This document shows positions 1-64,000 of a DNA stretch of 64,000 bases, piece after piece; position 1 is the first letter of the stretch, and each line of letters opens with the position of its first letter. The notes below the pieces were generated by a model. It did not search any database and was not told the origin of the DNA. It worked only from the letters and a program-made list of their open reading frames with translations. The translations under genes were made by a program, and so were the position numbers. The stretch comes from Tubulanus polymorphus (taxonomy: Eukaryota > Animalia > Nemertea). The DNA lies in the NCBI RefSeq assembly GCF_964204645.1, contig NC_134034.1, positions 4,996,914 through 5,060,913 of the forward strand, given 5' to 3'.

Positions 1-411
1 CCCCAACCCAGCCTGACCTTGGGTTAACCACCAAGGAGACATAAATGGGTCCTGAAGTCAGTCAAATTGGACCTAGAGCTTTGGAACTGTACCCAGAACT
101 GTTTAACTCAATGCCCCTTAGCCTGATGAAGATGTTTTAATTACATGTACGTATACTAAATTTTCCTAATTCCCCTCAATATACATGTAATTGATCCAGT
201 GCCTATCTCACTCCAACAGTAATTAGTAACCTAAACATCTCCTTACCAATGAAATCAACATCATCTTCCTCTTCATCTTCAGAAGATGATTCAACCGTTT
301 CCACGACGAGGACATCTTCGATTGATAATTTGTCTCGCAACTGATGGTGAAGTCCTTTCAATTGTTCCTTCCTCTGAAAGCATTAAAACTTCAAATTCAC
401 ACTACTCTACA

Positions 412-1157
412 CAGGGTTCATTGTGTCACTGCTGACAAAAATTCACTGCTATTCACTGCCAATGAAAAGTCAAATTCACTGCCATTTGGCTACCTAGTAA
501 AGACATGTTACCAAAAGACCAAGGATAGAGCCAAAACAAATCATATCATCTAATCGAACCACCAGATAGGTGTAGGGTACTTTTCATGTGAGACTTCAAA
601 GCTCCCAAACCACCGGCTCCAAGTTCGTTCGATTTCATCCAAATTCTACATCTAAACTTATGAATACAATTCGGAACACATTCAATCCAGCTACGGTACC
701 CCGGATGATGAAGCCACGAATCTTGAAATGTACATTTTTCCACAGTGTAACGGGCCAGAGATTTTTTGAAAATCCGAACGCAAACCACCGCCATTTGCAA
801 TTTTGTGAAACCGGTGCCTGGACCTGGTAGCCATGGCAACCATGAAAATGAAAACTCGTGAATAAAATTGAATTGAATTGGTTGGCACGTCGATGGTCAC
901 AACACCAATGAATAAAATGAAATTGAATTGCTGTTGGCATGAAATGGTCGGTATATTTTTTTGTTCGAAACTCAACGAAATTTCTCGTGACATTTTAAAA
1001 TTGCCAATCTCAGACAAAATTGAACACATTTCCGAATTCACTGCCCCCTTTCCCATTTCCACTGCCTTTCTAAAAAATTCACTGCTATTAACAGCCGTGA
1101 ATAGATTTTTTTCAATTCGCTGCTATTCACTGCTTTCACTGCCCGCGACAAACCCTG
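412..1157 (-). mobile_element. Internally deleted hAT-like DNA transposon
   Basis: Termini CAGGGTT...AACCCTG, flanked by the direct repeat TCTACA (406-411 / 1158-1163). Subterminal TTCACTGC repeats at both ends. The minus-strand remnant KCTFQDSWL...W...C...GxGALKSHMKSTLH resembles the N-terminal zinc finger of hAT transposases. Confidence 0.65.
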
Positions 1158-1976
1158 TCTACAACTTAGGAATTGACTCGATTGTTATGAATGCCTGCCC
1201 AAGTCGACAATGCCATGTACCTGCCTCAACAAGTATTTGAACTTGATGACATCACGAGACCCTGTCACATCCCTTCCCCCTTGACAGGGCTTGGAACCTG
1301 ATGGCATAATGAGATTGTGCCAAGTTCCTCCATTGGCAGGCATTTCATTTCAATCGGATAGCATTTGAAACTGCAACATTCCTCCATCAAATGATTGGAT
1401 AATGATAGCAATCAGAAGACCTGCCATAGTACGAAACCCTGCCCCAGAAGACCCATGAGGCAGAATAATGCAAATGACAACATACCTTCTCATTCGCTAC
1501 TGAACTTTTAAATTCTATTATTCTTTCCTGTTCTTCACAGTTTTTGTCAATATCTGATCGTTCTTGCCTGGAAAACAAAAATTTTATTTAATGTAACTTT
1601 TATTTAGTATTTTACTTACTTTGAGTCTTCACTTAAAGCCCAAGTGAAAAACTTACATGTGAGTGAAATAACTTAAAGATTTTGATTTTGACGCATCCAA
1701 TAATCTTCGAAAAAAAGCTTGGTGCTGTGATCTGAAATGCAATTAAGAAGCAAAAATAACAGGGTTTCTGCATAGTTGCATTCTTCTCATTCAAACTGAA
1801 TAACAGAATAATATAATTCAGAAAGAACTTTCATCGTCTGGCATTCGAACCTGATATGACTTCAACATATCATATGCCCCCAAACACTACTTCAAAATCA
1901 TACTCAGAGTGCGATCAGAACTTACTCTATTTTCGTTCCATGTAAAAAAGCGGAAGATGTTTTGAGCTCCTTGATC

Positions 1977-1992
1977 TCATCATCATCATCAA

Positions 1993-2027
<35 letters not shown>
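1977..2027. repeat. (TCA)n microsatellite
   Basis: Directly visible TCATCATCA run. Confidence 0.95.
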
Positions 2028-3019
2028 GCAGTTACTAGCAATAAAACCAAATCAAATAGGTTGCATGATTATTCACAAGCAGATCACCCTCTCACTGCAT
2101 TAACTGTCATCATTATTTCACTTACGATCTATAGTAATGCCATCTTTTTTCACTTTATCACTGCAATGCTCGATGTCTACTACCTCCACACCGACATTCC
2201 GTTTGCCTGCACTATCTGCTGCTGGTTGCGGCGGAAGACTCTGTTCAATTGTTCCATCCCATGGGAAGCGGGTTACGTCTGTTAATCGCTTTGTCGGAGT
2301 CATTCGTTGTTTTTGCAACGTACAATTTTCGGGAGGTTTGCATGACAATGGATATGAATGTTTGCTTGATGATACTATGGAGACGGAGTCACTTCGATCT
2401 TTCAGTACTTGCCGAGTTTCCGCCGATATATCTAATGGTGACCTGATAAAGATATACTTTTCATTTTCAATCTTCGATAATTTTTCTTTTAAACCACAGC
2501 GTTTGATGCCCATGCTGGTAAATGGTGCTTTTATCAAATGGTCTGAAATGCTCGACAATACAGGGCTCAAAATCAACAACAGCACCAATGGCGTTTGCAG
2601 CAGGTTATAAAACTATCGAAGTTTCAGGTTATAAAGTGGGTTTATACATTACATAATTGTCTAAAACTAAAAGTGCTTTGATTATGATCTGTCACCCAGA
2701 TTTTACCACTAAAGTATTGACCTCGACTCATACGACGAGTGAGACAATAGTTTGTTGCTTAGTATTTTCAGGTCACAAGAAAATACAATTTATTGCAAAT
2801 TTATTTACATTACATACTCATTACGACGGACAGAGTATGGGCAAAAATAGAAATGCAAGCCCGCTGGGACAAGTCCCAAGTGGCCTAAAAATTAGAGATC
2901 ACTTGACCTTAAAAAAGAAGGAAATGGCTGCTTTCAGAGCAGCCATTAGCCAAGTAGCCAAATATCCCCCCGCAATACACTCTCCCCCACTTGATAAGAA
3001 TCATTTGAACACATATAAA

Positions 3020-3760
3020 CCTTAACTCTCACATCAAGTTTCATGGATATCCATCAGATATTCCAGGCTGTATCGTGTTAAACAAGAAATTCAAGATGGC
3101 TAACCTGGTGGCCATACTTGATGGTTGATGACCTCCATTTTTTCAAACATCTACCTGCCCCAATCATCATGTGCGATGACCTCCATATTCAATAGTGGTG
3201 AACATCTTACGTACCTGACCCAATCCTCAAAACAAGTTTCAATTGTAGGCTCTATTGTGCTAACAATGTAATTCGAAATGGCCACCCTGGTGGCCATATT
3301 TGATGGCTGATGATTTCCATTTTCAATGGGCGCACATATAACCTACCAAAACCAACTCAATAAATTTCATGAAAATCTATCAAGAATTAGAGGCTGTATC
3401 GCGCAAACAAAAAATTCTAGATGGATGTCCTGGAGACTATATTTGATGACTGATAACCTTTATTTTGAATAGGGGTGGACATCACTTCTGCAACAATCCT
3501 CACACTGAGTTTGATGAAAATCAATCAAGAATTGTAGGCTGTATTGTTCTAACAAGATGAATTCAGGATCGCTGTCCTGGCCTCAATTTTCAATTGAGGT
3601 GCACCAAACTCTGTCGCTAAATCTTATGAAAATCCATCAAGAATTATAGCCTGTATTGTGCAAACTAGAAATTAAAGATGGCAGCCTTGGCGGCCATATT
3701 TCGTGTCCCATCACCTCCATTTTCGATAGGGGTGGAAATCTTCACCCGCGTGCCATAGTG
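3020..3760. repeat. Degenerate ~120-bp tandem repeat array, probably the interior of a non-autonomous Helentron-like element
   Basis: Recurring unit TCAAGAATT..AGGCTGTATTGTG..AACAAG..TCAAGATGGC..GGCCATATTTGATG. A HINE-like end palindrome GCCCGCTGGGAC..GTCCCAAGTGG lies upstream at ~2859-2885. Confidence 0.55.
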
Positions 3761-6498
3761 AAATATGTTTAATTTACAAGGTGATCTGAAGTCGTCACTT
3801 TTTCAAGTATTAAGCACTGCCTGGTGGCCAAGTGGAATATCATATAACCTTGAAATTTTGTACAGGGGCTTAGCATCCTACCAACTACATATCTTCAACA
3901 GCCGGCGCTATACTTCGTCTTGGTTATAAAAATAAAAATAGCCATAAACTTTGATTGACTCACCTAGGTGTCTGAGTTATTGGGAAGACTGTCAATCTAG
4001 GATTCTGGTAACTATTCAAATTTACCGATGAAACCTGTTGTATCAACTGCTTATATCGACCATGAGCTTCTATATTTATACCCTAAAACAAGAAACAAAG
4101 TTTGTTGATGGAAACTTTTTGTCAAACCCCCTCCAACATTATCTAGATCACTTTTTCGAGTCATCAGTACGAGTGAAAACTAGAAAACAAGAGCCCCAAG
4201 GGGCACTATGGCCAGCCTGTCAGCTTTTCATAAAATGGCAAATGATGATGCATTCTGTGGGTTAAATTTGTCAAAATACACTCCCAGCTCAGAGTCAATA
4301 CCTAATAATTTACACAATACACTCGTAGAATACAAAAGTAGCACAGACAGCGACTGGATCTGGCAGGAACAATAACCTCAGATAAATCTTTTCCCTTGGT
4401 CTCATTGATTTTAATGCGGAATAGAATAGAATTTTCTGAAATTTGCTCAATAAAACAAAATGGAATTGGATTTGATGTCTTAATTTGTTCAATAAAGTAC
4501 TATTGAATTGAATTTGATATTTTTTGCGGAATAAAATTTGATTGAATTTGTAGTTTGAGCACATGGCTAATTAGCATATCAAGGTCATCTATCCAATTTA
4601 AGAAAAAGCTATTTTCCCGGACTTTGCACAATGGTCAATGATATTTTCTGTAGTGCTAATAAAAATATGCCTCCCAAAAACCAAATCAACTAAAGCTTTC
4701 ACAGAAATCGATCTTGAAATACAATTTCAGATCTTAAAATAAAACCCGGAAGTAAAACGGTAGACGATACCGCGGGTTCACGTGAACACCTGCTCATCTC
4801 TGCGACTAAGCCAATCATAGAGGAGTCTGCTTTCTGATAGGCTTTTCAAAACCAATATTTTTGCGATCAGATATTCGCGAAAAAGCTCATATAAATTTTA
4901 ACGAGACCCTCTTTCAAAATTCAGCTACGTAGAGTTTAAAGAATGGATAATGCTTTAATGAATGATTTGTATGAATAGCCTATATGCTCAGTTGCACAGT
5001 AAAGAGCCTTTGCTCTAGAAACCATGTCATTTAAATTCGCTCCATTTGCATAGAAATAGGCTCAGCCTATGGCTGGCCAAAAAATTCTAAATCAAGGACT
5101 CGCTGAGACAGCAGCCGGTATATTCGAGAGGTTTCCTACGATTGAAAATAAATTAAGGGGTACCAATAAATTATGAAAATATTAAGTTAATAGGCTATCC
5201 AATGCCCCCTGGCAACAATATACATCAAGCATCCTATCAGCTAATATAGCTCCGCTGTGTGATTTGAAGAAATAGAAGTCCCATACCCCCACGGCACTCC
5301 CTGGCGGCAAAAAAATAAATTGCCCATGGGCAAAGTGTGGTTTACCTTGAAAGCTAGAGGTTGTTTGGAGAAAGGGCATTGCTTGAAAAATCTTTTTAAT
5401 TCGTGACTTCAAAGCTCTAGAACTTTATATTGTATTTCATCTTTCTTAAAGAATTATTTTGTAGTCAAATAAGACCAAAGATAAAAATTTGTTTATGGTC
5501 TACGTCCAAAATTTCGTAGGGTACAGGTAGGCGCGGCATTGGAAACTATTTTACATTTTCAAAGAAATATTTTTCACAATATGGAAAAATATTCAAATCA
5601 AATTCATATGATGTCACATATCAGAGGGTGGCTGAATATTGAGTCTTGGAAACGAAACCTTTTCCAATGTATGGCCGCGGAAGCTAAAACCGGAGCGTAG
5701 TATTAGATCGTTTTAAATCCTGGAATTTACCACTACAATATTCAGACATCGACCTATACCTATAGTTTGCTGCTTAGTATTTTCAGGTCACAAGAAATTA
5801 CAATTCATTACAAATTCTATCAAACAGAAAACACAGCGCTCATCTGATAGGACGATTATTCAGCCTGTTATCATACCAAACGTGCAGGCGCCAAGCAGCG
5901 TTACAGCATCACCATATAGTAGTCTGTATGAGCGTGTGTTTGTGTGTGCAACAGTCTAATGTCTAGCACTCCCGCGCACGTGGAGACCTTGTATAGTGAA
6001 CGTTCGCTTCACTACAATCTCAATCAACACATTCACAGGGTATTAAAATGAAACAATACCTATGGCGATATGTGAAATAACTATATTCTCACCAGCAATG
6101 AGCATTCAAAATTCGCACATATACGGCACCTAGTCCAATGAAACGTTTGCCATTAATGGCTTTCCCATAATTATTTTAGTAGCGCCGGAATTCCCCGTAT
6201 ATCCCAAAAACAGTCAATTACATTCGCTCGTAGAGACAACGTCCCCCGATCGAGGTCATTGCAATTTTATATGCGAGAGCTAAGAATTTTCCCACCAAAA
6301 ACAGTTTTTCGTAGAATTTTAACAATGTTGACCATGTCATCGACGGAGGTTTCGTCATGTCTTCAATCGCATCGATTATACGTCGTTTAAGCCGAGAACC
6401 AATGAAACAAATGCTCACATAAAAAAACGTACCGCGATTTTACATGAATTGGCTCAATGCCAACCTTATACTGCTGACAAAGGTAAACCAAAAATGAA

Positions 6499-7896
6499 CT
6501 AGGGGTCCAGGAACACCATGCCCACTTGGGAAGTGGTTTCAGATGCTCAACAATCTAACAATTGCAATATTCAACGCCCCATCCAATGACCTTGAAACTC
6601 ACCACAATCATAGAACATGTCAGCAGTTACAATTTTGTAATCGATTGTGGTAACAAAATATGCATAGTTACCAATATGATATGGAAACACTAAGTTATTC
6701 TACTATTCAACGCCCCCTGGTGACCATATGCAAAGCCCAATGACCTTAAAACTCACCATAATTATAGAACATGTCATGAGCTACAACTTTGCAATTGATC
6801 ATGGAAACAAAATATGCCCAGGTACCAATATAATAAGGAAATACTAAGTTATTCTCCTATGACCATATAGAATAACTGATGTCCTTGAAACTCACCACAA
6901 TCATAGACCATATCATGAGCTACAACTTTCCAAACGATTGTGGTAATAAAATATGCATAGGTACGAATATAATATAGAAATACTAAGATATTGCATTGTT
7001 CAACACCACCTGGTAGCCATATGCAAAACCAATGACCTTGAAACTCACAACGATCGTAGACCATGTCATGAGCTACAACTTTCAAATTGATTGTGGTAGC
7101 AAAATATGCATAGGTACCGATATAATATAGAAATACTAAGTTATTATATAGTTCAACGCCCCCTGGTGGCCATATACAAAAACCAATGACCTTGAAACTC
7201 ACCACGATTATAGACCATGTCATGAGCTAAAACATTCAAATTGATTGTGGTAGCAAAATATGCATAGGTACGGATATAATATAGAAATACTAAGTTATTA
7301 TATAGTTCAACGCCCATTGGTGGCCATATACAAAAACCAATGACCTTGAAACTCACCACGATTATGGACCATGTCATGAGCTACAACTTTCCAATTGATT
7401 GTGGTAGGCCTAACAAAATTTGCTCAAGTATCAATATAATGTGGAAAAACTTTTTTCCACCTACGAATGAGTTCTGATGACACCAAGATGGCCGCCAATT
7501 GTGTCATTGCCTGATCAAATATACCTGTCTCGCGTATAAGAGATCCCTTATCCTAAAGAATACCCATCACAAATTGCAATGAAAAATGGTAAACCATTAG
7601 GAAGCTACAGGACTCGGAATTCAGGCCACAATTGACATTTTTTTGGGCACAAAAAAGGTCACAGGACAGCCATCTTGAGTCCGATCGATCCAATTTTTCT
7701 CGTGCTGATGGGCCCTTGGGGGATACAAATATATACGAACAATCAAGGTAATTAATAAAAGCGTCTTCAAAATTTCCCTCGAAATCTTCAAAAATGTGTA
7801 AAAAGTGGTGATTTTGGCGAACAACAATGGCTGCTAGTCGGCCATCTTGAATCTGAGAGGGCCAGTTTTTGGGCTGAAGATGTGTCTAGGGTAGAT
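6499..7896 (-). mobile_element. Helentron-associated non-autonomous element (HINE/DINE-1-like), copy A, 5'-truncated
   Basis: Highly similar to 16214-17315. Read on the minus strand it ends in subTIR CCCAAGTGGGC, a short stem-loop and CTAG-TT. It carries about six internal 154-bp tandem units (AATGACCTTGAAACTC at 7031, 7185, 7339). Confidence 0.7.
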
Positions 7897-10800
7897 TTAC
7901 CTACGAGTTGAGGGCCCATATTCAGCGCATAGTTTATCAATGAATGTATAAATGGTGCTACTGTAAGTCAGCCAAATGAATGTGGATTTTAGAATTATCA
8001 CATCACAACAGCAACACTGTGCCACTTTCGTGTGACATGAATTACTTCTCCATGTACAAAGTGTCACAATTTTCAAAGACTTGCTTTGACTTAAAACATG
8101 ATCGAATGAAATTAAATATATTTCATGATTTCATAGATGGAATATACATTAATTAACTTAACATCAAAATGAAACACAAATCGGTCAATTGTTTTCATGG
8201 TGTCCAACAATCATCACAATTTTGCGGCTGGGGGATCATGTGACATACATCAAGAAACTAATTACAGAAATCTGAGTTAGAACAATTACCTGATTAATAG
8301 TTAACGGTGCTTTAGCTCCTGTGCGACGAATGCGCCCTCTCTTGCTAGGTTTACGGTATACCTTATCGTAGAGCGACGAAGGTTGTTGTCGCAACGACGA
8401 TGATGGCTGACGACTGGGCGTTGGCCGATAAGAGAAATCACTGATTGTGGTCCGAGGCACTGTAGAACTACAAGAATAAGGTGTCTGATTGAGTCAGTTA
8501 TAATATGCGCGTATGATCTTGTCATCATAAACATTCGTCGTTGAATCTTTCGAGTTGTGCCTTATGTAGAAGTGGATGCGTGTACTCCATAAGGACCATT
8601 CAGCACGTACGCAAGCTCTTGGTAAGGACCTCAACGGCAAAAGCGTACGATATGCGTTAAAAGCTAGGTAGCTATTTACACAAAGCGTACGTACTTAATA
8701 TATGCTTAATATAAGTGCACTAAAAATCCGACTTGTAGTAGCCTGGCTACTCGATCGTGGTAGTAGTTCAGCCATGAGTCTGGAACAATATGATGAATTC
8801 ATTTCCCTTTTTAAAAGGGTGTTTTCCTTTTTAAAAGGGTGCATCCTAGTAAAACCCTTCAAGAGGGGTACGCCTATCACGCGATAATTAAAGTCTCAAA
8901 TAAAATTCATTAATACTATAATAAACAGACCAGGAGACTACTAACAGGTGTTTGTTTTTGTTTTATACTACAGGATCAATCATTGCGTCCATAAGGTAGG
9001 AGTTCATCGGTAATATAATACGATGTGCGTGCACAAGGTGGGACCTTGAAAAAAGGTCCTATTTTTTGTGTACATACTCAATGAATGATCCCATACGATA
9101 CAGCCAATGGCCTTAGGCATGGATATATGTATTGATGAAAGTTTCAATGAACGGCTGGGAGCTGCGATATCGTGCTGTTACTGGGTTATAGCCAGGGATT
9201 TGGAATAGGCTATTAACTGGTGAGACTAAAATATCCTCTGTGATTAAAATTTATTAGAGTTGACTGCCTTCATGTGTCGTTGACCCTGCGGGGTCAAAGT
9301 AATGCTCAGTCAAACTCCCCTATCATGATCAGCATAATCAGGATTTTGAGCCAATCTGAATAGGGCCAATAACATACTTAGAATCTGCATAAACATACAT
9401 ATATGAACTGGATGAATTTCAACAATCCTACCAGTTACTGAAAAGAATCCGGACCCGACCACCTGATTTCTCTAATTTTAGCTAAGAAATGCATATGTGG
9501 CAACTGAAGATTCTGTCAGGATCGCTCGTGTCACTGAGTTACCGCACTTCAATTTCTTCTACATTTCAATAAAATTCCATGTTTCTCATTAGTAAATTAA
9601 CTGTCGGTTATATCTATACCAAACGCTGAGTGTGAAAGCATATCTTATATCTATTCAATGACTTAATTGCTACTTTTTGGACTTGGAAGCCTACAACTCA
9701 AATTCAAATTTAAATGAAAACTAATTTTCACTATGAATGACCCAGTGTGTAGTCACACCATATGGTGAGTGCCGGTAGGCCCCTACCCCATTGAAAATGA
9801 ATAATGCTGAATTTGAAAGTAGGCCCTATATGATATTTTTGTCAGAGTTTGTCCGAGAATCTTACCCTATCTAAATTGCTCCTCAAACGCTATTGCAGTG
9901 TTTTTACTTACCTGTCAAATCTATTCGAAGATTTTGATTGTGATATAGGTATAGATGAAATACCCGGTCTTTGGCCTGATGCATCTGGCAGTGTTGGTTG
10001 CGATGTAAAACCACCTCGACTGCCAGGGCTGCGGCTATATTTCTGCCCAAATGCGAATTTATGGCCAGGTTTCACTGAAGAAGTCTGATCCTAGAAAAAA
10101 ATGCAGCTCAAATTGACTTATTTCAGAAACTAGGGATCCAGGCACCATAACTGGTGGGTTTAATAGGTGACAAGAAGGCCATCATGTTTCCGTTTGACGC
10201 ACATTTAGCCATTTTGATTCCATCGGGCCAATTTTTCTTGTGATGCAAGGTCCTAGGTACATGCATATGCATAACAAACCTTAAGACAATTGATAAAATC
10301 GACTTCAAAATTTCACATTAAAAAATTCAAAAGATGTGCTGAAGTGCTGATTGGGTTTAGCCAAACAAAAATGACCATCAGTCAGCCATCTTGATTCTGA
10401 CTAGGCCAATTTTTGGATGGCAGATGTGGCCATGGTAGATACATACATAAATCAAATAGACTTATCAAGACCAAAACATATGTAAACTTCCGGACATCAA
10501 AACTTATGTAAAATTTCCAATGAAAACAATTCAGCCACATCTTCCTTCGAGTGCATTTTTTTGCAAAAAGATTTTAAGTAATTCGCAATCACTTTAACGC
10601 ACCGTTCAGTAGTACTATACACAAAATTTGGTGTGGATCAATTATTAACCGCGCAGGGGGAAGCGCAATGAAATGGTGAATTGGTGGACACAAAACCCAG
10701 GGTGCACAGAACATGTCACGGGCTACAACTACATACCATATTGGAGCAGTTAAAATCCGGTTGTTTTGGTAACGACTGTCGATCAGGCGAGAGGATGCTT

Positions 10801-13800
10801 GGAACGAAGAATTGAACGCTATCATGCAAACGGTTGCCAGGTGAAAGCAGACGTTTTATCGGTAACATGAAAAACGTCTGGTTAAACGCTCGCTTTCCCT
10901 TTGTGACCCAATCAGCAATCTTCCGACCTAATCCTTCTGCAACATTGAATATAAACAAGTTTTGAAATAATTCAGATTGAGATCGGAGTTTATGGTTCTA
11001 GGCTACGGGTGAATTCTATGACAACAGCCGGAGAATTTTCACCAGAGGAATAAGAGGCCTTGTGGAGAACAAAAGTGCTATCTAAATGGCCTGGTTGCCT
11101 GTTGAATTTTGCATTGAGACTGGCAAGACCAGTCTAATCAGTAATGATATCTTAACAATTTCCTTAACTGAATGGCCCAACAAAGGGATCAAACAACCTC
11201 GCTGGAATGAAGAAAGGGGAGATCATGGAGATCATCATGTAATCCATTAGAGTGAAATTGAAAATTGGAGGCATCCGGCCGTCTTCGGATTTCTAATAGT
11301 TCCCCCTATTTGAGGCAGTATGTTTGTCTGAAGTCATGAAAATGAGGGTTTGTTAAAAAGAGTTGGATGCTTCCCTTGATAAGATCAAAGGCTTATGAAA
11401 AGTGCTCCGCAACAGCTTCCTGAAATTTTCTAATCACTGATGTTCCAAAATGTTCCTGATGGCCAAAATGTAGTGTGTGCAAATCTGAGCACTAATAACT
11501 AGCGTCCGGGACAGATTGAGGTTGACTATTTATGGCTAGAATATTAAACTGATGCCTCAATAAAGTGTTTATTCATTCTTACCTTGATTGTACTTGGAAC
11601 GTTTTGGTTTATTTATAACATCGAATGATGAATTATTGGTGTCATCCTCACTGAAACGACATGAACAATTTGAAACCATCAGATTTAATGTGATTCTAGT
11701 TCGTTTCCATTTAACAAGATCTTTCACGACAGGTGCACCCTTATCCTGACACAATAATCAAATGCCACTAAATCAAAGCATGTCCCGTTCCAATATTCGT
11801 TTCAGACTATCAAATTATCAATCACTGGGCTGTTTGAAGTATCACGTCTATCATGATTTTTCTGGAAAGGTTACTGTACAGTAGTTTTGGCCAAGGAGCT
11901 GACTAACTCAGATTATTGCCTGCCCTGCATGACAGAATATTTTCTTCCATTCATGTGTCTTAGTGATGATGCCAAGAAATTAATCGGTCCCGGAAAGATT
12001 TGGGCAGGGATCGTGTGCCAGCAGACTTTAGTCACTCAACATTTTGCTATTCAAAAATTCAAAATAGCCTATAATAGGATATGTTTCTCCACGCATTCAG
12101 TGTTCTCCAAATGCTGGAATTTTAAAGGGGCTGCATTCATTGTCAAGCGTATGACATTGTGGCTGATGCAGTACCAAGGCTTTCGATCTCCCAAAAATAC
12201 AGAAAATCAAGCTCAATTTTGGTATAATCTTCTATTTTTCGCATTAGTTCAATACATGTCAAAGCAATTATCAGCATTGATAGAAGAATATTAACATCTA
12301 CTCTGGTTGGGGCAGCAGATAATTTCAGATTTGGTGGATGCGAAAGTGAAAGGGGTGGCTGCCCCTCTCAAACCAATTTATGAGAACACTGACATTCAAT
12401 AAAAATTTCTTGAGGGCCCCTTTCAATAGGCCTACTCAAGTACTTCCCATATTAGCCTCCCAATCTTGAAATTGCTCAGCAGCCCCTGCAGAGGCAAGCA
12501 AAATCAATTGTGGTAGACAACTTGATGACGTCATGAGAGGATTTTCTCCCGTTCGAAAAAAGAAATCATTACCGTAGGTTGGCAAATTTGGCAATTTCAT
12601 AGATTTCATCGGGGAATGTAGGGGAAGAAGTCTCTAGAGAGATCTGTTGCACAGATCAAATCACTAGTAGACAATTTCGACAACATCATGGTCTGTATTC
12701 TGCGAGGGTCAATAAAAACCCTGCACTAACTATGATCATAGGCTATAAGAACATACAGTAAGTAGATGCCGCTTAATAATTTGGATTAGATTAATGAAAA
12801 TCTTCGATAAATTCTGGATATTTCTTATACTGTCAGTTGATAAGTAAATGTACCTAGAAAAAAATGTTCACAAGCAAATCTTCCAACAAAAATGAATAGG
12901 GGGATTTAAATGGGATTTCGTACCTATAAGCATTATCAAAAATCTCTCCGCACTCATCTGTTATTTTCCACTTAATAACAGGTCGGACAAATAACCTCCG
13001 ACCGCAACTAGAGGGGTTCCGAAATTTCCAACCCAAATCTGGAGCGCTCCTAGAAACACGAGTGCGCTTCCTCCCCAGTTTCGAAGATTTCGGATTCCTC
13101 CTAAAATCAGCTTTCGGCCGTCGTTTTTTTACTATAAAATGCGAGTTTTCAACGATTAAACCGTGATGGTTCTCTTCTAGTAACCAGCCTTGAAGAATCA
13201 ATCGTTTCTTCTTCGCTTGTCTTCCCATTTACATCAACCTGTCATGTGCGGTAATACGTACATCAATATATAAAACAACTCAACCCATCACCAAATGGAA
13301 TCTATTTCAATGCAGGTCACTCGTGACCATACAGTACACTACTAACTGAAAGGGCAATCATCCAGCAATGCGGCTTCAAACAAAAATATCTTCTTATTCA
13401 TTCCTCATTTTCTACCCACTCAGTCTTTTCTACCCACTTCTAGTCATTTTTTTAAATAAGACTTTTCATTTTTATATTAGGCCCACATGTTTTTAGGCCT
13501 CACTTAGGCCCGAGAAATATAAGTTAGCCTAAGGCAAGGATGGTAGAATTTTGGGAAGGTCTGGCGATTCAGAAAGGGTCTACTTGTCTCCTGTTTCTAA
13601 TGCACCTAATCTAACTTCTAGATTGTGAACAGAACTATATGTCTCCAACCCATTAGCACTCAGGAATTGCACTATGTAGTGTCAATTAATCCTTAGAAAA
13701 TTCAAGGGAAAATCCAAGTTCATCATGATACCGAATAGCTCATTTCCTGTTTATTTCCATGCATTACACGTTCGTGTTATTTTGTAGTAAATAGTCAAGG

Positions 13801-14192
13801 CTTTCTTATAATGTTAGATTTGATGAGGTAGGCCACCAAAATCGTGTCCTTTTGCCCCCCCCCCGAAATTCATCGAAACTTTCTTGGATTTGAAGTGAGC
13901 GCACAGATCTGAAATGTTCAAACTCGAAATTTAGGAGGATGTTGATTTTTGTACAATATACTAAGGACTTATGTGTCCAGTTTATCATAAGATATTGGGT
14001 TCAAATCCCACTATAACAGTTTTTGTGCAGCATCAGAACAAGTGGCGGGCGGACTCGGGCGGCTGGAGGAGTAATAGGCAGGGCAGGGCGGATGCTGGCG
14101 GCTTAAGTGCTAGTGGGTTACACCCCTGGCACAACTGATGACCTGGAAACTCTTCAAAATCAACATGGAACATATCACAGGCTATTATTAAA

Positions 14193-16089
14193 ACTGTTGA
14201 TAATCTCACGAGAATGGTGCTAAATTTGAACTGCAAATAAATTCAAAAAACACAGAAATTCCTTGTGTTGATATTGTTTATGCATCTGCTATTTCCGATG
14301 AACAAGGACAAGCATCTGCATCGGGTGGGCGTGACGCCTTACTTAAATAACAATGGATGAAATGGCTTTGAAACCCTGCCTGTGACGGGATTGAGGCACT
14401 ATTGCACTATTGTACCCCCTCCCAAAAATTTCTGCATAGGCCTATTATCAATCAGGGAGGTCTAGAGAATCAAAATAAATTACTTTTGACAAAGACAATG
14501 TCGAAATTCTGATTATTTGGGCCCGATTTCATTGATGCAAATCGGCGGGTCGGCCATTTTGGCGAACTAATTCCACCTAAAAACGTCTGAACAGTGACGT
14601 CACAATGAATTTAATTGAATTGACAAAATTTCGTATTTGGCATGTAAGTTTCCTTTTCAGTACATCGTTAAATCAATAGTTAGGCCTACTCGTAGCCTAC
14701 GCATCATTTTGAAGAGATGGTTATGTTTGAAAACATGGTTTTTGCCAAATTTCAATGTCATGAAATTTTAGTGGAGGGTTAAAAACTTTGATTGACATCC
14801 AATATGGCATCGATTGCCGTCACGAATCGGCAAATTTTCACACGTCCCAAAAATATCAAAATTTTGACATAGAAAAAGTAAGGTTTTTGGGTCGAAAGTT
14901 AATTATTTTGAATCCCGACACCTTCCTGTTGATTAATATGCAGAAATAAAAATTTTTGGGAAGGGGGTACGATAGTGCAATAGCGCCTAGGATTGATGCG
15001 TCAGAGATGTAGGCCTACTTCGCATGCGCAGCTAATTCCAAGCACTGATGATTGACAGCTCGACACCAGGTGCTCGGAATTCACTGCGCATGTCCAATGG
15101 TCTCAGCCGCATCAATACGGTCACATCACTTCATCGCTTATTTGTATATAATACAGCGACGCAACCATTAAATACTGATCCTTAACGGCCAATACTTCTA
15201 TTCAGATGATTTTAATGTTAGCCACCGCCGTTAGCGGCGCTAGTGTTTGGTCCCTACCTCAAAGGCAAAATGCATTGAATTGTGGGTGACTTTTCAATCC
15301 ATCCTAGAACTACATTAAAACAGAGATCCCCTACTCTTGCAAACTCCAAATTCTAGAAGGTTCGGAATGTTTTATTTTCTTTCAAGATGATCAAAACTAT
15401 ATTTTGAATTAACTTCGTAGCTCTTTTTGACGATTTTATCGGAGAAGTCTAATCCATCACATGAGAATCTGCACAACATGTAGGCCTATACTCGCTTGCC
15501 GCAGCTTCGTGATAGAATCTCAACGACTACAGTTTAACAGTCATAATTCTGTTATTTTCTCGTTTTATTGGTATCATTTATCGTTCTAACTTACATGGTT
15601 AACTCCTTTATATCTTCAAGATTATAATGGTAGGTAGTTTCACAAAAATATCTGATAATAATGACCGTAAAATGCTGCCATATAGCCTGTAACTGGGATT
15701 ATTGTCTTGTTATTGCATTGCTGATTTATCTTTTTTAAAGTAATTTTTTGAGGAATCAAAGGCATATAACAGTAGGCGGAAAAATTATCAAAATCTTCAG
15801 TGCGCGGTGGCTCTTTATGGTTTATAGTTTGTTAATTTCGTTAAATTTTACTCAAACTGTCGATTTCGGACGATTTTCTTCTCATTTCGCCTTTGGTTTA
15901 GGTGACCGAACACTAGCGCACCTAGCGGTGGCGGCAAACATTAATATCATCCGAATAGAAGTATCGTTAATCAGAACTTATAGCGCCGGATAAATAATCA
16001 GTATCAACAAAAAGAGGTATTAGTGATATTTTCAATTTATTTGCAGTTTAAATTTAGCGCCATTCTCGCGTGATTTGATAATATCAACA
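14193..16089. mobile_element. Degenerate inverted-repeat element
   Basis: ~90-bp imperfect inverted repeats at ~14195-14280 (CACGAGAATGGTGCTAAATTTGAACTGCAAATAAATT) and ~15995-16089 (AATTTATTTGCAGTTTAAATTTAGCGCCATTCTCGCGTG). Confidence 0.5.
14395..14987. mobile_element. MITE, MULE-like
   Basis: TIRs GGCACTATTGCACTATTGTACCCCCTCCCAAAAATT / AATTTTTGGGAAGGGGGTACGATAGTGCAATAGCGCC. Flanks CGGGATTGA and TAGGATTGA resemble a decayed 9-bp TSD. Confidence 0.65.
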
Positions 16090-16213
16090 ACCCGGAAATA
16101 AAATCCAAGCCAGTTTACAAGAAAGATGCCCTGTGCTACAGTACGTGATGGCGATATACCCGGGACGACGGATGGGGATCACAGGGCTCGTATCAGAGTT
16201 GTAGGTAATGTAA

Positions 16214-17315
16214 CTAGGGGTCCAAGGACACCATGCCCACTTGGGAAGTGGTTTCAAATGCTCAACAATATAACAATTTCAACATTCAACGCCCCCTGGT
16301 GACCATTTACAAAAACGAATGACCTTGAAACTCACCACAATCATAGAACATGTCAGCAGCTACGATTTTGTAATTGATTGTGATAACAAAATATGCCTCG
16401 TTACCAATTTAACATGAAAATACTAAGTCATTCTACTATTCAATGCCCCCTGGTGACCATATTCAAAACCCAATGACCTCGAAACTCACCACAATCATAG
16501 AACATGTCATGAACTACAACTTTGCAATTGATCATGGTAACAAAATATGCCTAGGTACCAATATAATAAGGAAATAAAGAAATGCTAAGATATTGTATTA
16601 TTCAACGCCACCTGGTGGCCATATACGAAATCCAATTACCTTGAAACTCACCACAATCATAGAACACGTTATGAGCTAAAACTTTCTAATTGATTGTGGT
16701 AGCAAAATACGCTTAGGTATCAATATAATGTGGGAAAACTTTTTCCCACTTACGAATGAGTACTGGTGACACCAAGATGGCTGCCAATTGCCTCATAATT
16801 GGCTGATGAAAAATACCTGTCTCAGGTATAAAACATCCCTTTCCAAAGAATACCCATCACAAATTGTAATGAGAAATGGCAAACCAGTAGGAAGCTACAG
16901 GACTCAGAATTCGGGCCAAAATTAACATTTTTGGGCACTAAAAATGTCATAGGACGGCCATCTTGAATCCGACCGACCCAATTTTTGTTATGTTGATGGG
17001 CCCTGGGGGGAATCACATATATCCGAAAGATCAAGGTAATTGATCAAAGCGTCTTCAAAATTTCCCTCAAAAAGTTCAAAAATGTGTAAAAAGTGCTGAT
17101 TTTGGCGAAAAACAATGGCTGCCAGTCGGCCATCTTGATTCTGACAGGGCCAGTTTTTGGGCTGAAGATGTGTCTAGGGTAGATACATGTGTAACCCAAA
17201 TATCAAGACATTACCTTGAAGCGTCTTTAAAACTTCCCAAAATAACTGGATTCCGTCTACGGACGGACGAAAAGTGAATGCAATAGCCCGCTGGGACTAA
17301 AGTCCCAAGTGGGCT
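16214..17315 (-). mobile_element. Helentron-associated non-autonomous element (HINE/DINE-1-like), copy B, complete
   Basis: On the minus strand: a 5' self-complementary end AGCCCACTTGGGACTTTAGTCCCAGCGGGCT, three ~154-160-bp tandem units, subTIR CCCAAGTGGGC, a stem-loop and CTAG. Inserted in an A/T run with no TSD. Confidence 0.75.
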
Positions 17316-18107
17316 AAAAACGATAATCTGTTAATCCAATGTATATAGTATATATAAAATAACAAGGGGGCTAACGACGCTCACAAACAACTCAACTTCA
17401 GTCGCTTACTATTTCATTATTTCTCATCCGTTTTTGATAATCCAGGCATGATATGAAAGCTAATATCTTTCTGCTTCTAACGAAACTAATCCCGTTAATT
17501 TCCAATGAATAGTTCGTGAATTATATGCCTTTGAACGCGAAATTACGGCCGAAATCGCCTGGACCGAAAATGCTGTGATGCCAGTTTTTGCCGATTTCGA
17601 AATTTAAAACGTTGAGTTCGACGCGAAATCCTTCACCGATTTTGATGGTCGAGGGCTTCAAATGCGCAAAACATTCTATATTTTCTTAATATTGCGGTTG
17701 TTTCGTTATTCCATACGATCTTCCAACTTCGAAAACGCAAATTTTTCGATTTTACGTAAATTCACGCACTCGACACGCGATCTCAAGATGGCGACTATCA
17801 TCTCCCACAATGCTTATCGCAATGCCGAACCGAAATGAATTTTATTTCCAATTTATTTTCTGTGTATATTTACGTGAAGTTCAGAATGTATTATAAACCT
17901 GATCGTGTTTATTCTAGCTTAAATAAGATAAAACATTATTTGATTGAATTGTTACGAAATGAAATTCACTGCGGACCTGTTGCTAGTTCAAGTTCAAGGT
18001 CGCCATCTTGAGATCGCGTGTCGAGCAATTTAGGTAATGTTGTAACCATCCACAAAACGGAAGTGATATTAAAAAGAGACAAAATGGCGGCTTCTTGAAT
18101 CGCAGAA

Positions 18108-18240
18108 GGGGTAGGGTTTAGGGTCTAGGGTTTAGAGGGTTAAGGTTTGGGTCAAGAGGGTTAGGGTTAGGGCTACGGGAAGGATTAGGGTTAGGGTTAG
18201 GTTCCGTTACATATTAGGCTATAACATTGTAGGGTTAGGA
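18108..18240 (+). repeat. Degenerate (TTAGGG)n telomere-like tract
   Basis: GGGTTAGGGTTAGGG variants visible inside the foldback element. Confidence 0.8.
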
Positions 18241-21200
18241 TGAGGCTATAAGTAGTTAAAAAGTTACGACTGAATGAAGCAACCGTCGTAGCACTTTGGG
18301 GTAACGTTAGGCTTGCACTCTTGTGCTTGCGTGTTCGAATCCCAATTTTCGTGTATCTTTCTCAGAATTTGCTAAGTCCAGCGCATTCGCGCATGCGCAT
18401 TGGATTGATTTGTGGATGGTTTCAACATTACACAAATTGCGCGTGTCGAGTGTGTGAATTGACGTAAAATCGGAAAATTCGCGTTTTCGAAGTTGGAAGA
18501 TCGTATGGAATAACGAAACAACCGCAATATTTAGAAAATACAGAATTTTTTGCGCATTTGAAGCCCTCAACCATCAAAATCGGTGAAGGATTTCGCGTCG
18601 AACTCAACGTTTTAAATTTTGAAATCGGCAAAAACCGGCGTCATAGCATTTTCGGTCCAGGCGATTTCGGCCGTAATTTCGTGTTCAAAGACATATAATT
18701 CACGAACTATTCATTGGAAATTAACGGGATTAGTTTCGTTAGAAGCAGAAAGATATGAGCTTTCATATCATGCCTGGATTATCAAAATCGGATGAGAAAT
18801 AACGAAATAGTAAGCGACTGAAGTTGAGTGGTTTGTGAGCGTCGTTAGCCCCCTTGTTATTCTATATATACTATATACATTGGATTAACAGATTATCGTT
18901 TTTACATTACCAACAACTTTGATACGAGCCCCTGTGATGCCGATGGGGATATTCAATTCATTCGCGATGATTAATCACCTGTGAATACTGAGGTCTAATT
19001 GTCTTTTTCTGTTGACGTTGTTTCTTGATGCAAAACCAGCTCCAAATAACATTGAGCTGCGTCTCTCCTCCTCTTTAACTCTCTCTACGCCTGTCATTGA
19101 GTATCAGTATTCAAAACTCACACCACCAAACAGCCTAGCCTCAACACAATAATGGAATGATGCTTGTCTGTAGAGTTTCCAGAACCTGTCATGTCAGGTC
19201 TCAAGACCTGTCATGTCAGGTCCCGAAAAAAACCCAAACTCACGACAATATTTGACGAAACGGCGAAATATCTAGGCATGTGCTAGACGAATGGAAGAAC
19301 ATTTTGAGTTGAGTGAATATTCTGACCCGTCGTAAATATCGAAAATGATTTAACAATAACGATAAGAAAAACGTTCTGCACTAATAATTCATTTGAAAGG
19401 TTGATTTATAAGAAAATAAGATTTTATGTGTAAACTATGACTTATTTCTTTATTGAAGGGAAAAAATACGTTTCAGGCATAGATAGATTAATTAATGTAG
19501 AAATAAGAGAACAGTATAAGAGAATATTTTCAAGAGGTGAATCGAGGTCTTGATGATATTTCGTTTCCGCAATAAGACGCTGAAAAATATCTGCTCACTA
19601 TCACAGCATTATGAGCTTTCCGGTTTGCTCGGCTACCCGTACTGGCGGGGTAGAGAGGCCAATGAAAACTCCGGTTTGCTGCACTACCCCTCTTTGCGGG
19701 GATGCGGTATGATGTTTGATCTGACAGTTTCAAGTGGTTAATTGGTGTTTCAAGTGCTTACAACGATGCTTATTACTTCATGTGGTACATGGTGGTTTAA
19801 AAAGATTTCACGCTCACCGCTTGGGCTTCGTAGAAAGACCACTGCCTGTGGCCTTCCCAAATTTTAATTGTCCTGTCCGATTTGGTTTCGTCCAATTGAG
19901 AGACTGCCTTTTCCAGTTAGGGAATTTTTGGATCACATAACTCAGGAAATGACTTACGCCTTTGGGCCCCTTCGTCGGTTCCACATGTTTCATTTGCGCT
20001 ATAGACCACAGGCAATGGTGACACCATGATGGTCAGAAACTGACCAATTGAGATATCCCCGAGTCTGAACACTTGACTTCGAATTTCGGAAATTTTTCAA
20101 GTCATGTTTTTTTTCAAACTACTGAGGAATCGTCATTACAAATTCATAAACTGACCATCACTGACCACCACTGACCATGCAATTCATCCTTCTCGAATGT
20201 GAGAACGATATATCGGTACCGCGTTTGGTGTGAAGCTAGAAAGGATCATAAATTGACCATCACTGACCACCACTGACCAATTTAGACTTATCGAATGTAA
20301 GAACGATATACCGGCACCGCATTTGGTGTGAAACTAGAAAGGATTCGCCATAAAATTCACTCATTAAATGACTCAACGAATAGAAAATGTTTGCGAGAAG
20401 CACCACCTACAAATAAGTTATGATAAGATTAAATCTATGGTAAATCGATGCTTAAAAAACAATTAAATCACAAGATGACTAACTGCCGTCTTTCAACCAA
20501 TCAGCGCGATACCAATTAATTAAATCATTAAACGCATTGGGCTCCTAATATTTGAAATCATTTGTTACAACTGTTCTTAAGACTTAGCCATTTTTGTTTC
20601 AGAAAACCGCCTACTAGACCAGTGGTCACCAAGGCATTAAAAAAGTTTTGAAAATTGGATGGTAACGATTTTTCAAAAAACTGTTTCGATTTCAAGTTTT
20701 TTTTTTACTCTTGTATAGAATTCACTATATGAAAAGTGTTCATAGGAATTGAAATTCGGTGTGATATCAGTCACCTGTTACCCCTTCATTGTCAGTTCTT
20801 TATTGCACTATCATGCGCTCTTTTTAAATCTAAAATAGAAAAAAACATGTGTGTTTCCTTATAAACAAGGTTAAATTCCAAACGCACATGAAATATGGAG
20901 CCTGTATCACACGATATACACATCTAGCATTTTCTCTAACTAGGCCCTTTCCAAATGGCAATTGTTCAGTTTTTTAACGGCCGACATTCAGAGGCACCTA
21001 AAAACCGGTGGTAGCGCATGAGATTTTCAGTGTAGGCTACATCTCACATCGACTCGGCTCGCGGTCGGTTGTTTAACACATCTGGTTGACACTAGTTTCA
21101 CAGTTGACGAATTCAGAAAACTTTTTTCAAATATCATTGATAACATCTTAAACATAGTATTCTTCTCACATTTCGCTGATTCCATAGATACGTTTTTATG

Positions 21201-21819
21201 AAAATTGCTCCAGTTATGACGGATTTAAACATACGTGTAAAACGATTATTTTCAAAATATTCAATTTTCTCCGATTTTGAAGAAATTTTGACACAATATC
21301 ATCTCCACTCGACACATGATTTTACTTCGGCGCCTTTGAAGGGAGTGTCACTTGTTGTTGAGTTCATACTTAGTCAAACAACGAGATATGCCTGATTCCT
21401 TTTTAAAATTTAAATTTCGACAGATATCATCAAATTACTAGAAAAGGACAGCAGCTTTCGGTCATACGCGAAAAATACCTAAAATGCAGTCCTAGGGTTA
21501 TGGAAAAACAGGACACGAAACATACAGAAAAATCCATTGTTTGGTAGACTGAAATTATTGAACTCTTAAATAACAACATTCAGAGAAACAAAAACATAAG
21601 AATATATTCTCGCCCGCCCGTTAAAAAAACATAACGTAATGATATGAGGAAACGTGTCATCTTTAATTGAAATCACATGATTTCAATTTAAAGACGACAC
21701 GTAGCCTCATATCAAATGATATGAACGCAACAGAGCCTATATATTTCTCTTAGGAGGATGGGTCTCCACGTTCATAGGATACGAGATTCGTGGGTTCGAA
21801 TGATGAATACAACTGATAA

Positions 21820-22560
21820 AGCCCCAATTTCACTGATTCTTGCACATAAATGTTCAAAGGCGCTTCAGAGTAATCGAGTAAACAGGTGTGTTTTTAGGAG
21901 TCTTTTGAATTTAAATTCAAATCGGGGTTCATGGCGAAGATTGAGCATTCTAGGGCTGGAGCAAGAAACGTGTGGGATCTTCCGCCAAAAGTATCGCCAA
22001 AGAGATAAGGAGCCAGTCCGCGGTGGCTATTGAAAGCGACGACCGCATATGAATGCATTGATTGAATCTCAAAAGTCAGATTATATAAAATTGAACATGA
22101 TATATGGATAGGTTATTGCATATATACTGGTAAAAATGATGCTCAATATGTGATATAAATGTTCAATCAAAAAGTAGAAACTGAATCCATTCAGTAGGGT
22201 ATTGTTAGAACATCAAACACTCAAATTCCATCCTCTGTTAGATTGGTAGCCAGTGAGAAAGTATCGTGGTCCCTAATTTTAGTTGTCGTTGGAAAGTTGG
22301 AGTTTGTGTTAAGATGAATGAGTTTAAAATGGAGTGGAATGTCTATAACTCAAACTTTTTATTGATCGTGAAAAATTGTAGTAACATATTTGACTCTACG
22401 GTTGGTTTTAGATTGTATCTCTCCACGCCAGAGGTATTCACGGATATCGGACTACAAACAAATTCCTTTGGTAAAGCTCAACTTTGCAAATTCCTGGAAA
22501 AGCTCGCCTCGGATATCGCAATAATGATTAAATATTAATTTTCCCAAAAATTCTCCTCTT
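21820..22560 (-). pseudogene. L2-clade LINE 3' remnant
   Basis: The minus strand encodes HWLPI*QRMEF (~22225-22255) and KFKRLLKTHLF (~21880-21912), motifs typical of the C-terminus of L2 ORF2; many stops. Confidence 0.6.
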
Positions 22561-25500
22561 CGAAAAACCTAAACAACTAATGTACGCTTGCTTGCCAATG
22601 CACTATTGTTGCCTTTTCTAGCTATTTGTACTGTTTGCCACAAAAAGATTGCATCCTCTAAAACAGGAATTAGGGATACAGCTCTGGGACCAGTTTCTCA
22701 GAAGTTAGTTTGAATTAACTATTATACATGACCAAATACATTATTTATATGAAAAAGATCTACTATGTACACATTTCAAATTTCAAAAAAAGTTTTATCA
22801 TTATAAAATTACGACACAACGTTCGATCTCTCACTAGAGATCATCTTTTTTGACGCCTTATAAAACGTTACCATTATGAAACCTAAACAATGTTAACCAT
22901 TCAGCGTCATTTTACAAACGACAGCCGTAAATCGATGTGCAAAACGACACAGGTCTATGTGTACACAAACAAGCTATCTGGCAAAATGTTATTGACATAG
23001 ATGTAGAATGGTTTCCTGTGATTATATAATGACCTATATTTGAACGTCGAAATATTATATTGCATTGAATATCATTAGAAGACGTATTGTAATAGTAAAG
23101 GATGTATGATTATATCAGAAGCGGCAGGCATAAATAGAAATGATAAGTAAATCGGATTATTCGGTTAAATGGCGGATGTATACACGATTTGGAAGTCTGA
23201 TATAAAAGTCAGACCCTGACGTGGGCATGCCGGTGGAATGACGAAGCTATCTACGATGTGTGTAGGGCCGGCGTGAATTTCATCAGCGGCTACAAGCGGT
23301 CGATATGAAAATGTGTAAACATATGATTTCAATATTCAAACGTTTTAGAAAATATGTTTGATATTAGGAGTATGCAGGTTTCGTGAGATTAGCAATTTAT
23401 AATAGCATAGCTATCATATACGGCTCCGCGTCCTCTGATTGCATGTGTATTAGGTGACAATTCAATTCAATTTTTTATTGATCCTTATTACATTGAAATT
23501 TCGGGATAAAATTCCCAAATTCAATAAATACCAAATTTTAAAATAAATTAATACAACATACATGACACACGGGTAATTCATACAGAACAACATAAGCATG
23601 TTATTTTAAATGACAATGTCTACTTCAACCCACCCAGACTCAAGACTCTTAGGATATCGAGTGACGGCCAAACCCGTGGCCCGGGCCGGCTGGCTAGGCC
23701 ACACGATATGCTCGAAGTCATGATGAAGCAGACATCAGAAGAGCTCGTTCTTCAACCATGGAGGCAATGAAGTTGCAGACCAGCTTAGAGGCATAAGTAA
23801 ATGAAGTCGGTCGCAAGTTCGCGATCAATTATTGAGAATTTTTAATAAAAAAATTTAAACCACTACTAGAGTCGAAGACCCGCTGTATCATCTACCCAAT
23901 CGCCAAATCTCATCATTCCCCAAATTTCTTAAAACTTCGATTTCAAATTTGCAATTCCACATTAGCTTAGCCAAGAAATTATACATTTTTTTCGCAGGCG
24001 TCAAATAATTTTCTGAAATTAATTTTCTTGTTGAATTTGTACACAGTGAGTTTTCGTATCGTATTATCGTATTATTAATTCTCCGCATTTGAGTGTGACT
24101 ATTCTTCAAGTACAATGTTATTTTAGCAATGTTTAGCAAGTTGTAATTGTCATTATAAATGTTAACTATCCACTGATAAACTTACTAACTTTTGGCAACT
24201 GACCTTAGATCGTGGAATGGTCTCAGGTGGCCTGCTGATCCACTCTTTATTTATACTAATAAAGAAATATAAGACGTAACAAGTATTGAATGTAGAAATA
24301 TAGAAGTACTATTTATCTTTATATCGCGATAATTTGTGTACGTATGATTGAAAAACGATATTCTATCGGGTCTCATGGTACTTATGATTATTGTGTATAA
24401 AATCAATAATTAGCAACGCTCCACTGATACGAAGCAGCCTAAGTTTACATCCTACCATAATTTTCCTCGAAACTCTCAGCATTATTTCAAGGGTCGGTCT
24501 TATGTGAAGAAAATATATGAAGGACATGTTCACAGGTTTAACGAGGCCAAAAATCTCATTTTCATCAAAATTTCAAATTTTTACAAGCAAAGATAATATA
24601 CTTCATGATTTTGGTGCAGAAAAAATGCATGTCCACAAATTGCAAATTGTGTTTTCAAAGTAAACGATTGAGTGTGGAATTGTTTCGAGTTCAGGGTTCT
24701 CCAATTAACTCTCCGGTATTTTACAGTTGTTTCAATAAGATAAGTCACACTATTGTTGTGATCAGATGGCCAGTTGAATACTTCTTCATTATATTGAAAG
24801 ATGTTATACTTAATGCATCTTTTCTTAGGCCTTACAGCTTTCTCTATTGGTCAGCGTTGTGATCACTCAAAGTTACTCATAAGTTTGAATTCTCACTGAA
24901 CTACTTCATCCCTATAACAAATATATATTTCATATCAGGCAATTAACTTTGATCTGTGGTCAGTTGACTGCAGCTACGAAACATTGAAAACTACTACATT
25001 ATCATTCCATCTATTCACATTTATGATATGATATGATATCTTCTTTAATGTTCAGTTTAAACGTCTTGAACGTAAACGTTTGACAAGTCTCGCATAATAG
25101 TACTGATACGCACGTTCACGCGAGTGAAATGTGAACGTTACAGGCTAAAATGCGCACGTTACAATTACGAATCGAAACGTTGTTCGTTCAAAACCCCACG
25201 TGAAAATCTTTGGCATTTAGTGGGAAATTTCAAAGTTAGCTCGCAACGCACAAAAAAAATCTGACAAGACTTTTCAAGCGACAAATTTAAATGTAAGAGC
25301 TAGTAGTACTAACGAAGGATTCAGGCAATACCCCGTGTCATTTCTAAAAAAAATTAACCGGTAATCAGACAGTACTTGTGTAGCTTGTACAGGTAAAAGA
25401 GTTGTTAGATTTGCGTTCAGGCCAAATGAAATTATTTGATACCAGACATGACTAAGTTGTTTCCGAAACAGATAAATATAGCTATGTGGTCAGTATTGGT

Positions 25501-27743
25501 CAAGATTTGGTCAGTTGAATAGTTGATAGATGAAAGCCCACACCATATCTAATTATTTGACACCAAACACGACCCGCACCATATCTAGTCGCTCGACGCC
25601 CAAGCACGATTTTATTGCTATTTTATTTACTAAACATGTAAATTACTTATGGAGGGTTCTGGTTAGCACTGGTAACTGGTCAGTACTGGTCAAGTATTGG
25701 TCAGTTAAACAATTTTTAGATTAATGCCCACATCATATCTAGTTAGTTGACACCAAACAATTTATGCAAAACAACTAATTAACTATACGGTACTGGTCAT
25801 GCATTGGTCAGTTAATAGACCAAGGTCCACGCTACGAATTATTTGATACCAAACATGATTGGATTGTGTCATTTCGAACATTTATCTGTTGGGCAATTTG
25901 TGGTCAGCCCTGGTTCGTTAGGTTCTTATTTTGCGGGCATTTTATCTCGAAACACCAGAAGACTGAATAACTAATCAATTCAACAGATCATTAATTAATC
26001 GAAATGTAGATCAGTGTTTAACTGATAGTCCTTAGTGTGAATAAAATCTCTCTTGTATGGGTGCTATGGTACTTGGAATCATGTACACCGAACTGTATCT
26101 AATTCTTTTTATTTTCACATTACTACCGTATTTGACTATGATGTTTTCAAGTGGTCTTAAGTAATAGCCGAAAGTCGTTGATTTATGTGAAATTTACATA
26201 CAGCGCCACCCATTGGTAGTAAAACTAACCCGAGCAATAAATAGATACGCTAGCAAACCGGCATTCTCATAATGTTCGGCATCGCTCCATCGGAAGCAAA
26301 CATTGGTTGGGTAGGCCCGACCCTGATGATTGAAGGTAAAACTGCCAGGTTCCACATGCGAAAGTGAAAAAAATCGTCGATTGAGGAAATATTTTGGCGG
26401 CCTATTTTCACCACGTATGAACCTCTGTGAAGTGTGTCTGTGAAAGCCTCCGCCCTAAGCGCACCTGGGCTAAATAAATATTCTTCAATACGCGCTGATT
26501 GGCTAAATAAACAAAATATATTGAAATCTGAAAAGAGGCAATGAATCTTGATAATTGTTCAATTTATAACTTTAAATTGTCTAACAAACGTTTAATTCCA
26601 CACACAGTGTATGTTATACGTAAAGGAAATCATTCAGCATCAGCGGTTTATGCTGTACGGAGCATGTCTATTTGAGTCATTGGGGAAAACCCACTTTCAC
26701 TTTTATATTCATGATGATCAGTCATGCAGTTGCATGTGAATATTAAGTGTGCATAATGCTGAGATCGTTTCATTTGACGGATCTTCATAGTTTACTTGGT
26801 TCAACTATTAAGGTTACTTTCTTAAATATAATGCACGGAAAATGATGTGTTTCCATCACTCAATTCGTATCTTTCCGAACGAAGTTTCTGCAAAAAAATC
26901 ATGGAATGATCTAATAAAACCTGGGTGGCAGATTCAGACAGGTAACACGCACGTGCTCCTGTCGCAATATATTTATCTATGCCGTTTTGAAAATACAACG
27001 GCAATATTTTTCAGGGCACTTTTTCCAGCAGCAACTAATAAGATGTCTCAGTAACTAGAAATTGTATTTAAACCCATGTTTTGTCTGCATGGATACTTTA
27101 CTTGCCCTTTTCAATGTTCATGGATCCGTGGATCCGTTCCTAGATGCCCTTCAAGCATATTTGAAATATGAAATTGATTGATGGACTAGGTCATTTATAA
27201 TTGAAGCTGCCGCGTCTAGCCCCGGGACTCTTGTTTACCTTTAAAGCTGCTCATCTATGCTGGTCAGTAATAGGATATATGCGTTTTCATACGATATGAA
27301 ACAACATATACCCTATAAGTCTAATAATTTCATATAGATGAACAATAATTTCTTTATTAAAATTTATATTTTCTTCAACTCGTTAATTACTCGTTTCTTT
27401 TTATATTCTTTTAATTCTACCATTTATTTTACATATTTTTCTGGTATGAAAAGACATATACCCTATTACTCTGGTCCGATTAATGCCTATATCAGTATGT
27501 ACTTCCAAAACTGACTGTGCCACCCGGGATGTCCTCAGCAAAGGAAAGAAATTTAGTAATTATTTCATTTTCCAATATTTCTTTGTGTAAAGCTTCAAGA
27601 AAGGAAGGACAATTATTGCTTGTGGATCGTTTTAATTTCCATTCAAAGCATTCTTTCGTAGTGCATATAGAACTCAAAGCAGCTCAATGTGTCGCAGGAT
27701 ATTTCTTTTAGAAATTGACCTTGTCACTAGAGAGTTTCCCCCA

Positions 27744-28100
<357 letters not shown>

Positions 28101-28830
28101 TCGATTTTCGAGGTTAAAAACTTCAGTTTATTTCCAAGAAACACGAACATTTTCCAATGCATTTCTCAACATCGTACGAGACTAACAAGCACGGGCCGAT
28201 CGCACGTGCGATAATTTGAAGGCTTAACGACTGTTCCTCATTTCATTAAATCCTCCAAAAGTTGAAATACGAATGAAGGTCGAAAAAATCAATATTTCAA
28301 AATTTGTAATCATGTTCAAAGATGATTCGTCCCCGGTATGCCGATAAACACGTTGAAACACTTGATACACAAATTCAACAATGCGAAGAAGTTGTTGGAA
28401 ATTGTTTAACCATGAAGATGTAAAATCGTAGAAAAGGTGCCCGGTCTGGCGGATATTTGACGTGGTTTTGTTTGTAGGTTATGTCGATGGCCGCGAACGC
28501 TGACTACAGCGAGGCGGGCAGCTTTAGGTTAGTGCACACGTGTGGATTGTGTTTACAAACAGAATGTCGTTCATGCGCACGCAACAAAATGGCGGAAACT
28601 CTCTTGTGAAAAAAAATCGTTTATTCTCTTGGCGATTTTTTTTCACAAGAGTTTCCACCATTTTGAGCTCAGACCACTATTCCAAAATCTTCTATATCCT
28701 AATGTAAAAACAAGAAATTCGAGAGTTTAGTTCATATATAAGAGCGTAAATTCAGGGAAAATCCTGCTTATGGCTCATAGGCCAGCATCCTAGCTACGTA
28801 TTAAAGTAATTTTCGCCCCACATACCCAAC

Positions 28831-29412
28831 AGTAATAGGGGTAATAGGCTTTCATACCAAAGGTCGAACGGTCGAGCCCATTAAAAAACAAAATATTAAA
28901 AAACTATAATATATTTTCATAACCGCGTGCATTTTATATCAAAACTAAGTATTTATTCTAAGATATCAATAATATAAAAAGCATATTGTATTAAATCAAT
29001 TGGTCGCTCCACTTCGCTACCGCTCCGCTCCGCGACCAATTGATTTAATTACAATACACAAATTCAAATAATCAAATATATTCAAATGATAATAATTATT
29101 CTATTATTCAACTGAAATGCACGCGGTTATGAAAATATATTATAGTTTTTTAATATATGTTATTAATGAACTCGATCATTAAACCTTTGATATGAAAGCC
29201 TATTACCCCTATTACTCTTAAAATATTCATATATATATGAATAACATTTAAATCATTGAACTTCTTAAATCAATTTTAATAAAAAATATAGTATTAAAAT
29301 GGAAGCAAATAAGTACTACTGCCCAACATGTAATATCGATATAGATAAATCTCAAAAAGCAAGACACAATAAAACTATAACACATTTAGAGAATAAATTG
29401 AAACTAGAATAT
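28831..29412. repeat. Left terminal inverted repeat (582 bp); first 386 bp form an imperfect palindrome
   Basis: Reverse complement of 46832-47413 with about three substitutions seen by eye. 28831-28855 pairs with 29192-29216. Confidence 0.95.
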
Positions 29413-29550
29413 TTACAGTTATATTCAGAACAGTTAACAAAGGGAAAGAAATTTATTGAATTATGGAATAATGATCCAAATAATGAACAATACGTTGAGG
29501 AATTTGATATCAAGGAATCGAAACAACTTATCAAAAGCAGCGAGGAATGA
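29299..29550 (+). CDS. Chimeric 83-aa ORF: TIR-duplicated pPolB N-terminal zinc finger fused to an HNH C-terminal remnant
   Basis: The first 38 aa match the pPolB start (one C/Y difference). LQLYSEQLTKGKKFIELWN resembles LQLYLDQLDKAKTFVELWN at the end of 29630-30298. Confidence 0.6.
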   Translation: MEANKYYCPTCNIDIDKSQKARHNKTITHLENKLKLEYLQLYSEQLTKGKKFIELWNNDPNNEQYVEEFDIKESKQLIKSSEE

Positions 29551-29629
29551 AAAAGGATGACGTTGGTCGAAGAAATGGAAGAGGATTCTAAAATTATTAA
29601 CCAATTTAGTAAAAAAATACGTATAATAA

Positions 29630-30298
29630 ATGGAACCAGAACAACCACAAATTATCAATATTACAAATAACACTGGCGTTATAAACATATACTACAAGAA
29701 GTGTTCTAAATGTGAATTAGATAAATTAGCTATAACAGAATTTAGTAAGCGTAAGATTAGCAAAGATGGTTTTCAAAATTGTTGTAAAACTTGTGCTAAA
29801 CTATACACCAAACAATATCGAGAAGATAATATAAAACATTATAATTATTATATGACAAAATATATGAGAGAAAGATATCAAACAGATCTTAATTTTAGAT
29901 TGAAACAATGTTTAAGGACTAGAATAACACAATTATTCAACAAAGAAACACATTCAGAAACACTATCTAATCTATTGGGTTGTTCAGATGAATTTCTCAA
30001 ATCATGGATAATATATCAATTCGACGATAAAATGAATATAGATAATTATGGTGAATACTTTCATATTGATCACGTGTTGCCGATTTCTAAATTTGATATG
30101 AGTGATGATTATAATAAGAAGCTAATCTGGAACTGGAGAAATTTAAGGCCTTTAGAAAAGAAAGAAAATATAATTAAATCCAATAAACTAGATTTACAGT
30201 TATATTTAGATCAACTGGATAAAGCAAAGACATTTGTTGAATTATGGAATAGTATTTCACAGAATCAACCGCATTCTGAGGTTTTGATCAGTGGTTAG
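29630..30298 (+). CDS. HNH-family endonuclease with N-terminal CxxC zinc ribbon (large-DNA-virus type)
   Basis: CSKC...CKTC, LLGCS, FHIDHVLP...NWRNLRPL...EN..KSNK motifs; TAAATG start. Confidence 0.8.
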   Translation: MEPEQPQIINITNNTGVINIYYKKCSKCELDKLAITEFSKRKISKDGFQNCCKTCAKLYTKQYREDNIKHYNYYMTKYMRERYQTDLNFRLKQCLRTRITQLFNKETHSETLSNLLGCSDEFLKSWIIYQFDDKMNIDNYGEYFHIDHVLPISKFDMSDDYNKKLIWNWRNLRPLEKKENIIKSNKLDLQLYLDQLDKAKTFVELWNSISQNQPHSEVLISG

Positions 30299-30646
30299 AA
30301 AGCTGGCAATTCTATTTGAGCTTTGTATGTATATAATACATAGCTTTTGCTTACTACTAAAACATATGTTGCCAAATATATCTTGTTTTCAATTCTAAAG
30401 AATTAATTAACTTCATCACAAAGAACATCTGTGCAGAAATAATTAGTTTTGTCGAACGTGCGCCACATCGGCAGTTAGAAATCAACTTTCACATACATAT
30501 TAGGCATCGGATATTCTCTCTCAAAACACAGTTTACAGTTCTAAATCTAAATGTAAGTACCGTTTTTTGTAGTTATTATGAAGTAGGGAAACCTTTAAAC
30601 ATATTTAAGTACAGTAATTCATTTTCACGATATCTTTTAGATTAAA

Positions 30647-31101
30647 ATGGAACACAAAGATCAACCAGAAATTCTAAGCCAACCAACGGATAAGGAACGA
30701 TTGCTACTGGATAGTGAAACTCAGGAATCAATAGAAATGGAGGATGAAACTCTCGTAATTGACGAACAAACTTCACAAAATTACAAGAACATTTGGACTA
30801 TCATCAAGAAATGGTGAAAATTCTGAGTGATGTAATACATAATAAACAATTACCGCGCGAACTACAATTACCAAAATTACCAGCAACGCGACTCAAATTG
30901 CTGTTGGGACTCAAAGAATCGAAAACTAAGAAAATGAGTGGAGATATCAGTGCCGGTTTTCTTTCAAAACTGAGAAGAGTAGGTAGATTAATAAAATATG
31001 AAAAATTCAAAATATTAGGATTAGCATTTAGTGAAGTAGTCAGATATTTACCAGAAATTGAAGAAATGATTGGAAACAATCCAGTAATTAAAGAATTCTA
31101 G
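30647..31101 (+). pseudogene. Frameshifted hypothetical gene
   Basis: TAAAATG start at 30647 (MEHKDQPEIL...). One apparent frameshift near 30780 would join it to ORF 30793-31101. Confidence 0.5.
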
Positions 31102-31201
31102 ACAAAATTATAAATTATAACACTGAAGGTCTTTGTAATATAGATATCAAAAATGTAATCTCGATTGTATATATCTGTTTTAATATTGTATTGATTACTG
31201 T

Positions 31202-31427
31202 TAACTGTGTATTGCGCAATAACCGGTCCGATTGAACCGCATTTCTATTGTTCTCCATTGTTCTACTATTGATCGTTGTTGACTGAAACAGCTGCTCAAT
31301 ATTGATTGGTTACAGTTCTATATTTGAATGTTGTAGTTTACAGAATAAAAATATAACTGTGTATTGCGCAATAACCGGTCCGATTGAACCGCTTTTCTAT
31401 TGTTCTCCATTGTTCTATTATCGATCG
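31202..31427. promoter_or_regulatory. Duplicated 74-bp putative enhancer containing ATTGCGCAAT
   Basis: Direct repeats at 31202-31275 and 31354-31427 in a non-coding gap; each has the perfect palindrome ATTGCGCAAT followed by AACCGGT. Confidence 0.45.
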
Positions 31428-31836
31428 CTAAAATTTGTATAATAAATATATGTGTTTATGAAATTAGATTTCCACCAGTCGTTTCTTTGAATTTATTTTC
31501 AGTTGAGGATTTGATATCGAGGATCCGAAATGACTTATCTGGACAGTTATAATTACTGCTCCTATAGATAGACAATAGTAGTGAGATAATCTAAATCCTA
31601 ATTTAAATAAAATATAATAAAAATTACATACCTTCAACTATCTATTATTTCTATTATATTTTTAATATTTTCTTTTCAAAAGAGAATACTTTATATTTTG
31701 AATAGATTTGAATAGAAATTCTTTAAATTCAAATAGCTAGTATCAGTAGTCAATACTAGAATTCTTTAGCTTTAACTAGCTAGTATCATTTGAAGAATAC
31801 TTATAACATTATTCTTATTAAATTTCTCTAATATAA

Positions 31837-32442
31837 ATGTCTAAGAAATCGAATAAGAATAATGTTAAAGTTGAAAAAACTTTGGAAGATTTAGGTTTAA
31901 CAGATGATAATGATAATGTGGCAACTAAATGTGATAATAAAATTGATAACAATATTGATTACGAGTACTATTTATATTGTAAGCATCATCTAGAACTATT
32001 AATTGCGAGTGGAAAAACTAAAGAGTTTATTGGTAAAACAATAACTTTTCAAGAATTAGATAATATGAACAAAGAAAAAGTAATCAAATATTTTAAGATT
32101 TATGAAGAGTCAAGATTAGCTAGAATAAATGATTCTATTTCAGATGGTATTGTCAAATGTTATTCTAAGTTATGTAACCAGTTAATACCAATTGATGATG
32201 AAAATAAATTATATAATGATTTGAAAAATGACTACTTAGTTATGACTGAATTACAAAAATGGGTTGGATATGCTTCATTCCAATTAGGATCGGTTATGAC
32301 GTTGATTTCTACTGGTGTCATAACATTTTCGAACATTAAACCTATGGAATATAAATCAGGTAAGAACGAAACAGATGTACTACAACAAAACATCGAAACA
32401 GAAAATGAATCAGAACAAAAATTAACTAAAATAAATGAGTGA
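31837..32442 (+). CDS. Hypothetical protein, 201 aa, with a C-terminal hydrophobic segment
   Basis: Intact ORF with TAAATG start, overlapping the next gene. Confidence 0.75.
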   Translation: MSKKSNKNNVKVEKTLEDLGLTDDNDNVATKCDNKIDNNIDYEYYLYCKHHLELLIASGKTKEFIGKTITFQELDNMNKEKVIKYFKIYEESRLARINDSISDGIVKCYSKLCNQLIPIDDENKLYNDLKNDYLVMTELQKWVGYASFQLGSVMTLISTGVITFSNIKPMEYKSGKNETDVLQQNIETENESEQKLTKINE

Positions 32443-32809
32443 TAGCGTTAAGAAAAAGGCTAGATCCGAGAAACAAATTAAATGGGCAAGAGAATTAGGT
32501 AAAAGATCTTCAGAATTAAAAAAAGCTAAGAAAAAGAAATTAACTGATATAAATGAATCACCTGATGATGCCGTACGACACCCGCACGGTGGTATTGATT
32601 CAAATAATAATCCATCTGATTCTTCTAATGTTGGAAGTAATTATAAATTATATATTACAATTGGATTAGTAACAGTTATTATATTATCCGGTGTAATATA
32701 TAAATCAAAATTCAAATCCAATGATAAAGATGATTCTAATGATAATAAACCCATCATACCAGAAAATAAATCAAATGAAAATAAATCTAAAATATTATTA
32801 ATGGATTAA
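32435..32809 (+). CDS. Small basic single-pass membrane protein, 124 aa
   Basis: Lys/Arg-rich N-terminus; hydrophobic stretch LYITIGLVTVIILSGVIY; TAAATG start. Confidence 0.75.
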   Translation: MSDSVKKKARSEKQIKWARELGKRSSELKKAKKKKLTDINESPDDAVRHPHGGIDSNNNPSDSSNVGSNYKLYITIGLVTVIILSGVIYKSKFKSNDKDDSNDNKPIIPENKSNENKSKILLMD

Positions 32810-32812
32810 AAT

Positions 32813-33901
32813 ATGATGAAAAAAGAACAATATTTAAGAGATTTGTATTATAACCCAGAAAGTGAAGTATCATATTCAAGTGTTTCGGAATTATGGGATA
32901 AAATTAAATCTGATAAAGAAAAAATAAAATATAGTGAATTAAAATCATGGTTACAAAATCAACCCACATATCAAATTCATAAAAAGATGGATAAAAAATA
33001 TTTAACAAGAAAAGTAATGGTTTCATATATCGATCAACAATGGCAAGCTGATTTAATTGACATGAAAAACTTAGAAGAATATAACAAAGGATATTTTTGG
33101 ATACTAAATGTTATAGATATATTCAGTAGATACGCATGGAGTATCCCGATTAAAAATAAAACTGGTATAGAAGTTACAAATGCTTTTAAATCTATATTTA
33201 AAGAAGCTATTCCAGATAAGATACAATTTGATGAAGGTAAAGAATTTTATAACAAACATTTTAAAAAACTATTATCTGATAACGATGTAGAATATTTTTC
33301 AACACACTCAGATAAAAAAGCATCTATTATAGAAAGATTTAATAAAACATTGAAAACTAGAATGTGGAAATATTTCACCGCTAATGAAACATATAAATAT
33401 ATCGATGTGTTAGATGATTTAGTGAAAGGTTATAATAATTCTAAACATAATTCTATAAATATGAAACCTATACAAGCTAGAAAAGAAGAAAATTCAGAAA
33501 TAGTTTGGAATAATTTATATGGAGCGTTTGTTACACACGATTTCGGTGAACCTAAATTTAAAATAGGACAACACGTTAGAATTTCTAAATATCGAAAAAC
33601 ATTTTATAAAGGTTATACCCCTAATTTTACAGAAGAAATATTTAAAATTAAAAAGATAATATTAACTAAACCATTTGTTTATAAATTGTTTGATTTAAAA
33701 GATGAAGAAATATTAGGTTATTTTTATGAACAAGAATTATCATTAGTACCAAATCCAGATGAAATAGAATACAAAATAGAAAAAGTATTGAAAACAAAAA
33801 CTCTTAAAGGAAAAAAGTATTCTTTGGTGAAATATAAAGGATATGATGATAAATTTAATGAATGGATTTTATCTAGTAAAATTAAAAGAATAAATGAATA
33901 A
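32813..33901 (+). CDS. int: Retroviral-like (RVE, DDE) integrase with C-terminal chromodomain
   Basis: WQADLIDM, IDIFSRYAW, QFDEGKEF and IERFNKTLK motifs; the C-terminal YKIEKVLK...LVKYKGY...NEWI is chromodomain-like; intact. Confidence 0.95.
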   Translation: MMKKEQYLRDLYYNPESEVSYSSVSELWDKIKSDKEKIKYSELKSWLQNQPTYQIHKKMDKKYLTRKVMVSYIDQQWQADLIDMKNLEEYNKGYFWILNVIDIFSRYAWSIPIKNKTGIEVTNAFKSIFKEAIPDKIQFDEGKEFYNKHFKKLLSDNDVEYFSTHSDKKASIIERFNKTLKTRMWKYFTANETYKYIDVLDDLVKGYNNSKHNSINMKPIQARKEENSEIVWNNLYGAFVTHDFGEPKFKIGQHVRISKYRKTFYKGYTPNFTEEIFKIKKIILTKPFVYKLFDLKDEEILGYFYEQELSLVPNPDEIEYKIEKVLKTKTLKGKKYSLVKYKGYDDKFNEWILSSKIKRINE

Positions 33902-34508
33902 AGATTTATTTATATTTGAACCGCATAATATGTTAGTTACTGGAGTTACAAATTGTGGTAAAACACATTTCATATTAGACTTGTTAGAAACTATTTATAA
34001 AAATCATTTTGATAATATAATATTATTCTGTCCTACTTATGAAATGAATGAAACGTATAATAGAGATATAGTTTTTAAAGATAAAAAGTTTATTATATTA
34101 AATTCTAAAACAGTGAAAGATAATTTAGATAATTGTATAAAAATTGCATTAGATATTTATAAAGGATCTAATACATTATTTATTATTGATGATTGCGCAA
34201 ATTTACATGATTCTAAAATTAGAGAAAGTGAGTTGTGTTATTTAGCTTTCTCTGGTAGACATTTTGGGATAACAACTTGGGTTTTAAATCAGAAATATAA
34301 TTCAATTGTGAAAGATTTTAGAGAGAATATAAGATTTCTAGTTTTATTCTACAACAAAGATAGAAAATCTATGCAACAATCATTGGAAGAAAATCAAATT
34401 ATACCTACTGAATTACATGATGAATATATGAATAAATTAAAAAATAATAAAGGTTCAAAATTATTACTGAGATTACAATTTCCTTATGAATATAAATTTA
34501 TAAAATAA
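33894..34508 (+). CDS. A32/FtsK-HerA family genome-packaging ATPase
   Basis: Walker A GVTNCGKT, Walker B FIIDD, SGRH and LNQ motifs; intact. Confidence 0.92.
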   Translation: MNKDLFIFEPHNMLVTGVTNCGKTHFILDLLETIYKNHFDNIILFCPTYEMNETYNRDIVFKDKKFIILNSKTVKDNLDNCIKIALDIYKGSNTLFIIDDCANLHDSKIRESELCYLAFSGRHFGITTWVLNQKYNSIVKDFRENIRFLVLFYNKDRKSMQQSLEENQIIPTELHDEYMNKLKNNKGSKLLLRLQFPYEYKFIK

Positions 34509-34524
34509 AATCCTAATTCAAAAT

Positions 34525-35095
34525 ATTATAGAATTCACTGTATATTGATGGATGAGTGGATGAATTGGATGAATTGGATGAATTGGAAGAGTGGATGAAT
34601 GGAAGAGTGTAATAATATATAATTTACATATGTTTTTTATTTTTAAAACAGTAAGAGTTCGATTTGAAGATGTCATATAATAATAAATATATTTTTATAA
34701 AATAATAAAATGACAGATAATAAATGTCATATAATAATAAATATATTTTCATAAAATAATAAATAATAAAATAATAAATAATAAAATGATAAATAATAAA
34801 TATATTTTTTATAAAATAATAAATAATAAAATGATAAATAATAAATATCATATAATAATAAATAATAAATATCATATAATAATAAATAATAAATGTCATA
34901 TAATAATAAATATATATTGTGTTAAATTTAATAAAGAATAAAAATATTATATTTATACTCATACTATTCTTCCAATTTATGTGTTAAAAAGTAAAATATA
35001 TATATTATTATACTCATCCACTCTTTCACTCATCCAATTCATCCAACTCTTCCAATTCATCCATTCATCCATCAATATACAGTGAATTCTATAAT
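34525..35095. repeat. Long inverted repeat enclosing an AT-rich minisatellite at the convergence point of the two gene arms
   Basis: ATTATAGAATTCACTGTATATTGATGGATGA.TGGATGAATTGG (from 34525) is the reverse complement of the sequence ending at 35095; AATAAATAATAAA repeats lie between the arms. Confidence 0.85.
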
Positions 35096-35099
35096 CTTT

Positions 35100-36167
35100 T
35101 TAATTTTCATTTTCATATTTTTCTTTAAGCTTATTGTATTCTAAATATATATCCATTTGCATTTTCTTTGATATAATTCCTGAATGATTCCCGAGTTTAT
35201 AATTCCTGAATGTTTTTCTTGAAAATATTTTTGGAATATAATTTTCGATTTCAGTTTTAGATGGATGTTTATTTAAAAATTCTCTAAAATCATCATATTT
35301 AAGTTCAAATAAGTTCATTGCATAACTTACATTTGGTTTAAAGTTATCTAACTTTTTCAATATGGTAACTATATCATTACTCAAGAAATAATCTATAAAT
35401 GTTTTTCTATACCACCGATAATCTAATATATTCTTATTATTAAATTTTGAATTTATAACTCTTGGATTTTCTATTACATTATCTGTACCAATATGTTTAA
35501 TTGAGTATTTATGATTCAATTGTTTATCATATATTACATATTCTTTACATTTTTCACACCAAGATTTAAATACTTTTATTGCATGGGCTGAATCATATCC
35601 ACTTTTTGTTTTTAATTTATAATGTTTTGCCCAATTAGCCTTTGTTATACATTCATTACAGAAAGCACAATAATTCTGATCCTCTTTACATTTATCTTTA
35701 TATATATTGGCATATGTTTTTACTAATTGTAAAATATGTTCATCTTTTTTGATGTGTAATAAATAATCATTATAATTATCAAAATCTTCTTCACAATACA
35801 TACATCTGATGTTATCTTTTGGTTGAACATTTGATTTTTCTATTTTAGGTTCAATATTATGTTCTATTTTAGGTTCAATATTATCATCATTCGATGTAGA
35901 AGGTATAACATTATCTTCTATTTTAGGTTCAATATTATTTTCTATTTTAGTTTCAATATTATCTTTTATTTTAGGTTCAATATTATCTTCTATTTTTATA
36001 TCAATATAATTATTACGTTCAATTAAATATTCTTTGTATTGATTTAATTCATTTAATAAAAATGTTCCAATATATTCATTTATTCTTTTATAAGGTATTA
36101 CATAATACAAATCATCATTGATTTCTTTATCAGCTTTGATTCTTTCATATACTTTACCTCCTTCCAT
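35100..36167 (-). CDS. Multi-zinc-finger (C2H2/U1-like) protein with IEPKIE.N repeats
   Basis: CMYC..H....H, CAFC..H and CEKC..H...H motifs; tandem 8-aa repeats; intact 355 aa. Confidence 0.75.
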   Translation of the reverse strand: MEGGKVYERIKADKEINDDLYYVIPYKRINEYIGTFLLNELNQYKEYLIERNNYIDIKIEDNIEPKIKDNIETKIENNIEPKIEDNVIPSTSNDDNIEPKIEHNIEPKIEKSNVQPKDNIRCMYCEEDFDNYNDYLLHIKKDEHILQLVKTYANIYKDKCKEDQNYCAFCNECITKANWAKHYKLKTKSGYDSAHAIKVFKSWCEKCKEYVIYDKQLNHKYSIKHIGTDNVIENPRVINSKFNNKNILDYRWYRKTFIDYFLSNDIVTILKKLDNFKPNVSYAMNLFELKYDDFREFLNKHPSKTEIENYIPKIFSRKTFRNYKLGNHSGIISKKMQMDIYLEYNKLKEKYENEN

Positions 36168-36199
36168 TTATTATATATATTTTTATTAAAGTTAAAATT

Positions 36200-37447
36200 T
36201 TAATACATAACACTATCTAATTGTGAATTTATAATATTTAATTGCGCGTCAGATATAATATAAATATGCATTTTAAAATTTTTGATTCCCTTTTTCTTTT
36301 TCATGAATAATTGTATTCCATCTTTTGTATTTTGTAGTTTTTTTCCAGAACCATGTAATGAATTATCTTCAGTTGTTCTAAAATCTAACCATAATGCATA
36401 TTTATTACCGGTATAATAATCAATTTGATTAATGTTACAATTTTCAAATGATTTTACTTTTTCATTCATAAAATGTTTTTTAATTTCTACCCATTGATCT
36501 ATCATTCTCATTCCTTGACAAAATATTTTATTTGCTATTCCTTCGATGGTTATTTCTACTTTTGTTATTTCAGGATTATAATAATTGTCAACATTTATTG
36601 CGCCATTAGTATACGTTCCAATAGTAAAAAATATTAATATACCTTTAATAGATCTTCTAGGAAAGTTAATATTCTCATTTATTATTTCATCATTTGCATT
36701 AATAGTTACAGTTTTAAATTTATCAATATAATCATATAATAATGAAAATCCTTGATTGTATTTAGTTTGAATTATACTTGAAATATTTTCATCAGTTACT
36801 GTATCATATTCTAAACATATATTCGATAATTTATAACTCATATCTTTATTAACGCTAGATATTACAATTTCATTTACAGGAGCAAATGTTATCTCAAATA
36901 TAACATCTTCTTGAATTGCGTATTTATATAAAGGTGCATTATTATTTATCAATTCAAAGTCTAATGGAATTTTATATTTGTTTCCATATATACTTTTTAT
37001 TAATTTATCTACATCATTTGTTAATATTGCGCTATTAGCTTCTGATCTTAATTTATTTTGGTTTTCTGATTGGATGCCTTGAAATATCATATTATTTCTA
37101 TTTTCTTTAGTTAACCATAAATCTTTATAATGCATAAATGAATTATAATCATCTAATGAGAAAACTGTTTCTGGACCAATCTTTATAGTTAACTTTTTAA
37201 TCAAATATCTTCCAACATTATCAACGACATAATTATTATTATTACCGATTACTTTTATATCGGCTGATAAATAAATACTGTTTGGAACATAAAAAGTATT
37301 TTGTGTTAATCTCGGAATTCTAACGTATAAAGTTTCATCGGGATTAATATTTGAAGGGTTATGAGTAATTATATGATGTGATCTTTCTGCTTTAATAGCA
37401 TTAGATATTCTATGATTCTTAGAAGGATTGATATAACTCCCACTCAT
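36200..37447 (-). CDS. Putative double-jelly-roll major capsid protein
   Basis: Intact 415-aa beta-rich soluble protein of MCP size, in a Polinton with ATPase and penton-like genes. Assignment is by size, context and strand pattern, not by a profile search. Confidence 0.7.
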   Translation of the reverse strand: MSGSYINPSKNHRISNAIKAERSHHIITHNPSNINPDETLYVRIPRLTQNTFYVPNSIYLSADIKVIGNNNNYVVDNVGRYLIKKLTIKIGPETVFSLDDYNSFMHYKDLWLTKENRNNMIFQGIQSENQNKLRSEANSAILTNDVDKLIKSIYGNKYKIPLDFELINNNAPLYKYAIQEDVIFEITFAPVNEIVISSVNKDMSYKLSNICLEYDTVTDENISSIIQTKYNQGFSLLYDYIDKFKTVTINANDEIINENINFPRRSIKGILIFFTIGTYTNGAINVDNYYNPEITKVEITIEGIANKIFCQGMRMIDQWVEIKKHFMNEKVKSFENCNINQIDYYTGNKYALWLDFRTTEDNSLHGSGKKLQNTKDGIQLFMKKKKGIKNFKMHIYIISDAQLNIINSQLDSVMY

Positions 37448-37471
37448 TTATTTAACAAAAAAATTAATTAT

Positions 37472-38950
37472 TTATTTTTTGATATTTTTTGATATCATAT
37501 TCACTAACCCAAAAATAATAGCACTTACAACTGTAATTAAAAATAAAATAATATGTTCAGCAGCAAAGTTAATAATGTTTCCTGCAGATTTCAATATAAA
37601 ACCAACAATTGAAGCAATAACTCCTGGTAAAGCTGCAGCAGATTTTTTAGATAGTTCCCATAAATATTTTGCTAATTTCTTTAAACCATCTTTAACTTTA
37701 TCTTGTATAGAATTATTTCCTGGGGGTTTATCTGGTTTATTTGGAGTGGGAGTAGGAGTAGATTTTAAAGCATTTGATATTGCTAAACCAATTGTTGTAA
37801 ATAACATAGTTACAGCTGTTAGAATTGAGAGAATTGTTATTCCTTCTAATTTAAATAATAATCTTATTCTGTCTTTTAATGATATTTCAGAATTTGGTTT
37901 AATCAACAAATCTTTAAAAATAACTTTTAATCTATTTATATTATAATCATATGATTTTAATAATAATTTAATTTCTTCTTTTTGTAATTCTATGTTATAT
38001 TCTAAATCATCTATTTCTTTTTCTAAATATGCATTTCTTTTTTTAAATTCAATTTCTTCAATAACTTTATTATCTCTATCTAATTTTAGTTGTTCTATTT
38101 CTTTATTTTTATCAGTTAATTCTTTTTCTAAAGTTCTAATTTTAAAATCTCTTATACTTTTATCATGCGCAATTTTATCAGATGCAAGTCTTAAACTAAT
38201 AATTTCTTTAATTGCTTTATCAGAAAATATATTTAAATCTTCTAATTCTTGTTTTGTTGCATCAATTAATCCATTCGGTAAAAGTTTTTCAATTGGAATT
38301 TTATTTGATTTAAGTTTACTAGTTTTGGAAGTTATATTCTGTTCAGAACTTGTTTCTGGTTCTAAATTATTATCGATTGTTTCAAATAATTCATTAATTC
38401 TTTGTTTAAATACTCTTTCATTTTTAATAATTTCTTCTTGTGTTACATCTTCTATTTCATTACTATTTCTTATTCTTTTAATTCTAGATAGTAATGAGTC
38501 AGACTTAAGCAAAGTTGATTCTGCTAATATTTTGTTTTGTTTTTTATAAGAGATATCAATATAATAATCATCTTTCAAATGATAATAATATTCACCATCT
38601 AAAGATTTTAATTCTTGTACTAAAAGTCTGGCGCCTCTAGCATTGATATTATATCCAGATTTTTCAAATATAGGTTTGAAATTATAAATATATTCATTAT
38701 ATTCTAAATTTTGTTTTACTAAATCTGGATTTTCATTTTCAGGATTTATTCTCGATCTAGTTCTTCTATCAAATTCATCTGTTGATTGACCTTTAGAACC
38801 ACTATCTGCTAAATTAGAATTATATGCTGATTCATCATCATTATCAATATTAGTTTCATTAAAATCGGGTTGTGGTTTATCATCAATATATCCTTCATTA
38901 TTATTTCCCATGTTTTCCATTTCATAATCTTCTCCACCTTCTACATCCAT
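37472..38950 (-). CDS. Coiled-coil protein with multiple C-terminal hydrophobic/amphipathic helices (putative virion membrane protein)
   Basis: Acidic N-terminus, heptad-rich middle, hydrophobic ITILSILTAVTMLFTTIGLAI, Pro-rich linker, then AALPGVIASIVGFIL and IILFLITVVSAIIFGLV. Confidence 0.8.
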   Translation of the reverse strand: MDVEGGEDYEMENMGNNNEGYIDDKPQPDFNETNIDNDDESAYNSNLADSGSKGQSTDEFDRRTRSRINPENENPDLVKQNLEYNEYIYNFKPIFEKSGYNINARGARLLVQELKSLDGEYYYHLKDDYYIDISYKKQNKILAESTLLKSDSLLSRIKRIRNSNEIEDVTQEEIIKNERVFKQRINELFETIDNNLEPETSSEQNITSKTSKLKSNKIPIEKLLPNGLIDATKQELEDLNIFSDKAIKEIISLRLASDKIAHDKSIRDFKIRTLEKELTDKNKEIEQLKLDRDNKVIEEIEFKKRNAYLEKEIDDLEYNIELQKEEIKLLLKSYDYNINRLKVIFKDLLIKPNSEISLKDRIRLLFKLEGITILSILTAVTMLFTTIGLAISNALKSTPTPTPNKPDKPPGNNSIQDKVKDGLKKLAKYLWELSKKSAAALPGVIASIVGFILKSAGNIINFAAEHIILFLITVVSAIIFGLVNMISKNIKK

Positions 38951-38966
38951 TTACATAATAAAAAAA

Positions 38967-40268
38967 TTAAAATTTAAAATATAATATTCCTCCGATTACA
39001 ATTCCTATACAAGTTATAGCTAATTTAGTATTTTCATGGGATTTATTATCATCATTTTGTTTAATTATATCATGTTGAATAATATCAGTTTTAATATCTT
39101 CTGATGTATTGTAATCTTTTATTTTAGAATCATTATTTAATTTAATATTCTTAGTTTTAGTTTCAGTTGATTGAATGTGTTTTTTATTTTTTTCACCTTC
39201 CATTAATTTTGGAGCAGTAATAATCTTTTTATTTATATCATTTAATCCAAATGAATTATTTATTGTTGCAGTTTTAATTAGATTATTATAACCAATTATA
39301 TTTCCCATCTTTAATACTAAATCATTAGAAATAATTAATAGATTAGGGCCTATACAATAATTAAGTCTTACATGAGATTTATCTAAATAATTTTGATATC
39401 TTATAATGTTTTCTGGAATCGATCTATTTTTATCATTATGAATTGAATCTTCAAATAAAACTTTAAACTGTTTCTGCGCATCGAATGAAGTGTTATCATT
39501 TCCAATTATTGGGGATCTTGTTTCAACTTGCGCACCTAGAATACAAATTAAATAAGTTCTAATAGATTGATTTATTCTTTGTATACCTGATTTTGTAAAA
39601 CCTTCACCATTTTTTAAAATGAAATTAACCCAACCATTATTATTATCAATTTTATAATTATGATAAGCTGAAATTCTATGCATATAATCAATTCTTTTTA
39701 TTTCAAACTCTTCACCAACACCTTGCAATTTACCATGCGCTCTAAAATCGGAATTAATATTTATATTAAATTCATTACATATTTTATAAAACTTAGATAG
39801 ATTAATATTATTATCCAATTCTTTGAAATATTTAGACCCGGGTAAAGGACATTCTAATTCATTTAATATTATTCTGATTTGAAAATATGTGTGAAATCTA
39901 AATATTGTGTGAATTAATTTTAAATCAGAATACTTCAAATTTTTATCTAAGTTATTTAAATGATCATTCCAACTTATTCCACATCCTGTTGTTGCACAAT
40001 AAACAGCAAAATCTAATTGATTCTGCCAATATTTCATATTAGATTTTACTTTATATATATGGTATTCATCTCGGGTAAAAGTAACTTCATATGTATTAAA
40101 TATATTTTCCATTTTAGAAATAAAAAACTGTGATTCAGTAACATAAATTTCTAAATTAGTTAATGAATTTAAAACTACATTTCTATATGTAATATTTTTC
40201 TTAAAATCTATTGCAGGAATATTATATTTAATTGATTTATTATATTGGAAAGCTTTTGGAAAACCCAT
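38967..40268 (-). CDS. Conserved 433-aa protein with C-terminal membrane anchor
   Basis: Intact. WQNQLDFAVYCATTGCGISW core shared with element 2; tail LAITCIGIVIGGILYF. Confidence 0.8.
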   Translation of the reverse strand: MGFPKAFQYNKSIKYNIPAIDFKKNITYRNVVLNSLTNLEIYVTESQFFISKMENIFNTYEVTFTRDEYHIYKVKSNMKYWQNQLDFAVYCATTGCGISWNDHLNNLDKNLKYSDLKLIHTIFRFHTYFQIRIILNELECPLPGSKYFKELDNNINLSKFYKICNEFNININSDFRAHGKLQGVGEEFEIKRIDYMHRISAYHNYKIDNNNGWVNFILKNGEGFTKSGIQRINQSIRTYLICILGAQVETRSPIIGNDNTSFDAQKQFKVLFEDSIHNDKNRSIPENIIRYQNYLDKSHVRLNYCIGPNLLIISNDLVLKMGNIIGYNNLIKTATINNSFGLNDINKKIITAPKLMEGEKNKKHIQSTETKTKNIKLNNDSKIKDYNTSEDIKTDIIQHDIIKQNDDNKSHENTKLAITCIGIVIGGILYFKF

Positions 40269-40284
40269 TTATATAATTAAAAAA

Positions 40285-40719
40285 TTAATAATTAACTAAT
40301 TCTTTTAATAATTTATCTTGTTCTTCAACTGTTATATGACCATTTAAACTTATTATATAATCTAGTGTATTCTTCAATTTATTAATTTCTTTTATATTAG
40401 TTTTAATTTTTTCTTTATTACTTATTATATTTAATTTTGAACTTATACCAGTTAAAACACTTGAACTTAATCCTAATACACCAATTGATATAGCTAAAGG
40501 TGTTAATGGACTGAATATTGCTAGAAATGTTATTACAGAACTAATTGTAACCGAACCACTAATAATAAGATAATATATAATTTTAATTTTTAAATATTTT
40601 TTCTTTTTTATCTTTAAGTCACTTTCAAATTCTAATATTTGTTTTTCTAAATATGTTTTTAATTTAGTTTTATTTATATCATGAGGAATAATATCAATAC
40701 TATCAACTTTATCTTCCAT
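40285..40719 (-). CDS. Two-TM membrane protein, 144 aa
   Basis: Hydrophobic hairpin flanked by coiled-coil-like segments; homolog at 61316. Confidence 0.78.
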   Translation of the reverse strand: MEDKVDSIDIIPHDINKTKLKTYLEKQILEFESDLKIKKKKYLKIKIIYYLIISGSVTISSVITFLAIFSPLTPLAISIGVLGLSSSVLTGISSKLNIISNKEKIKTNIKEINKLKNTLDYIISLNGHITVEEQDKLLKELVNY

Positions 40720-40738
40720 TTATTTAGAAAAAAAATTA

Positions 40739-41161
40739 CTAATTAGTAAATTTATAAGCAACAAATATAACAATAACTGTTCCACCTAAAATCCATATTA
40801 TTTCATATTTCTGTTGTTCTTTACTTGGGGTATAATAATCTGATAATTTAGGTTTGTATAGATGTAATTTTTTTTTATTGGTTACCGCGTTATATAAACT
40901 CATTGCATCATCAACTGATTGAAAATCTCTATGTGAAATCTTCTGATCATATAATTCTTTATTGATGTAATCCATATAGTTTTGTCTCTTTTCTCTATAT
41001 TCTTCTGCAGCTTTATTGTATTTCTCTTACGCTAAATTGTGTCTTCTTTGTTCTCCTAATGAACTATTTTTATCAATATGTTTAAATAAATAACCACCAC
41101 CAGTAAATGCTAAAGCGTTAACAATTGCTGATCCTATAATAGTTATAATTGCAGAAGCCAT
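40739..41161 (-). pseudogene. 140-aa membrane protein gene with one in-frame stop
   Basis: Collinear with intact 60873-61295; TAA at 41027-41029 replaces TTA (Leu). Confidence 0.85.
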
Positions 41162-41186
41162 TTATTTAGCAAAAAAAATTATACAT

Positions 41187-41408
41187 TTATATGGGAGGAA
41201 TATATTTTTGTTTTTCTAAATAATCAATAGTTAAATTAGATAAAGTAACTGCTAACGTTAACTTTAAAATATCATTTATATCAAATCTATCAACATTAAC
41301 ACTTCCCATTTTGAATACTTTTTTTAATACCATTGAATAACCAACAGTTCCAACTGATAGTAATGCGCCATTATATAATCCAGTTATTATCCACTTATTA
41401 TCACTCAT
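41187..41408 (-). CDS. Small hydrophobic protein, 73 aa
   Basis: Differs from 60627-60848 by one residue; two hydrophobic segments. Confidence 0.8.
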   Translation of the reverse strand: MSDNKWIITGLYNGALLSVGTVGYSMVLKKVFKMGSVNVDRFDINDILKLTLAVTLSNLTIDYLEKQKYIPPI

Positions 41409-41750
41409 TTATTTATCAAAAAAATTACTATCATCAAAATATTTAGTTAACTTATTTATGATTAATTCAACATTTATTTCATTACTACTTTTATGATTAT
41501 CATATATTTTGGATAATATGTTTTTGATATCTTCAATAATTCCATCTTCATTTAATTCATAATATTCTAAAGGTGATTTAATTAAATCAATTACTTTTTC
41601 TATATTATACTTTTCTTTATCAATCATTGATGCATTGTTAAATGATTTACTTTTTATATCAGTAATTACATCATTTAGTTTAATTCTCATTTCTTTACCA
41701 TGTTTAAAATCAAACCCAAAACATATACTCGGTCCAACAGTTATATTCAT
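41409..41750 (-). CDS. Hypothetical protein, 113 aa
   Basis: Homolog at 60267-60626 with conserved ends. Confidence 0.78.
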   Translation of the reverse strand: MNITVGPSICFGFDFKHGKEMRIKLNDVITDIKSKSFNNASMIDKEKYNIEKVIDLIKSPLEYYELNEDGIIEDIKNILSKIYDNHKSSNEINVELIINKLTKYFDDSNFFDK

Positions 41751-41767
41751 TTATATAGTGAAAAAAA

Positions 41768-42526
41768 TTACTCTCTACATCTTATAACTAATTCATAAAT
41801 TACAGGGAAATTATTTAAATCAATTAAGTATCCATTATGATTTCTAATTTCTAATCTAAAATTATTAAATTTAGGAATGCAAGGTTTGAAATCACATTCT
41901 GTTAAATTATAATTTATTTGCGTTCCAAATTCTTTAACATTTTTTAATGGTAAAATATTTAATATACTAGAATTACATGTTGTATCTTTAGTTGCTTCGA
42001 ATGTTTTTGTTGGGTCAATTAAATTGCAATAAATATAAAAATGTGTAAAAGGTATTATATTTGAAATACCTTCTACGTTTACTGTAACAACATCTGGTTC
42101 AATTCCTAGCAATTTAGCTATAGGTTTTTTTACCATAAATGCATGTTGACTTTCATCAAATACCTTTATTTTAATTCTATTTGAGCTATCACTTTTTATA
42201 AATCTTATTAAAAATTTATCATCTTTTCTAATTTTCAGCCGTGCTCTACGATTAATTTCTTGAGATAATGTTTCTAAATTATATAATCCTGGTCTTAGAA
42301 ATAGATGAAACCATTTATTTATATTTCTAACATGAATTAAAAAAGTATTATGTTCAATAGTTTTATTCGATATATTGTAAAAAGAATTACATAAACTTAT
42401 ATTTACTAATTTTAAATCTACACAATTCTTGAATTCTCTATCTAATTGTACTAATAAATTATGAGATTTATAATTTGTAAGTTTTCTAGAATCAACAAAT
42501 ATTCTGTATTCTTTTAATTCCGCCAT
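41768..42526 (-). CDS. Putative minor capsid (penton-like single jelly roll) protein
   Basis: Pattern IFVDSR...NSFYNI...PGLYN...LG...YIYCNLI...LEIRN.NG.LIDLN.FPV.YEL, typical of Polinton/virophage minor capsid proteins. Confidence 0.7.
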   Translation of the reverse strand: MAELKEYRIFVDSRKLTNYKSHNLLVQLDREFKNCVDLKLVNISLCNSFYNISNKTIEHNTFLIHVRNINKWFHLFLRPGLYNLETLSQEINRRARLKIRKDDKFLIRFIKSDSSNRIKIKVFDESQHAFMVKKPIAKLLGIEPDVVTVNVEGISNIIPFTHFYIYCNLIDPTKTFEATKDTTCNSSILNILPLKNVKEFGTQINYNLTECDFKPCIPKFNNFRLEIRNHNGYLIDLNNFPVIYELVIRCRE

Positions 42527-42543
42527 TTATTTTACATATTTTC

Positions 42544-42885
42544 TTATTCAAAATCTATTTCATGGTGCCCTTTTTCATTCTTACCTTTGTATACGAAATA
42601 GAAATCTCCAGAACATAATTCTTCTAGATCTTCACTTGATAATCTATGAAATCTATCTGGTAAATAAGTTCTGAATTTATATTTATTTCCTTTTAATCCT
42701 TCATATTCTAAATGAATTATTAATTTATCTCCATATTTATTAGTAATTGTTTCAATGTTAGTAATTAAATATTTCTTGTGAATTGTTAATTCTGTTAACT
42801 TTTTAAATTTATAATCTACAGATTTGACGCTTGAAGTATCTTTAATTCTATCTAAGAATTCACTGTGTACTTGTTTACTCTCCAT
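42544..42885 (-). CDS. Small beta-rich protein next to pPolB, possible OB-fold ssDNA-binding protein
   Basis: FKKLTEL..YLIT....NKYG...YLPDRF; conserved in element 2. Function is inferred. Confidence 0.6.
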   Translation of the reverse strand: MESKQVHSEFLDRIKDTSSVKSVDYKFKKLTELTIHKKYLITNIETITNKYGDKLIIHLEYEGLKGNKYKFRTYLPDRFHRLSSEDLEELCSGDFYFVYKGKNEKGHHEIDFE

Positions 42886-42913
42886 TTATTATACAAATTT
42901 TTATTGAAATTGA

Positions 42914-45900
42914 TTAACACGCTAGAATCCTTTTCATAATCTCATTTTCTTTTGTTTCTTCTCTTTTGAATTTTATATATTCATCTAAATTGCAACCATA
43001 GGCGACTGTGTGGATTCCATCATCTAAAATATATCTTTTATCATCAAATGGGTTTAGACTTATCTTCTCTATCTCTTCAATATATATTTCATGATCTTCA
43101 GATCTTAAACATTTCATTTTATGTTTTCTAACTTCTTCATTAAATATACAATTGATGAAATCTTTGAAATGAATATTCTTTTCTACTACACTTTTGGTTA
43201 TTCCTTTTAACTTTTTAGCTTCATGTTCTTTAGTTTTATATGAATACATTTTAGATCTAATACCAATGAACTCTATCATTTCTTCACCGCCTAATTCATC
43301 CTTAAACTTACCAGGAACTTTTTTATTATCATTGCTAAATAGTTCATGATTTTTTGGATAGTTACTAAAATCAAAATGGTGTTTTAATATTTTTAAATCA
43401 TCTTTTATATTATCACTTTTTATCTTTAATATGTACGCATCAGTATCTAGATATAATATTTCTATATTCTTTTCCCCAAAATGGGGTTGCAATACATTAT
43501 AATAGAATTCATACATCAATAGCTTTGAAATTTCTAAAACTGCAGCTCCAACATAAATAGGTTTATTGAACTTCATAGAAGTTCTTTTTAATTTAACTGC
43601 AGCTAAATTTTCATCGAATATTCTATTCCCTATGAATTTCGGATACGATTGCAAATGTCTAATTCTTTTACCATTACTAACTAACTCAATATCATTTCTA
43701 TTTCTAATATTTTCACATGTTTTTCCATAGAACGCATTATTCATCAGTTTAAAGTAATCCTTCTCAAAATCAGTTTTAGCTTCAGTTCTCTGTGTAGTAT
43801 TAAAATCTATATATTTTTCTAACCACTTAGATTGATTAAATGAAATATATCTATGTACTTTTTTTAATATCATTCCTTGATTCAAATAGAATTTTAACAT
43901 TCTATAATGTACTACATAATTATATTTATCTTCTTGAGTTACCATTAACTTTTCAGTATGAATATGATTTTCAGGTTTAATTCTTTTTTGATAATTTGAT
44001 AATTCTTTATGTTTAACAGTTTTATGTTCGGGACAGTAAGCTAGATTTCTAGATTTGAATTTAATATTTTCAGGGTATTCTAAATCTATAACAAAGAACT
44101 AACCAGTATCTGAATCATCTGCAATATCTAGAATTCTTTTCTTCCAATCAAATTTATCAATTTGTAAAACTTCAGTTATTTCAAACATCCCATAAGGTTG
44201 TGGTTCCATCATTGCCCAACCATAAAGATTATTTGCATCTATGTATAATAATTTATATCCAGGATTATCATTTACATTGAAATATCTATCACCCAATACA
44301 CCTGAAACACCTCCTCTTATAGATTTTTCAAATAATAGTAATTGATCTATATTTGTTAACAAATCCATTTTTATATTTGTAAATTTTAATCCACAATCCC
44401 ATGTTAATCCTGGGCTAGAATAACAATGACAAGGATCAATATTAAAATATTTTAGGTTTACATCTCTAAACCTTTCGAATATATCGGTTAATAATAATAC
44501 ATCTGATTTTAAATATAAATCTACTAATTGTCCATGATTTTTAATTTCGAAATGATTCCAAATATTCAATGTTCTATTATAGACTTCATCTTTAACATAT
44601 TCATATTTTAATTCATCATAGAATTGTTCTTTCAATAATTCAGTTATTTTAAAATCATTATGATTTTTATAGAAAGAATATGGAATTGCACCTTTATATC
44701 TCATTAATTTAAAATCATCATAATTTGGGTAATATTCTTTTAATATCTTTAATTCATCATCAACTAATGATTTTGATAAGTTATCTAATGAACTATTTAA
44801 AAATCTATATAAATCTATAAATCTTAGACAACCAAATTGGAATGATATATAATTCTCAGATGTTTTAGCTAACATTCTAAATTTATAAGTTGGTATTTTA
44901 TCTTTTGATTTATTTGAATTTATTATTTCTATTTCATTATTAATTTCTTCTATTTAATGACACAGTTGTTTAATGAATAAATGCGCGTCATACCCCGATA
45001 AATTGTGAAATATAATGGGGACAAAATTTACTTTTTTAGCTTGCAAATTACAATTCTCATGTGCAGCGCCTCTAAATTTACCATTCAAATGATCATGGTC
45101 TCTTACTTTTTTATCTTTATAATTAAATAGTTTTTCACAATAATAACATTTATCTGCAAACGCAAATTCTTCTTTATCTTCTTCTGTCATAATTATTTCT
45201 TTATTTGTATTCAATAATTTACTAAATCTTATTTCATATTCAATTAATAAGTCACAAAAATGATTGATAACATTTTCATTTCTATAATGATAATATTCAC
45301 TTTCAATTAGTTCTGGATAATCAGATTTAATATATAACCCGAAAGCTGCAGCTGATTGATGAATCTTTTTAATAGTATTTGTTTTTGGTGGTTCTTCTGA
45401 ATAATCACTTTCATTAGAATTTAATTTCTTTCTTTTATAATATATATCTTTTCTATCTTTATCTGTTAATTCTTTATTTAATGATTCAAAATCTCCATAT
45501 ATTACAAATGGTACTTTATTTTTGTAATCATATTTTTTGAATTCTAATATTTTATCTTTTTCATTTGGTAAAACTAATTTACAATAATCATGATTATCAC
45601 ATAGTTGTTTATGATTTAATAATGTACTTTCATTACTAAATTTATGTAAACATTTTCTACATAGATATATTTTATTATGGTGATCACTTTCTGTTCTAAA
45701 GAATAAATCTATTTGTTTAATCCACATATAATGATTCTCATAATATAGTATATCTATAACATCATTTGAATCATAATCTTTTGATAGGTATAAAGGTTCT
45801 AATGTATAATGTTTAATATTATTTCCTTTTGTATTTGGTAATTTAATTAAATCAAATACATTTATCTTTAAATTATTATCTCTTTCTATTTTTGGGATGT

Positions 45901-46945
45901 TTTTAATTCTAACAGGATACTTATCTATCTTATAATTATTTTCAAATTGTTTATAATGAGTTAATCTAAAACTATGTGTAATATCTTCTGTTGGATGTAA
46001 ACAACTTATTATAGCCCATATAAAACATTTATTATCAAAATTTTGTATATTTATTACACCATTAGTTTTAAATGGTAATTTAATATAACTTGTTCCATTT
46101 ATACTATCATCTTTATAATATGATAAATTATTTTCATCAATTGGTTTTGATTTAGTTAACTTATTATATTTTGTGTTATAAACATGTAAAGTTATAAATA
46201 TTATCTCATCAAATATTAAACCAGATCCTTCAAAATATTTCTCTTCTATTTTAGTTTTTATTTCATTATAACATTTATCTAATTTATCATCTATATGTTG
46301 TTTAGATATAATATGTTGTGAATGAGAATTTATATTATATATTGGTTTATCTTCAGATTTTATAAACTTTACTTTAACTGATATACTAATTTTAGGATAT
46401 TCAACATCTGTAATTATTTTTATTATTTCTTTCATATTTTCTAAATGTTTTTTATTTTCTTCTAATGTTTTACCTTTATGAAATTTAAACTCAATAGCTG
46501 CTGGACCAATATCACTTTTAAATGCTTCGGTTATCTCTATATCTTTTTTATTATCTAATGAATTAATATAATTTCTTACATCTTCCATGTATGGTCTTTT
46601 ATTGTTTAATTTATTTTTTATTCTTTTAATTGTCTTCTGTTTCTTATCATTATCATTATCAAAATAATCTTCACCTAAAATATCATTATTCTTATTTCTA
46701 ATATGACTTATAGATTTTAAATGTTCTTTATAATATCTTTTATCACTGAATGATTGATTACATGTATCACATTTGTATGTTTCTTTTTCATTCTTTAATT
46801 CTTCTAATTTAGTTTCTAATATATCATCCTTATATTCTAGTTTCAATTTATTCTCTAAATGTGTTATAGTTTTATTGTGTCTTGCTTTTTGAGATTTATC
46901 TATATCGATATTATATGTTGGGCAGTAGTACTTATTTGCTTCCAT
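42914..46945 (-). pseudogene. polB: Protein-primed family B DNA polymerase (1343 codons) with two in-frame nonsense mutations
   Basis: Exonuclease motifs YGDFES, FHNLSGYD, YLKSDV; polymerase motifs YIDANNLYG, KLMNNAFYGK, YLDTD. The three ORF pieces share one frame, split by TAA (44954-44956) and TAG (44099-44101) where element 2 has Lys and Tyr. Confidence 0.96.
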
Positions 46946-47413
46946 TTTAATACTATATTTTTTATTAAAATTGATTTTAGAAGTTCAATGATTTAAATGT
47001 TATTCATATATATATGAATATTTTAAGAGTAATAGAGGTAATAGGCTTTCATATCAAAGGTTTAATGATCGAGTTCATTAATAACATATATTAAAAAACT
47101 ATAATATATTTTCATAACCGCGTGCATTTCAGTTGAATAATAGAATAATTATTATCATTTGAATATATTTGATTATTTGAATTTGTGTATTGTAATTAAA
47201 TCAATTGGTCGCGGAGCGGAGCGGTAGCGAAGTGGAGCGACCAATTGATTTAATACAATATGCTTTTTATATTATTGATATCTTAGAATAAATACTTAGT
47301 TTTGATATAAAATGCACGCGGTTATGAAAATATATTATAGTTTTTTAATATTTTGTTTTTTAATGGGCTCGACCGTTCGACCTTTGGTATGAAAGCCTAT
47401 TACCCCTATTACT
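46832..47413. repeat. Right terminal inverted repeat (582 bp)
   Basis: Reverse complement of 28831-29412; includes the pPolB upstream region and first 38 codons. Confidence 0.95.
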
Positions 47414-47736
47414 CCCAACCTAACTTTTGAAATAATCAAACATTTAGAAAGGAGGGGTATCCCAGTACAGGTATGCCAGTACATCTGAGCCGAATATCGA
47501 AGAGAATCCCCCAACATGTTTGGAACCCTTACTTTGAGCAAAAAGTTCCAGGAAATTCCTAATTTCATCATCAATATGTCTCTCAGGACTAATGGATTTC
47601 ATACATATAACAGAAATTCGTTACCTATCCTATTTGCAGAAATTATGGAGGACCTCTTCTTCAGTCTAGGTACTATTTTTGGGGTCTGGCCCTATGCATC
47701 TTCGAGCTAATAACCTAATTGTGGTCCGATGCCTTT

Positions 47737-49976
47737 TGTTCGCAGCGCAGTTTTGTGTATTATCACATCGCAATACCTGTTTTATAATTTGTATTCACGA
47801 GAAGGACACTAGCCATGCCTGCTAGTGGTTTTCATACGTCTATGCAGCGGCATTCACAGTCACAGAGTGCAAGGCTACTGTTATAATTCTTTAACCGGCA
47901 CTATTTTTCAATGGAGATTAAATGGATTATATGGATGCACTTCTGTAATAGTATAAAGGCATGTACGACTTGAGAATTGTGAGAATAAATTCAGATTTCA
48001 GTAAAGCCACTAGTCTTCCTCCAACTTGTCGTTTATCGGTCGTTTTGCTGACGGAAGAAGAACTAGCAGCCAAGCTGAAAAAACTTCGCCGCACACGTGG
48101 GGCGGAGAAGGGCAGTTCACAAGGCAGTTTAAGAAAGCAGAAGACTTAATTGCTTTTGCAGCCGATCCACGGTCAACGAGGTATGCAAGACGTAATCGCC
48201 CTACTGCTAGAAGATAGTGATATTTAAGAAGCTGACGACTACACCGAAGAAGTTGAGAAGTAGCATAGAATAATTGCTCTCAAAGTCTTACAGATGCCAT
48301 CGATGCCATTGGTTCTATGGTTCCAGATAAAGAAGATGAATACGAGTCCGGAATTTCGCCACCGAAAGCAACATCACGTATGTCAATGCCTCATACGCCG
48401 CCTGGTGTTGTTAGATTGCCTCAGATGTCACCCGGTGGGAGTTTCATACCAAGAAAACCAATACCTGCACAGACGCCACCTCCGGTGCCTAGAGTAATGA
48501 CGTCGTACCAGCCAGCTGCACCGTCAAGCACGACTACTTTTGCAAAGTTAACACCCAAGCTGATGTTACCGGTTTTCAGAGGAGATTCATTGCAATGGCC
48601 GAGATGGTTTGATTTGTTTTGCTCAATTTATCGCCAAGATTCTCTAACAAACGACGAAAAAATGACTCATCTTCAAAATGCAGTTGAAGGTCCAGCAGAA
48701 AAGTTGATCGCGGGAATGCTTTATGATGGTCGTCTGTACAACCAAGCGTTAGAAGCACTGATAAGCCGTAATGGGAAAGAAGACGATGTAATACATGCAT
48801 GCTTTAGAGTCGTCTTTGACCAACCGCAGCAGAAAATTCTTGATGTAGCCGCTCAAAAATTACCTGGGAGCTGTTCATTCACAACGGTTATTACTCTGCA
48901 GACTCTGGGTTATCAAGGACACCTTTCCAGCGCCGAAAATCTACGACGTGCCATCCAGAAGTTGCCACTAGAACTTAAGCGTGACTGGGGGAAGCAAATC
49001 GTCGAAATAGAGAATAGAGCTGAACCTCTCACTCTTCTGCATTTTAATGACTGGCTATCGCTTCAACTTCGAATCCTGCTTAGCTACATCGATGTCCCAA
49101 AGTCAGAAGACCGTAAAAAGTCCACCTCGTCTAAGGCAGTTTTTCGTACTGGTATTGAAAGTGACAGCGCAGATGTATACTCGTTAGCTACAAGTTCATC
49201 ACCACTTACTAAAACTAGGGTATCACCACTTACTAAAACTAGGGTATGTCGAGTATGTCCGTGTTGTAGAGAAAACCATGAGCTGATGAAGTGTTCCATT
49301 TTCAAGAAAAAGTCGCCAGATGACCGGGCTAGATTTACCGCCGACAATGCCCTGTGTTTTTCCTGTCTCCATCGTGGTCACAGATCTCGTTTTTGCCGGC
49401 AGAAGAAGACTTGTTCCGCACAAGGGTGTACACAGAAACACCATCCGATGCTTCATGGTAGCAGCCGCATATATCCTCGAGAAGCCCCTCAAAAGATCCT
49501 CTCGATACGGATGCAGATGTTACTACCCAAAAAACTATTCACCTGGTTAAGAAACCATCAATACCTAGTGAAGAAGTACTACTTCAAGTTGTACCAGTCC
49601 GTCTCCATGGAAACGAAGGTTGTTTTGTCGACTCCTATGCGGTACTTGACCCTGGGTCTTAGACGTTGCTTTGTAGCAGTGCTATCGTCGACGGCAGTGG
49701 AAAATCATCGAAATTGGTTTGCATGGATGTTTGGAGATGTCTGTTAGAGGAAATTGATCAGTGTTGACGAGATGTGGTCTGTACCGAATTTGAAGATGAG
49801 AGTTACGCAAAGAAAAATCAAATCGAAGCTCGACTGGTCTCATCTCAAAGGTATCGACGTACCTAGTATCAGTATCTCTGAAGTTCAGGTGCTATTTGGA
49901 GCCGATGTCCGATGTTCAGATTTCAGTGAAGCCACTAGTCTTCCTCCAAGTTGTCGTTTATCGGTCGTTTTGCTGA
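47737..49976 (+). mobile_element. Internally deleted BEL/Pao LTR retrotransposon
   Basis: gag and protease remnants. 62-bp direct repeat at 47990-48051 and 49915-49976 (putative LTR 3' part), with TATAAA and AATAAA before the first copy. The left boundary is uncertain. Confidence 0.75.
48317..49913 (+). pseudogene. gag: BEL/Pao gag plus frameshifted aspartic protease
   Basis: LPVFRGDSLQWPRW (DUF1759-like); Cys-His knuckles CPCC...H....C, CFSC...H....C and C....C...HHPMLH. An alternate frame reads VLLQVVPV...YAVLDPGS*. Confidence 0.85.
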
Positions 49977-50282
49977 TAGATGCTCTGCAGTATTTGTAAA
50001 CAAATGCACCAGGAATCGCTGAACACCGCTGAGAACTGTGTCACTATAGTGTAGGCCTGTGTGCCCGCGTAATTGAAGTGTATGCACTACTGTTAGACGG
50101 TATAAGTGTGTACGGTCTACTACTTATCGGATGGAAAACCTGCTTATGAAACCAGGACGAAGCGTGAATTTCTTACTCGATCAAAATGTTTAAAACTTAC
50201 ACAGAAAAGAATTTGTTGATGAGTCTATAGCGAATCAGAAATTTGCCCCACAGAGATTAAACTGACCTCTCCACAAGGAGAA

Positions 50283-51546
50283 GTGGTTCCAGGACGACAG
50301 AACATTCCATCCAGGAATGTAGACCTGTGTTGGCACTGCAGAGCCCCGAACCACCCCGCGAGTCGATGTCCACAGGTCACATGCCACGAATGTGGGGCAC
50401 CGTATGCAAGATATAGTGTGCAAAGGGCGGGAAAAGGAGCTTCGGGTTACTCGGGGGCAGAGCAAACCCGATAAATTAGAGTGCCCCGAGTCCGTCAAAT
50501 ATGTCCCCACACACCGAAAGCATAGACCGGGGACAAGTCCAACTATAAGAGGCCAAGGCAGGTTCGAAGTAGTGAGTATGAGATATCTTGACACCCTGAA
50601 AATGGTTTACACCCAGATTACCTCACGACCCCGCGACAACCAGTTAACCTCCCAAATGTGGGAAACGTGACAAGTGGGACACCAGACAATGGTTTACACC
50701 CTGACCGCCTCACGGCTACTTCTGGTTATTGGTAATTCTCACTCCAAATATCTGCGTCCTAGACTCTTATTTGACGGCGTTCATACTACCATCAGAACGT
50801 TAGATTGTGGTAATAAGAATATTCTTGGCGCATATAAATTCCTGCAGACAGTAAACGCGAATAGGAACATTCACACGGTATTCCTACAAGTTATCGATAT
50901 TTCGTTAGCCGAACTGGACGTTGAAAGCTGCCAAACTCAGTTCGAGGAATTGCTTTCGTTATATGTCACCAAATTTCCGTGTGCAAAGTTATTTGTTGTG
51001 AAAGCATTACCTCGATCCATTTCATCGTCTGAGCAGGCGTCTGCCTATTCAACCAAACGCGACACATTCCATGACTATCTGCATAGTCTCGAGTGCATTA
51101 CTGTGAATTCACCGCAAGAACTTAGCGTAGTTACTCCACAATACTTCAATCGGGATGGCGTCCACCTTAACCGTAAAGGGAACGTCCTACTTGTCGATAT
51201 GTACCGCAATGCGCTTTCCGGGTTACCGGCATGTACCTCTACAACACCTTACTCTGTGAACAGTCAGATGAGAAATCCGCACAATTCGTCTGACTTTGGA
51301 AGCGGCATTGATCGTCAACACAAATCTGGCCAGAGAAATTCGCAAAATTCGTTTGTCGGAAGCGGCTTTAATCGTCAACAGCACAATTCGTCTGACTTTA
51401 GGAACGATTTTAATCGCTACCACGATTCCGGCCAGAGAAACCCGCACAGATCGTCTGTCGTTAGAAGCGACTTCAGTCGTCAACACGAATCCGACCAGTT
51501 TTTCGACAAATTCAGCAGACTCGTCAAACTCATCACGTCTGTTTAA
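50283..51546 (+). pseudogene. LINE ORF1: CCHC zinc knuckle(s) plus SGNH/GDSL esterase-like domain
   Basis: CWHCRAPNHPASRC; LLVIGNSH and RDGVHLN motifs; frameshifted. Confidence 0.75.
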
Positions 51547-51808
51547 ATATTATTGTAAACTGTAGTTGAACCGGCAATGCCTATCTTTGTATGTACATGT
51601 ATGTAGCTATGTATACCTCGTGCATGCGTGCATTGCATTTATGTACATTCATCGGTCAGGTTACACATTTTCTTTGTACTTAGACGTAAAATTTACTTCT
51701 AGTCTCAATTTTCTTTTGTCCACGCCTGCTATGTTATTACTCCTATATATCTATATATTTGTGTTTTTGTGTGTTTTCCATAATTTTGTCTCATTTATAG
51801 GTGCTACC

Positions 51809-54800
51809 ATGAACAATTTGTACTTCCACAAAAATAAGTTAAGCTTTGGCTTTTGGAATATTGATGGTGCCCACTCTAAAGTGGCGGGGGAGAGAACTAG
51901 TAAACTATGTTATCCGGATGTCAGGAGTTCCTTATCTAGATTTGACTTCTTCGGCCTTGTAGAAACACATTGCTCTCCCGAAGACACTCTTGAACTCCAA
52001 GGTTTCCATTCTTACTGTAAAATACGTCCGCGATCTATAAAAGCCAAACGTAATTATGGTGGTATTGCTCTTTTTTTAAGAATGAATTCAGGAGAGGTGT
52101 TAGTTTGATACAAACTGCTTCTAGTGAACTATTATGGGCCAAACTGAATAAGACTTTTTTCGGTCTTAAAACAGATGTCTACGTTTGCATTGTTTACGTT
52201 TGTCCAGTTAGCTCAGTAGTTAGTAAAAATCAGCCCGACCTATTTGAGACCCTGGAAAGTGACATTGCTGAGTTTTCACGCTCAGGAAAATGTCTTTTAT
52301 TGGGTGACTTCAATGCAAAAACTTCTACTGAGTCTGACTGTTGTGTAAAGGACATATCTTCCAATGCCGACATCTATAAATCTGTTTCCTGTCTTGGTGA
52401 TGTGGCCCTCCCCCGTTGTAACTCGGACTTACACGACGTCGACAAACACGGGAGACAACTCCTTGATCTGTGTATATCATCCGAGCTACGCCTGCTTAAT
52501 GGAAGATGTGTTGGTGACATTTCTGGTAACCACACATGCTTCAGGCACTCCTAGGACCATTGATTTTTCATTAGCCTCTCTTGCCCTGTTTGATAGTGTA
52601 GAATTATTTCATGTTAATAATCCCAATATATATTCTATTCATTGTATTTTATCAACTGTAATAAATATTGATTATAGACCAATGCATAGTATCTCCTCTA
52701 TACCGACCAATTGCTCTAATGCAAAAAATTCACCGAGAGCTTTGCTATGCAGAGAGGACTTCGATGATAACAATTTTATGCATGCGCTATCCTCACCTGT
52801 ATGTACTCAGACCTGATCCAAAAGTGTATTCGTAACTCTAATGATATGACTGTCACTGAGAATGTTTCAGAGTTCAATAACATAATGTTAAAAGCTGCTA
52901 AAATTGCTAAAATCAAACAGAAGAGATCATTTCACAAGGATTCTAAAAATTCTAAAACTGTTAACAGCAAGTCAAGTCAATCAACTTTCTCTAAAGGAAA
53001 AAATTGGTTTGACGATGAATGCAAGTCCTGCAAAAGAGACCTTGAACGACTGTGTCTTGCTATTCGTAAGAACCCTTTTGATCATAACTTACTTAATCAC
53101 TATCGAGGCAGGAGGAAAAAATGCAAATCACTCCTCAACCGAAAGCGAAGTCTTTTTAAAAATAATATCCTCTCTCAAATGGAATCTTTATATTGTAATA
53201 AACCTGAGGACTTTTGGGCTTTATTCGATAAGCTTAAAAACGTCGATAAAAGTAGTCCTAATAAGTCGGTATCCCGCGCTATTGGGGATGAAAAGTGGGT
53301 CAAGCACTTCTCTGATCTTCTGAACTCTACCTCTAATAAGTTATTCTCTTTAGAACAGGATAGGGCTTTTGATAAATTTATCTGTGAAAACAAGGACCTG
53401 ATCTTTAATGAATTGAACTATAAAATCTCTAGTGCAGAAATCTCTGAAGCTATCTCTAGGTTAAAATGTGGTAAAGCGGCTGGTTTGGACACGATCCTAA
53501 ATGAGATTCTCAAAGCTGGTCACTTACCTCTTCTGCCCATACTTGAACTTCTTTTTAACAAAATCTTATCTAGCGGATGCTACCCTGATTTATGGAGAAG
53601 CAATATTATTTCCCCTGTTTTCAAAAAGGGTAGCAAGCTTGATCCTCAAAACTACAGAGGTATTGCCATAGGCAGTAACTTGAATAAACTATTTTGTAAT
53701 GTTTTGAATAATAGATTGTATAAATTCTCTTGTAACCATAACCTTGTACCGATGAATCAGATAGGTTACCAAAAAAGATCACGCACTGCTGATCACATAC
53801 TCACACTTAAATGCATCATTGACTAATTTGCCAGCAAACTGTCTAAGGCACATATTTATTGTTGCTTTGTTGACTTTTAATCTGTGTTTGATACAGTTCA
53901 CCGCAAAGCCCTAATATATAAACTTTTAAACCTTGGGATAGGGGGAACTTCTTATGTATTATTCAGAATATGTATTCACAAGTGTCGTATGTAGTTAAAA
54001 CCAAGGACGGGTATAGCAATAATATTTCATCCAAAATTAGAGTTAAACAGGGTTGTGTCCTCAGCCCTCTCCTCTTTAACCTATTTCTACATGATTTACC
54101 CTTGGCTTTTAATGACTGTGACCCTGTTTCTATTAATGATTATATTGTATCTTGCTTATTATATGCTGATGATCTCATCCTTATGTCTAAGTCCGCATCC
54201 GGTCTTCAGAAGGCTCTAGACAATCTAGTCACCTACTGAAGAAAATGGGGCCTAACAGTGAACCTGAATAAAACTAAGATTGTAATGAGTAAGGAGGAAA
54301 ACTCCTTAATAATCACACTTTTTACTATGATGGTTTGATGATTAAAATTGTTCGTAAGTATTGCTACTTGGGTATATTATTTTCAGCCTCTGGTAAATTT
54401 AAAAATGCCTGTCAAAGGCTTCTAGATCATGCAAAAAAGGCTATGTTTTAATTAAAGTCTATCAATGTTAGAAACAATACTACTATCGCTTACAAACTTT
54501 TTGACAGTCTTATTGCACCTATCATGTTATATTGTGCTGAAGTTTGGGGTGTCAGCTATGTGGATGGCATAAGCTCAACCAATTTGTATAATGTTTGTGA
54601 ATCAATCCCAGCTGAAAGGTTGATGCTGAGGTTTGCAATGTATTTGATGGGAGTAAAAAACAATCGTCAAATGCCGCAGTTAGAGGTGAACTAGGCCAAT
54701 TCCCAATTCTCATCAGAATCATTCCCACTATTTTACGTTACTGGAACTATATATGTAAAAAAGATAAATCTAGCCTTATTCATAAAGCATATATTGACAC

Positions 54801-55130
54801 CCTCATATCTAATCAACCTTTCAGCTGGGGTAAATCTATTGCTACCTCTCTATGTCACATCAATTTTAGCTGTCTCTGGGAAAACCAAGGCTCTCTGTGT
54901 ATCAATAAGTCTATCAAATCTCTCTCTCTTATTGTCAAGAACCAATATTCTAAAGAATGGCTAGCTTATATAAATGATTCTTCTAGTAATCCTCTTTTAA
55001 GATCCTACAAATTATTTTCTAACAAATTTTGCCATGGACAATTACTAATATCTTATAACTATTTCTGCAGGCGGGAATTTACCAAAATAAGAGTCAGCTC
55101 TCACAAACTATCAATTGAAACTGGGAGGCA
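51809..55130 (+). pseudogene. LINE ORF2: AP endonuclease plus reverse transcriptase
   Basis: WNIDG, LVETH, GDFNA, TIDF (APE); NYRGI, KQGCVLSPLLFN, LLYADD, YLGI (RT); several stops and frameshifts. Confidence 0.92.
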
Positions 55131-55282
55131 AGTAATAGGGAATAAGTTGTTTCATACCAAAGGTCGAAGGGTCGAGCTCATAAAAAATAAAAAATAAATT
55201 CTCGCAAACTCGAATTTATTTTTTATTTTTTACTCACTCGCCCCTTCAACCTTTGATATGAAACAACTTATTCCCTATTACT
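55131..55282. repeat. 152-bp imperfect terminal palindrome of element 2
   Basis: AGTAATAGGGAATAAGTTGTTTCATA ... TATGAAACAACTTATTCCCTATTACT. Confidence 0.92.
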
Positions 55283-55361
55283 CTTAAAATATTCATATAT
55301 ATGAATAAAATATAAATGAATAACTTCTAAAATCAATTTTAATAAAAAATTTAGTATTAAA

Positions 55362-58300
55362 ATGGAAGCAAATAAGTACTACTGCCCAACATGTAATATC
55401 AATATAGATAAATCCCAAAAAGCAAGACACAATAAAACTAAAACACATTTAGAGAATAAATTGAAACTAGAATATAAAGATGATATATTAGAAACTAAAT
55501 TAGATGAATTAAAGAATGAAAAAGAAACATACAAATGTGATACATGTAATCAATCATTCAGTGATAAAAGATATTATAAAGAACATTTAAAATCTAAAAG
55601 TCATATTAGAAATATGAATAATGATATTTTAGGTGAAGATTATTTGGATAATGACAATGATAAGAAACAGAAGACAATTAAAAGCATAAAAAATAAATTA
55701 AACAATAAAAGACCATACATGGAAGATGTAAGAAAATATATTAATTCATTAGATAATAAAAAAGATATAGAGATAACCGAAGCATTTAAAAGTGATATTG
55801 GCCCAGCAGCTATCGAGTTTAAATTTCATAAAGGAAAAACATTAGAAGAAAATAAAAAACATTTAGAAAATATGAAAGAAATAATAAAAATAATAACTGA
55901 TGTTGAATATCCTAAAATTAGTATATCAGAGAAATATTTTGAAAGATCAGGTTTAATATTCGATGAAATAATATTTATGACTTTACATGTTTATAACACA
56001 AAATATAATAAGTTAACTAAATCAAAACCAATTGATGAAAATAATGTATCATATTATAAAGAACCAGATATTGAAGCATCAAGTTATATTAAACTACCAC
56101 TTAAAACTAATGCCGTAATAAATGTACAAAATGAAGATGATAAATGTTTTCTATGGACAATTATAAGTTGCTTACATCCAACAGAAGATATTACACATAG
56201 TTTTAGATTAACTCATTATAAACCATTTGAAAATAATTATAAGATAGATAAGTATCCTGTTATAATTAGAAACATCCCAAAAATAGAAAGAGATAATAAT
56301 TTAAGAATAAATGTATTTGATTTAATCAAATTACCAAATACAAAAGGTAACAATATAAAACATTATACATTAGAACCTTTATACCTATCAAAAGATTATG
56401 ATTCAAACGATGTTATAGATACATTATATTATGAGAATCATTATATGTGGATTAAACAAATCGATTTATTCTTTAAATCAGAAAATGATTTTGATAATAA
56501 AATATATCTATGTAGAAAATGTTTACATAAATTCAGAACTGAAAGTGCATTATTAAATCATAAACAATTATGAGAAAATCATGATTATTGTAAATTAGTT
56601 TTACCAAATGAAAATGATAAGATATTAGAATTCAAAAAATATGATTACAAAAATAAGGTACCATTTGTTATATATGGAGATTTTGAATCATTAAATAAAG
56701 AATTAACTGATCAAGATAGAAAAGAAATATATTATAAAAGAAAGAAATTAAATTCTAATGAAGATGATTTTTCAGATGAACCACCAAAAACAAATACTAT
56801 TAAAAAGATTCATCAATCAGCTGAAGAAAGAATTTGCGTTTGCAGATAAATGTTATTATTGTGAAAAGATATTTAATTTTAGAGATAAAAAAGTAAGAGA
56901 CCATGATCATTTGAATGGAAAGTTTAGAGGCGCCGCGCATGAGAATTGTAATTTACAAGCTAAGAAAATTAATTTTGTACCAGTTATATTTCATAATCTA
57001 TCAGGATATGATGCACATTTATTTATCAAACAGTTATGTCATAAAATAGAAGAAATTAATAATGAAATAGAAAGATTAAATTCAAATAGATCAAAAGATA
57101 AAATACCAACTTATAAATTTAGAATGTTAGCTAAAACATCTGAGAATTATTTATCTTTCCAATTTGGGTGCTTAAGATTTTTAGATTCATATAGATTTTT
57201 AAATAGTTCATTAGATAATTTATCAAAATCATTAGTTGATGATGAATTAAAAATATTAAAACAACACTATCCAAATAATGATGATTTCCAATTAATGAGA
57301 TATAAAGGAGCAATTCCATATTCATTTTATAAATCACATAATGATTTCAATATAACTGAATTATTGAAAGAACAATTCTATGATGAATTGAAAAATGAAT
57401 ATGTTAAAGATGAAGTCTATAATAGAACATTGAATATTTGGAATCATTTCGAAATAGAAAATCATGGGCAATTAGTAGATTTATATTTAAAATCAGATGT
57501 ATTATTATTAACCGATTTATTCGAAAGGTTTAGAGATGTTAACCTAAAATATTTCAATATTGATCCATGTCATTGTTATTCTAGTCCAGGATTAACATGG
57601 GATTGTGGATTAAAATTTACAGATATAAAAATGAATTTGTTAACAAATATAGATCAATTACTATTATTTGAAAAATCTATAAGAGGAGGAGTTTCAGGTG
57701 TATTAGGGGATAGATATTTCAATGTAAATGATAACCCTGGATATAAGTTATTATATATAGATGCAAATAATTTGTATGGTTGGGCAATGCTGGAACCACA
57801 ACCTTATGGAGTATTTGAAATAAGTGAAGTTTTACAGAATGAAAATAATGATAAATTTGATTGGAAGAAAAGAATTCTAGATATTGCAGATGATTCAGAT
57901 ACTGGTTACTTTTTTGTTGTAGATTTAGAATATCCTGAACATATTAAATTTAAATCTAGAAATCTAGCTTACTGTCCCGAACATAAAACTGTAACTCATG
58001 AAGAATTATCAAATTACCAAAAAAGAATTAAACCCGAAAATCATATTCATACAGAAAAGTTAATGGTAACTCAAGAAGATAAATATAATTATGTAGTACA
58101 TTATAGAATGTTAAAGTTTTATTTGAATCAAGGAATGATCCTAAAAAAAGTACATAGATATATTTCATTTAGTCAATCTAAGTGGTTAGAAAAATATATA
58201 GATTTTAACACCAAACAGAGAACTGAAGCTAAAACTGATTTCGAAAAAGATTTCTTCAAACTAATGAATAATGCATTCTATGGTAAGACTTGTGAAAATA

Positions 58301-59093
58301 TTAGAAATAGAAATGATATTGAGTTAGTTAGTAATGGTAAAAGAATTAGACATTTACAAACATATCCTAAGTTCATTGGTAACAGAATATTTGATGAAAA
58401 TTTAGCTGCAGTTAAGATGAGAAGAACATCAATGAAATTTAATAAACCAATCTATGTTGGCGCCTCAGTTTTAGAATTATCAAAATTACTTATGTATGAA
58501 TTCTATTATAATGTATTACAACCACTTTTTGGAGAAAAACATATAGAAATATTATATTTTGATACTGACAGTTACATATTAAAGATAAAAACTGATAACA
58601 TAACTGATGATTTAAAAACATTAAAACATCATTTTGATTTCAGTAATTATCCTAAAGATCATGAATTGTTTAGCAATGATAATAAAAAAGTTCCCGGTAA
58701 ATTCAAAGATGAATTGGGTGGTGAAGAAATGATTGAATTCATTGGTATTAGATCTAAAATGTATTCATATAAAACTAAAGAACATGAATCTAAAAAGTTA
58801 AAAGGAATTACCAAAAGTGTAGTAGAAAAGAATATTCATTTCAAAGATTACATCATTTGTATATTCAAAGAAGAAGTTAGAAAACATAAATGAGATGTTT
58901 AAGATCTGAAGATCATGAAATGTTTATTGAAGAAATTGAAAAGATAAGTCTAAACCCATTTGATGATAAAAGATATATTCTGGATGATGGAATTCATACA
59001 GTTGCTTATGGTTTCAATTTAGATGAATACTTTAAATTTAAAAGAGAAGAAACAAAAGAGAACGAGATAATGAAAAGAATTCTAACGTGTTAA
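55362..59093 (+). pseudogene. polB: pPolB of element 2 (deletions, stop, frameshifts)
   Basis: Same motifs as element 1. In-frame deletion near 55926, TGA at 56571-56573, deletion/frameshift near 56823, frameshift near 58890. Confidence 0.95.
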
Positions 59094-59122
59094 TCAAATT
59101 TTAATAAAAATATCTATTATAA

Positions 59123-59476
59123 ATGGAGAGTAAACAAACACACAGTGAGAACAACAAATTATTTCTAGATAGAATTAAAGATATAACAAATGTAAAATCT
59201 GTAGATTATAAATTCAAAAAGTTAACAGAATTAACAATCCATAAGAAATATCTAATTACAAATATTGATACAGTTACTAATAACTATGGAGATAAATTAG
59301 TTATACACTTAGAATATGACGGATTAAAAGGAAATACATATAAATTCAGAACATATTTACCAGATAGATTTCATAGATTATCAAGTGAAGATTTAGAAGA
59401 ATTATGTTCTGGAGATTTCTATTTCGTATATAAGGGTAAGAATGAGAAAGGGCACCATGAAATAGATTTCGAATAA
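59123..59476 (+). CDS. Homolog of 42544-42885 (possible SSB)
   Basis: Near-identical protein, intact. Confidence 0.75.
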   Translation: MESKQTHSENNKLFLDRIKDITNVKSVDYKFKKLTELTIHKKYLITNIDTVTNNYGDKLVIHLEYDGLKGNTYKFRTYLPDRFHRLSSEDLEELCSGDFYFVYKGKNEKGHHEIDFE

Positions 59477-59493
59477 GAAAATATGTAAAATAA

Positions 59494-60249
59494 ATGGCGG
59501 AATTAAAAGAATACAGAATATTTATTGATTCTAGAAGACTTACAAATTATAAATCACATAATTTACTAGTTCAATTAGATAGAGAATTTAAGAATTGTGT
59601 AGATTTAAAATTAGTTAATATAAGTTTATGTAATTCTTTTTACAATGTATCGGATAAAACTTTTGAACATAGAGGGTTTATGATTTATATGAGAAATAAA
59701 GATAAATAGTTTCATATATTTTTAAAACCAGGATTATAAAATTTAGAATCATTAGCGCAGGAAATTAATAGAAGAGCTCGGTTGAAAATCGGGGGCACTT
59801 CTGTATTTGAAATTAAATTTAATAAAATTGATAGTACTGATAAAATAAGAATAAAGATATCTAATGAACAACATAAATTTATGGTAAACAAACCACTGGC
59901 TAAAATATTAGGAATTAAACCTCTTACAGTTACTGGAAACGCAGAAGGCAGCTCAAATATAATACCTTTTACACACTTTAATATTTATTGCAATTTAATC
60001 GAGCCTACAAAAACTTTCGAAGCAACCAAAGAAACAATTTGTAGTTCTAGTACACTAAATATTTTACCGCTAAAAAATGTTAAACAATTTGGAACTCAAA
60101 TAAATTATAATTTAACAGAATGTGATTTTAAACCTTGCATTCCTAAATTTAATAATTTTAAATTAGAAATAAGAAATCATAATGGTTATTTAATTTATTT
60201 GAATAACTTTCCTGTAATTTATGAATTAGTTATAAGATGTAAAGAGTAA
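59494..60249 (+). pseudogene. Penton-like minor capsid gene with in-frame stops
   Basis: Collinear with 41768-42526; TAG at 59707-59709 and TAA near 59737. Confidence 0.8.
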
Positions 60250-60266
60250 TTTTTTTCACTATATAA

Positions 60267-60626
60267 ATGAATATAACTGTTGGACCGAGTATATGTTTTG
60301 GGTTTGATTTTAAACATGAGAAAGAAATGAAATTTAACATTAATGATGTAATTACACATATCAAAAATATTGTATTTTCTAATGAAACAATATTTGAGTA
60401 TGAAACAACAATAGATAAAGAAACTTTAAATGTAGAAAAGATTACTAATTTAATTAGAGAATCTTTAAGATTTTATGAATTAGATGAAAATTTTATCATA
60501 GATGATATTAGAAACATATTATCCAAAATATATGATAATCATAAAAGTAGTAATGAAATAAATGTTGAATTAATCATCACTAAGATAACTAAATATTTTG
60601 AAGATAGTAATTTTTTTGATAAATAA
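60267..60626 (+). CDS. Homolog of 41409-41750
   Basis: Conserved N- and C-termini, divergent middle. Confidence 0.78.
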   Translation: MNITVGPSICFGFDFKHEKEMKFNINDVITHIKNIVFSNETIFEYETTIDKETLNVEKITNLIRESLRFYELDENFIIDDIRNILSKIYDNHKSSNEINVELIITKITKYFEDSNFFDK

Positions 60627-60848
60627 ATGAGTGATAATAAGTGGATAATAACTGGATTATATAATGGCGCCTTACTATCAGTTGGAACTGTTGGTTATTC
60701 AATGGTATTAAAAAAAGTATTTAAAATGGGAAGTGTTAATGTTGATAGATTTGATATAAATGATATTTTAAAATTAACATTAGCAGTTACTTTATCTAAA
60801 TTAACTATTGATTATTTGGAAAAACAAAAATATATTCCTCCCATATAA
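60627..60848 (+). CDS. 73-aa hydrophobic protein
   Basis: Homolog of 41187-41408. Confidence 0.8.
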   Translation: MSDNKWIITGLYNGALLSVGTVGYSMVLKKVFKMGSVNVDRFDINDILKLTLAVTLSKLTIDYLEKQKYIPPI

Positions 60849-60872
60849 ATACATAATTTTTTTGCTAAATAA

Positions 60873-61295
60873 ATGGCTTCTGCAATTATAACTATTATAG
60901 GATCGGCAATTGTTAACGCTTTGGCATTTACTGGTGGTGGTTATTTATTTAAGCATTTTGATAAAAATAGTTCATTAGGAGAACAAAGAAGACATAATTT
61001 AGCGTTAGAAAAATTAAATAAAGCAGAGGAAGAATATAGAGAAAAGAGACAAAACTATATGGATTATATTAACAAAGAATTATATGATCAGAAGATTTCA
61101 CATAGAGATTTTCAATCAGTTGATGATGCAATGAGTTTATATAACGCGGTAACAAGTAAAGAAAAATTGCATCTATACAAACCTAAATTATCAGATTATT
61201 ATACCCCAAGTAAAGAACAACAGAAATATGAAATAATTTGGATTTTAGGTGGAACTGTTATTGTTATATTTGTAGCGTATAAGTTTACTAATTAG
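60873..61295 (+). CDS. 140-aa membrane protein (N-terminal hydrophobic helix, coiled coil, C-terminal TM)
   Basis: Intact; MASAIITIIGSAIVNALAFTGGG...IIWILGGTVIVIFVAY. Confidence 0.8.
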   Translation: MASAIITIIGSAIVNALAFTGGGYLFKHFDKNSSLGEQRRHNLALEKLNKAEEEYREKRQNYMDYINKELYDQKISHRDFQSVDDAMSLYNAVTSKEKLHLYKPKLSDYYTPSKEQQKYEIIWILGGTVIVIFVAYKFTN

Positions 61296-61315
61296 TAATT
61301 TTTTTTGCTATATAA

Positions 61316-61711
61316 ATGGAAGATAAAGTTGATAATATTGATATTATTCCTCATGATATAAATAAAACTAAATTAAAAACATATTTAGAAAAACAAATAT
61401 TAGAATTTGAAAGTGACTTAAAGATAAAAAAGATAAAATATTTAAAAAGTAAAATTATATTTTATTTGATTATAAGTGGTTCAGTTACAATTAGTTCTGT
61501 AATAACATTTCTAGCAATATTCAGTCCATTAACACCTTTAGCTATATCAATTGGCGTAACCGGTATAAGTTCAAAATTAAATATAAAAAGTAATAAAGAA
61601 AAAATTAAAACTAATATAAAACAAATTAATAAATTAAAAAATACACTAGATTATATAATAAGTTTTAATGGTCATATAACAGTTGAAGAACAAGATAAAT
61701 TATTAAAATAA
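61316..61711 (+). pseudogene. Homolog of the two-TM protein, with a short in-frame deletion and a premature stop
   Basis: Lacks LGLSSSVL and the last five residues relative to 40285-40719. Confidence 0.7.
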
Positions 61712-61742
61712 TTAATAAATTATTAATTTTTTAATTAAATAA

Positions 61743-63707
61743 ATGGTAGATGGTTTTCCAAAAGCTTTCCAATATAATAAATCAATTAAATATAATATTC
61801 CAGCAATAGATTTTAATAAAGATATTACATATAGAAATGAAGTTTTAGATTCATTAACTAATTTAGAAATTTATGTTACTGAAACTAATAATTTTAATGC
61901 AAAGATGGAAAATATATTTCATGTATATTTAATTAATTTTAAAAAATTGAAAGATGAAAAACAATGGTTATTAAAATCTAATATGAAGTTTTGGCAGAAC
62001 CAATTAAATTTTGCTGTTTATTGTGCAACAACAGGTTGTGGAATTAGTTGGAATGATCATTTGAATAATTCTAAATATAAATTAATTCAAAGTTTATTTA
62101 GATTTCATACATACTTTCAAATCAGAATAATATTAAATGAATTAGAGTTCGCTTTACCAGGATCTAGATATTTTAAAGAATTAGATAATAATATTAATTT
62201 ATCAAAGTTTTATTAAATTTGTAATGAATTTAATATAGATATAAATAATTCTGATTTTAGAACAATAATTGGAACAATAAGATCACTTCCTTGCCCTAAA
62301 AAGATTGCAGAATATTGTGCACTTCCCATACCATCTAATAGCTTTTATAATATCTATGATAATAAATTAGGTTATAGTAAAATAGAAACAAAGGATTTAG
62401 AAACGATATAGAAATGAAGTTTTAGATTCATTAACTAATTTAGAAATTTATGTTACTGAAACTAATAATTTTAATGCAAAGATGGAAAATATATTTCATG
62501 TATATTTAATTAATTTTAAAAAATTGAAAGATGAAAAACAATGGTTATTAAAATCTAATATGAAGTTTTGGCAGAACCAATTAAATTTTGCTGTTTATTG
62601 TGCAACAACAGGTTGTGGAATTAGTTGGAATGATCATTTGAATAATTCTAAATATAAATTAATTCAAAGTTTATTTAGATTTCATACATACTTTCAAATC
62701 AGAATAATATTAAATGAATTAGAGTTCGCTTTACCAGGATCTAGATATTTTAAAGAATTAGATAATAATATTAATTTATCAAAGTTTTATTAAATTTGTA
62801 ATGAATTTAATATAGATATAAATAATTCTGATTTTAGAACAATAATTGGAACAATAAGATCACTTCCTTGCCCTAAAAAGATTGCAGAATATTGTGCACT
62901 TCCCATACCATCTAATAGCTTTTATAATATCTATGATAATAAATTAGGTTATAGTAAAATAGAAACAAAGGATTTAGAAACATTAAATTTCAATAAATTA
63001 CCGAAATTTTATGATAATTTAAAACAAGAAAACAATAATGGTTGGGTTTATTTAATTTTAAAAAATAATGAAAGTTTTACAAAATCAGGTATACAAAGAA
63101 TAAATCAATCTATTAGAACTTATTTGATATGTATTCTAGGATCGCAAGTTGAAACAAGATCCCCAATAATTGGAAATTTAAATACATCATTTGATACACA
63201 AAAACAATTCAAAGTATTATTTGAAGATTCCATTCATAATGATAAAAATAGATCGATTCCAGAAAACATTGTAAGATATCAAAATTATTTAGATAAATCA
63301 CATATTAGATTAAATTATTGTATAGGCCCTAATCTATTTATTATTTCTAATGATTTAGTATTAAAGATGGGAAACATAATTGGTTATAATAATCTAATTA
63401 AAACTGCAACAATAAATAATTCATTTGGATTGAATGATATAAATAAAAAGATAATTACTGCTCCAAAATTAATGGAAGGTGAAAAAAATAAAAAACATAT
63501 TCAATCAACAGAAACTAAAACTAATAATATTAAATTAAATAATGATTCTAAAATAAAAGATTAAAATACATCAGAAGATATAAAAACTGATAATATTCAA
63601 CATGATATAATTAAACTAAATGATGATAATAAATCCCATGAAAATACTAAATTAGCTTTAACTTGTATAGGAATTGTAATCGGAGGAATATTATATTTTA
63701 AATTTTA
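61743..63707 (+). pseudogene. Homolog of the 433-aa tail-anchored protein, broken by stops and a 576-bp tandem duplication
   Basis: Collinear with 38967-40268; duplicated block at 61829-62404 / 62406-62981. Confidence 0.85.
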
Positions 63708-63723
63708 ATTTTTTATTATGTAA

Positions 63724-64000
63724 ATGGCAGAAGGTGGAGAAGATATTCCAATGGATCCTTTAGATGAACCTGGAATAAGTGATGAACAACCACCTGATTT
63801 TAGTGAAACAAGTTTTAATGATGATAATGAGCCCGAATATAATACTAATTTAGGTGAAGATGATGATTATGATTATGAAACGCGTAAAGAATTTAAAGAA
63901 TATATGACAGCTACCGAAAGGTTAGTTATTAGAACCTCAACATCTAGAAAGGATTTAATGGAAAGATTAGTAAATACAACTGATCCTCTTATGAAATCTC
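63724..64000 (+). CDS. 5' part of the coiled-coil membrane protein homolog (truncated by the window)
   Basis: TAAATG start; MAEGGEDIPM...PDFSET resembles MDVEGGEDYEM...PDFNET of 37472-38950; same synteny. Confidence 0.7.
   Translation, partial: MAEGGEDIPMDPLDEPGISDEQPPDFSETSFNDDNEPEYNTNLGEDDDYDYETRKEFKEYMTATERLVIRTSTSRKDLMERLVNTTDPLMKS

Follow-up and report, generated by a model that had tools for sequence, protein, structure and literature searches.

A Polinton-like provirus with poxvirus-type start signals and a possible virophage-like dependence on a helper virus

Whether animal Polintons are autonomous or helper-dependent is a long-open question. It is raised anew by a provirus, element 1, in the 64,000-nucleotide stretch of DNA analysed here (the window), whose genes almost all begin with the same few letters, TAAATG. 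A preliminary description of this DNA had suggested that the element may be transcribed by the machinery of a pox-like virus. If a promoter names the transcription system of a helper, then dependence becomes testable with a 30-bp reporter.

Architecture and affinities of element 1

The boundaries and genes of element 1, together with a second element in the window, are as follows.

28831..47413, no strand: element 1, complete integrated Polinton-like provirus by TIRs, TSD and gene content; 18,583 bp, 23.5% GC
28825..28830, +: TSD, CCCAAC, 6 bp; second copy at 47414-47419
28831..29412, +: left TIR, 582 nt, 99% complementary to 46832-47413; first letters AGTAATAG
29630..30298, +: endonuclease VII/HNH-like gene, 222 aa (PHROG 1035, E 1.2e-15); TAAATG, A-tract
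30647..31101, +: 56-aa ORF (TAAAATG) and overlapping 96-aa ORF, without family match; possibly a decayed gene
31837..32442, +: 201-aa gene, TAAATG; kept across the capsid family, without family match
32435..32809, +: 124-aa gene with hydrophobic segment; TAAATG
32813..33901, +: rve integrase with C-terminal chromodomain (PF00665, E 1.8e-9; PF00385, E 7.5e-5); start TTAAAAT-ATG
33894..34508, +: A32-like packaging ATPase (PF04665, E 2.3e-12); TAAATG
35100..36167, -: gene of 355 aa bearing Cys/His motifs as well as repeats; A-tract and TAAATG
36200..37447, -: major capsid protein, double jelly roll (DJR), ORF intact; T7 tract and TAAATAAATG
37472..38950, -: 492-aa coiled-coil gene with hydrophobic C-terminus; T-tract and TAAATG
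38967..40268, -: 433-aa family-core gene, no fold match; T-tract and TAAATG
40285..40719, -: 144-aa two-helix membrane-type gene (weak SLATT match, PF18142, E 0.0095, below cut-off); T-tract and TAAATG
40739..41161, -: family-core gene of 140 codons, one in-frame stop in the element 1 copy; T-tract and TAAATG
41187..41408, -: 73-aa family-core gene; T-tract within the coding end of the upstream gene
41409..41750, -: 113-aa gene; T-tract and TATAAATG
41768..42526, -: 252-aa candidate minor capsid (penton) gene; A-tract and TAAATG
42544..42885, -: second 113-aa gene; A-tract and TAAATG
42914..46945, -: pPolB (DNA polymerase B, protein-primed), 1343 codons (PF03175, E 1.8e-10); A-tract and TAAAATG
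46832..47413, -: right TIR, containing the pPolB A-tract promoter (TAAAATG)
55131..64000, +: element 2, an inverted, more decayed relative that extends past the window end

The extreme AT-richness reported earlier holds, with 23.5% GC in element 1 against 37.8% in the left flank. Retroelement remnants in the flank of the element suggest an animal host. The left TIR duplicates the pPolB promoter and first codons (an 83-aa ORF at 29299). The pPolB gene carries two in-frame stops, and the element 1 copy is probably defective. An Rfam search gave 0 matches, and a 115-nt repeat located behind each of the two convergent gene blocks shows no folding (z 0.63).

TIRs with a 6-bp TSD, pPolB with rve, and a DJR capsid with an A32-like ATPase place element 1 in the broad Polinton/PLV assemblage (Polisuviricotina). 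With Maverick/Polinton groups 1 and 2 (Polintoviricetes, adintoviruses) it shares a length of 15-20 kb, TIRs that begin AGT, the 6-bp TSD, pPolB, rve, ATPase and capsid, but it differs from them in having no cysteine protease and no match of its capsid to the Polinton-type profile. Sequence profiles of adenain-type cysteine proteases found no family match in the element 1 ORFs or in 110 ORFs of relatives. Passages of bioRxiv 2026.06.19.733378 describe a small number of elements from animals that are placed near Aquintoviruses, and element 1 may group with them.

The predicted capsid structure (pLDDT 90) matches iridovirus and chlorovirus capsids (Foldseek E 7e-18), and capsids of NCLDV/PLV type are its best structural neighbours. 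A profile search with 46 capsids matched NCLDV Capsid_N alone, weakly and in 13 of them, and Sputnik MCP profiles matched a control locus (L195) and not the element 1 capsid. Searching viral contigs and prokaryote genomes with the capsid gave no match. For the 252-aa gene, Atlas look-alikes were unnamed Preplasmiviricota/Nucleocytoviricota clusters (score 0.98), the PDB gave no match, and the product may be a penton; for the 433-aa core gene a fold search gave nothing clear (best Z 3.4) and Atlas was blank.

The start-codon signal and its spread among relatives

At the 14 element 1 genes for which TAAATG had been reported, every ATG directly follows TAA, and pPolB (46945) and the 30647 ORF do have TAAAATG. 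The integrase had been called the lone exception; it indeed lacks TAAATG, but its TTAAAAT-ATG still sets TAAAAT against the start codon, and under a looser rule that includes TAAAAT all 17 element 1 starts comply. TAA-ATG occurs at 14 of the 17 starts and at 48 of 702 other ATGs (Fisher p 1.6e-13), as well as at 26 of 1227 ATGs in the host flank. When upstream 25-mers were shuffled as a composition null, the mean was 1.6 and 14 was reached in 0 of 200,000 shuffles. The nine starts of element 2 follow the same rule, as had been stated (8/9 TAAATG, with TAAAATG at pPolB), but these genes are orthologues of element 1 genes, at 79-95% DNA identity, and so are not independent evidence.

The wider comparison uses a capsid tree of relatives built without named reference capsids. 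Relatives within the capsid clade have TAA-ATG at 49 of 60 starts, and members with a GC content of at least 35% have it at 9 of 11; one relative on a viral contig (L197) has the motif at 6/6. Outside the clade it is found at 1 of 141 starts in GC-rich relatives and, answering the concern that any AT-rich element might show it equally often, at 1 of 38 in AT-rich ones, where AAA-ATG stands at 27 of the 38. Motif-less relatives keep a purine at -3 (101/141, 35/38 and 30/36 starts). In TAA-ATG starts position -3 is T, and A stands there in only 3 of the 17 element 1 starts, so TAA-ATG is not a Kozak context.

Could the motif instead be a translational signal with no promoter, either stop-start reinitiation along a polycistronic RNA or a start context set by AT-richness? 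The minus-strand block, with 11 co-directional genes, would suit reinitiation, and the junction at 41409/41408 is an exact TAA-ATG stop-start. This is the sole case in which the TAA doubles as the upstream stop, however; at the remaining 9 junctions of the block it lies 16-32 bp beyond that stop, the first ATG after a stop has a background of 6-10% TAA-ATG, the motif also precedes divergent genes, and AT-rich outsiders use AAA-ATG instead. On the start-context and junction counts we reject the Kozak and stop-start readings, and we regard a purely translational signal as very improbable. Short spacers do not help to decide: the 15-30 bp given earlier is close to what the minus-strand block shows (0-32 bp), but relatives with Kozak-type starts and no motif have short spacers too (median 37 bp), and the feature is not diagnostic.

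The upstream half of the signal and the candidate helpers

All 14 TAA-ATG starts of element 1 have T at -12, as do 43 of 48 clade starts, and T at -13 is found at 9 of the 14, including all seven T-tract genes, and at 38 of the 48. Seven starts carry a T6-8 tract and five an A-tract. The preliminary description had overlooked this upstream half. In 7/7 genes the T-tract ends -9 to -11 from the ATG, while it begins 0-8 nt past the upstream stop or within coding DNA, and in one relative (L010) it precedes a divergently placed capsid gene; this fixed end, variable origin and divergent placement tie the tract to the start and not to the stop. A poly-T terminator was considered for the T-tract and rejected, and a splice acceptor likewise, since the seven T-tract spacers lack an AG in their last 12 nt. 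Orthologues of T-class genes keep their T bias in 17 of 20 cases and those of A-class genes their A bias in only 4 of 9 (class difference p 0.019, with rows that are not independent). An A-rich core is found at 5/17 window starts versus 5/702 other ATGs, a pattern picked after seeing those starts.

Passages of two sources (PMC11980589; PMC5294985) describe vaccinia late promoters as TAAATG preceded, 10 nt upstream, by a conserved T among other Ts, and intermediate promoters as A-rich and without that T. The likeness to element 1 extends to a TAAATG over the start codon with a predicted lack of 5' UTR, and to an upstream T in a T-run (late) or, less surely, an A-rich core (intermediate). The match was scored against these review descriptions, and there is a one-base ambiguity: the best-conserved T is at -12, where a plain count of the review wording gives -13. 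Element 1 also differs from vaccinia in that the promoters are predicted, and on an 18.6-kb integrated element without polymerase. As far as sequence can tell, the starts fit the TAAATG and upstream T of a poxvirus late promoter. The pox early consensus occurs only twice in element 1, both times within genes.

As had been claimed, no RNA polymerase was detected in the window by Pfam and PDB sequence searches. Sequence-level searches of the window (Pfam, custom profile, PDB) likewise turned up neither VLTF3 nor TBP/TFIIB nor any subunit of a pox RNA polymerase, and TBP/TFIIB had no match in 28 window ORFs or the 110 ORFs of relatives. Judged by the published vaccinia consensus, element 1 thus appears to have a helper-late-type promoter before most genes and no RNA polymerase of its own; given that combination, its polymerase is likely borrowed from a poxvirus-like virus.

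If element 1 were an autonomous nuclear Polinton read by host Pol II, T-N8-TAAATG would serve its lineage as a core promoter or initiator, and a factor encoded by the element but not recognised as such might help to read it. Nuclear integration, an integrase with a chromodomain and several core genes without known fold agree with this. It would nonetheless require leaderless mRNAs or T at -3, where motif-less relatives show a purine, and it sits poorly with the absence of TBP/TFIIB matches and with divergent starts merely 19-64 bp apart that each keep the motif. We consider it improbable.

A helper that is a large DNA virus other than a poxvirus, for example an invertebrate iridovirus-like or asfuvirus-like virus with promoters that likewise end in TAAATG, is a stronger contender, though still an unlikely one. 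Among viral contigs, a scan for the promoter pattern returned 52 single matches and no helper candidate, but yielded control contigs that we take to be iridovirus-like from their gene families; these have TAA-ATG at 49/114 and 26/64 starts (~40%), and 10 of the 14 element 1 starts read AATAAATG. Iridoviruses have a nuclear phase, which would ease access to a provirus. Yet AATAAA marks 71/75 iridovirus-like TAA starts versus 32/62 in clade and window (p 4e-9), it is also set back from the ATG at 57/103 non-TAA starts of those contigs, T-12 stands at 37/75 versus 57/62 (p 4e-8), and the iridovirus-like loci match no window gene. An invariant AATAA with no fixed T-12 is not the signal of clade and window. 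Late promoters of ASFV are bipartite as well, but its initiator is a TATA with AU leaders, which suits a sister lineage (L015/L019) better than the present clade. For egoviruses and other pox relatives, the literature passages searched hold no promoter description. In sister lineages another motif is common, a TATA no more than 20 nt from the ATG at 23/36 starts, and a VLTF3-like gene is present at three loci, which together tie the family to large-DNA-virus transcription.

The earlier proposal of helper-dependent, pox-type transcription thus stands on a bipartite promoter, on its persistence in the clade at low and higher GC alike, on a T at -3 that runs against Kozak and on the failure to detect an RNA polymerase gene, and not on TAAATG, which alone is not pox-specific. 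That element 1 depends on some large-DNA-virus helper we regard as quite likely; that the helper is of pox type, in a virophage-like relationship, we regard as moderately probable. The candidate penton being A-class weighs against the pox reading, and sequence does not explain how a nuclear provirus gains access to a cytoplasmic polymerase. The antiviral role raised in the earlier proposal gains no support from the analysis.

A predicted life cycle and its parallels

If the pox-type reading holds, a poxvirus-like large DNA virus infecting the same cell would supply the polymerase that transcribes the element, as giant viruses do for virophages. By analogy with vaccinia, initiation would fall inside the AAA, and slippage would add a poly(A) leader that takes the place of the unfavourable T at -3; genes with an A-tract, pPolB among them, would be expressed at an intermediate stage and T-tract genes, including the capsid and putative virion-membrane genes, at a late stage. 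Without a helper the element would be silent, since no start has an early-type promoter. As in mavirus, its own pPolB would then replicate it, the ATPase and capsid would package it and rve would re-integrate it.

Mavirus is a close parallel. According to passages of PMC6723459, the CroV late promoter precedes all mavirus genes, and element 1 resembles it in having a single late-type promoter before nearly every gene. With mavirus and endogenous mavirus-like elements it further shares pPolB, rve, TIRs, nuclear integration and the lack of an RNA polymerase (passages of PMC6723459 and bioRxiv 2025.10.09.676808). It differs in its capsid lineage (no virophage MCP Pfam match), in that no protease was found, in carrying a pox-type promoter where excerpts on CroV give a TCTA motif, and in residing in a probably animal genome, with dependence predicted from sequence, where mavirus has a protist host. 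The virophage-type capsid and protease of Virophaviricetes were not found in element 1.

Among cytoplasmic elements, the yeast linear plasmid pGKL1 uses the polymerase of pGKL2. Both plasmids resemble element 1 in pPolB, TIRs, AT-richness and a TAAAN initiator with slippage (PMC6211774). They differ in an early-type upstream conserved sequence, and element 1 carries capsid and integrase genes. The motif of that upstream sequence occurs in 0 of 17 element 1 upstream regions.

Closer to animals, PLVs in entomopoxvirus occlusion bodies have been proposed as poxvirus hyperparasites by Barth et al. 2024 (PMC11296320). By the descriptions given there, some share pPolB with element 1, as well as an A32 ATPase and DJR capsid, but an adenovirus-type protease is encoded by all four, and the two that bear PolB have no reported rve integrase. 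The words "promoter", "motif" and "TAAAT" have zero occurrences in the main text of that article, and a search of open-access main texts yielded no report of pox-type promoters in Polintons.

A broader possibility, which we hold only tentatively, is that Polinton-like proviruses widespread in animals are virophages whose helper switches left promoter signatures, pox-type T-N8-TAAATG here and asfuvirus-type TTTT-N-TATA with VLTF3 in the sister lineage, the present clade being an endogenous poxvirus virophage. If this is true, the differing signatures would be a record of helper switching, and the integrated virophage of mavirus type would extend beyond protists and mimiviruses to animals and poxviruses. 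With a promoter signature of this kind, a host genome alone could serve to predict helpers, and pox-like viruses not yet seen; where the clade occurs would then hint at poxvirus-like viruses still to be discovered and perhaps, in those hosts, at inherited antiviral elements.

The start signal of element 1

The genes of the integrated Polinton-like provirus, element 1, share a start signal that recalls poxvirus promoters.

28831-47413: element 1, starting AGTAATAG, with the target duplication CCCAAC on both sides

The preliminary description listed 14 gene starts as TAAATG, and all 14 coordinates do place the start codon directly after TAA (TAA-ATG). This amounts to 14/17 starts vs 48/702 other ATGs in the element (p 1.6e-13), a count reached in 0/200,000 trials when the upstream 25-mer of each start was shuffled; the other three starts have TAAAAT at or adjoining the ATG. 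An A-rich Kozak context had been raised as the alternative, which would leave TAAATG as a translational signal. The context is the opposite, with T at -3 of TAA-ATG starts and A there in only 3/17 starts of the element, and we consider a translational role highly improbable. In poxviruses, slippage at this initiator yields a 5' poly(A) leader (PMC6211774), which would account for the tolerance of T at -3.

The signal is bipartite, with an upstream part in addition to TAAATG. T occupies -12, a position chosen after the profiles had been inspected, in 14/14 TAA starts of element 1 (chance from composition 6e-6). Seven genes, among them the capsid, are preceded by a T6-8 tract whose end lies at -9 to -11 (7/17 starts vs 14/702), and an A-tract takes its place in five others, including pPolB. 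A reading of the T-tract as a poly-T terminator was rejected, as it keeps its distance to the ATG, not to the upstream stop, and once lies within coding DNA. The poxvirus early consensus occurs twice, both times within genes.

Vaccinia late promoters join TAAATG to a conserved T ten bases upstream amid Ts, while its intermediate promoters are A-rich without that T (PMC11980589; PMC5294985), and the match is judged against such published descriptions. PMC4542343 and PMC3061580 indicate that TAAATG is retained in salmon gill poxvirus and an entomopoxvirus. Since the T bias was kept in 17/20 held-out orthologues of T-tract genes and the A bias in only 4/9 of those of A-tract genes, the late promoter class is solid at the level of sequence and the intermediate class tentative.

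Relatives and iridovirus-like contigs

A capsid alignment search gave 163 confirmed metagenome matches, 80 of them listed; capsid starts were examined in 59 of the matches listed, and 50 near-full-length capsids entered the tree (49 rows with the window, 2 capsids with stops removed; a quick IQ-TREE run rooted at the midpoint and lacking named references). Among the matches listed, the window capsid falls inside a 13-row clade (SH-aLRT 99), in which TAA-ATG marks 49/60 called starts vs 74/1266 first ATGs after a stop (13 loci; one near-duplicate omitted, two added by identity). Three members with GC of at least 35% keep it (9/11), but it is nearly absent from eight AT-rich (1/38) and eighteen GC-rich (1/141) loci outside the clade, again among the matches listed. 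The motif thus withstands the composition control proposed earlier: clade and outsiders diverge too far for base composition to explain it.

Among the same matches, six more distant loci follow the rule (18/21), and five branching amid them do not (0/36, with TATA near the start in 23/36), so repeated changes of the trait are likely, though on weakly supported branches. VLTF3-like genes are present in three loci without TAAATG, with one scoring above the Pfam cut-off and two below; VLTF3 was already known in some polintoviruses (PMC11131425). The sister-lineage loci L015 and L019 (47-49% GC), each with a weak VLTF3-like gene, share ATTTT-N7-12-TATA at starts, resembling the ASFV late promoter (11/36 in the five-locus group including them vs 8/536). 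Eight AT-rich relatives (L022, L023, L025, L026, L031, L059, L063, L071) have AAA-ATG at 27/38 starts, often TATAAAAAATG with a T bias near -12, which may be the signature of a third helper; the VLTF3-like gene of L071 passes the Pfam cut-off. Further observations concern L197, a Polinton-like viral contig of 9 kb (rve-chromo integrase, A32 ATPase, pPolB) with TAA-ATG at 6/6 starts and 38% GC, and the cluster of P0045, capsid relatives of 54% identity annotated on short contigs of several Bartonella sp. assemblies, probably carried-over eukaryotic DNA.

L015, 2448-2858: Bcl-2 gene
L003 (close relative), 10343-10981 (-): deoxynucleoside kinase gene with a T-tract TAAATG promoter

Comparison contigs L133-L172 are iridovirus-like, judging by the gene families present. 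Because they too have TAA-ATG (49/114 and 26/64 starts, counts slightly inflated as the loci centre on one gene family), TAAATG by itself is not pox-specific. A non-pox large DNA virus could on this ground be the helper, which we regard as unlikely; AATAA-ATG accounts for 71/75 of the iridovirus-like TAA starts vs 32/62 in clade and window, and T at -12 for 37/75 vs 57/62. Here 84/114 and 44/64 genes have AATAAA no more than 12 nt from the ATG, a start signal not found described in our literature search. Virophage contig L195 has TAA-ATG at 0/12 starts.

Gene content and surroundings

Element 1 (GC 23.5% vs 37.8% in the left flank) has terminal inverted repeats of 582 nt, 99% complementary, and encodes pPolB, an rve-chromo integrase, an A32 ATPase and a 415-aa capsid with a predicted double-jelly-roll fold (pLDDT 90; Foldseek E 7e-18 against large-DNA-virus capsids). 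With two stops in frame in pPolB and another in a small gene, the window copy is probably defective. An inverted repeat of 115 nt (88%; 34507-34621 and 34999-35113) lies just past the stops of both convergent blocks, so that both transcripts would share a purine-rich GGATGAA-repeat end, a possible 3'-end signal; no folding was found, and it is not evident in the ATPase-downstream spacers of four relatives. Retroelement remnants flank element 1, whose host is likely to be an animal, and 47414-54300, between the elements, is decayed retroelement sequence. Element 2 contains an exact 300-nt direct duplication (61829-62128 and 62406-62705), either recent or an assembly artefact.

6567-7335 and 16300-16784: dispersed arrays of a ~154-bp host repeat
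27854-28050: a long run of (TA)n microsatellite, 0.8 kb to the left of element 1
48317-49747: DUF1759 (Bel/Pao-type) ORF in the decayed retroelement sequence
51641-52108: weak endonuclease match in the same sequence
55131 to beyond the window end: element 2, inverted, a more decayed relative of element 1

A possible helper-dependent cycle

In keeping with the claim that the element encodes no RNA polymerase, sequence searches of the window detected no subunit, nor any protease or transcription factor in element 1. Short spacers, earlier thought to leave no room for Pol II promoters, do not discriminate (medians 17-53 bp in all relative groups); transcription by host Pol II seems quite improbable to us, and a pox-type helper is probably what transcribes the element's genes.

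Promoter sharing by virophages is already known. PLVs occur in entomopoxvirus occlusion bodies and have a protease, which was not detected in element 1; the accessible text of that study (PMC11296320) contains no promoter analysis. The word "promoter" is absent from the available portions of recent frameworks for PLVs and of the papers on adintoviruses, corals and egoviruses, and our searches of open-access main texts turned up no account of Polintons with pox-type promoters.

A parallel is mavirus, which has the CroV late promoter on all genes and is reactivated from its provirus by CroV (PMC6723459); the cycle proposed here would share both the helper promoter and the helper-triggered provirus. 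Beyond the promoter match we infer every step. The provirus would most likely be silent until a pox-like virus enters the cell, whose post-replicative machinery would transcribe the A-tract genes, including pPolB, and the T-tract genes, including the capsid, and the element would then copy, package and re-integrate itself.

What the first reader, a model, noticed from the sequence alone, without database searches (positions are those of the whole stretch)
28831..29216. Each terminus is itself a long imperfect hairpin, with a second inward copy of the AGTAATAG end
Seen: the outer 386 bp of each TIR folds on itself (AGTAATAGGGGTAATAGGCTTTCAT...ATGAAAGCCTATTACCCCTATTACT, with further stems and a CGCTCC-rich loop near 29008-29031). 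Element 2 has a 152-bp version in which both arms changed together (GGTAATAGGC to AATAAGTTG), yet the ATACCAAAGG / CCTTTGATAT mismatch is kept. All three visible ends are the same isomer. Established: classical Polintons have plain TIRs for protein priming, whereas imperfect terminal hairpins characterise poxvirus/asfarvirus telomeres, parvoviruses and some linear plasmids. Inference: the hairpin is selected, possibly as a duplex origin on displaced single strands, an excision substrate, or a mimic of a helper-virus telomere.
Basis: partly seen in the sequence, partly recalled or inferred. Interest (0 to 1): 0.85.

Follow-up and report, generated by a model that had tools for sequence, protein, structure and literature searches.

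The report
Self-folding ends of a Polinton virus
Each end of this virus-like jumping element (a Polinton/Maverick) is a long fold-back whose two arms change together across copies and relatives and whose mismatches favour one strand, so the element likely caps and restarts copying from its folded 3' end, much as Streptomyces chromosome ends do.

Summary
Confirmed. Window 28831-47413 is an 18.6-kb Polinton (582-nt TIRs, 6-bp TSD, integrase, ATPase, capsid, pPolB in pieces). The outer 386 nt of each TIR folds onto itself from the very first base (z about -21). A second element has a 152-nt version, with 8 of 8 tip changes mirrored.

Reads from the same species show matching allele shares at mirror positions, a mirrored 9-10-nt insertion, and one dominant isomer, not 50:50 flip/flop. 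A relative (pPolB 84%) has its own 257-nt hairpin; another (70%) keeps the outer motif but has no hairpin, so the feature is not universal.

New here: the mismatches form G.T or G.A pairs on the strand that ends 3' (26 versus 5), and GNA triloops occur only there. The pPolB keeps a terminal-protein-like domain. Best reading (0.5): the folded 3' end of a displaced strand is a local origin and cap for protein priming, as in Streptomyces telomeres. No mechanism was tested.

Precedent: a 2026 preprint reports terminal palindromes, mainly in non-pPolB virophages and PLVs. This scan noted hairpins near other Polinton ends before.

The parts
28825..28830 (.). 6-bp target site duplication, left copy
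   Evidence: Same 6 bases at 47414-47419; 812 reads show the empty site
28831..29216 (.). Left terminal hairpin of element 1 (386 nt); the minus strand is the one that ends 3' here
28831..28880 (+). Outer arm: variable but mirrored tip (positions 6-19), then the conserved outer motif (positions about 20-47) shared with L020 and L021
28990..29050 (-). Innermost stem and apex; two overlapping GCGGAGC GNA-triloop motifs on the minus strand
29167..29216 (-). Inner arm: inward copy of the end, degenerate at the outer-motif positions
28831..29412 (+). Left TIR, 582 nt, 99% complementary to the right TIR; contains the pPolB start codon (29299)
29630..30298 (+). 222-aa ORF with an HNH-like motif (seen by eye; no Pfam hit)
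32813..33901 (+). Retroviral-type integrase with chromodomain
   Evidence: Pfam rve E 1.8e-9
33894..34508 (+). A32-type packaging ATPase
   Evidence: Pfam Pox_A32 E 2.3e-12
36200..37447 (-). [quoted passage not shown]
   Evidence: Model pLDDT 85; Foldseek to PBCV-1 capsid E 3.5e-16
42914..46945 (-). Protein-primed DNA polymerase B in three ORFs; the N-terminal ORF has a terminal-protein-like domain, vOTU Cys/His and an endonuclease VII-like insert
47028..47413 (.). Right terminal hairpin of element 1, same isomer, one unmirrored substitution at 47036
55131..55282 (.). Terminal hairpin of element 2 (152 nt); all 8 scored mismatches are G.T or G.A on the 3'-ending strand

Best explanation
The hairpin is a selected single-stranded DNA structure on the strand that ends 3' at each terminus of this Polinton, and it likely serves as a local duplex origin and protective cap for terminal-protein-primed replication. 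Shown: the fold includes the last base; the arms co-vary; the mismatches and loops favour the 3'-ending strand; one isomer dominates. Predicted: the pPolB keeps a terminal-protein-like domain with its protease residues. Inferred steps: (1) strand-displacement synthesis (or single-strand excision) frees a whole strand. (2) Its 3' end folds at once onto the inner arm and rebuilds a duplex that looks like the genome end, without waiting for the 18-kb panhandle. (3) TP-pPolB primes opposite the outer arm and copies round the loop, which returns the same isomer with no nick. (4) Fold-back repair or template switching copies changes from arm to arm, most completely at the tip. (5) The inner arm carries a degenerate form of the outer motif, which would keep it from acting as an end for the integrase or polymerase while G.T and G.A pairs keep it paired.
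For: Tip changes mirrored: 8 of 8 between elements 1 and 2, and 7 of 9 between element 1 and L020. In same-species reads, five mirror-position pairs have matching variant shares (31/37, 56/50, 37/45, 39/44, 67/71%), and a 9-10-nt insertion appears in both arms. Mismatches giving G.T or G.A on the 3'-ending versus the 5'-ending strand: element 1 9:3, element 2 8:0, L020 7:2, L017 2:0; total 26:5, or 23:5 after dropping 3 shared sites, binomial p 0.0009. Two of the five exceptions are sites where element 1 carries the minority letter. C-GNA-G triloop motifs: 3 on 3' strands and 0 on 5' strands in three hairpins, against 2 in 17.4 kb of interior on both strands. Distant L092 has a 90-nt contig-end hairpin with a GCA triloop and 5:0 G.A mismatches on the strand ending there. 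The outer motif is conserved in 4 of 4 outer arms and degenerate in 4 of 4 inner arms. In one search, 2559 reads have loose ends at the outer AGT and none of the six rows shown is at the inner one. The pPolB N-terminal model matches Y-family polymerases (best E 0.007, probability about 1), the published signature of the TP domain, and C307/H405 are conserved. Streptomyces precedent for TP priming on a folded 3' overhang with GNA loops and fold-back repair.
Against: L021 keeps the outer motif and an unbroken pPolB frame but has no hairpin (z -0.1 and -1.3), so the hairpin is dispensable there unless the contig is misassembled. L055 starts with AGTAGT and has no terminal hairpin. Read depth over the outer arm (about 3700-4100) is about twice that over the inner arm (about 1350-2100): many ends may lack an inner arm, or divergent inner arms were laid elsewhere. 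One mirror pair does not match (37 versus 70%). Element 2 has no GNA triloop. Palindromes in L003, L089 and L034, none shown to be ends, have no polarity (5:4, 2:1, 1:1). The polarity test was designed after seeing the data, on four related ends. A paired 3'-OH is also a ready primer, which fits the self-priming rival equally well. No free genome end was observed.
Confidence: 0.5

Rival explanations
1. The folded 3' end primes DNA synthesis itself (parvovirus-type rolling hairpin), and the resulting dimer junction is resolved asymmetrically, as at the MVM left end, so one isomer is kept; the integrase, the HNH-like ORF or the endonuclease VII-like insert would make the nick.
For: The last 3' base is paired and the 3' strand is the favoured one. 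In MVM an arm mismatch makes one arm of the dimer bridge active and the other inactive. The Halocafeteria preprint proposes hairpin priming. Nuclease-like domains are present.
Against: The TP-like and vOTU features are retained. The endonuclease VII-like motif is also in L021, which has no hairpin, and in most other pPolBs examined. No Rep/HUH or SF3 helicase was found among the 20 element-1 ORFs scanned. It needs an extra, unobserved resolution step.
Confidence: 0.2
2. The hairpin is an integrase or excision substrate: on single-stranded chromosomal DNA the 3'-strand fold rebuilds a duplex end with host DNA as a 3' flap, which the integrase cuts to release the element.
For: The fold ends exactly at the element boundary in elements 1 and 2, and at the inferred boundary in L020. 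The 5'-strand fold, which would be cut at the wrong place, is the destabilised one. The preprint links palindromes to particular integrases.
Against: It explains only the 3' cut. Long inner stems and GNA loops far from the tip are not needed for it. L021 has no hairpin yet appears integrated, with GC-richer flank before its end.
Confidence: 0.13
3. The palindrome is a neutral by-product: an old fold-back duplication kept in step by template switching between the arms, with only the outer arm under selection.
For: Template switching is known to homogenise arms and invert spacers (search listing of PMC8604942). 22 reads show loop inversion. L021 lacks the hairpin. Loop length and sequence vary freely.
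Against: Strand-symmetric mutation predicts no polarity, but 26:5 is seen, and it includes G.A types that single-strand deamination would not explain (inference). GNA loops lie on one strand only. The fold persists in a relative whose arm and loop sequences differ.
Confidence: 0.08
4. The mismatched hairpin is a packaging signal or a mimic of a helper giant-virus or poxvirus telomere.
For: Vaccinia hairpin mismatches are needed for virion maturation, and there structure, not sequence, matters (abstract). A PLV repeat resembles an entomopoxvirus terminus. The element has an A32 ATPase, and no maturation protease was found.
Against: Poxvirus telomeres are closed and occur as flip and flop (abstract), whereas here one isomer dominates. 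In a packaged duplex genome neither strand would be folded. No helper virus is in evidence.
Confidence: 0.06
5. The structure acts in RNA, as an outward-reading transcript of the end.
For: G.U and G.A pairs also stabilise RNA (established knowledge).
Against: C-GNA-G triloops are a DNA-type stable loop (for Streptomyces; otherwise recalled). The genes next to both ends read inward. No RNA run was examined.
Confidence: 0.03

Closest known systems
Polintons/Mavericks (adintovirus-like, pPolB plus rve integrase)
   Same: About 18.6 kb, long TIRs, 6-bp TSD, AG...CT ends, integrase, A32 ATPase, DJR capsid, and pPolB with TP-like and vOTU features (definitions).
   Different: The outer 150-390 nt of each TIR is itself a fold-back that includes the last base. 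No maturation protease was detected. The nematode Polinton paper has no occurrence of 'palindrom'.
Terminal palindromes of Halocafeteria seosinensis virophages and PLVs (bioRxiv 10.64898/2026.07.28.741278)
   Same: Palindromes inside the TIRs next to the TSD in integrated relatives; hairpin function proposed.
   Different: There they are short (52 nt in the example) and preferentially in non-pPolB elements, and the passages read give no covariation, isomer or strand analysis. Here they are 152-386 nt and imperfect, in a pPolB element.
Streptomyces telomeres (Tpg/Tap end patching; PMC5449611)
   Same: Terminal-protein priming on a folded 3' single strand; GNA triloops with sheared G.A, including GCGGAGC; fold-back repair of the tip.
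   Different: Streptomyces uses several short palindromes, an internal origin and a Tap primase, with no family B polymerase. Here there is one long nested fold-back and a TP-fused pPolB. Analogy, not homology.
Adenovirus/PRD1 panhandle model (PMC11886824)
   Same: A displaced strand rebuilds a duplex origin by pairing repeats.
   Different: There the pairing is end-to-end across the genome and direct evidence is said to be lacking. Here each end can pair locally.
Parvovirus hairpin telomeres (MVM left end; AAV ITR recalled)
   Same: 3'-terminal self-pairing; arm mismatches; at the MVM-type left end a single orientation.
   Different: Those are ssDNA genomes with an NS1/Rep nickase; none was found here. 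AAV-type equal flip/flop is not seen.
Poxvirus/asfarvirus hairpin telomeres (PMC8956199)
   Same: AT-rich imperfect terminal hairpins with retained mismatches.
   Different: Those are covalently closed, occur as flip and flop, are not integrated and have no terminal protein.

Membership tests
Polinton/Maverick | 13-25 kb with 100-1500-bp TIRs | tested here: met
   18,583 bp; TIR 582 nt, 99%
Polinton/Maverick | 5-8-bp (typically 6-bp) TSD | tested here: met
   6-bp repeat on both sides; empty-site reads
Polinton/Maverick | Protein-primed PolB with TP and vOTU domains | tested here: met
   DNA_pol_B_2 hits; predicted Y-family-like domain (weak E, position in the protein inferred); Cys/His conserved; adintovirus PolB best viral match, E 6e-23. 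The gene is in pieces in this copy.
Polinton/Maverick | rve integrase | tested here: met
Polinton/Maverick | Packaging ATPase and DJR major capsid protein | tested here: met
Polinton/Maverick | Maturation protease (present in most, not all) | tested here: not met
   No Pfam protease hit among the 20 element-1 ORFs scanned; a divergent one is not excluded
Polinton/Maverick | Minor capsid protein | not tested
   ORF 41768-42526 is a guess by size only
Flip/flop hairpin telomere (poxvirus, AAV type) | Two isomers in similar amounts | tested here: not met
   3 of 3 window ends are one isomer; reads bound the other at about a quarter at most
Flip/flop hairpin telomere (poxvirus, AAV type) | Covalently closed or single-stranded hairpin end in the free genome | not testable with these tools
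   Only integrated DNA was seen
Parvovirus rolling-hairpin replicon | Rep/NS1 HUH nickase-helicase | tested here: not met
   No such Pfam hit
Streptomyces-type telomere | Folded 3' strand with GNA loops and sheared G.A pairs | tested here: inconclusive
   Sequence signature in element 1, L020 and L092; G.A pairs but no GNA loop in element 2; folding itself not measured
Streptomyces-type telomere | Tpg and Tap proteins, internal origin | tested here: not met
   No such Pfam hits; works-like claim only

The most novel reading that the evidence does not exclude
A lineage of protein-primed Polintons has independently evolved Streptomyces-style telomeres: each displaced strand folds its own 3' end into a G.T/G.A-stabilised, GNA-capped hairpin that is the replication origin and repair template, replacing the genome-spanning panhandle, while a degenerate inner copy of the end keeps the polymerase and integrase on the true terminus.
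Probability: 0.35. Interest if true: 0.85.

Novelty: new variant of a known kind. Interest (0 to 1): 0.68.

Why it matters
How Polintons leave the chromosome and replicate is inferred, not observed. The fate of the displaced strand in protein-primed replication is open even for PRD1 and adenovirus. These ends give a strand-specific, naturally varied substrate on which local fold-back, panhandle and self-priming models make different predictions. They also go against the only printed association found, that terminal palindromes go mainly with non-pPolB elements. The hairpin-less relative L021, if its assembly is right, is a natural control.

Tried and rejected
No whole genome is held, so genomic copies could not be folded one by one; unphased reads were used instead.

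MCP-based scans gave nothing in viral contigs and 2 short contigs in genome contigs. A DNA pattern for the outer motif found 0 viral contigs. The look-up of look-alike stretches in other scanned genomes found 0.

Most of the 96 loci do not reach an element end, so absence of a hairpin in them is no evidence. L018 and L019 stop before the end. L006 and L016 have TIRs at both contig ends that may be truncated; L006 has only a 10-bp stem from position 13 and L016 none.

The endonuclease VII-like insert as a cruciform resolvase was considered and set aside: its motif is in most pPolBs examined, including hairpin-less L021, and a cruciform gives no reason for one-strand polarity.

Contig runs X1-X3 were too fragmented to phase arms. 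The 30 opposite-strand joint reads (5 of 15 joints shown) may be library fold-back artefacts and were not taken as proof of isomers. The literature search for the 'racket' model returned 0 papers; Kapitonov and Jurka 2006 was not read and is known here only through the preprint's legend and recall.

Full report
Observation. Window 28831-29216 folds as single-stranded DNA into one long imperfect hairpin (-105.9 kcal/mol; shuffles -26.8 +/- 3.8; z -20.9). The first 26 bases pair perfectly with the last 26, so the fold includes the terminal base and leaves an inward copy of the end. The same structure lies at 47028-47413, with one unmirrored substitution at 47036, and a 152-nt version lies at 55131-55282. 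All three ends are the same isomer.

Context. 28831-47413 is an 18,583-bp, low-GC element with 582-nt TIRs (99%) and a 6-bp TSD; 812 reads show the empty site. It encodes an rve integrase with a chromodomain, an A32 ATPase and pPolB pieces, and a double-jelly-roll capsid protein. The N-terminal pPolB ORF was folded as it stands (pLDDT 83). It matches adintovirus PolB among viral structures (E 6e-23) and Y-family polymerases in the PDB (best E 0.007), which is the published signature of the Polinton terminal-protein domain (PMC11161782, passages and section 7). The vOTU Cys307 and His405 are conserved in a 40-sequence alignment. This is a Polinton/Maverick that still looks protein-primed; no maturation protease was detected. 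Element 2 is a relative (81-95% DNA identity in aligned blocks) that runs off the window.

Do the arms change together? Elements 1 and 2 differ at 8 of the first 26 positions and all 8 are mirrored; element 1 and L020 differ at 9, of which 7 are mirrored. Raw WGS reads of the same species label (run X5, another study, about 12% of it read) cover the loop about 1,100-1,400-fold, against about 3-fold at an apparently single-copy flank, so there are roughly hundreds of ends. Six mirror-position pairs appear among the 40 variant rows shown (50 not shown). Five have matching shares: 28841/29206 983 of 3218 and 676 of 1841; 28846/29201 1870 of 3342 and 884 of 1781; 28855/29192 1448 of 3928 and 648 of 1435; 28856/29191 1541 of 3939 and 626 of 1430; 28926/29123 933 of 1397 and 685 of 966. 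One does not: 28930/29119, 508 of 1389 and 684 of 981. A 9-10-nt insertion behind 28894-28899 has its mirror behind 29147. Much shorter loops also occur, in a few reads each (section 5c). These data are unphased, so they show matching frequencies, not linkage on one molecule. A mirrored insertion and 8 changes in 9 bases are more easily explained by arm-to-arm copying than by stepwise compensation (inference).

Isomers. In one search, 611 + 1948 reads have loose, highly diverse flanks before 28830/28831. None of the six loose-end rows shown (smallest 474 reads; 180 not shown) lies at the inner end. The inner diagnostic sites 29190 and 29182 are not among the variant rows shown (lowest share about 18%). 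The inner-type letter at 28857 is in 935 of 3982 reads; these could be another subfamily, inner arms laid on the outer arm, or true flop ends. Opposite-strand joints total 30 reads, 22 of them loop inversions. So one isomer dominates, a 50:50 flip/flop is excluded, and a minority up to about a quarter is not. Depth over the outer arm is about twice that over the inner arm, which is unexplained.

Relatives. pPolB scans gave 94 loci and the MCP scan 2. Five are close (pPolB 70-84%), and three of these reach an end. L020 has a complete 257-nt hairpin of its own sequence (z -12 and -15). L017 has an inner arm and inner stem at a truncated contig start. L021 has the homologous outer end and a 1336-aa unbroken pPolB frame but no hairpin. 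Among distant loci, L092 ends in a 90-nt hairpin; that this is an element end is inferred from the contig stopping at the last paired base. L055 starts AGTAGT with no terminal hairpin. The feature is therefore lineage-patchy. Aligning the arms shows that all 4 outer arms, L021 included, share a motif at positions about 20-47, while all 4 inner arms are degenerate there.

Which strand folds? Each well-anchored mismatch was scored by the strand on which it gives G.T or G.A. For the strand ending 3' versus 5': element 1 9:3 (4 neither), element 2 8:0, L020 7:2 (2 neither), L017 2:0 (3 neither). The total is 26:5, or 23:5 without three sites shared by elements 1 and 2 (p 0.0009). L092 gives 5:0 for the strand ending at its contig end. 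L003, L089 and L034, not shown to be ends, give 5:4, 2:1 and 1:1. C-GNA-G triloop motifs occur twice at the apex of element 1 and once at the apex of L020, only on the 3' strand, and not in element 2; the 17.4-kb interior has 2 on both strands. L092 has a GCA triloop. The test is post hoc and the ends are related, but the signal argues that the 3'-terminal single strand is the selected fold, and against symmetric cruciform or neutral models.

Mechanism. The best fit is a folded 3' end that rebuilds a duplex origin locally for TP-primed synthesis on a displaced strand, protects that end and allows fold-back copying between the arms; it returns one isomer without any nick (0.5). Streptomyces telomeres are the working analogue: TP priming on a folded 3' overhang, GNA loops including GCGGAGC, and fold-back repair (PMC5449611, passages). 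The panhandle alternative lacks direct evidence even in PRD1 and adenovirus (PMC11886824, passages). Rivals are self-priming with MVM-like asymmetric resolution (0.2; PMC1185569, passages), integrase or excision substrate (0.13), neutral template switching (0.08; PMC8604942, search listing only), telomere mimic or packaging signal (0.06; PMC8956199, abstract; PMC11296320, passages) and RNA (0.03). Every mechanistic step is inferred; none was assayed.

Novelty. Five searches found one paper on such ends: a 2026 preprint on Halocafeteria virophages and PLVs, with palindromes next to the TSD that are preferentially in non-pPolB elements (passages and section 7; its supplements are closed and may hold more). 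Passages of the nematode Polinton preprint, the adintovirus paper and the cryptomonad paper describe no Polinton end hairpin. Subscription papers and Repbase were not searched. Earlier notes of this scan report hairpins a few bases inside Polinton ends in Giardia and in a polymerase-less Maverick (unchecked). Verdict: a real, selected feature and a new variant of a known kind. The long fold that includes the last base, the single isomer and the 3'-strand polarity in a pPolB element were not found in print.

Noticed in passing
window 34507-35113: A second, 607-nt AT-rich imperfect inverted repeat (115-nt arms of short tandem units, z -12) sits exactly between the stop codons of the two convergent gene blocks of element 1; possibly a transcript-end signal.
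   Followed up: partly
window 29299-29550: The pPolB start codon lies inside the TIR, so the left TIR carries an 83-aa ORF that begins with the pPolB N-terminus and continues into sequence resembling the end of the neighbouring HNH-like ORF (repeat D14).
   Followed up: no
window 28642-28830 and 47414 onward: Element 1 is inserted into another high-copy repeat (read depth up to about 1300).
   Followed up: no
L003:4657-4840 and L089:1-56: Palindromes upstream of pPolB with the opposite polarity (end-like ACT motif first, AGT motif last), between divergent genes in L003; could be end-to-end junctions of circular or concatemeric forms.
   Followed up: partly
L092:3320-3409 and L034:158-250: Hairpins that begin CATCAG, close to the adenovirus-type terminal repeat start (recalled), in distant pPolB elements.
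   Followed up: partly
L039:2723-3236 and L055:250-415: Long nested inverted repeats upstream of pPolB in distant elements, not at a visible end.
   Followed up: no
L017, L020 versus window 42544-42885: In these close relatives a homolog of the 113-aa ORF (by eye) lies between the terminus and pPolB, whereas in the window it follows pPolB: gene order next to the end differs.
   Followed up: no
window 61829-62705: Element 2 has an identical 300-nt direct repeat at 577-nt spacing within one gene.
   Followed up: no
window 48317-49747 and 51641-54239: Host flank between the elements holds a DUF1759 (LTR-retroelement-type) ORF and fragments that look like a non-LTR retroelement by eye.
   Followed up: no
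window 17315-18904: A 465-nt, 96% inverted repeat pair 660 nt apart in host DNA, probably a small DNA transposon.
   Followed up: no

Follow-up and report, generated by a model that had tools for sequence, protein, structure and literature searches.

Putative poxvirus-type post-replicative promoters of two forms in a Polinton provirus of the nemertean Tubulanus polymorphus

The Polinton provirus and its genes

The window analysed here is a stretch of 64,000 nt of the Tubulanus polymorphus genome (NC_134034.1, positions 4,996,914 to 5,060,913), which contains a Polinton/Maverick provirus (Polintoviricetes), termed element 1, and part of a second copy, element 2. Element 1 has long TIRs starting with AG (arms 28831-29412 and 46832-47413, 99% identical), an identical CCCAAC at both flanks representing the 6-bp target-site duplication, and genes for a DNA polymerase B of the protein-primed type (pPolB, broken in this copy), an rve integrase, a major capsid protein (MCP, with a weak Pfam match), a penton and an A32-type ATPase. 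An adenain-like cysteine protease, typical of group 1, had no Pfam match among the element-1 ORFs, several of which have no assignment; the gene content of group 2 is described as variable (10.64898/2026.06.19.733378). Pfam scans of 26 and 37 proteins revealed no RNA polymerase subunit families, small unassigned ORFs remaining. Neither element 1 nor element 2 contains an exact copy of the pox early consensus, which occurs once in host DNA. The features are as follows (promoters are putative).

28831-47413, no strand: element 1, Polinton/Maverick provirus, 18.6 kb
29605-29632, plus: A-class promoter, HNH-like gene (29630-30298); the form in L001 and L013 is T-type
32813-33901, plus: rve integrase with chromodomain; start context TAAAAT-ATG
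33870-33896, plus: A-class promoter, A32-type ATPase (33894-34508); overlaps the 3' end of the integrase, lying within it
36165-36190, minus: A-class promoter, 355-aa zinc-finger gene (35100-36167); same class in L001 and L002
36200-37447, minus: MCP, 415 aa; Pfam Capsid_N, E 0.006; 924 homologues
37445-37466, minus: T-class promoter, MCP, TAA-T7-N6-TAAATG; T-class in 5/5 closest elements
38948-38969, minus: T-class promoter, 492-aa gene (37472-38950) with C-terminal hydrophobic segment
40266-40287, minus: T-class promoter, 433-aa conserved gene (38967-40268), presumably 'PZ'; family of 38 ORFs
40717-40738, minus: T-class promoter, 144-aa hydrophobic gene (40285-40719)
41159-41181, minus: T-class promoter, 140-aa hydrophobic gene
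41406-41427, minus: T-class promoter, 73-aa gene; within the last codons of the upstream gene
41748-41770, minus: T-class promoter, 113-aa gene (41409-41750); A-type in relative L003
42524-42551, minus: A-class promoter, penton (41768-42526)
42883-42910, minus: A-class promoter, predicted OB-fold SSB (42544-42885); T-type in L003
42914-46945, minus: pPolB, broken into three ORFs; Pfam DNA_pol_B_2, E 1.8e-10
46943-46970, minus: A-class promoter, pPolB; TAAAATG initiator; inside the TIR, with a copy at 29274-29301, plus
55130-64000, plus: element 2, inverted copy running off the window end; left end approximate

The penton was assigned by its fold, which matched PBCV-1 6ncl_a6 (Z 15.2, rmsd 2.9, 138 aligned) and then the mavirus and Sputnik pentons, and the ATPase by Pfam (Pox_A32, E 2e-12). 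The HNH match in Pfam was obtained only on the L001 relative (E 0.0055), and the zinc-finger gene, without a Pfam match, was named from Cys/His motifs read from its sequence. The predicted SSB matched a phage SSB in BFVD (E 2.4e-4) and weakly matched PDB entries including PRD1 P12 (E 0.019), with no match at E<=0.001 in a PDB fold search with the SSB-like model. No sequence match to the MCP was found in the PDB, nor any of its relatives in searches of viral contigs, and an Atlas search gave no usable match for the 492-aa gene. The 140-aa hydrophobic gene is frameshifted in element 1 and open in element 2 (60873-61295). The original prediction had placed the seven T-class genes in a 'virion/membrane' block, a label that is not supported for the 113-aa gene, which has neither a hydrophobic segment nor a family by Pfam or Atlas search.

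Two forms of upstream sequence at TAAATG starts

All 18 listed gene starts of element 1 carry TAAAT or TAAAAT (14 TAAATG, three TAAAATG and one TAAAAT-ATG); over all ATGs of the element, TAA precedes 60 of 689. As originally predicted, seven consecutive genes on the minus strand have T6-8-N5-7-TAAATG, with T-runs of 6-8 starting at 41767, 41424, 41178, 40735, 40284, 38966 and 37463, each preceded by TAA and followed 5-7 nt later by TAAATG at the gene start (7/7). An A-rich tract had been proposed for the pPolB, SSB, zinc-finger, HNH and penton genes; it is present there, and also at the ATPase, but not with the proposed spacing of about 11 nt: the A-tract ends 8-10 nt before TAAA(A)T and its AATAA part about 12 nt before. 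T6-N5-7-TAAATG was observed seven times in element 1 against a shuffle mean of 0.17 (300 shuffles, none reaching seven) and the A-rich pattern six times against 0.47 (none reaching six), tests that are post hoc because both patterns were taken from the observation itself. Element 2 keeps the architecture while spacer bases vary, as had been noted: the nine promoters shared inside the window (three A-class and six T-class) all have the same class, and within 15 nt of the ATG changes are confined to the spacer, a conservation that is weak evidence because the two copies are about 90% identical.

Distribution and inheritance in relatives

In two capsid clades of relatives TAAATG stands at 68 of 73 conserved-gene starts (51/56 and 17/17). 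Outside these clades it stands at 7 of 281, made up of 5/53 in relatives that are likewise AT-rich and 2/228 in those that are GC-rich; most sampled Maverick-Polinton relatives lack it. Upstream lies a positional signal of A at -15 to -13 and T at -12 to -9, with T at -9 in 85% of 99 sites, which is absent from 1,222 non-start TAAAT controls. The T at -9 is common to both classes (91% in close relatives), and the A form carries an upstream motif, TTT-N-AATAA at about -21 to -13, that recurs across unrelated genes. Among close relatives the T count peaks at 2 and at 6-7 with few forms in between, and in distant relatives its spread is unimodal. In twelve head-to-head TAAATG pairs the start codons are only 15-34 nt apart, too close for Pol II leaders, and in pairs from L010 and L009 a single tract is the T-run of one gene and the A-run of the other.

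The existence of two promoter classes is statistically supported among the five closest elements, where a two-class model gained 31 log units (leave-one-out; shuffled columns, -12 to -22), class counts not being independent because these elements are related. Two classes were not supported in the wider TAAATG relatives, which show one A-tract/T-tract design. Among the closest relatives the class was kept in 9 of 15 gene families (permutation p 0.025) and switched in six, namely the SSB-like, HNH and integrase families and three others; for the penton, the window and L003 have the A class, L009 and L065 the T class. The link between class and function was borderline when the window elements were left out (12/13 vs 5/10, p 0.05) and absent in distant TAAATG relatives (13/35 vs 3/12, p 0.5). 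The proposal that the classes are sorted by gene function survives in part: class is inherited by family above chance, whereas strict sorting was rejected, with the fold-confirmed penton in the A class and families that switch.

A probable helper polymerase and its alternatives

Taken together, the restriction of TAAATG to certain capsid lineages, the fixed spacing, the two classes in the closest relatives and the partial inheritance of class make it probable that the element-1 signals are post-replicative promoters for a helper poxvirus-type polymerase. That the A form is intermediate-like and earlier, and the T form late-like, is a tentative proposal, close to evenly balanced, with the timing predicted by analogy; against such a cascade counts the T at -9 shared by both classes, as would suit a single promoter type. 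The promoters would be read in the cytoplasm by an RNA polymerase that a co-infecting poxvirus-type virus supplies, which would start at TAAAT, slip and add a 5' poly(A) leader; the A form would fire first, and the T form would follow with greater strength. Newly arrived or excised, an element would be a naked template on which early promoters are unusable, so that intermediate-type promoters would be the earliest class open for the polymerase, ATPase and DNA-binding genes, and the MCP and hydrophobic-protein block would wait for helper late factors. Both forms probably split recently from one ancestral AAA/TTT core in which the T at -9 was fixed, and individual genes can move between them. 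Motif scans of viral contigs gave no helper candidate, with scattered single matches (at least 120 and 81), of which 19 and 16 among the matches listed open an ORF of at least 60 aa, many being phage-like. If the helper reading is true, the promoters would point to an undiscovered pox-like virus of the host.

Promoter strength alone could give the same A/T pattern. There would then be one late-type post-replicative helper promoter and no temporal cascade, a long T-run driving strong expression of the virion proteins needed in quantity, and an A-tract that has one T driving weak expression of enzymes and of low-copy parts such as penton and ATPase. The shared T at -9, the unimodal spread in distant relatives, the frequent class switches and the double use of one tract in head-to-head pairs are consistent with tuning of this kind, as is the A class of the penton and ATPase, both low-copy by capsid stoichiometry; known virophages, as far as they are described, use only late promoters. 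However, the TTT-N-AATAA motif of the A form is more than the loss of a T-run needs, and forms in between are scarce in close relatives; tuning alone appears rather unlikely.

It is improbable that another polymerase is involved, either that of an undescribed non-pox large DNA virus or the host's own Pol II/TBP, for which the AT-rich sequence would serve as initiator. This would agree with the failure of the motif scans to find a helper, with the TAAAT-like motifs described in a few ranavirus promoters (PMC5294985) and with internal AATAAA not being depleted in any group, although the latter ratio (0.95) is the same in clade A and in AT-rich outgroups and so does not separate nuclear from cytoplasmic expression. 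None of the late motifs TATATA (asfarvirus, pacmanvirus) and TCTA (CroV) or the mimivirus early motif AAAATTGA matches, however. The TATA-to-start spacing of Pol II is about 30 nt, for which a core only 6-17 nt before the ATG and the short head-to-head gaps leave no room.

There is very little probability that TAAATG acts in translation, through stop-start coupling or as an A-rich context for the start, with the upstream tracts as AT-rich spacer by-products. The TAA of the 73-aa gene is indeed the upstream stop codon (this gene's promoter motif is non-coding in L003), and A-rich sequence around the start, such as TAAAAATG, is seen in other AT-rich lineages, but AT-rich outgroups lack TAAATG and the upstream signal is position-specific; stop-start coupling itself was rejected, this being its single case in element 1 and head-to-head pairs having no upstream gene.

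The reading in which the T-runs, as TTTTTNT or poly-T, signal the 3' end of the gene upstream, which had been named as what would refute the prediction, was not borne out and is hardly credible. All seven window T-runs lie within about 15 nt of the upstream stop, and coding regions contain fewer TTTTTNT than expected (17 vs 47), but long A-runs are depleted likewise (25 vs 53), so the depletion is not specific and reflects general homopolymer avoidance. In 34 of 36 cases the T-run and TAAAT are separated by 5-8 nt (search window 3-10), whereas the distance to the upstream stop varies from 0 to >300 nt or there is no upstream gene. Where no promoter follows a stop, TTTTTNT is found near 1 of 21, and where one does, near 10 of 26. 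The fixed distance to TAAAT, the presence between head-to-head genes and the rarity at free 3' ends argue for the T-runs as promoter elements; termination as their main role is largely refuted, though they may have a secondary 3'-end role.

Comparison with known systems

In vaccinia the promoter cores precede the initiator by about 11 and about 6 nt (PMC12722222), and the geometry of the A and T classes matches these positions, in agreement with the predicted likeness. A T at the 10th base upstream is described for vaccinia late promoters and is lacking in intermediate ones (PMC11980589); correspondingly, the T class has it and the A class does not. Against published descriptions, 7/7 T-class sites show the features of poxvirus late promoters, which are TAAAT(G/A), a T-rich core lying 5-7 nt upstream, and T at -10. 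Intermediate promoters are described with a TAAA initiator, an AT-rich core about 11-12 nt upstream and a base other than T at -10. The A class matches them loosely (AATAA ends about 12 nt upstream and most sites have A at -10, although the A-run extends that far), because the vaccinia intermediate core is described as lacking a strict consensus. In vaccinia, as here, the TAAAT(G) initiator overlaps the start codon (PMC11980589, PMC12722222, PMC12917281, PMC5294985), TAAA is read directly by the viral RNA polymerase (PMC12917281), and G8R is reported with the initiator TAAAAT, likewise found at pPolB. Vaccinia A32L is intermediate and the A32-type ATPase is A-class in 4/4 closest elements; hydrophobic proteins fall in the late class of vaccinia and in the T class. 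In contrast, the vaccinia MCP homologue D13L is intermediate and the MCP here T-class, and poxvirus replication genes are early whereas the polymerase here is A-class. Element 1 also differs in being an integrated Polinton, in which no gene for an RNA polymerase was seen and whose promoters are putative and have T at -9 in both classes.

The yeast pGKL elements are pPolB-type linear elements and, to our knowledge, have no capsid. Their initiators, described as TAAAN and as producing 5' poly(A) leaders, are comparable to the TAAAT initiators here, but unlike element 1 they encode their own RNA polymerase and use an early-like upstream element (PMC6211774). Maverick-Polintons and adintoviruses have TIRs, a 6-bp duplication, pPolB, rve integrase, MCP, penton and A32-type ATPase in common with element 1 (PMC8502044, 10.64898/2026.06.19.733378); promoters are unmentioned in the main texts of both sources, and a literature search, with sources accessible in part, found no description of pox-type promoters in Polintons. 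Polinton-like viruses associated with entomopoxviruses have been proposed as hyperparasites of poxviruses (Barth et al. 2024, PMC11296320), in a main text in which promoter, motif, upstream and TAAAT have 0 occurrences, and are described as ungrouped with highly divergent MCPs (10.64898/2026.06.19.733378).

It has long been an open question how the genes of animal Polintons are expressed, and whether these elements live as viruses in their own right or parasitize other viruses; a lineage-restricted pox-type promoter makes this directly testable. Mavirus encodes a pPolB and has an rve integrase in common with element 1. Mavirus and Sputnik (Lavidaviridae) are described as small integrating capsid-encoding elements with promoters matching those of a cytoplasmic large DNA virus, as here, and virophages share the late promoters of their helpers (PMC6428243). 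The likeness of element 1 is drawn from vaccinia promoter descriptions; it differs from these virophages in its animal-type host genome, its Polinton-type MCP, its pox-type rather than mimivirus/CroV-type motif and the absence of a detected protease. It is possible, if somewhat doubtful, that this animal Polinton lineage represents integrated virophages of poxvirus-type viruses, with a sub-lineage following a two-step programme through the intermediate and then the late machinery of the helper. If true, this would extend the virophage lifestyle to animal proviruses and provide a sequence tag sorting Polintons into helper-dependent and host-transcribed lineages; with two promoter forms, against the one late motif of virophages, element 1 would depend on a helper and draw on more than one of its stages.

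Element 1 and its promoter motifs

Element 1 is delimited by identical 6-bp flanks on either side and by two terminal inverted repeats (TIRs), which bound an 18.6-kb Polinton:

28831-29412, TIR of element 1
46832-47413, TIR of element 1

Its GC content is 20-25%, against ~38% in the surrounding DNA, where retroelement remains occur. Judging by its type and surroundings, the host is presumably an animal. The element codes for an rve integrase, an A32-type ATPase and the major capsid protein (MCP), with a DNA polymerase B of the protein-primed kind (pPolB) that is present but broken. The fold of a 252-aa gene product resembles the pentons of PBCV-1, mavirus and Sputnik (Z 15.2, rmsd 2.9, 138 aligned), and the 113-aa gene adjoining pPolB is predicted to be an OB-fold SSB (match E 2.4e-4; PDB matches weak). 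A 115-nt inverted repeat (88%; 34507-34621 / 34999-35113) sits where the convergent ATPase and zinc-finger genes have their 3' ends and encloses an AT-rich repeat tract; it may be an end signal or a scar of rearrangement. Two 36-nt TIR-like stretches (27293-27478; family D20) ~1.4 kb outside element 1 are possibly a remnant or miniature element. Element 2, inverted and ~90% identical, extends from ~55130 beyond the window end; its 433-aa gene is broken at an exact 300-nt duplication (61829-62128 / 62406-62705). The stretch separating the two copies holds BEL/Pao-like (DUF1759) and LINE-like (Exo_endo_phos) fragments (48317-54239).

TAAAT or TAAAAT stands at the ATG in 18/18 listed element-1 starts. 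Both motifs of the original prediction were recovered: seven starts in succession carry TAA-T6-8-N5-7-TAAATG (T-class; 0.17 expected, with 0/300 shuffles reaching seven), and at six an A-tract stops 8-10 nt short of TAAA(A)TG (A-class; 0.47 expected), one of these being the polymerase start as duplicated in the TIR. These counts are post hoc, the patterns having been derived from the finding itself, so that the real test lies in the relatives. Because the polymerase promoter and first codons sit within the TIR (29274-29550), the opposite element end has a second copy of the promoter together with an 83-aa stub, immediately ahead of the HNH-like gene.

TAAATG as a lineage trait

MCP alignment yielded 83 loci (80 of 192 confirmed metagenome loci and 3 in genome contigs), from which the analysis kept conserved genes that were near full length, had their 5' end complete and were preceded by 30 nt or more of sequence (74 loci, 354 genes). 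Each start was set at the first in-frame ATG and may be misplaced in some genes. TAAATG was found at 51/56 conserved-gene starts in the window clade and 17/17 in a second clade, at 5/53 starts in the remaining loci below 40% GC and at 2/228 in GC-richer loci, the background of TAA ahead of any ATG being 1-6%. The five outgroup TAAATG starts belong to L069, L071 and L080. In a quick MCP tree, which carries a long-branch warning, the motif occurs in 14/15 window-clade rows, 4/4 second-clade rows and L071, all inside one 25-row group with six motif-free rows, and in none of the other group's 41 rows; for L025 and L065 the clade was assigned by identity instead of by the tree. TAAATG, restricted in this way and scarce in other AT-rich loci, thus marks a lineage and does not simply follow from AT content.

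Five loci of other AT-rich lineages (L020, L021, L028, L058, L082) have starts ranging from TAAAATG to TAAAAAATG, not TAAATG, which may be a different initiator or just an A-rich start context. In GC-rich relatives without TAAATG (L030, L043, L044, L050, L052, L066), the MCP start is preceded, with variable spacing, by a short CTAAAACGT-like motif that may be a separate promoter type. Clade-level MCP relatives (cluster P0045, 51% identical) on 0.5-1.6-kb contigs of several Bartonella assemblies are likely eukaryotic contamination.

T-runs as probable promoter elements rather than terminators

The original prediction had considered that the T-runs might be 3'-end signals of the upstream gene, with no fixed spacing to TAAAT. 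Among 99 dereplicated promoters (21/120 were left out as near-duplicates or fragments), counting from the T of TAAAT, A is favoured at -15 to -13 and T at -12 to -9 (85% have T at -9), a signal absent around 826 and 396 non-start TAAAT controls. The T-run ends 5-8 nt before TAAAT in 34/36 cases (search window 3-10), however far off the upstream stop lies (0, 91, 153 or 325 nt), and TTTTTNT occurs near 10/26 stops followed by a promoter versus 1/21 without one. Stop-start coupling is excluded at twelve head-to-head TAAATG pairs, whose start codons are 15-34 nt apart, a gap that is, by usual Pol II spacing, too short for ordinary Pol II leaders. On these grounds the terminator reading was rejected. 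The pairs form bidirectional mini-promoters, each with two head-to-head TAAATG:

L009:368-401
L010:786-821
L013:2015-2048
L027:6445-6478
and eight more

A single AAATTT-like core often serves both initiators, and what one gene has as a T-run its opposite neighbour then has as an A-run.

Promoter classes and gene function

In 46 promoters from the five closest elements, whose MCPs are 70-77% identical, the number of Ts at -13 to -7 is bimodal, and a two-component model exceeds a one-component model by 31 log units in leave-one-out comparison (column-shuffled data, -12 to -22). For 53 more distant promoters it is not better (-16, inside the shuffled range); their one design is an AAA|TTT junction close to -12/-11, which two head-to-head genes often have in common. 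The T and A forms thus look like one sub-lineage's split of a single ancestral core.

The predicted sorting of classes by function held in part. MCP is T-class in 5/5, as are the 492-, 433- (which we take to be 'PZ'), 144-, 140- and 73-aa genes in 2/2 each, while the ATPase (4/4), penton (2/2) and zinc finger (2/2) are constantly A-class; the polymerase class is known from one instance (A). The HNH, integrase, SSB-like, 113-, 124- and 201-aa genes switch, leaving class kept in 9/15 families (permutation mean 5.3, p 0.025). With a prior split into virion-block and enzyme genes, T-class promoters numbered 18/21 versus 5/16 (p 0.0016), 12/13 versus 5/10 with the window left out (p 0.05) and 13/35 versus 3/12 in distant relatives (p 0.5), p-values that are generous because the elements are kin. 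Apart from MCP, the T-block genes are presumed to act in the virion, judging by conservation and hydrophobicity.

Probable transcription by a poxvirus-type helper

Probably, a helper polymerase of poxvirus type transcribes the element cytoplasmically, starting at TAAAT. Pfam scans revealed no RNAP subunit in element 1 or its relatives. Deoxynucleoside kinase genes (Pfam dNK, E 1e-31) occur in two TAAATG-clade Polintons (L003:10340-10981, minus strand; L007:2895-3377, minus strand), that of L003 under a T-class promoter, and such a nucleotide-supply gene fits cytoplasmic replication.

Under helper transcription, the A form could be intermediate-like and the T form late-like in timing, a tentative assignment. 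Strength tuning of one late promoter, with no difference in timing, is somewhat less likely; it better explains the class switches and the penton's class. Penton and ATPase are low-copy by capsid stoichiometry. Timing is favoured because an upstream motif of its own recurs in the A form, because in-between forms are scarce, and because a naked template can reportedly, from work by Keck et al. in 1990, use intermediate promoters first.

Comparison with known systems

The literature covered, mostly outside subscription journals, yielded no account of Polintons with promoters of pox type. The word 'promoter' is absent from the main texts of the entomopoxvirus-PLV paper (PMC11296320), the adintovirus paper (PMC8502044) and two 2026 preprints (one being 10.64898/2026.06.19.733378), whose supplements may bear on the point. 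New here are the lineage restriction of TAAATG promoters, the evidence against T-runs as terminators, and the confinement of two classes, with genes sorted imperfectly, to one sub-lineage.

Vaccinia cores lie ~11 nt (intermediate) and ~6 nt (late) ahead of the initiator, which is TAAAAT in G8R (PMC12722222); T occupies the 10th base upstream in late promoters and not in intermediate ones, A32L and D13L are intermediate genes, and membrane proteins are among the late genes (PMC11980589). TAAA is read directly by the viral polymerase, and no strict consensus exists for the intermediate core (PMC12917281). The motifs differ in other large DNA viruses (PMC5294985; PMC11788076), and late promoters are common to virophages and their helpers (PMC6428243; 10.64898/2026.07.28.741278).
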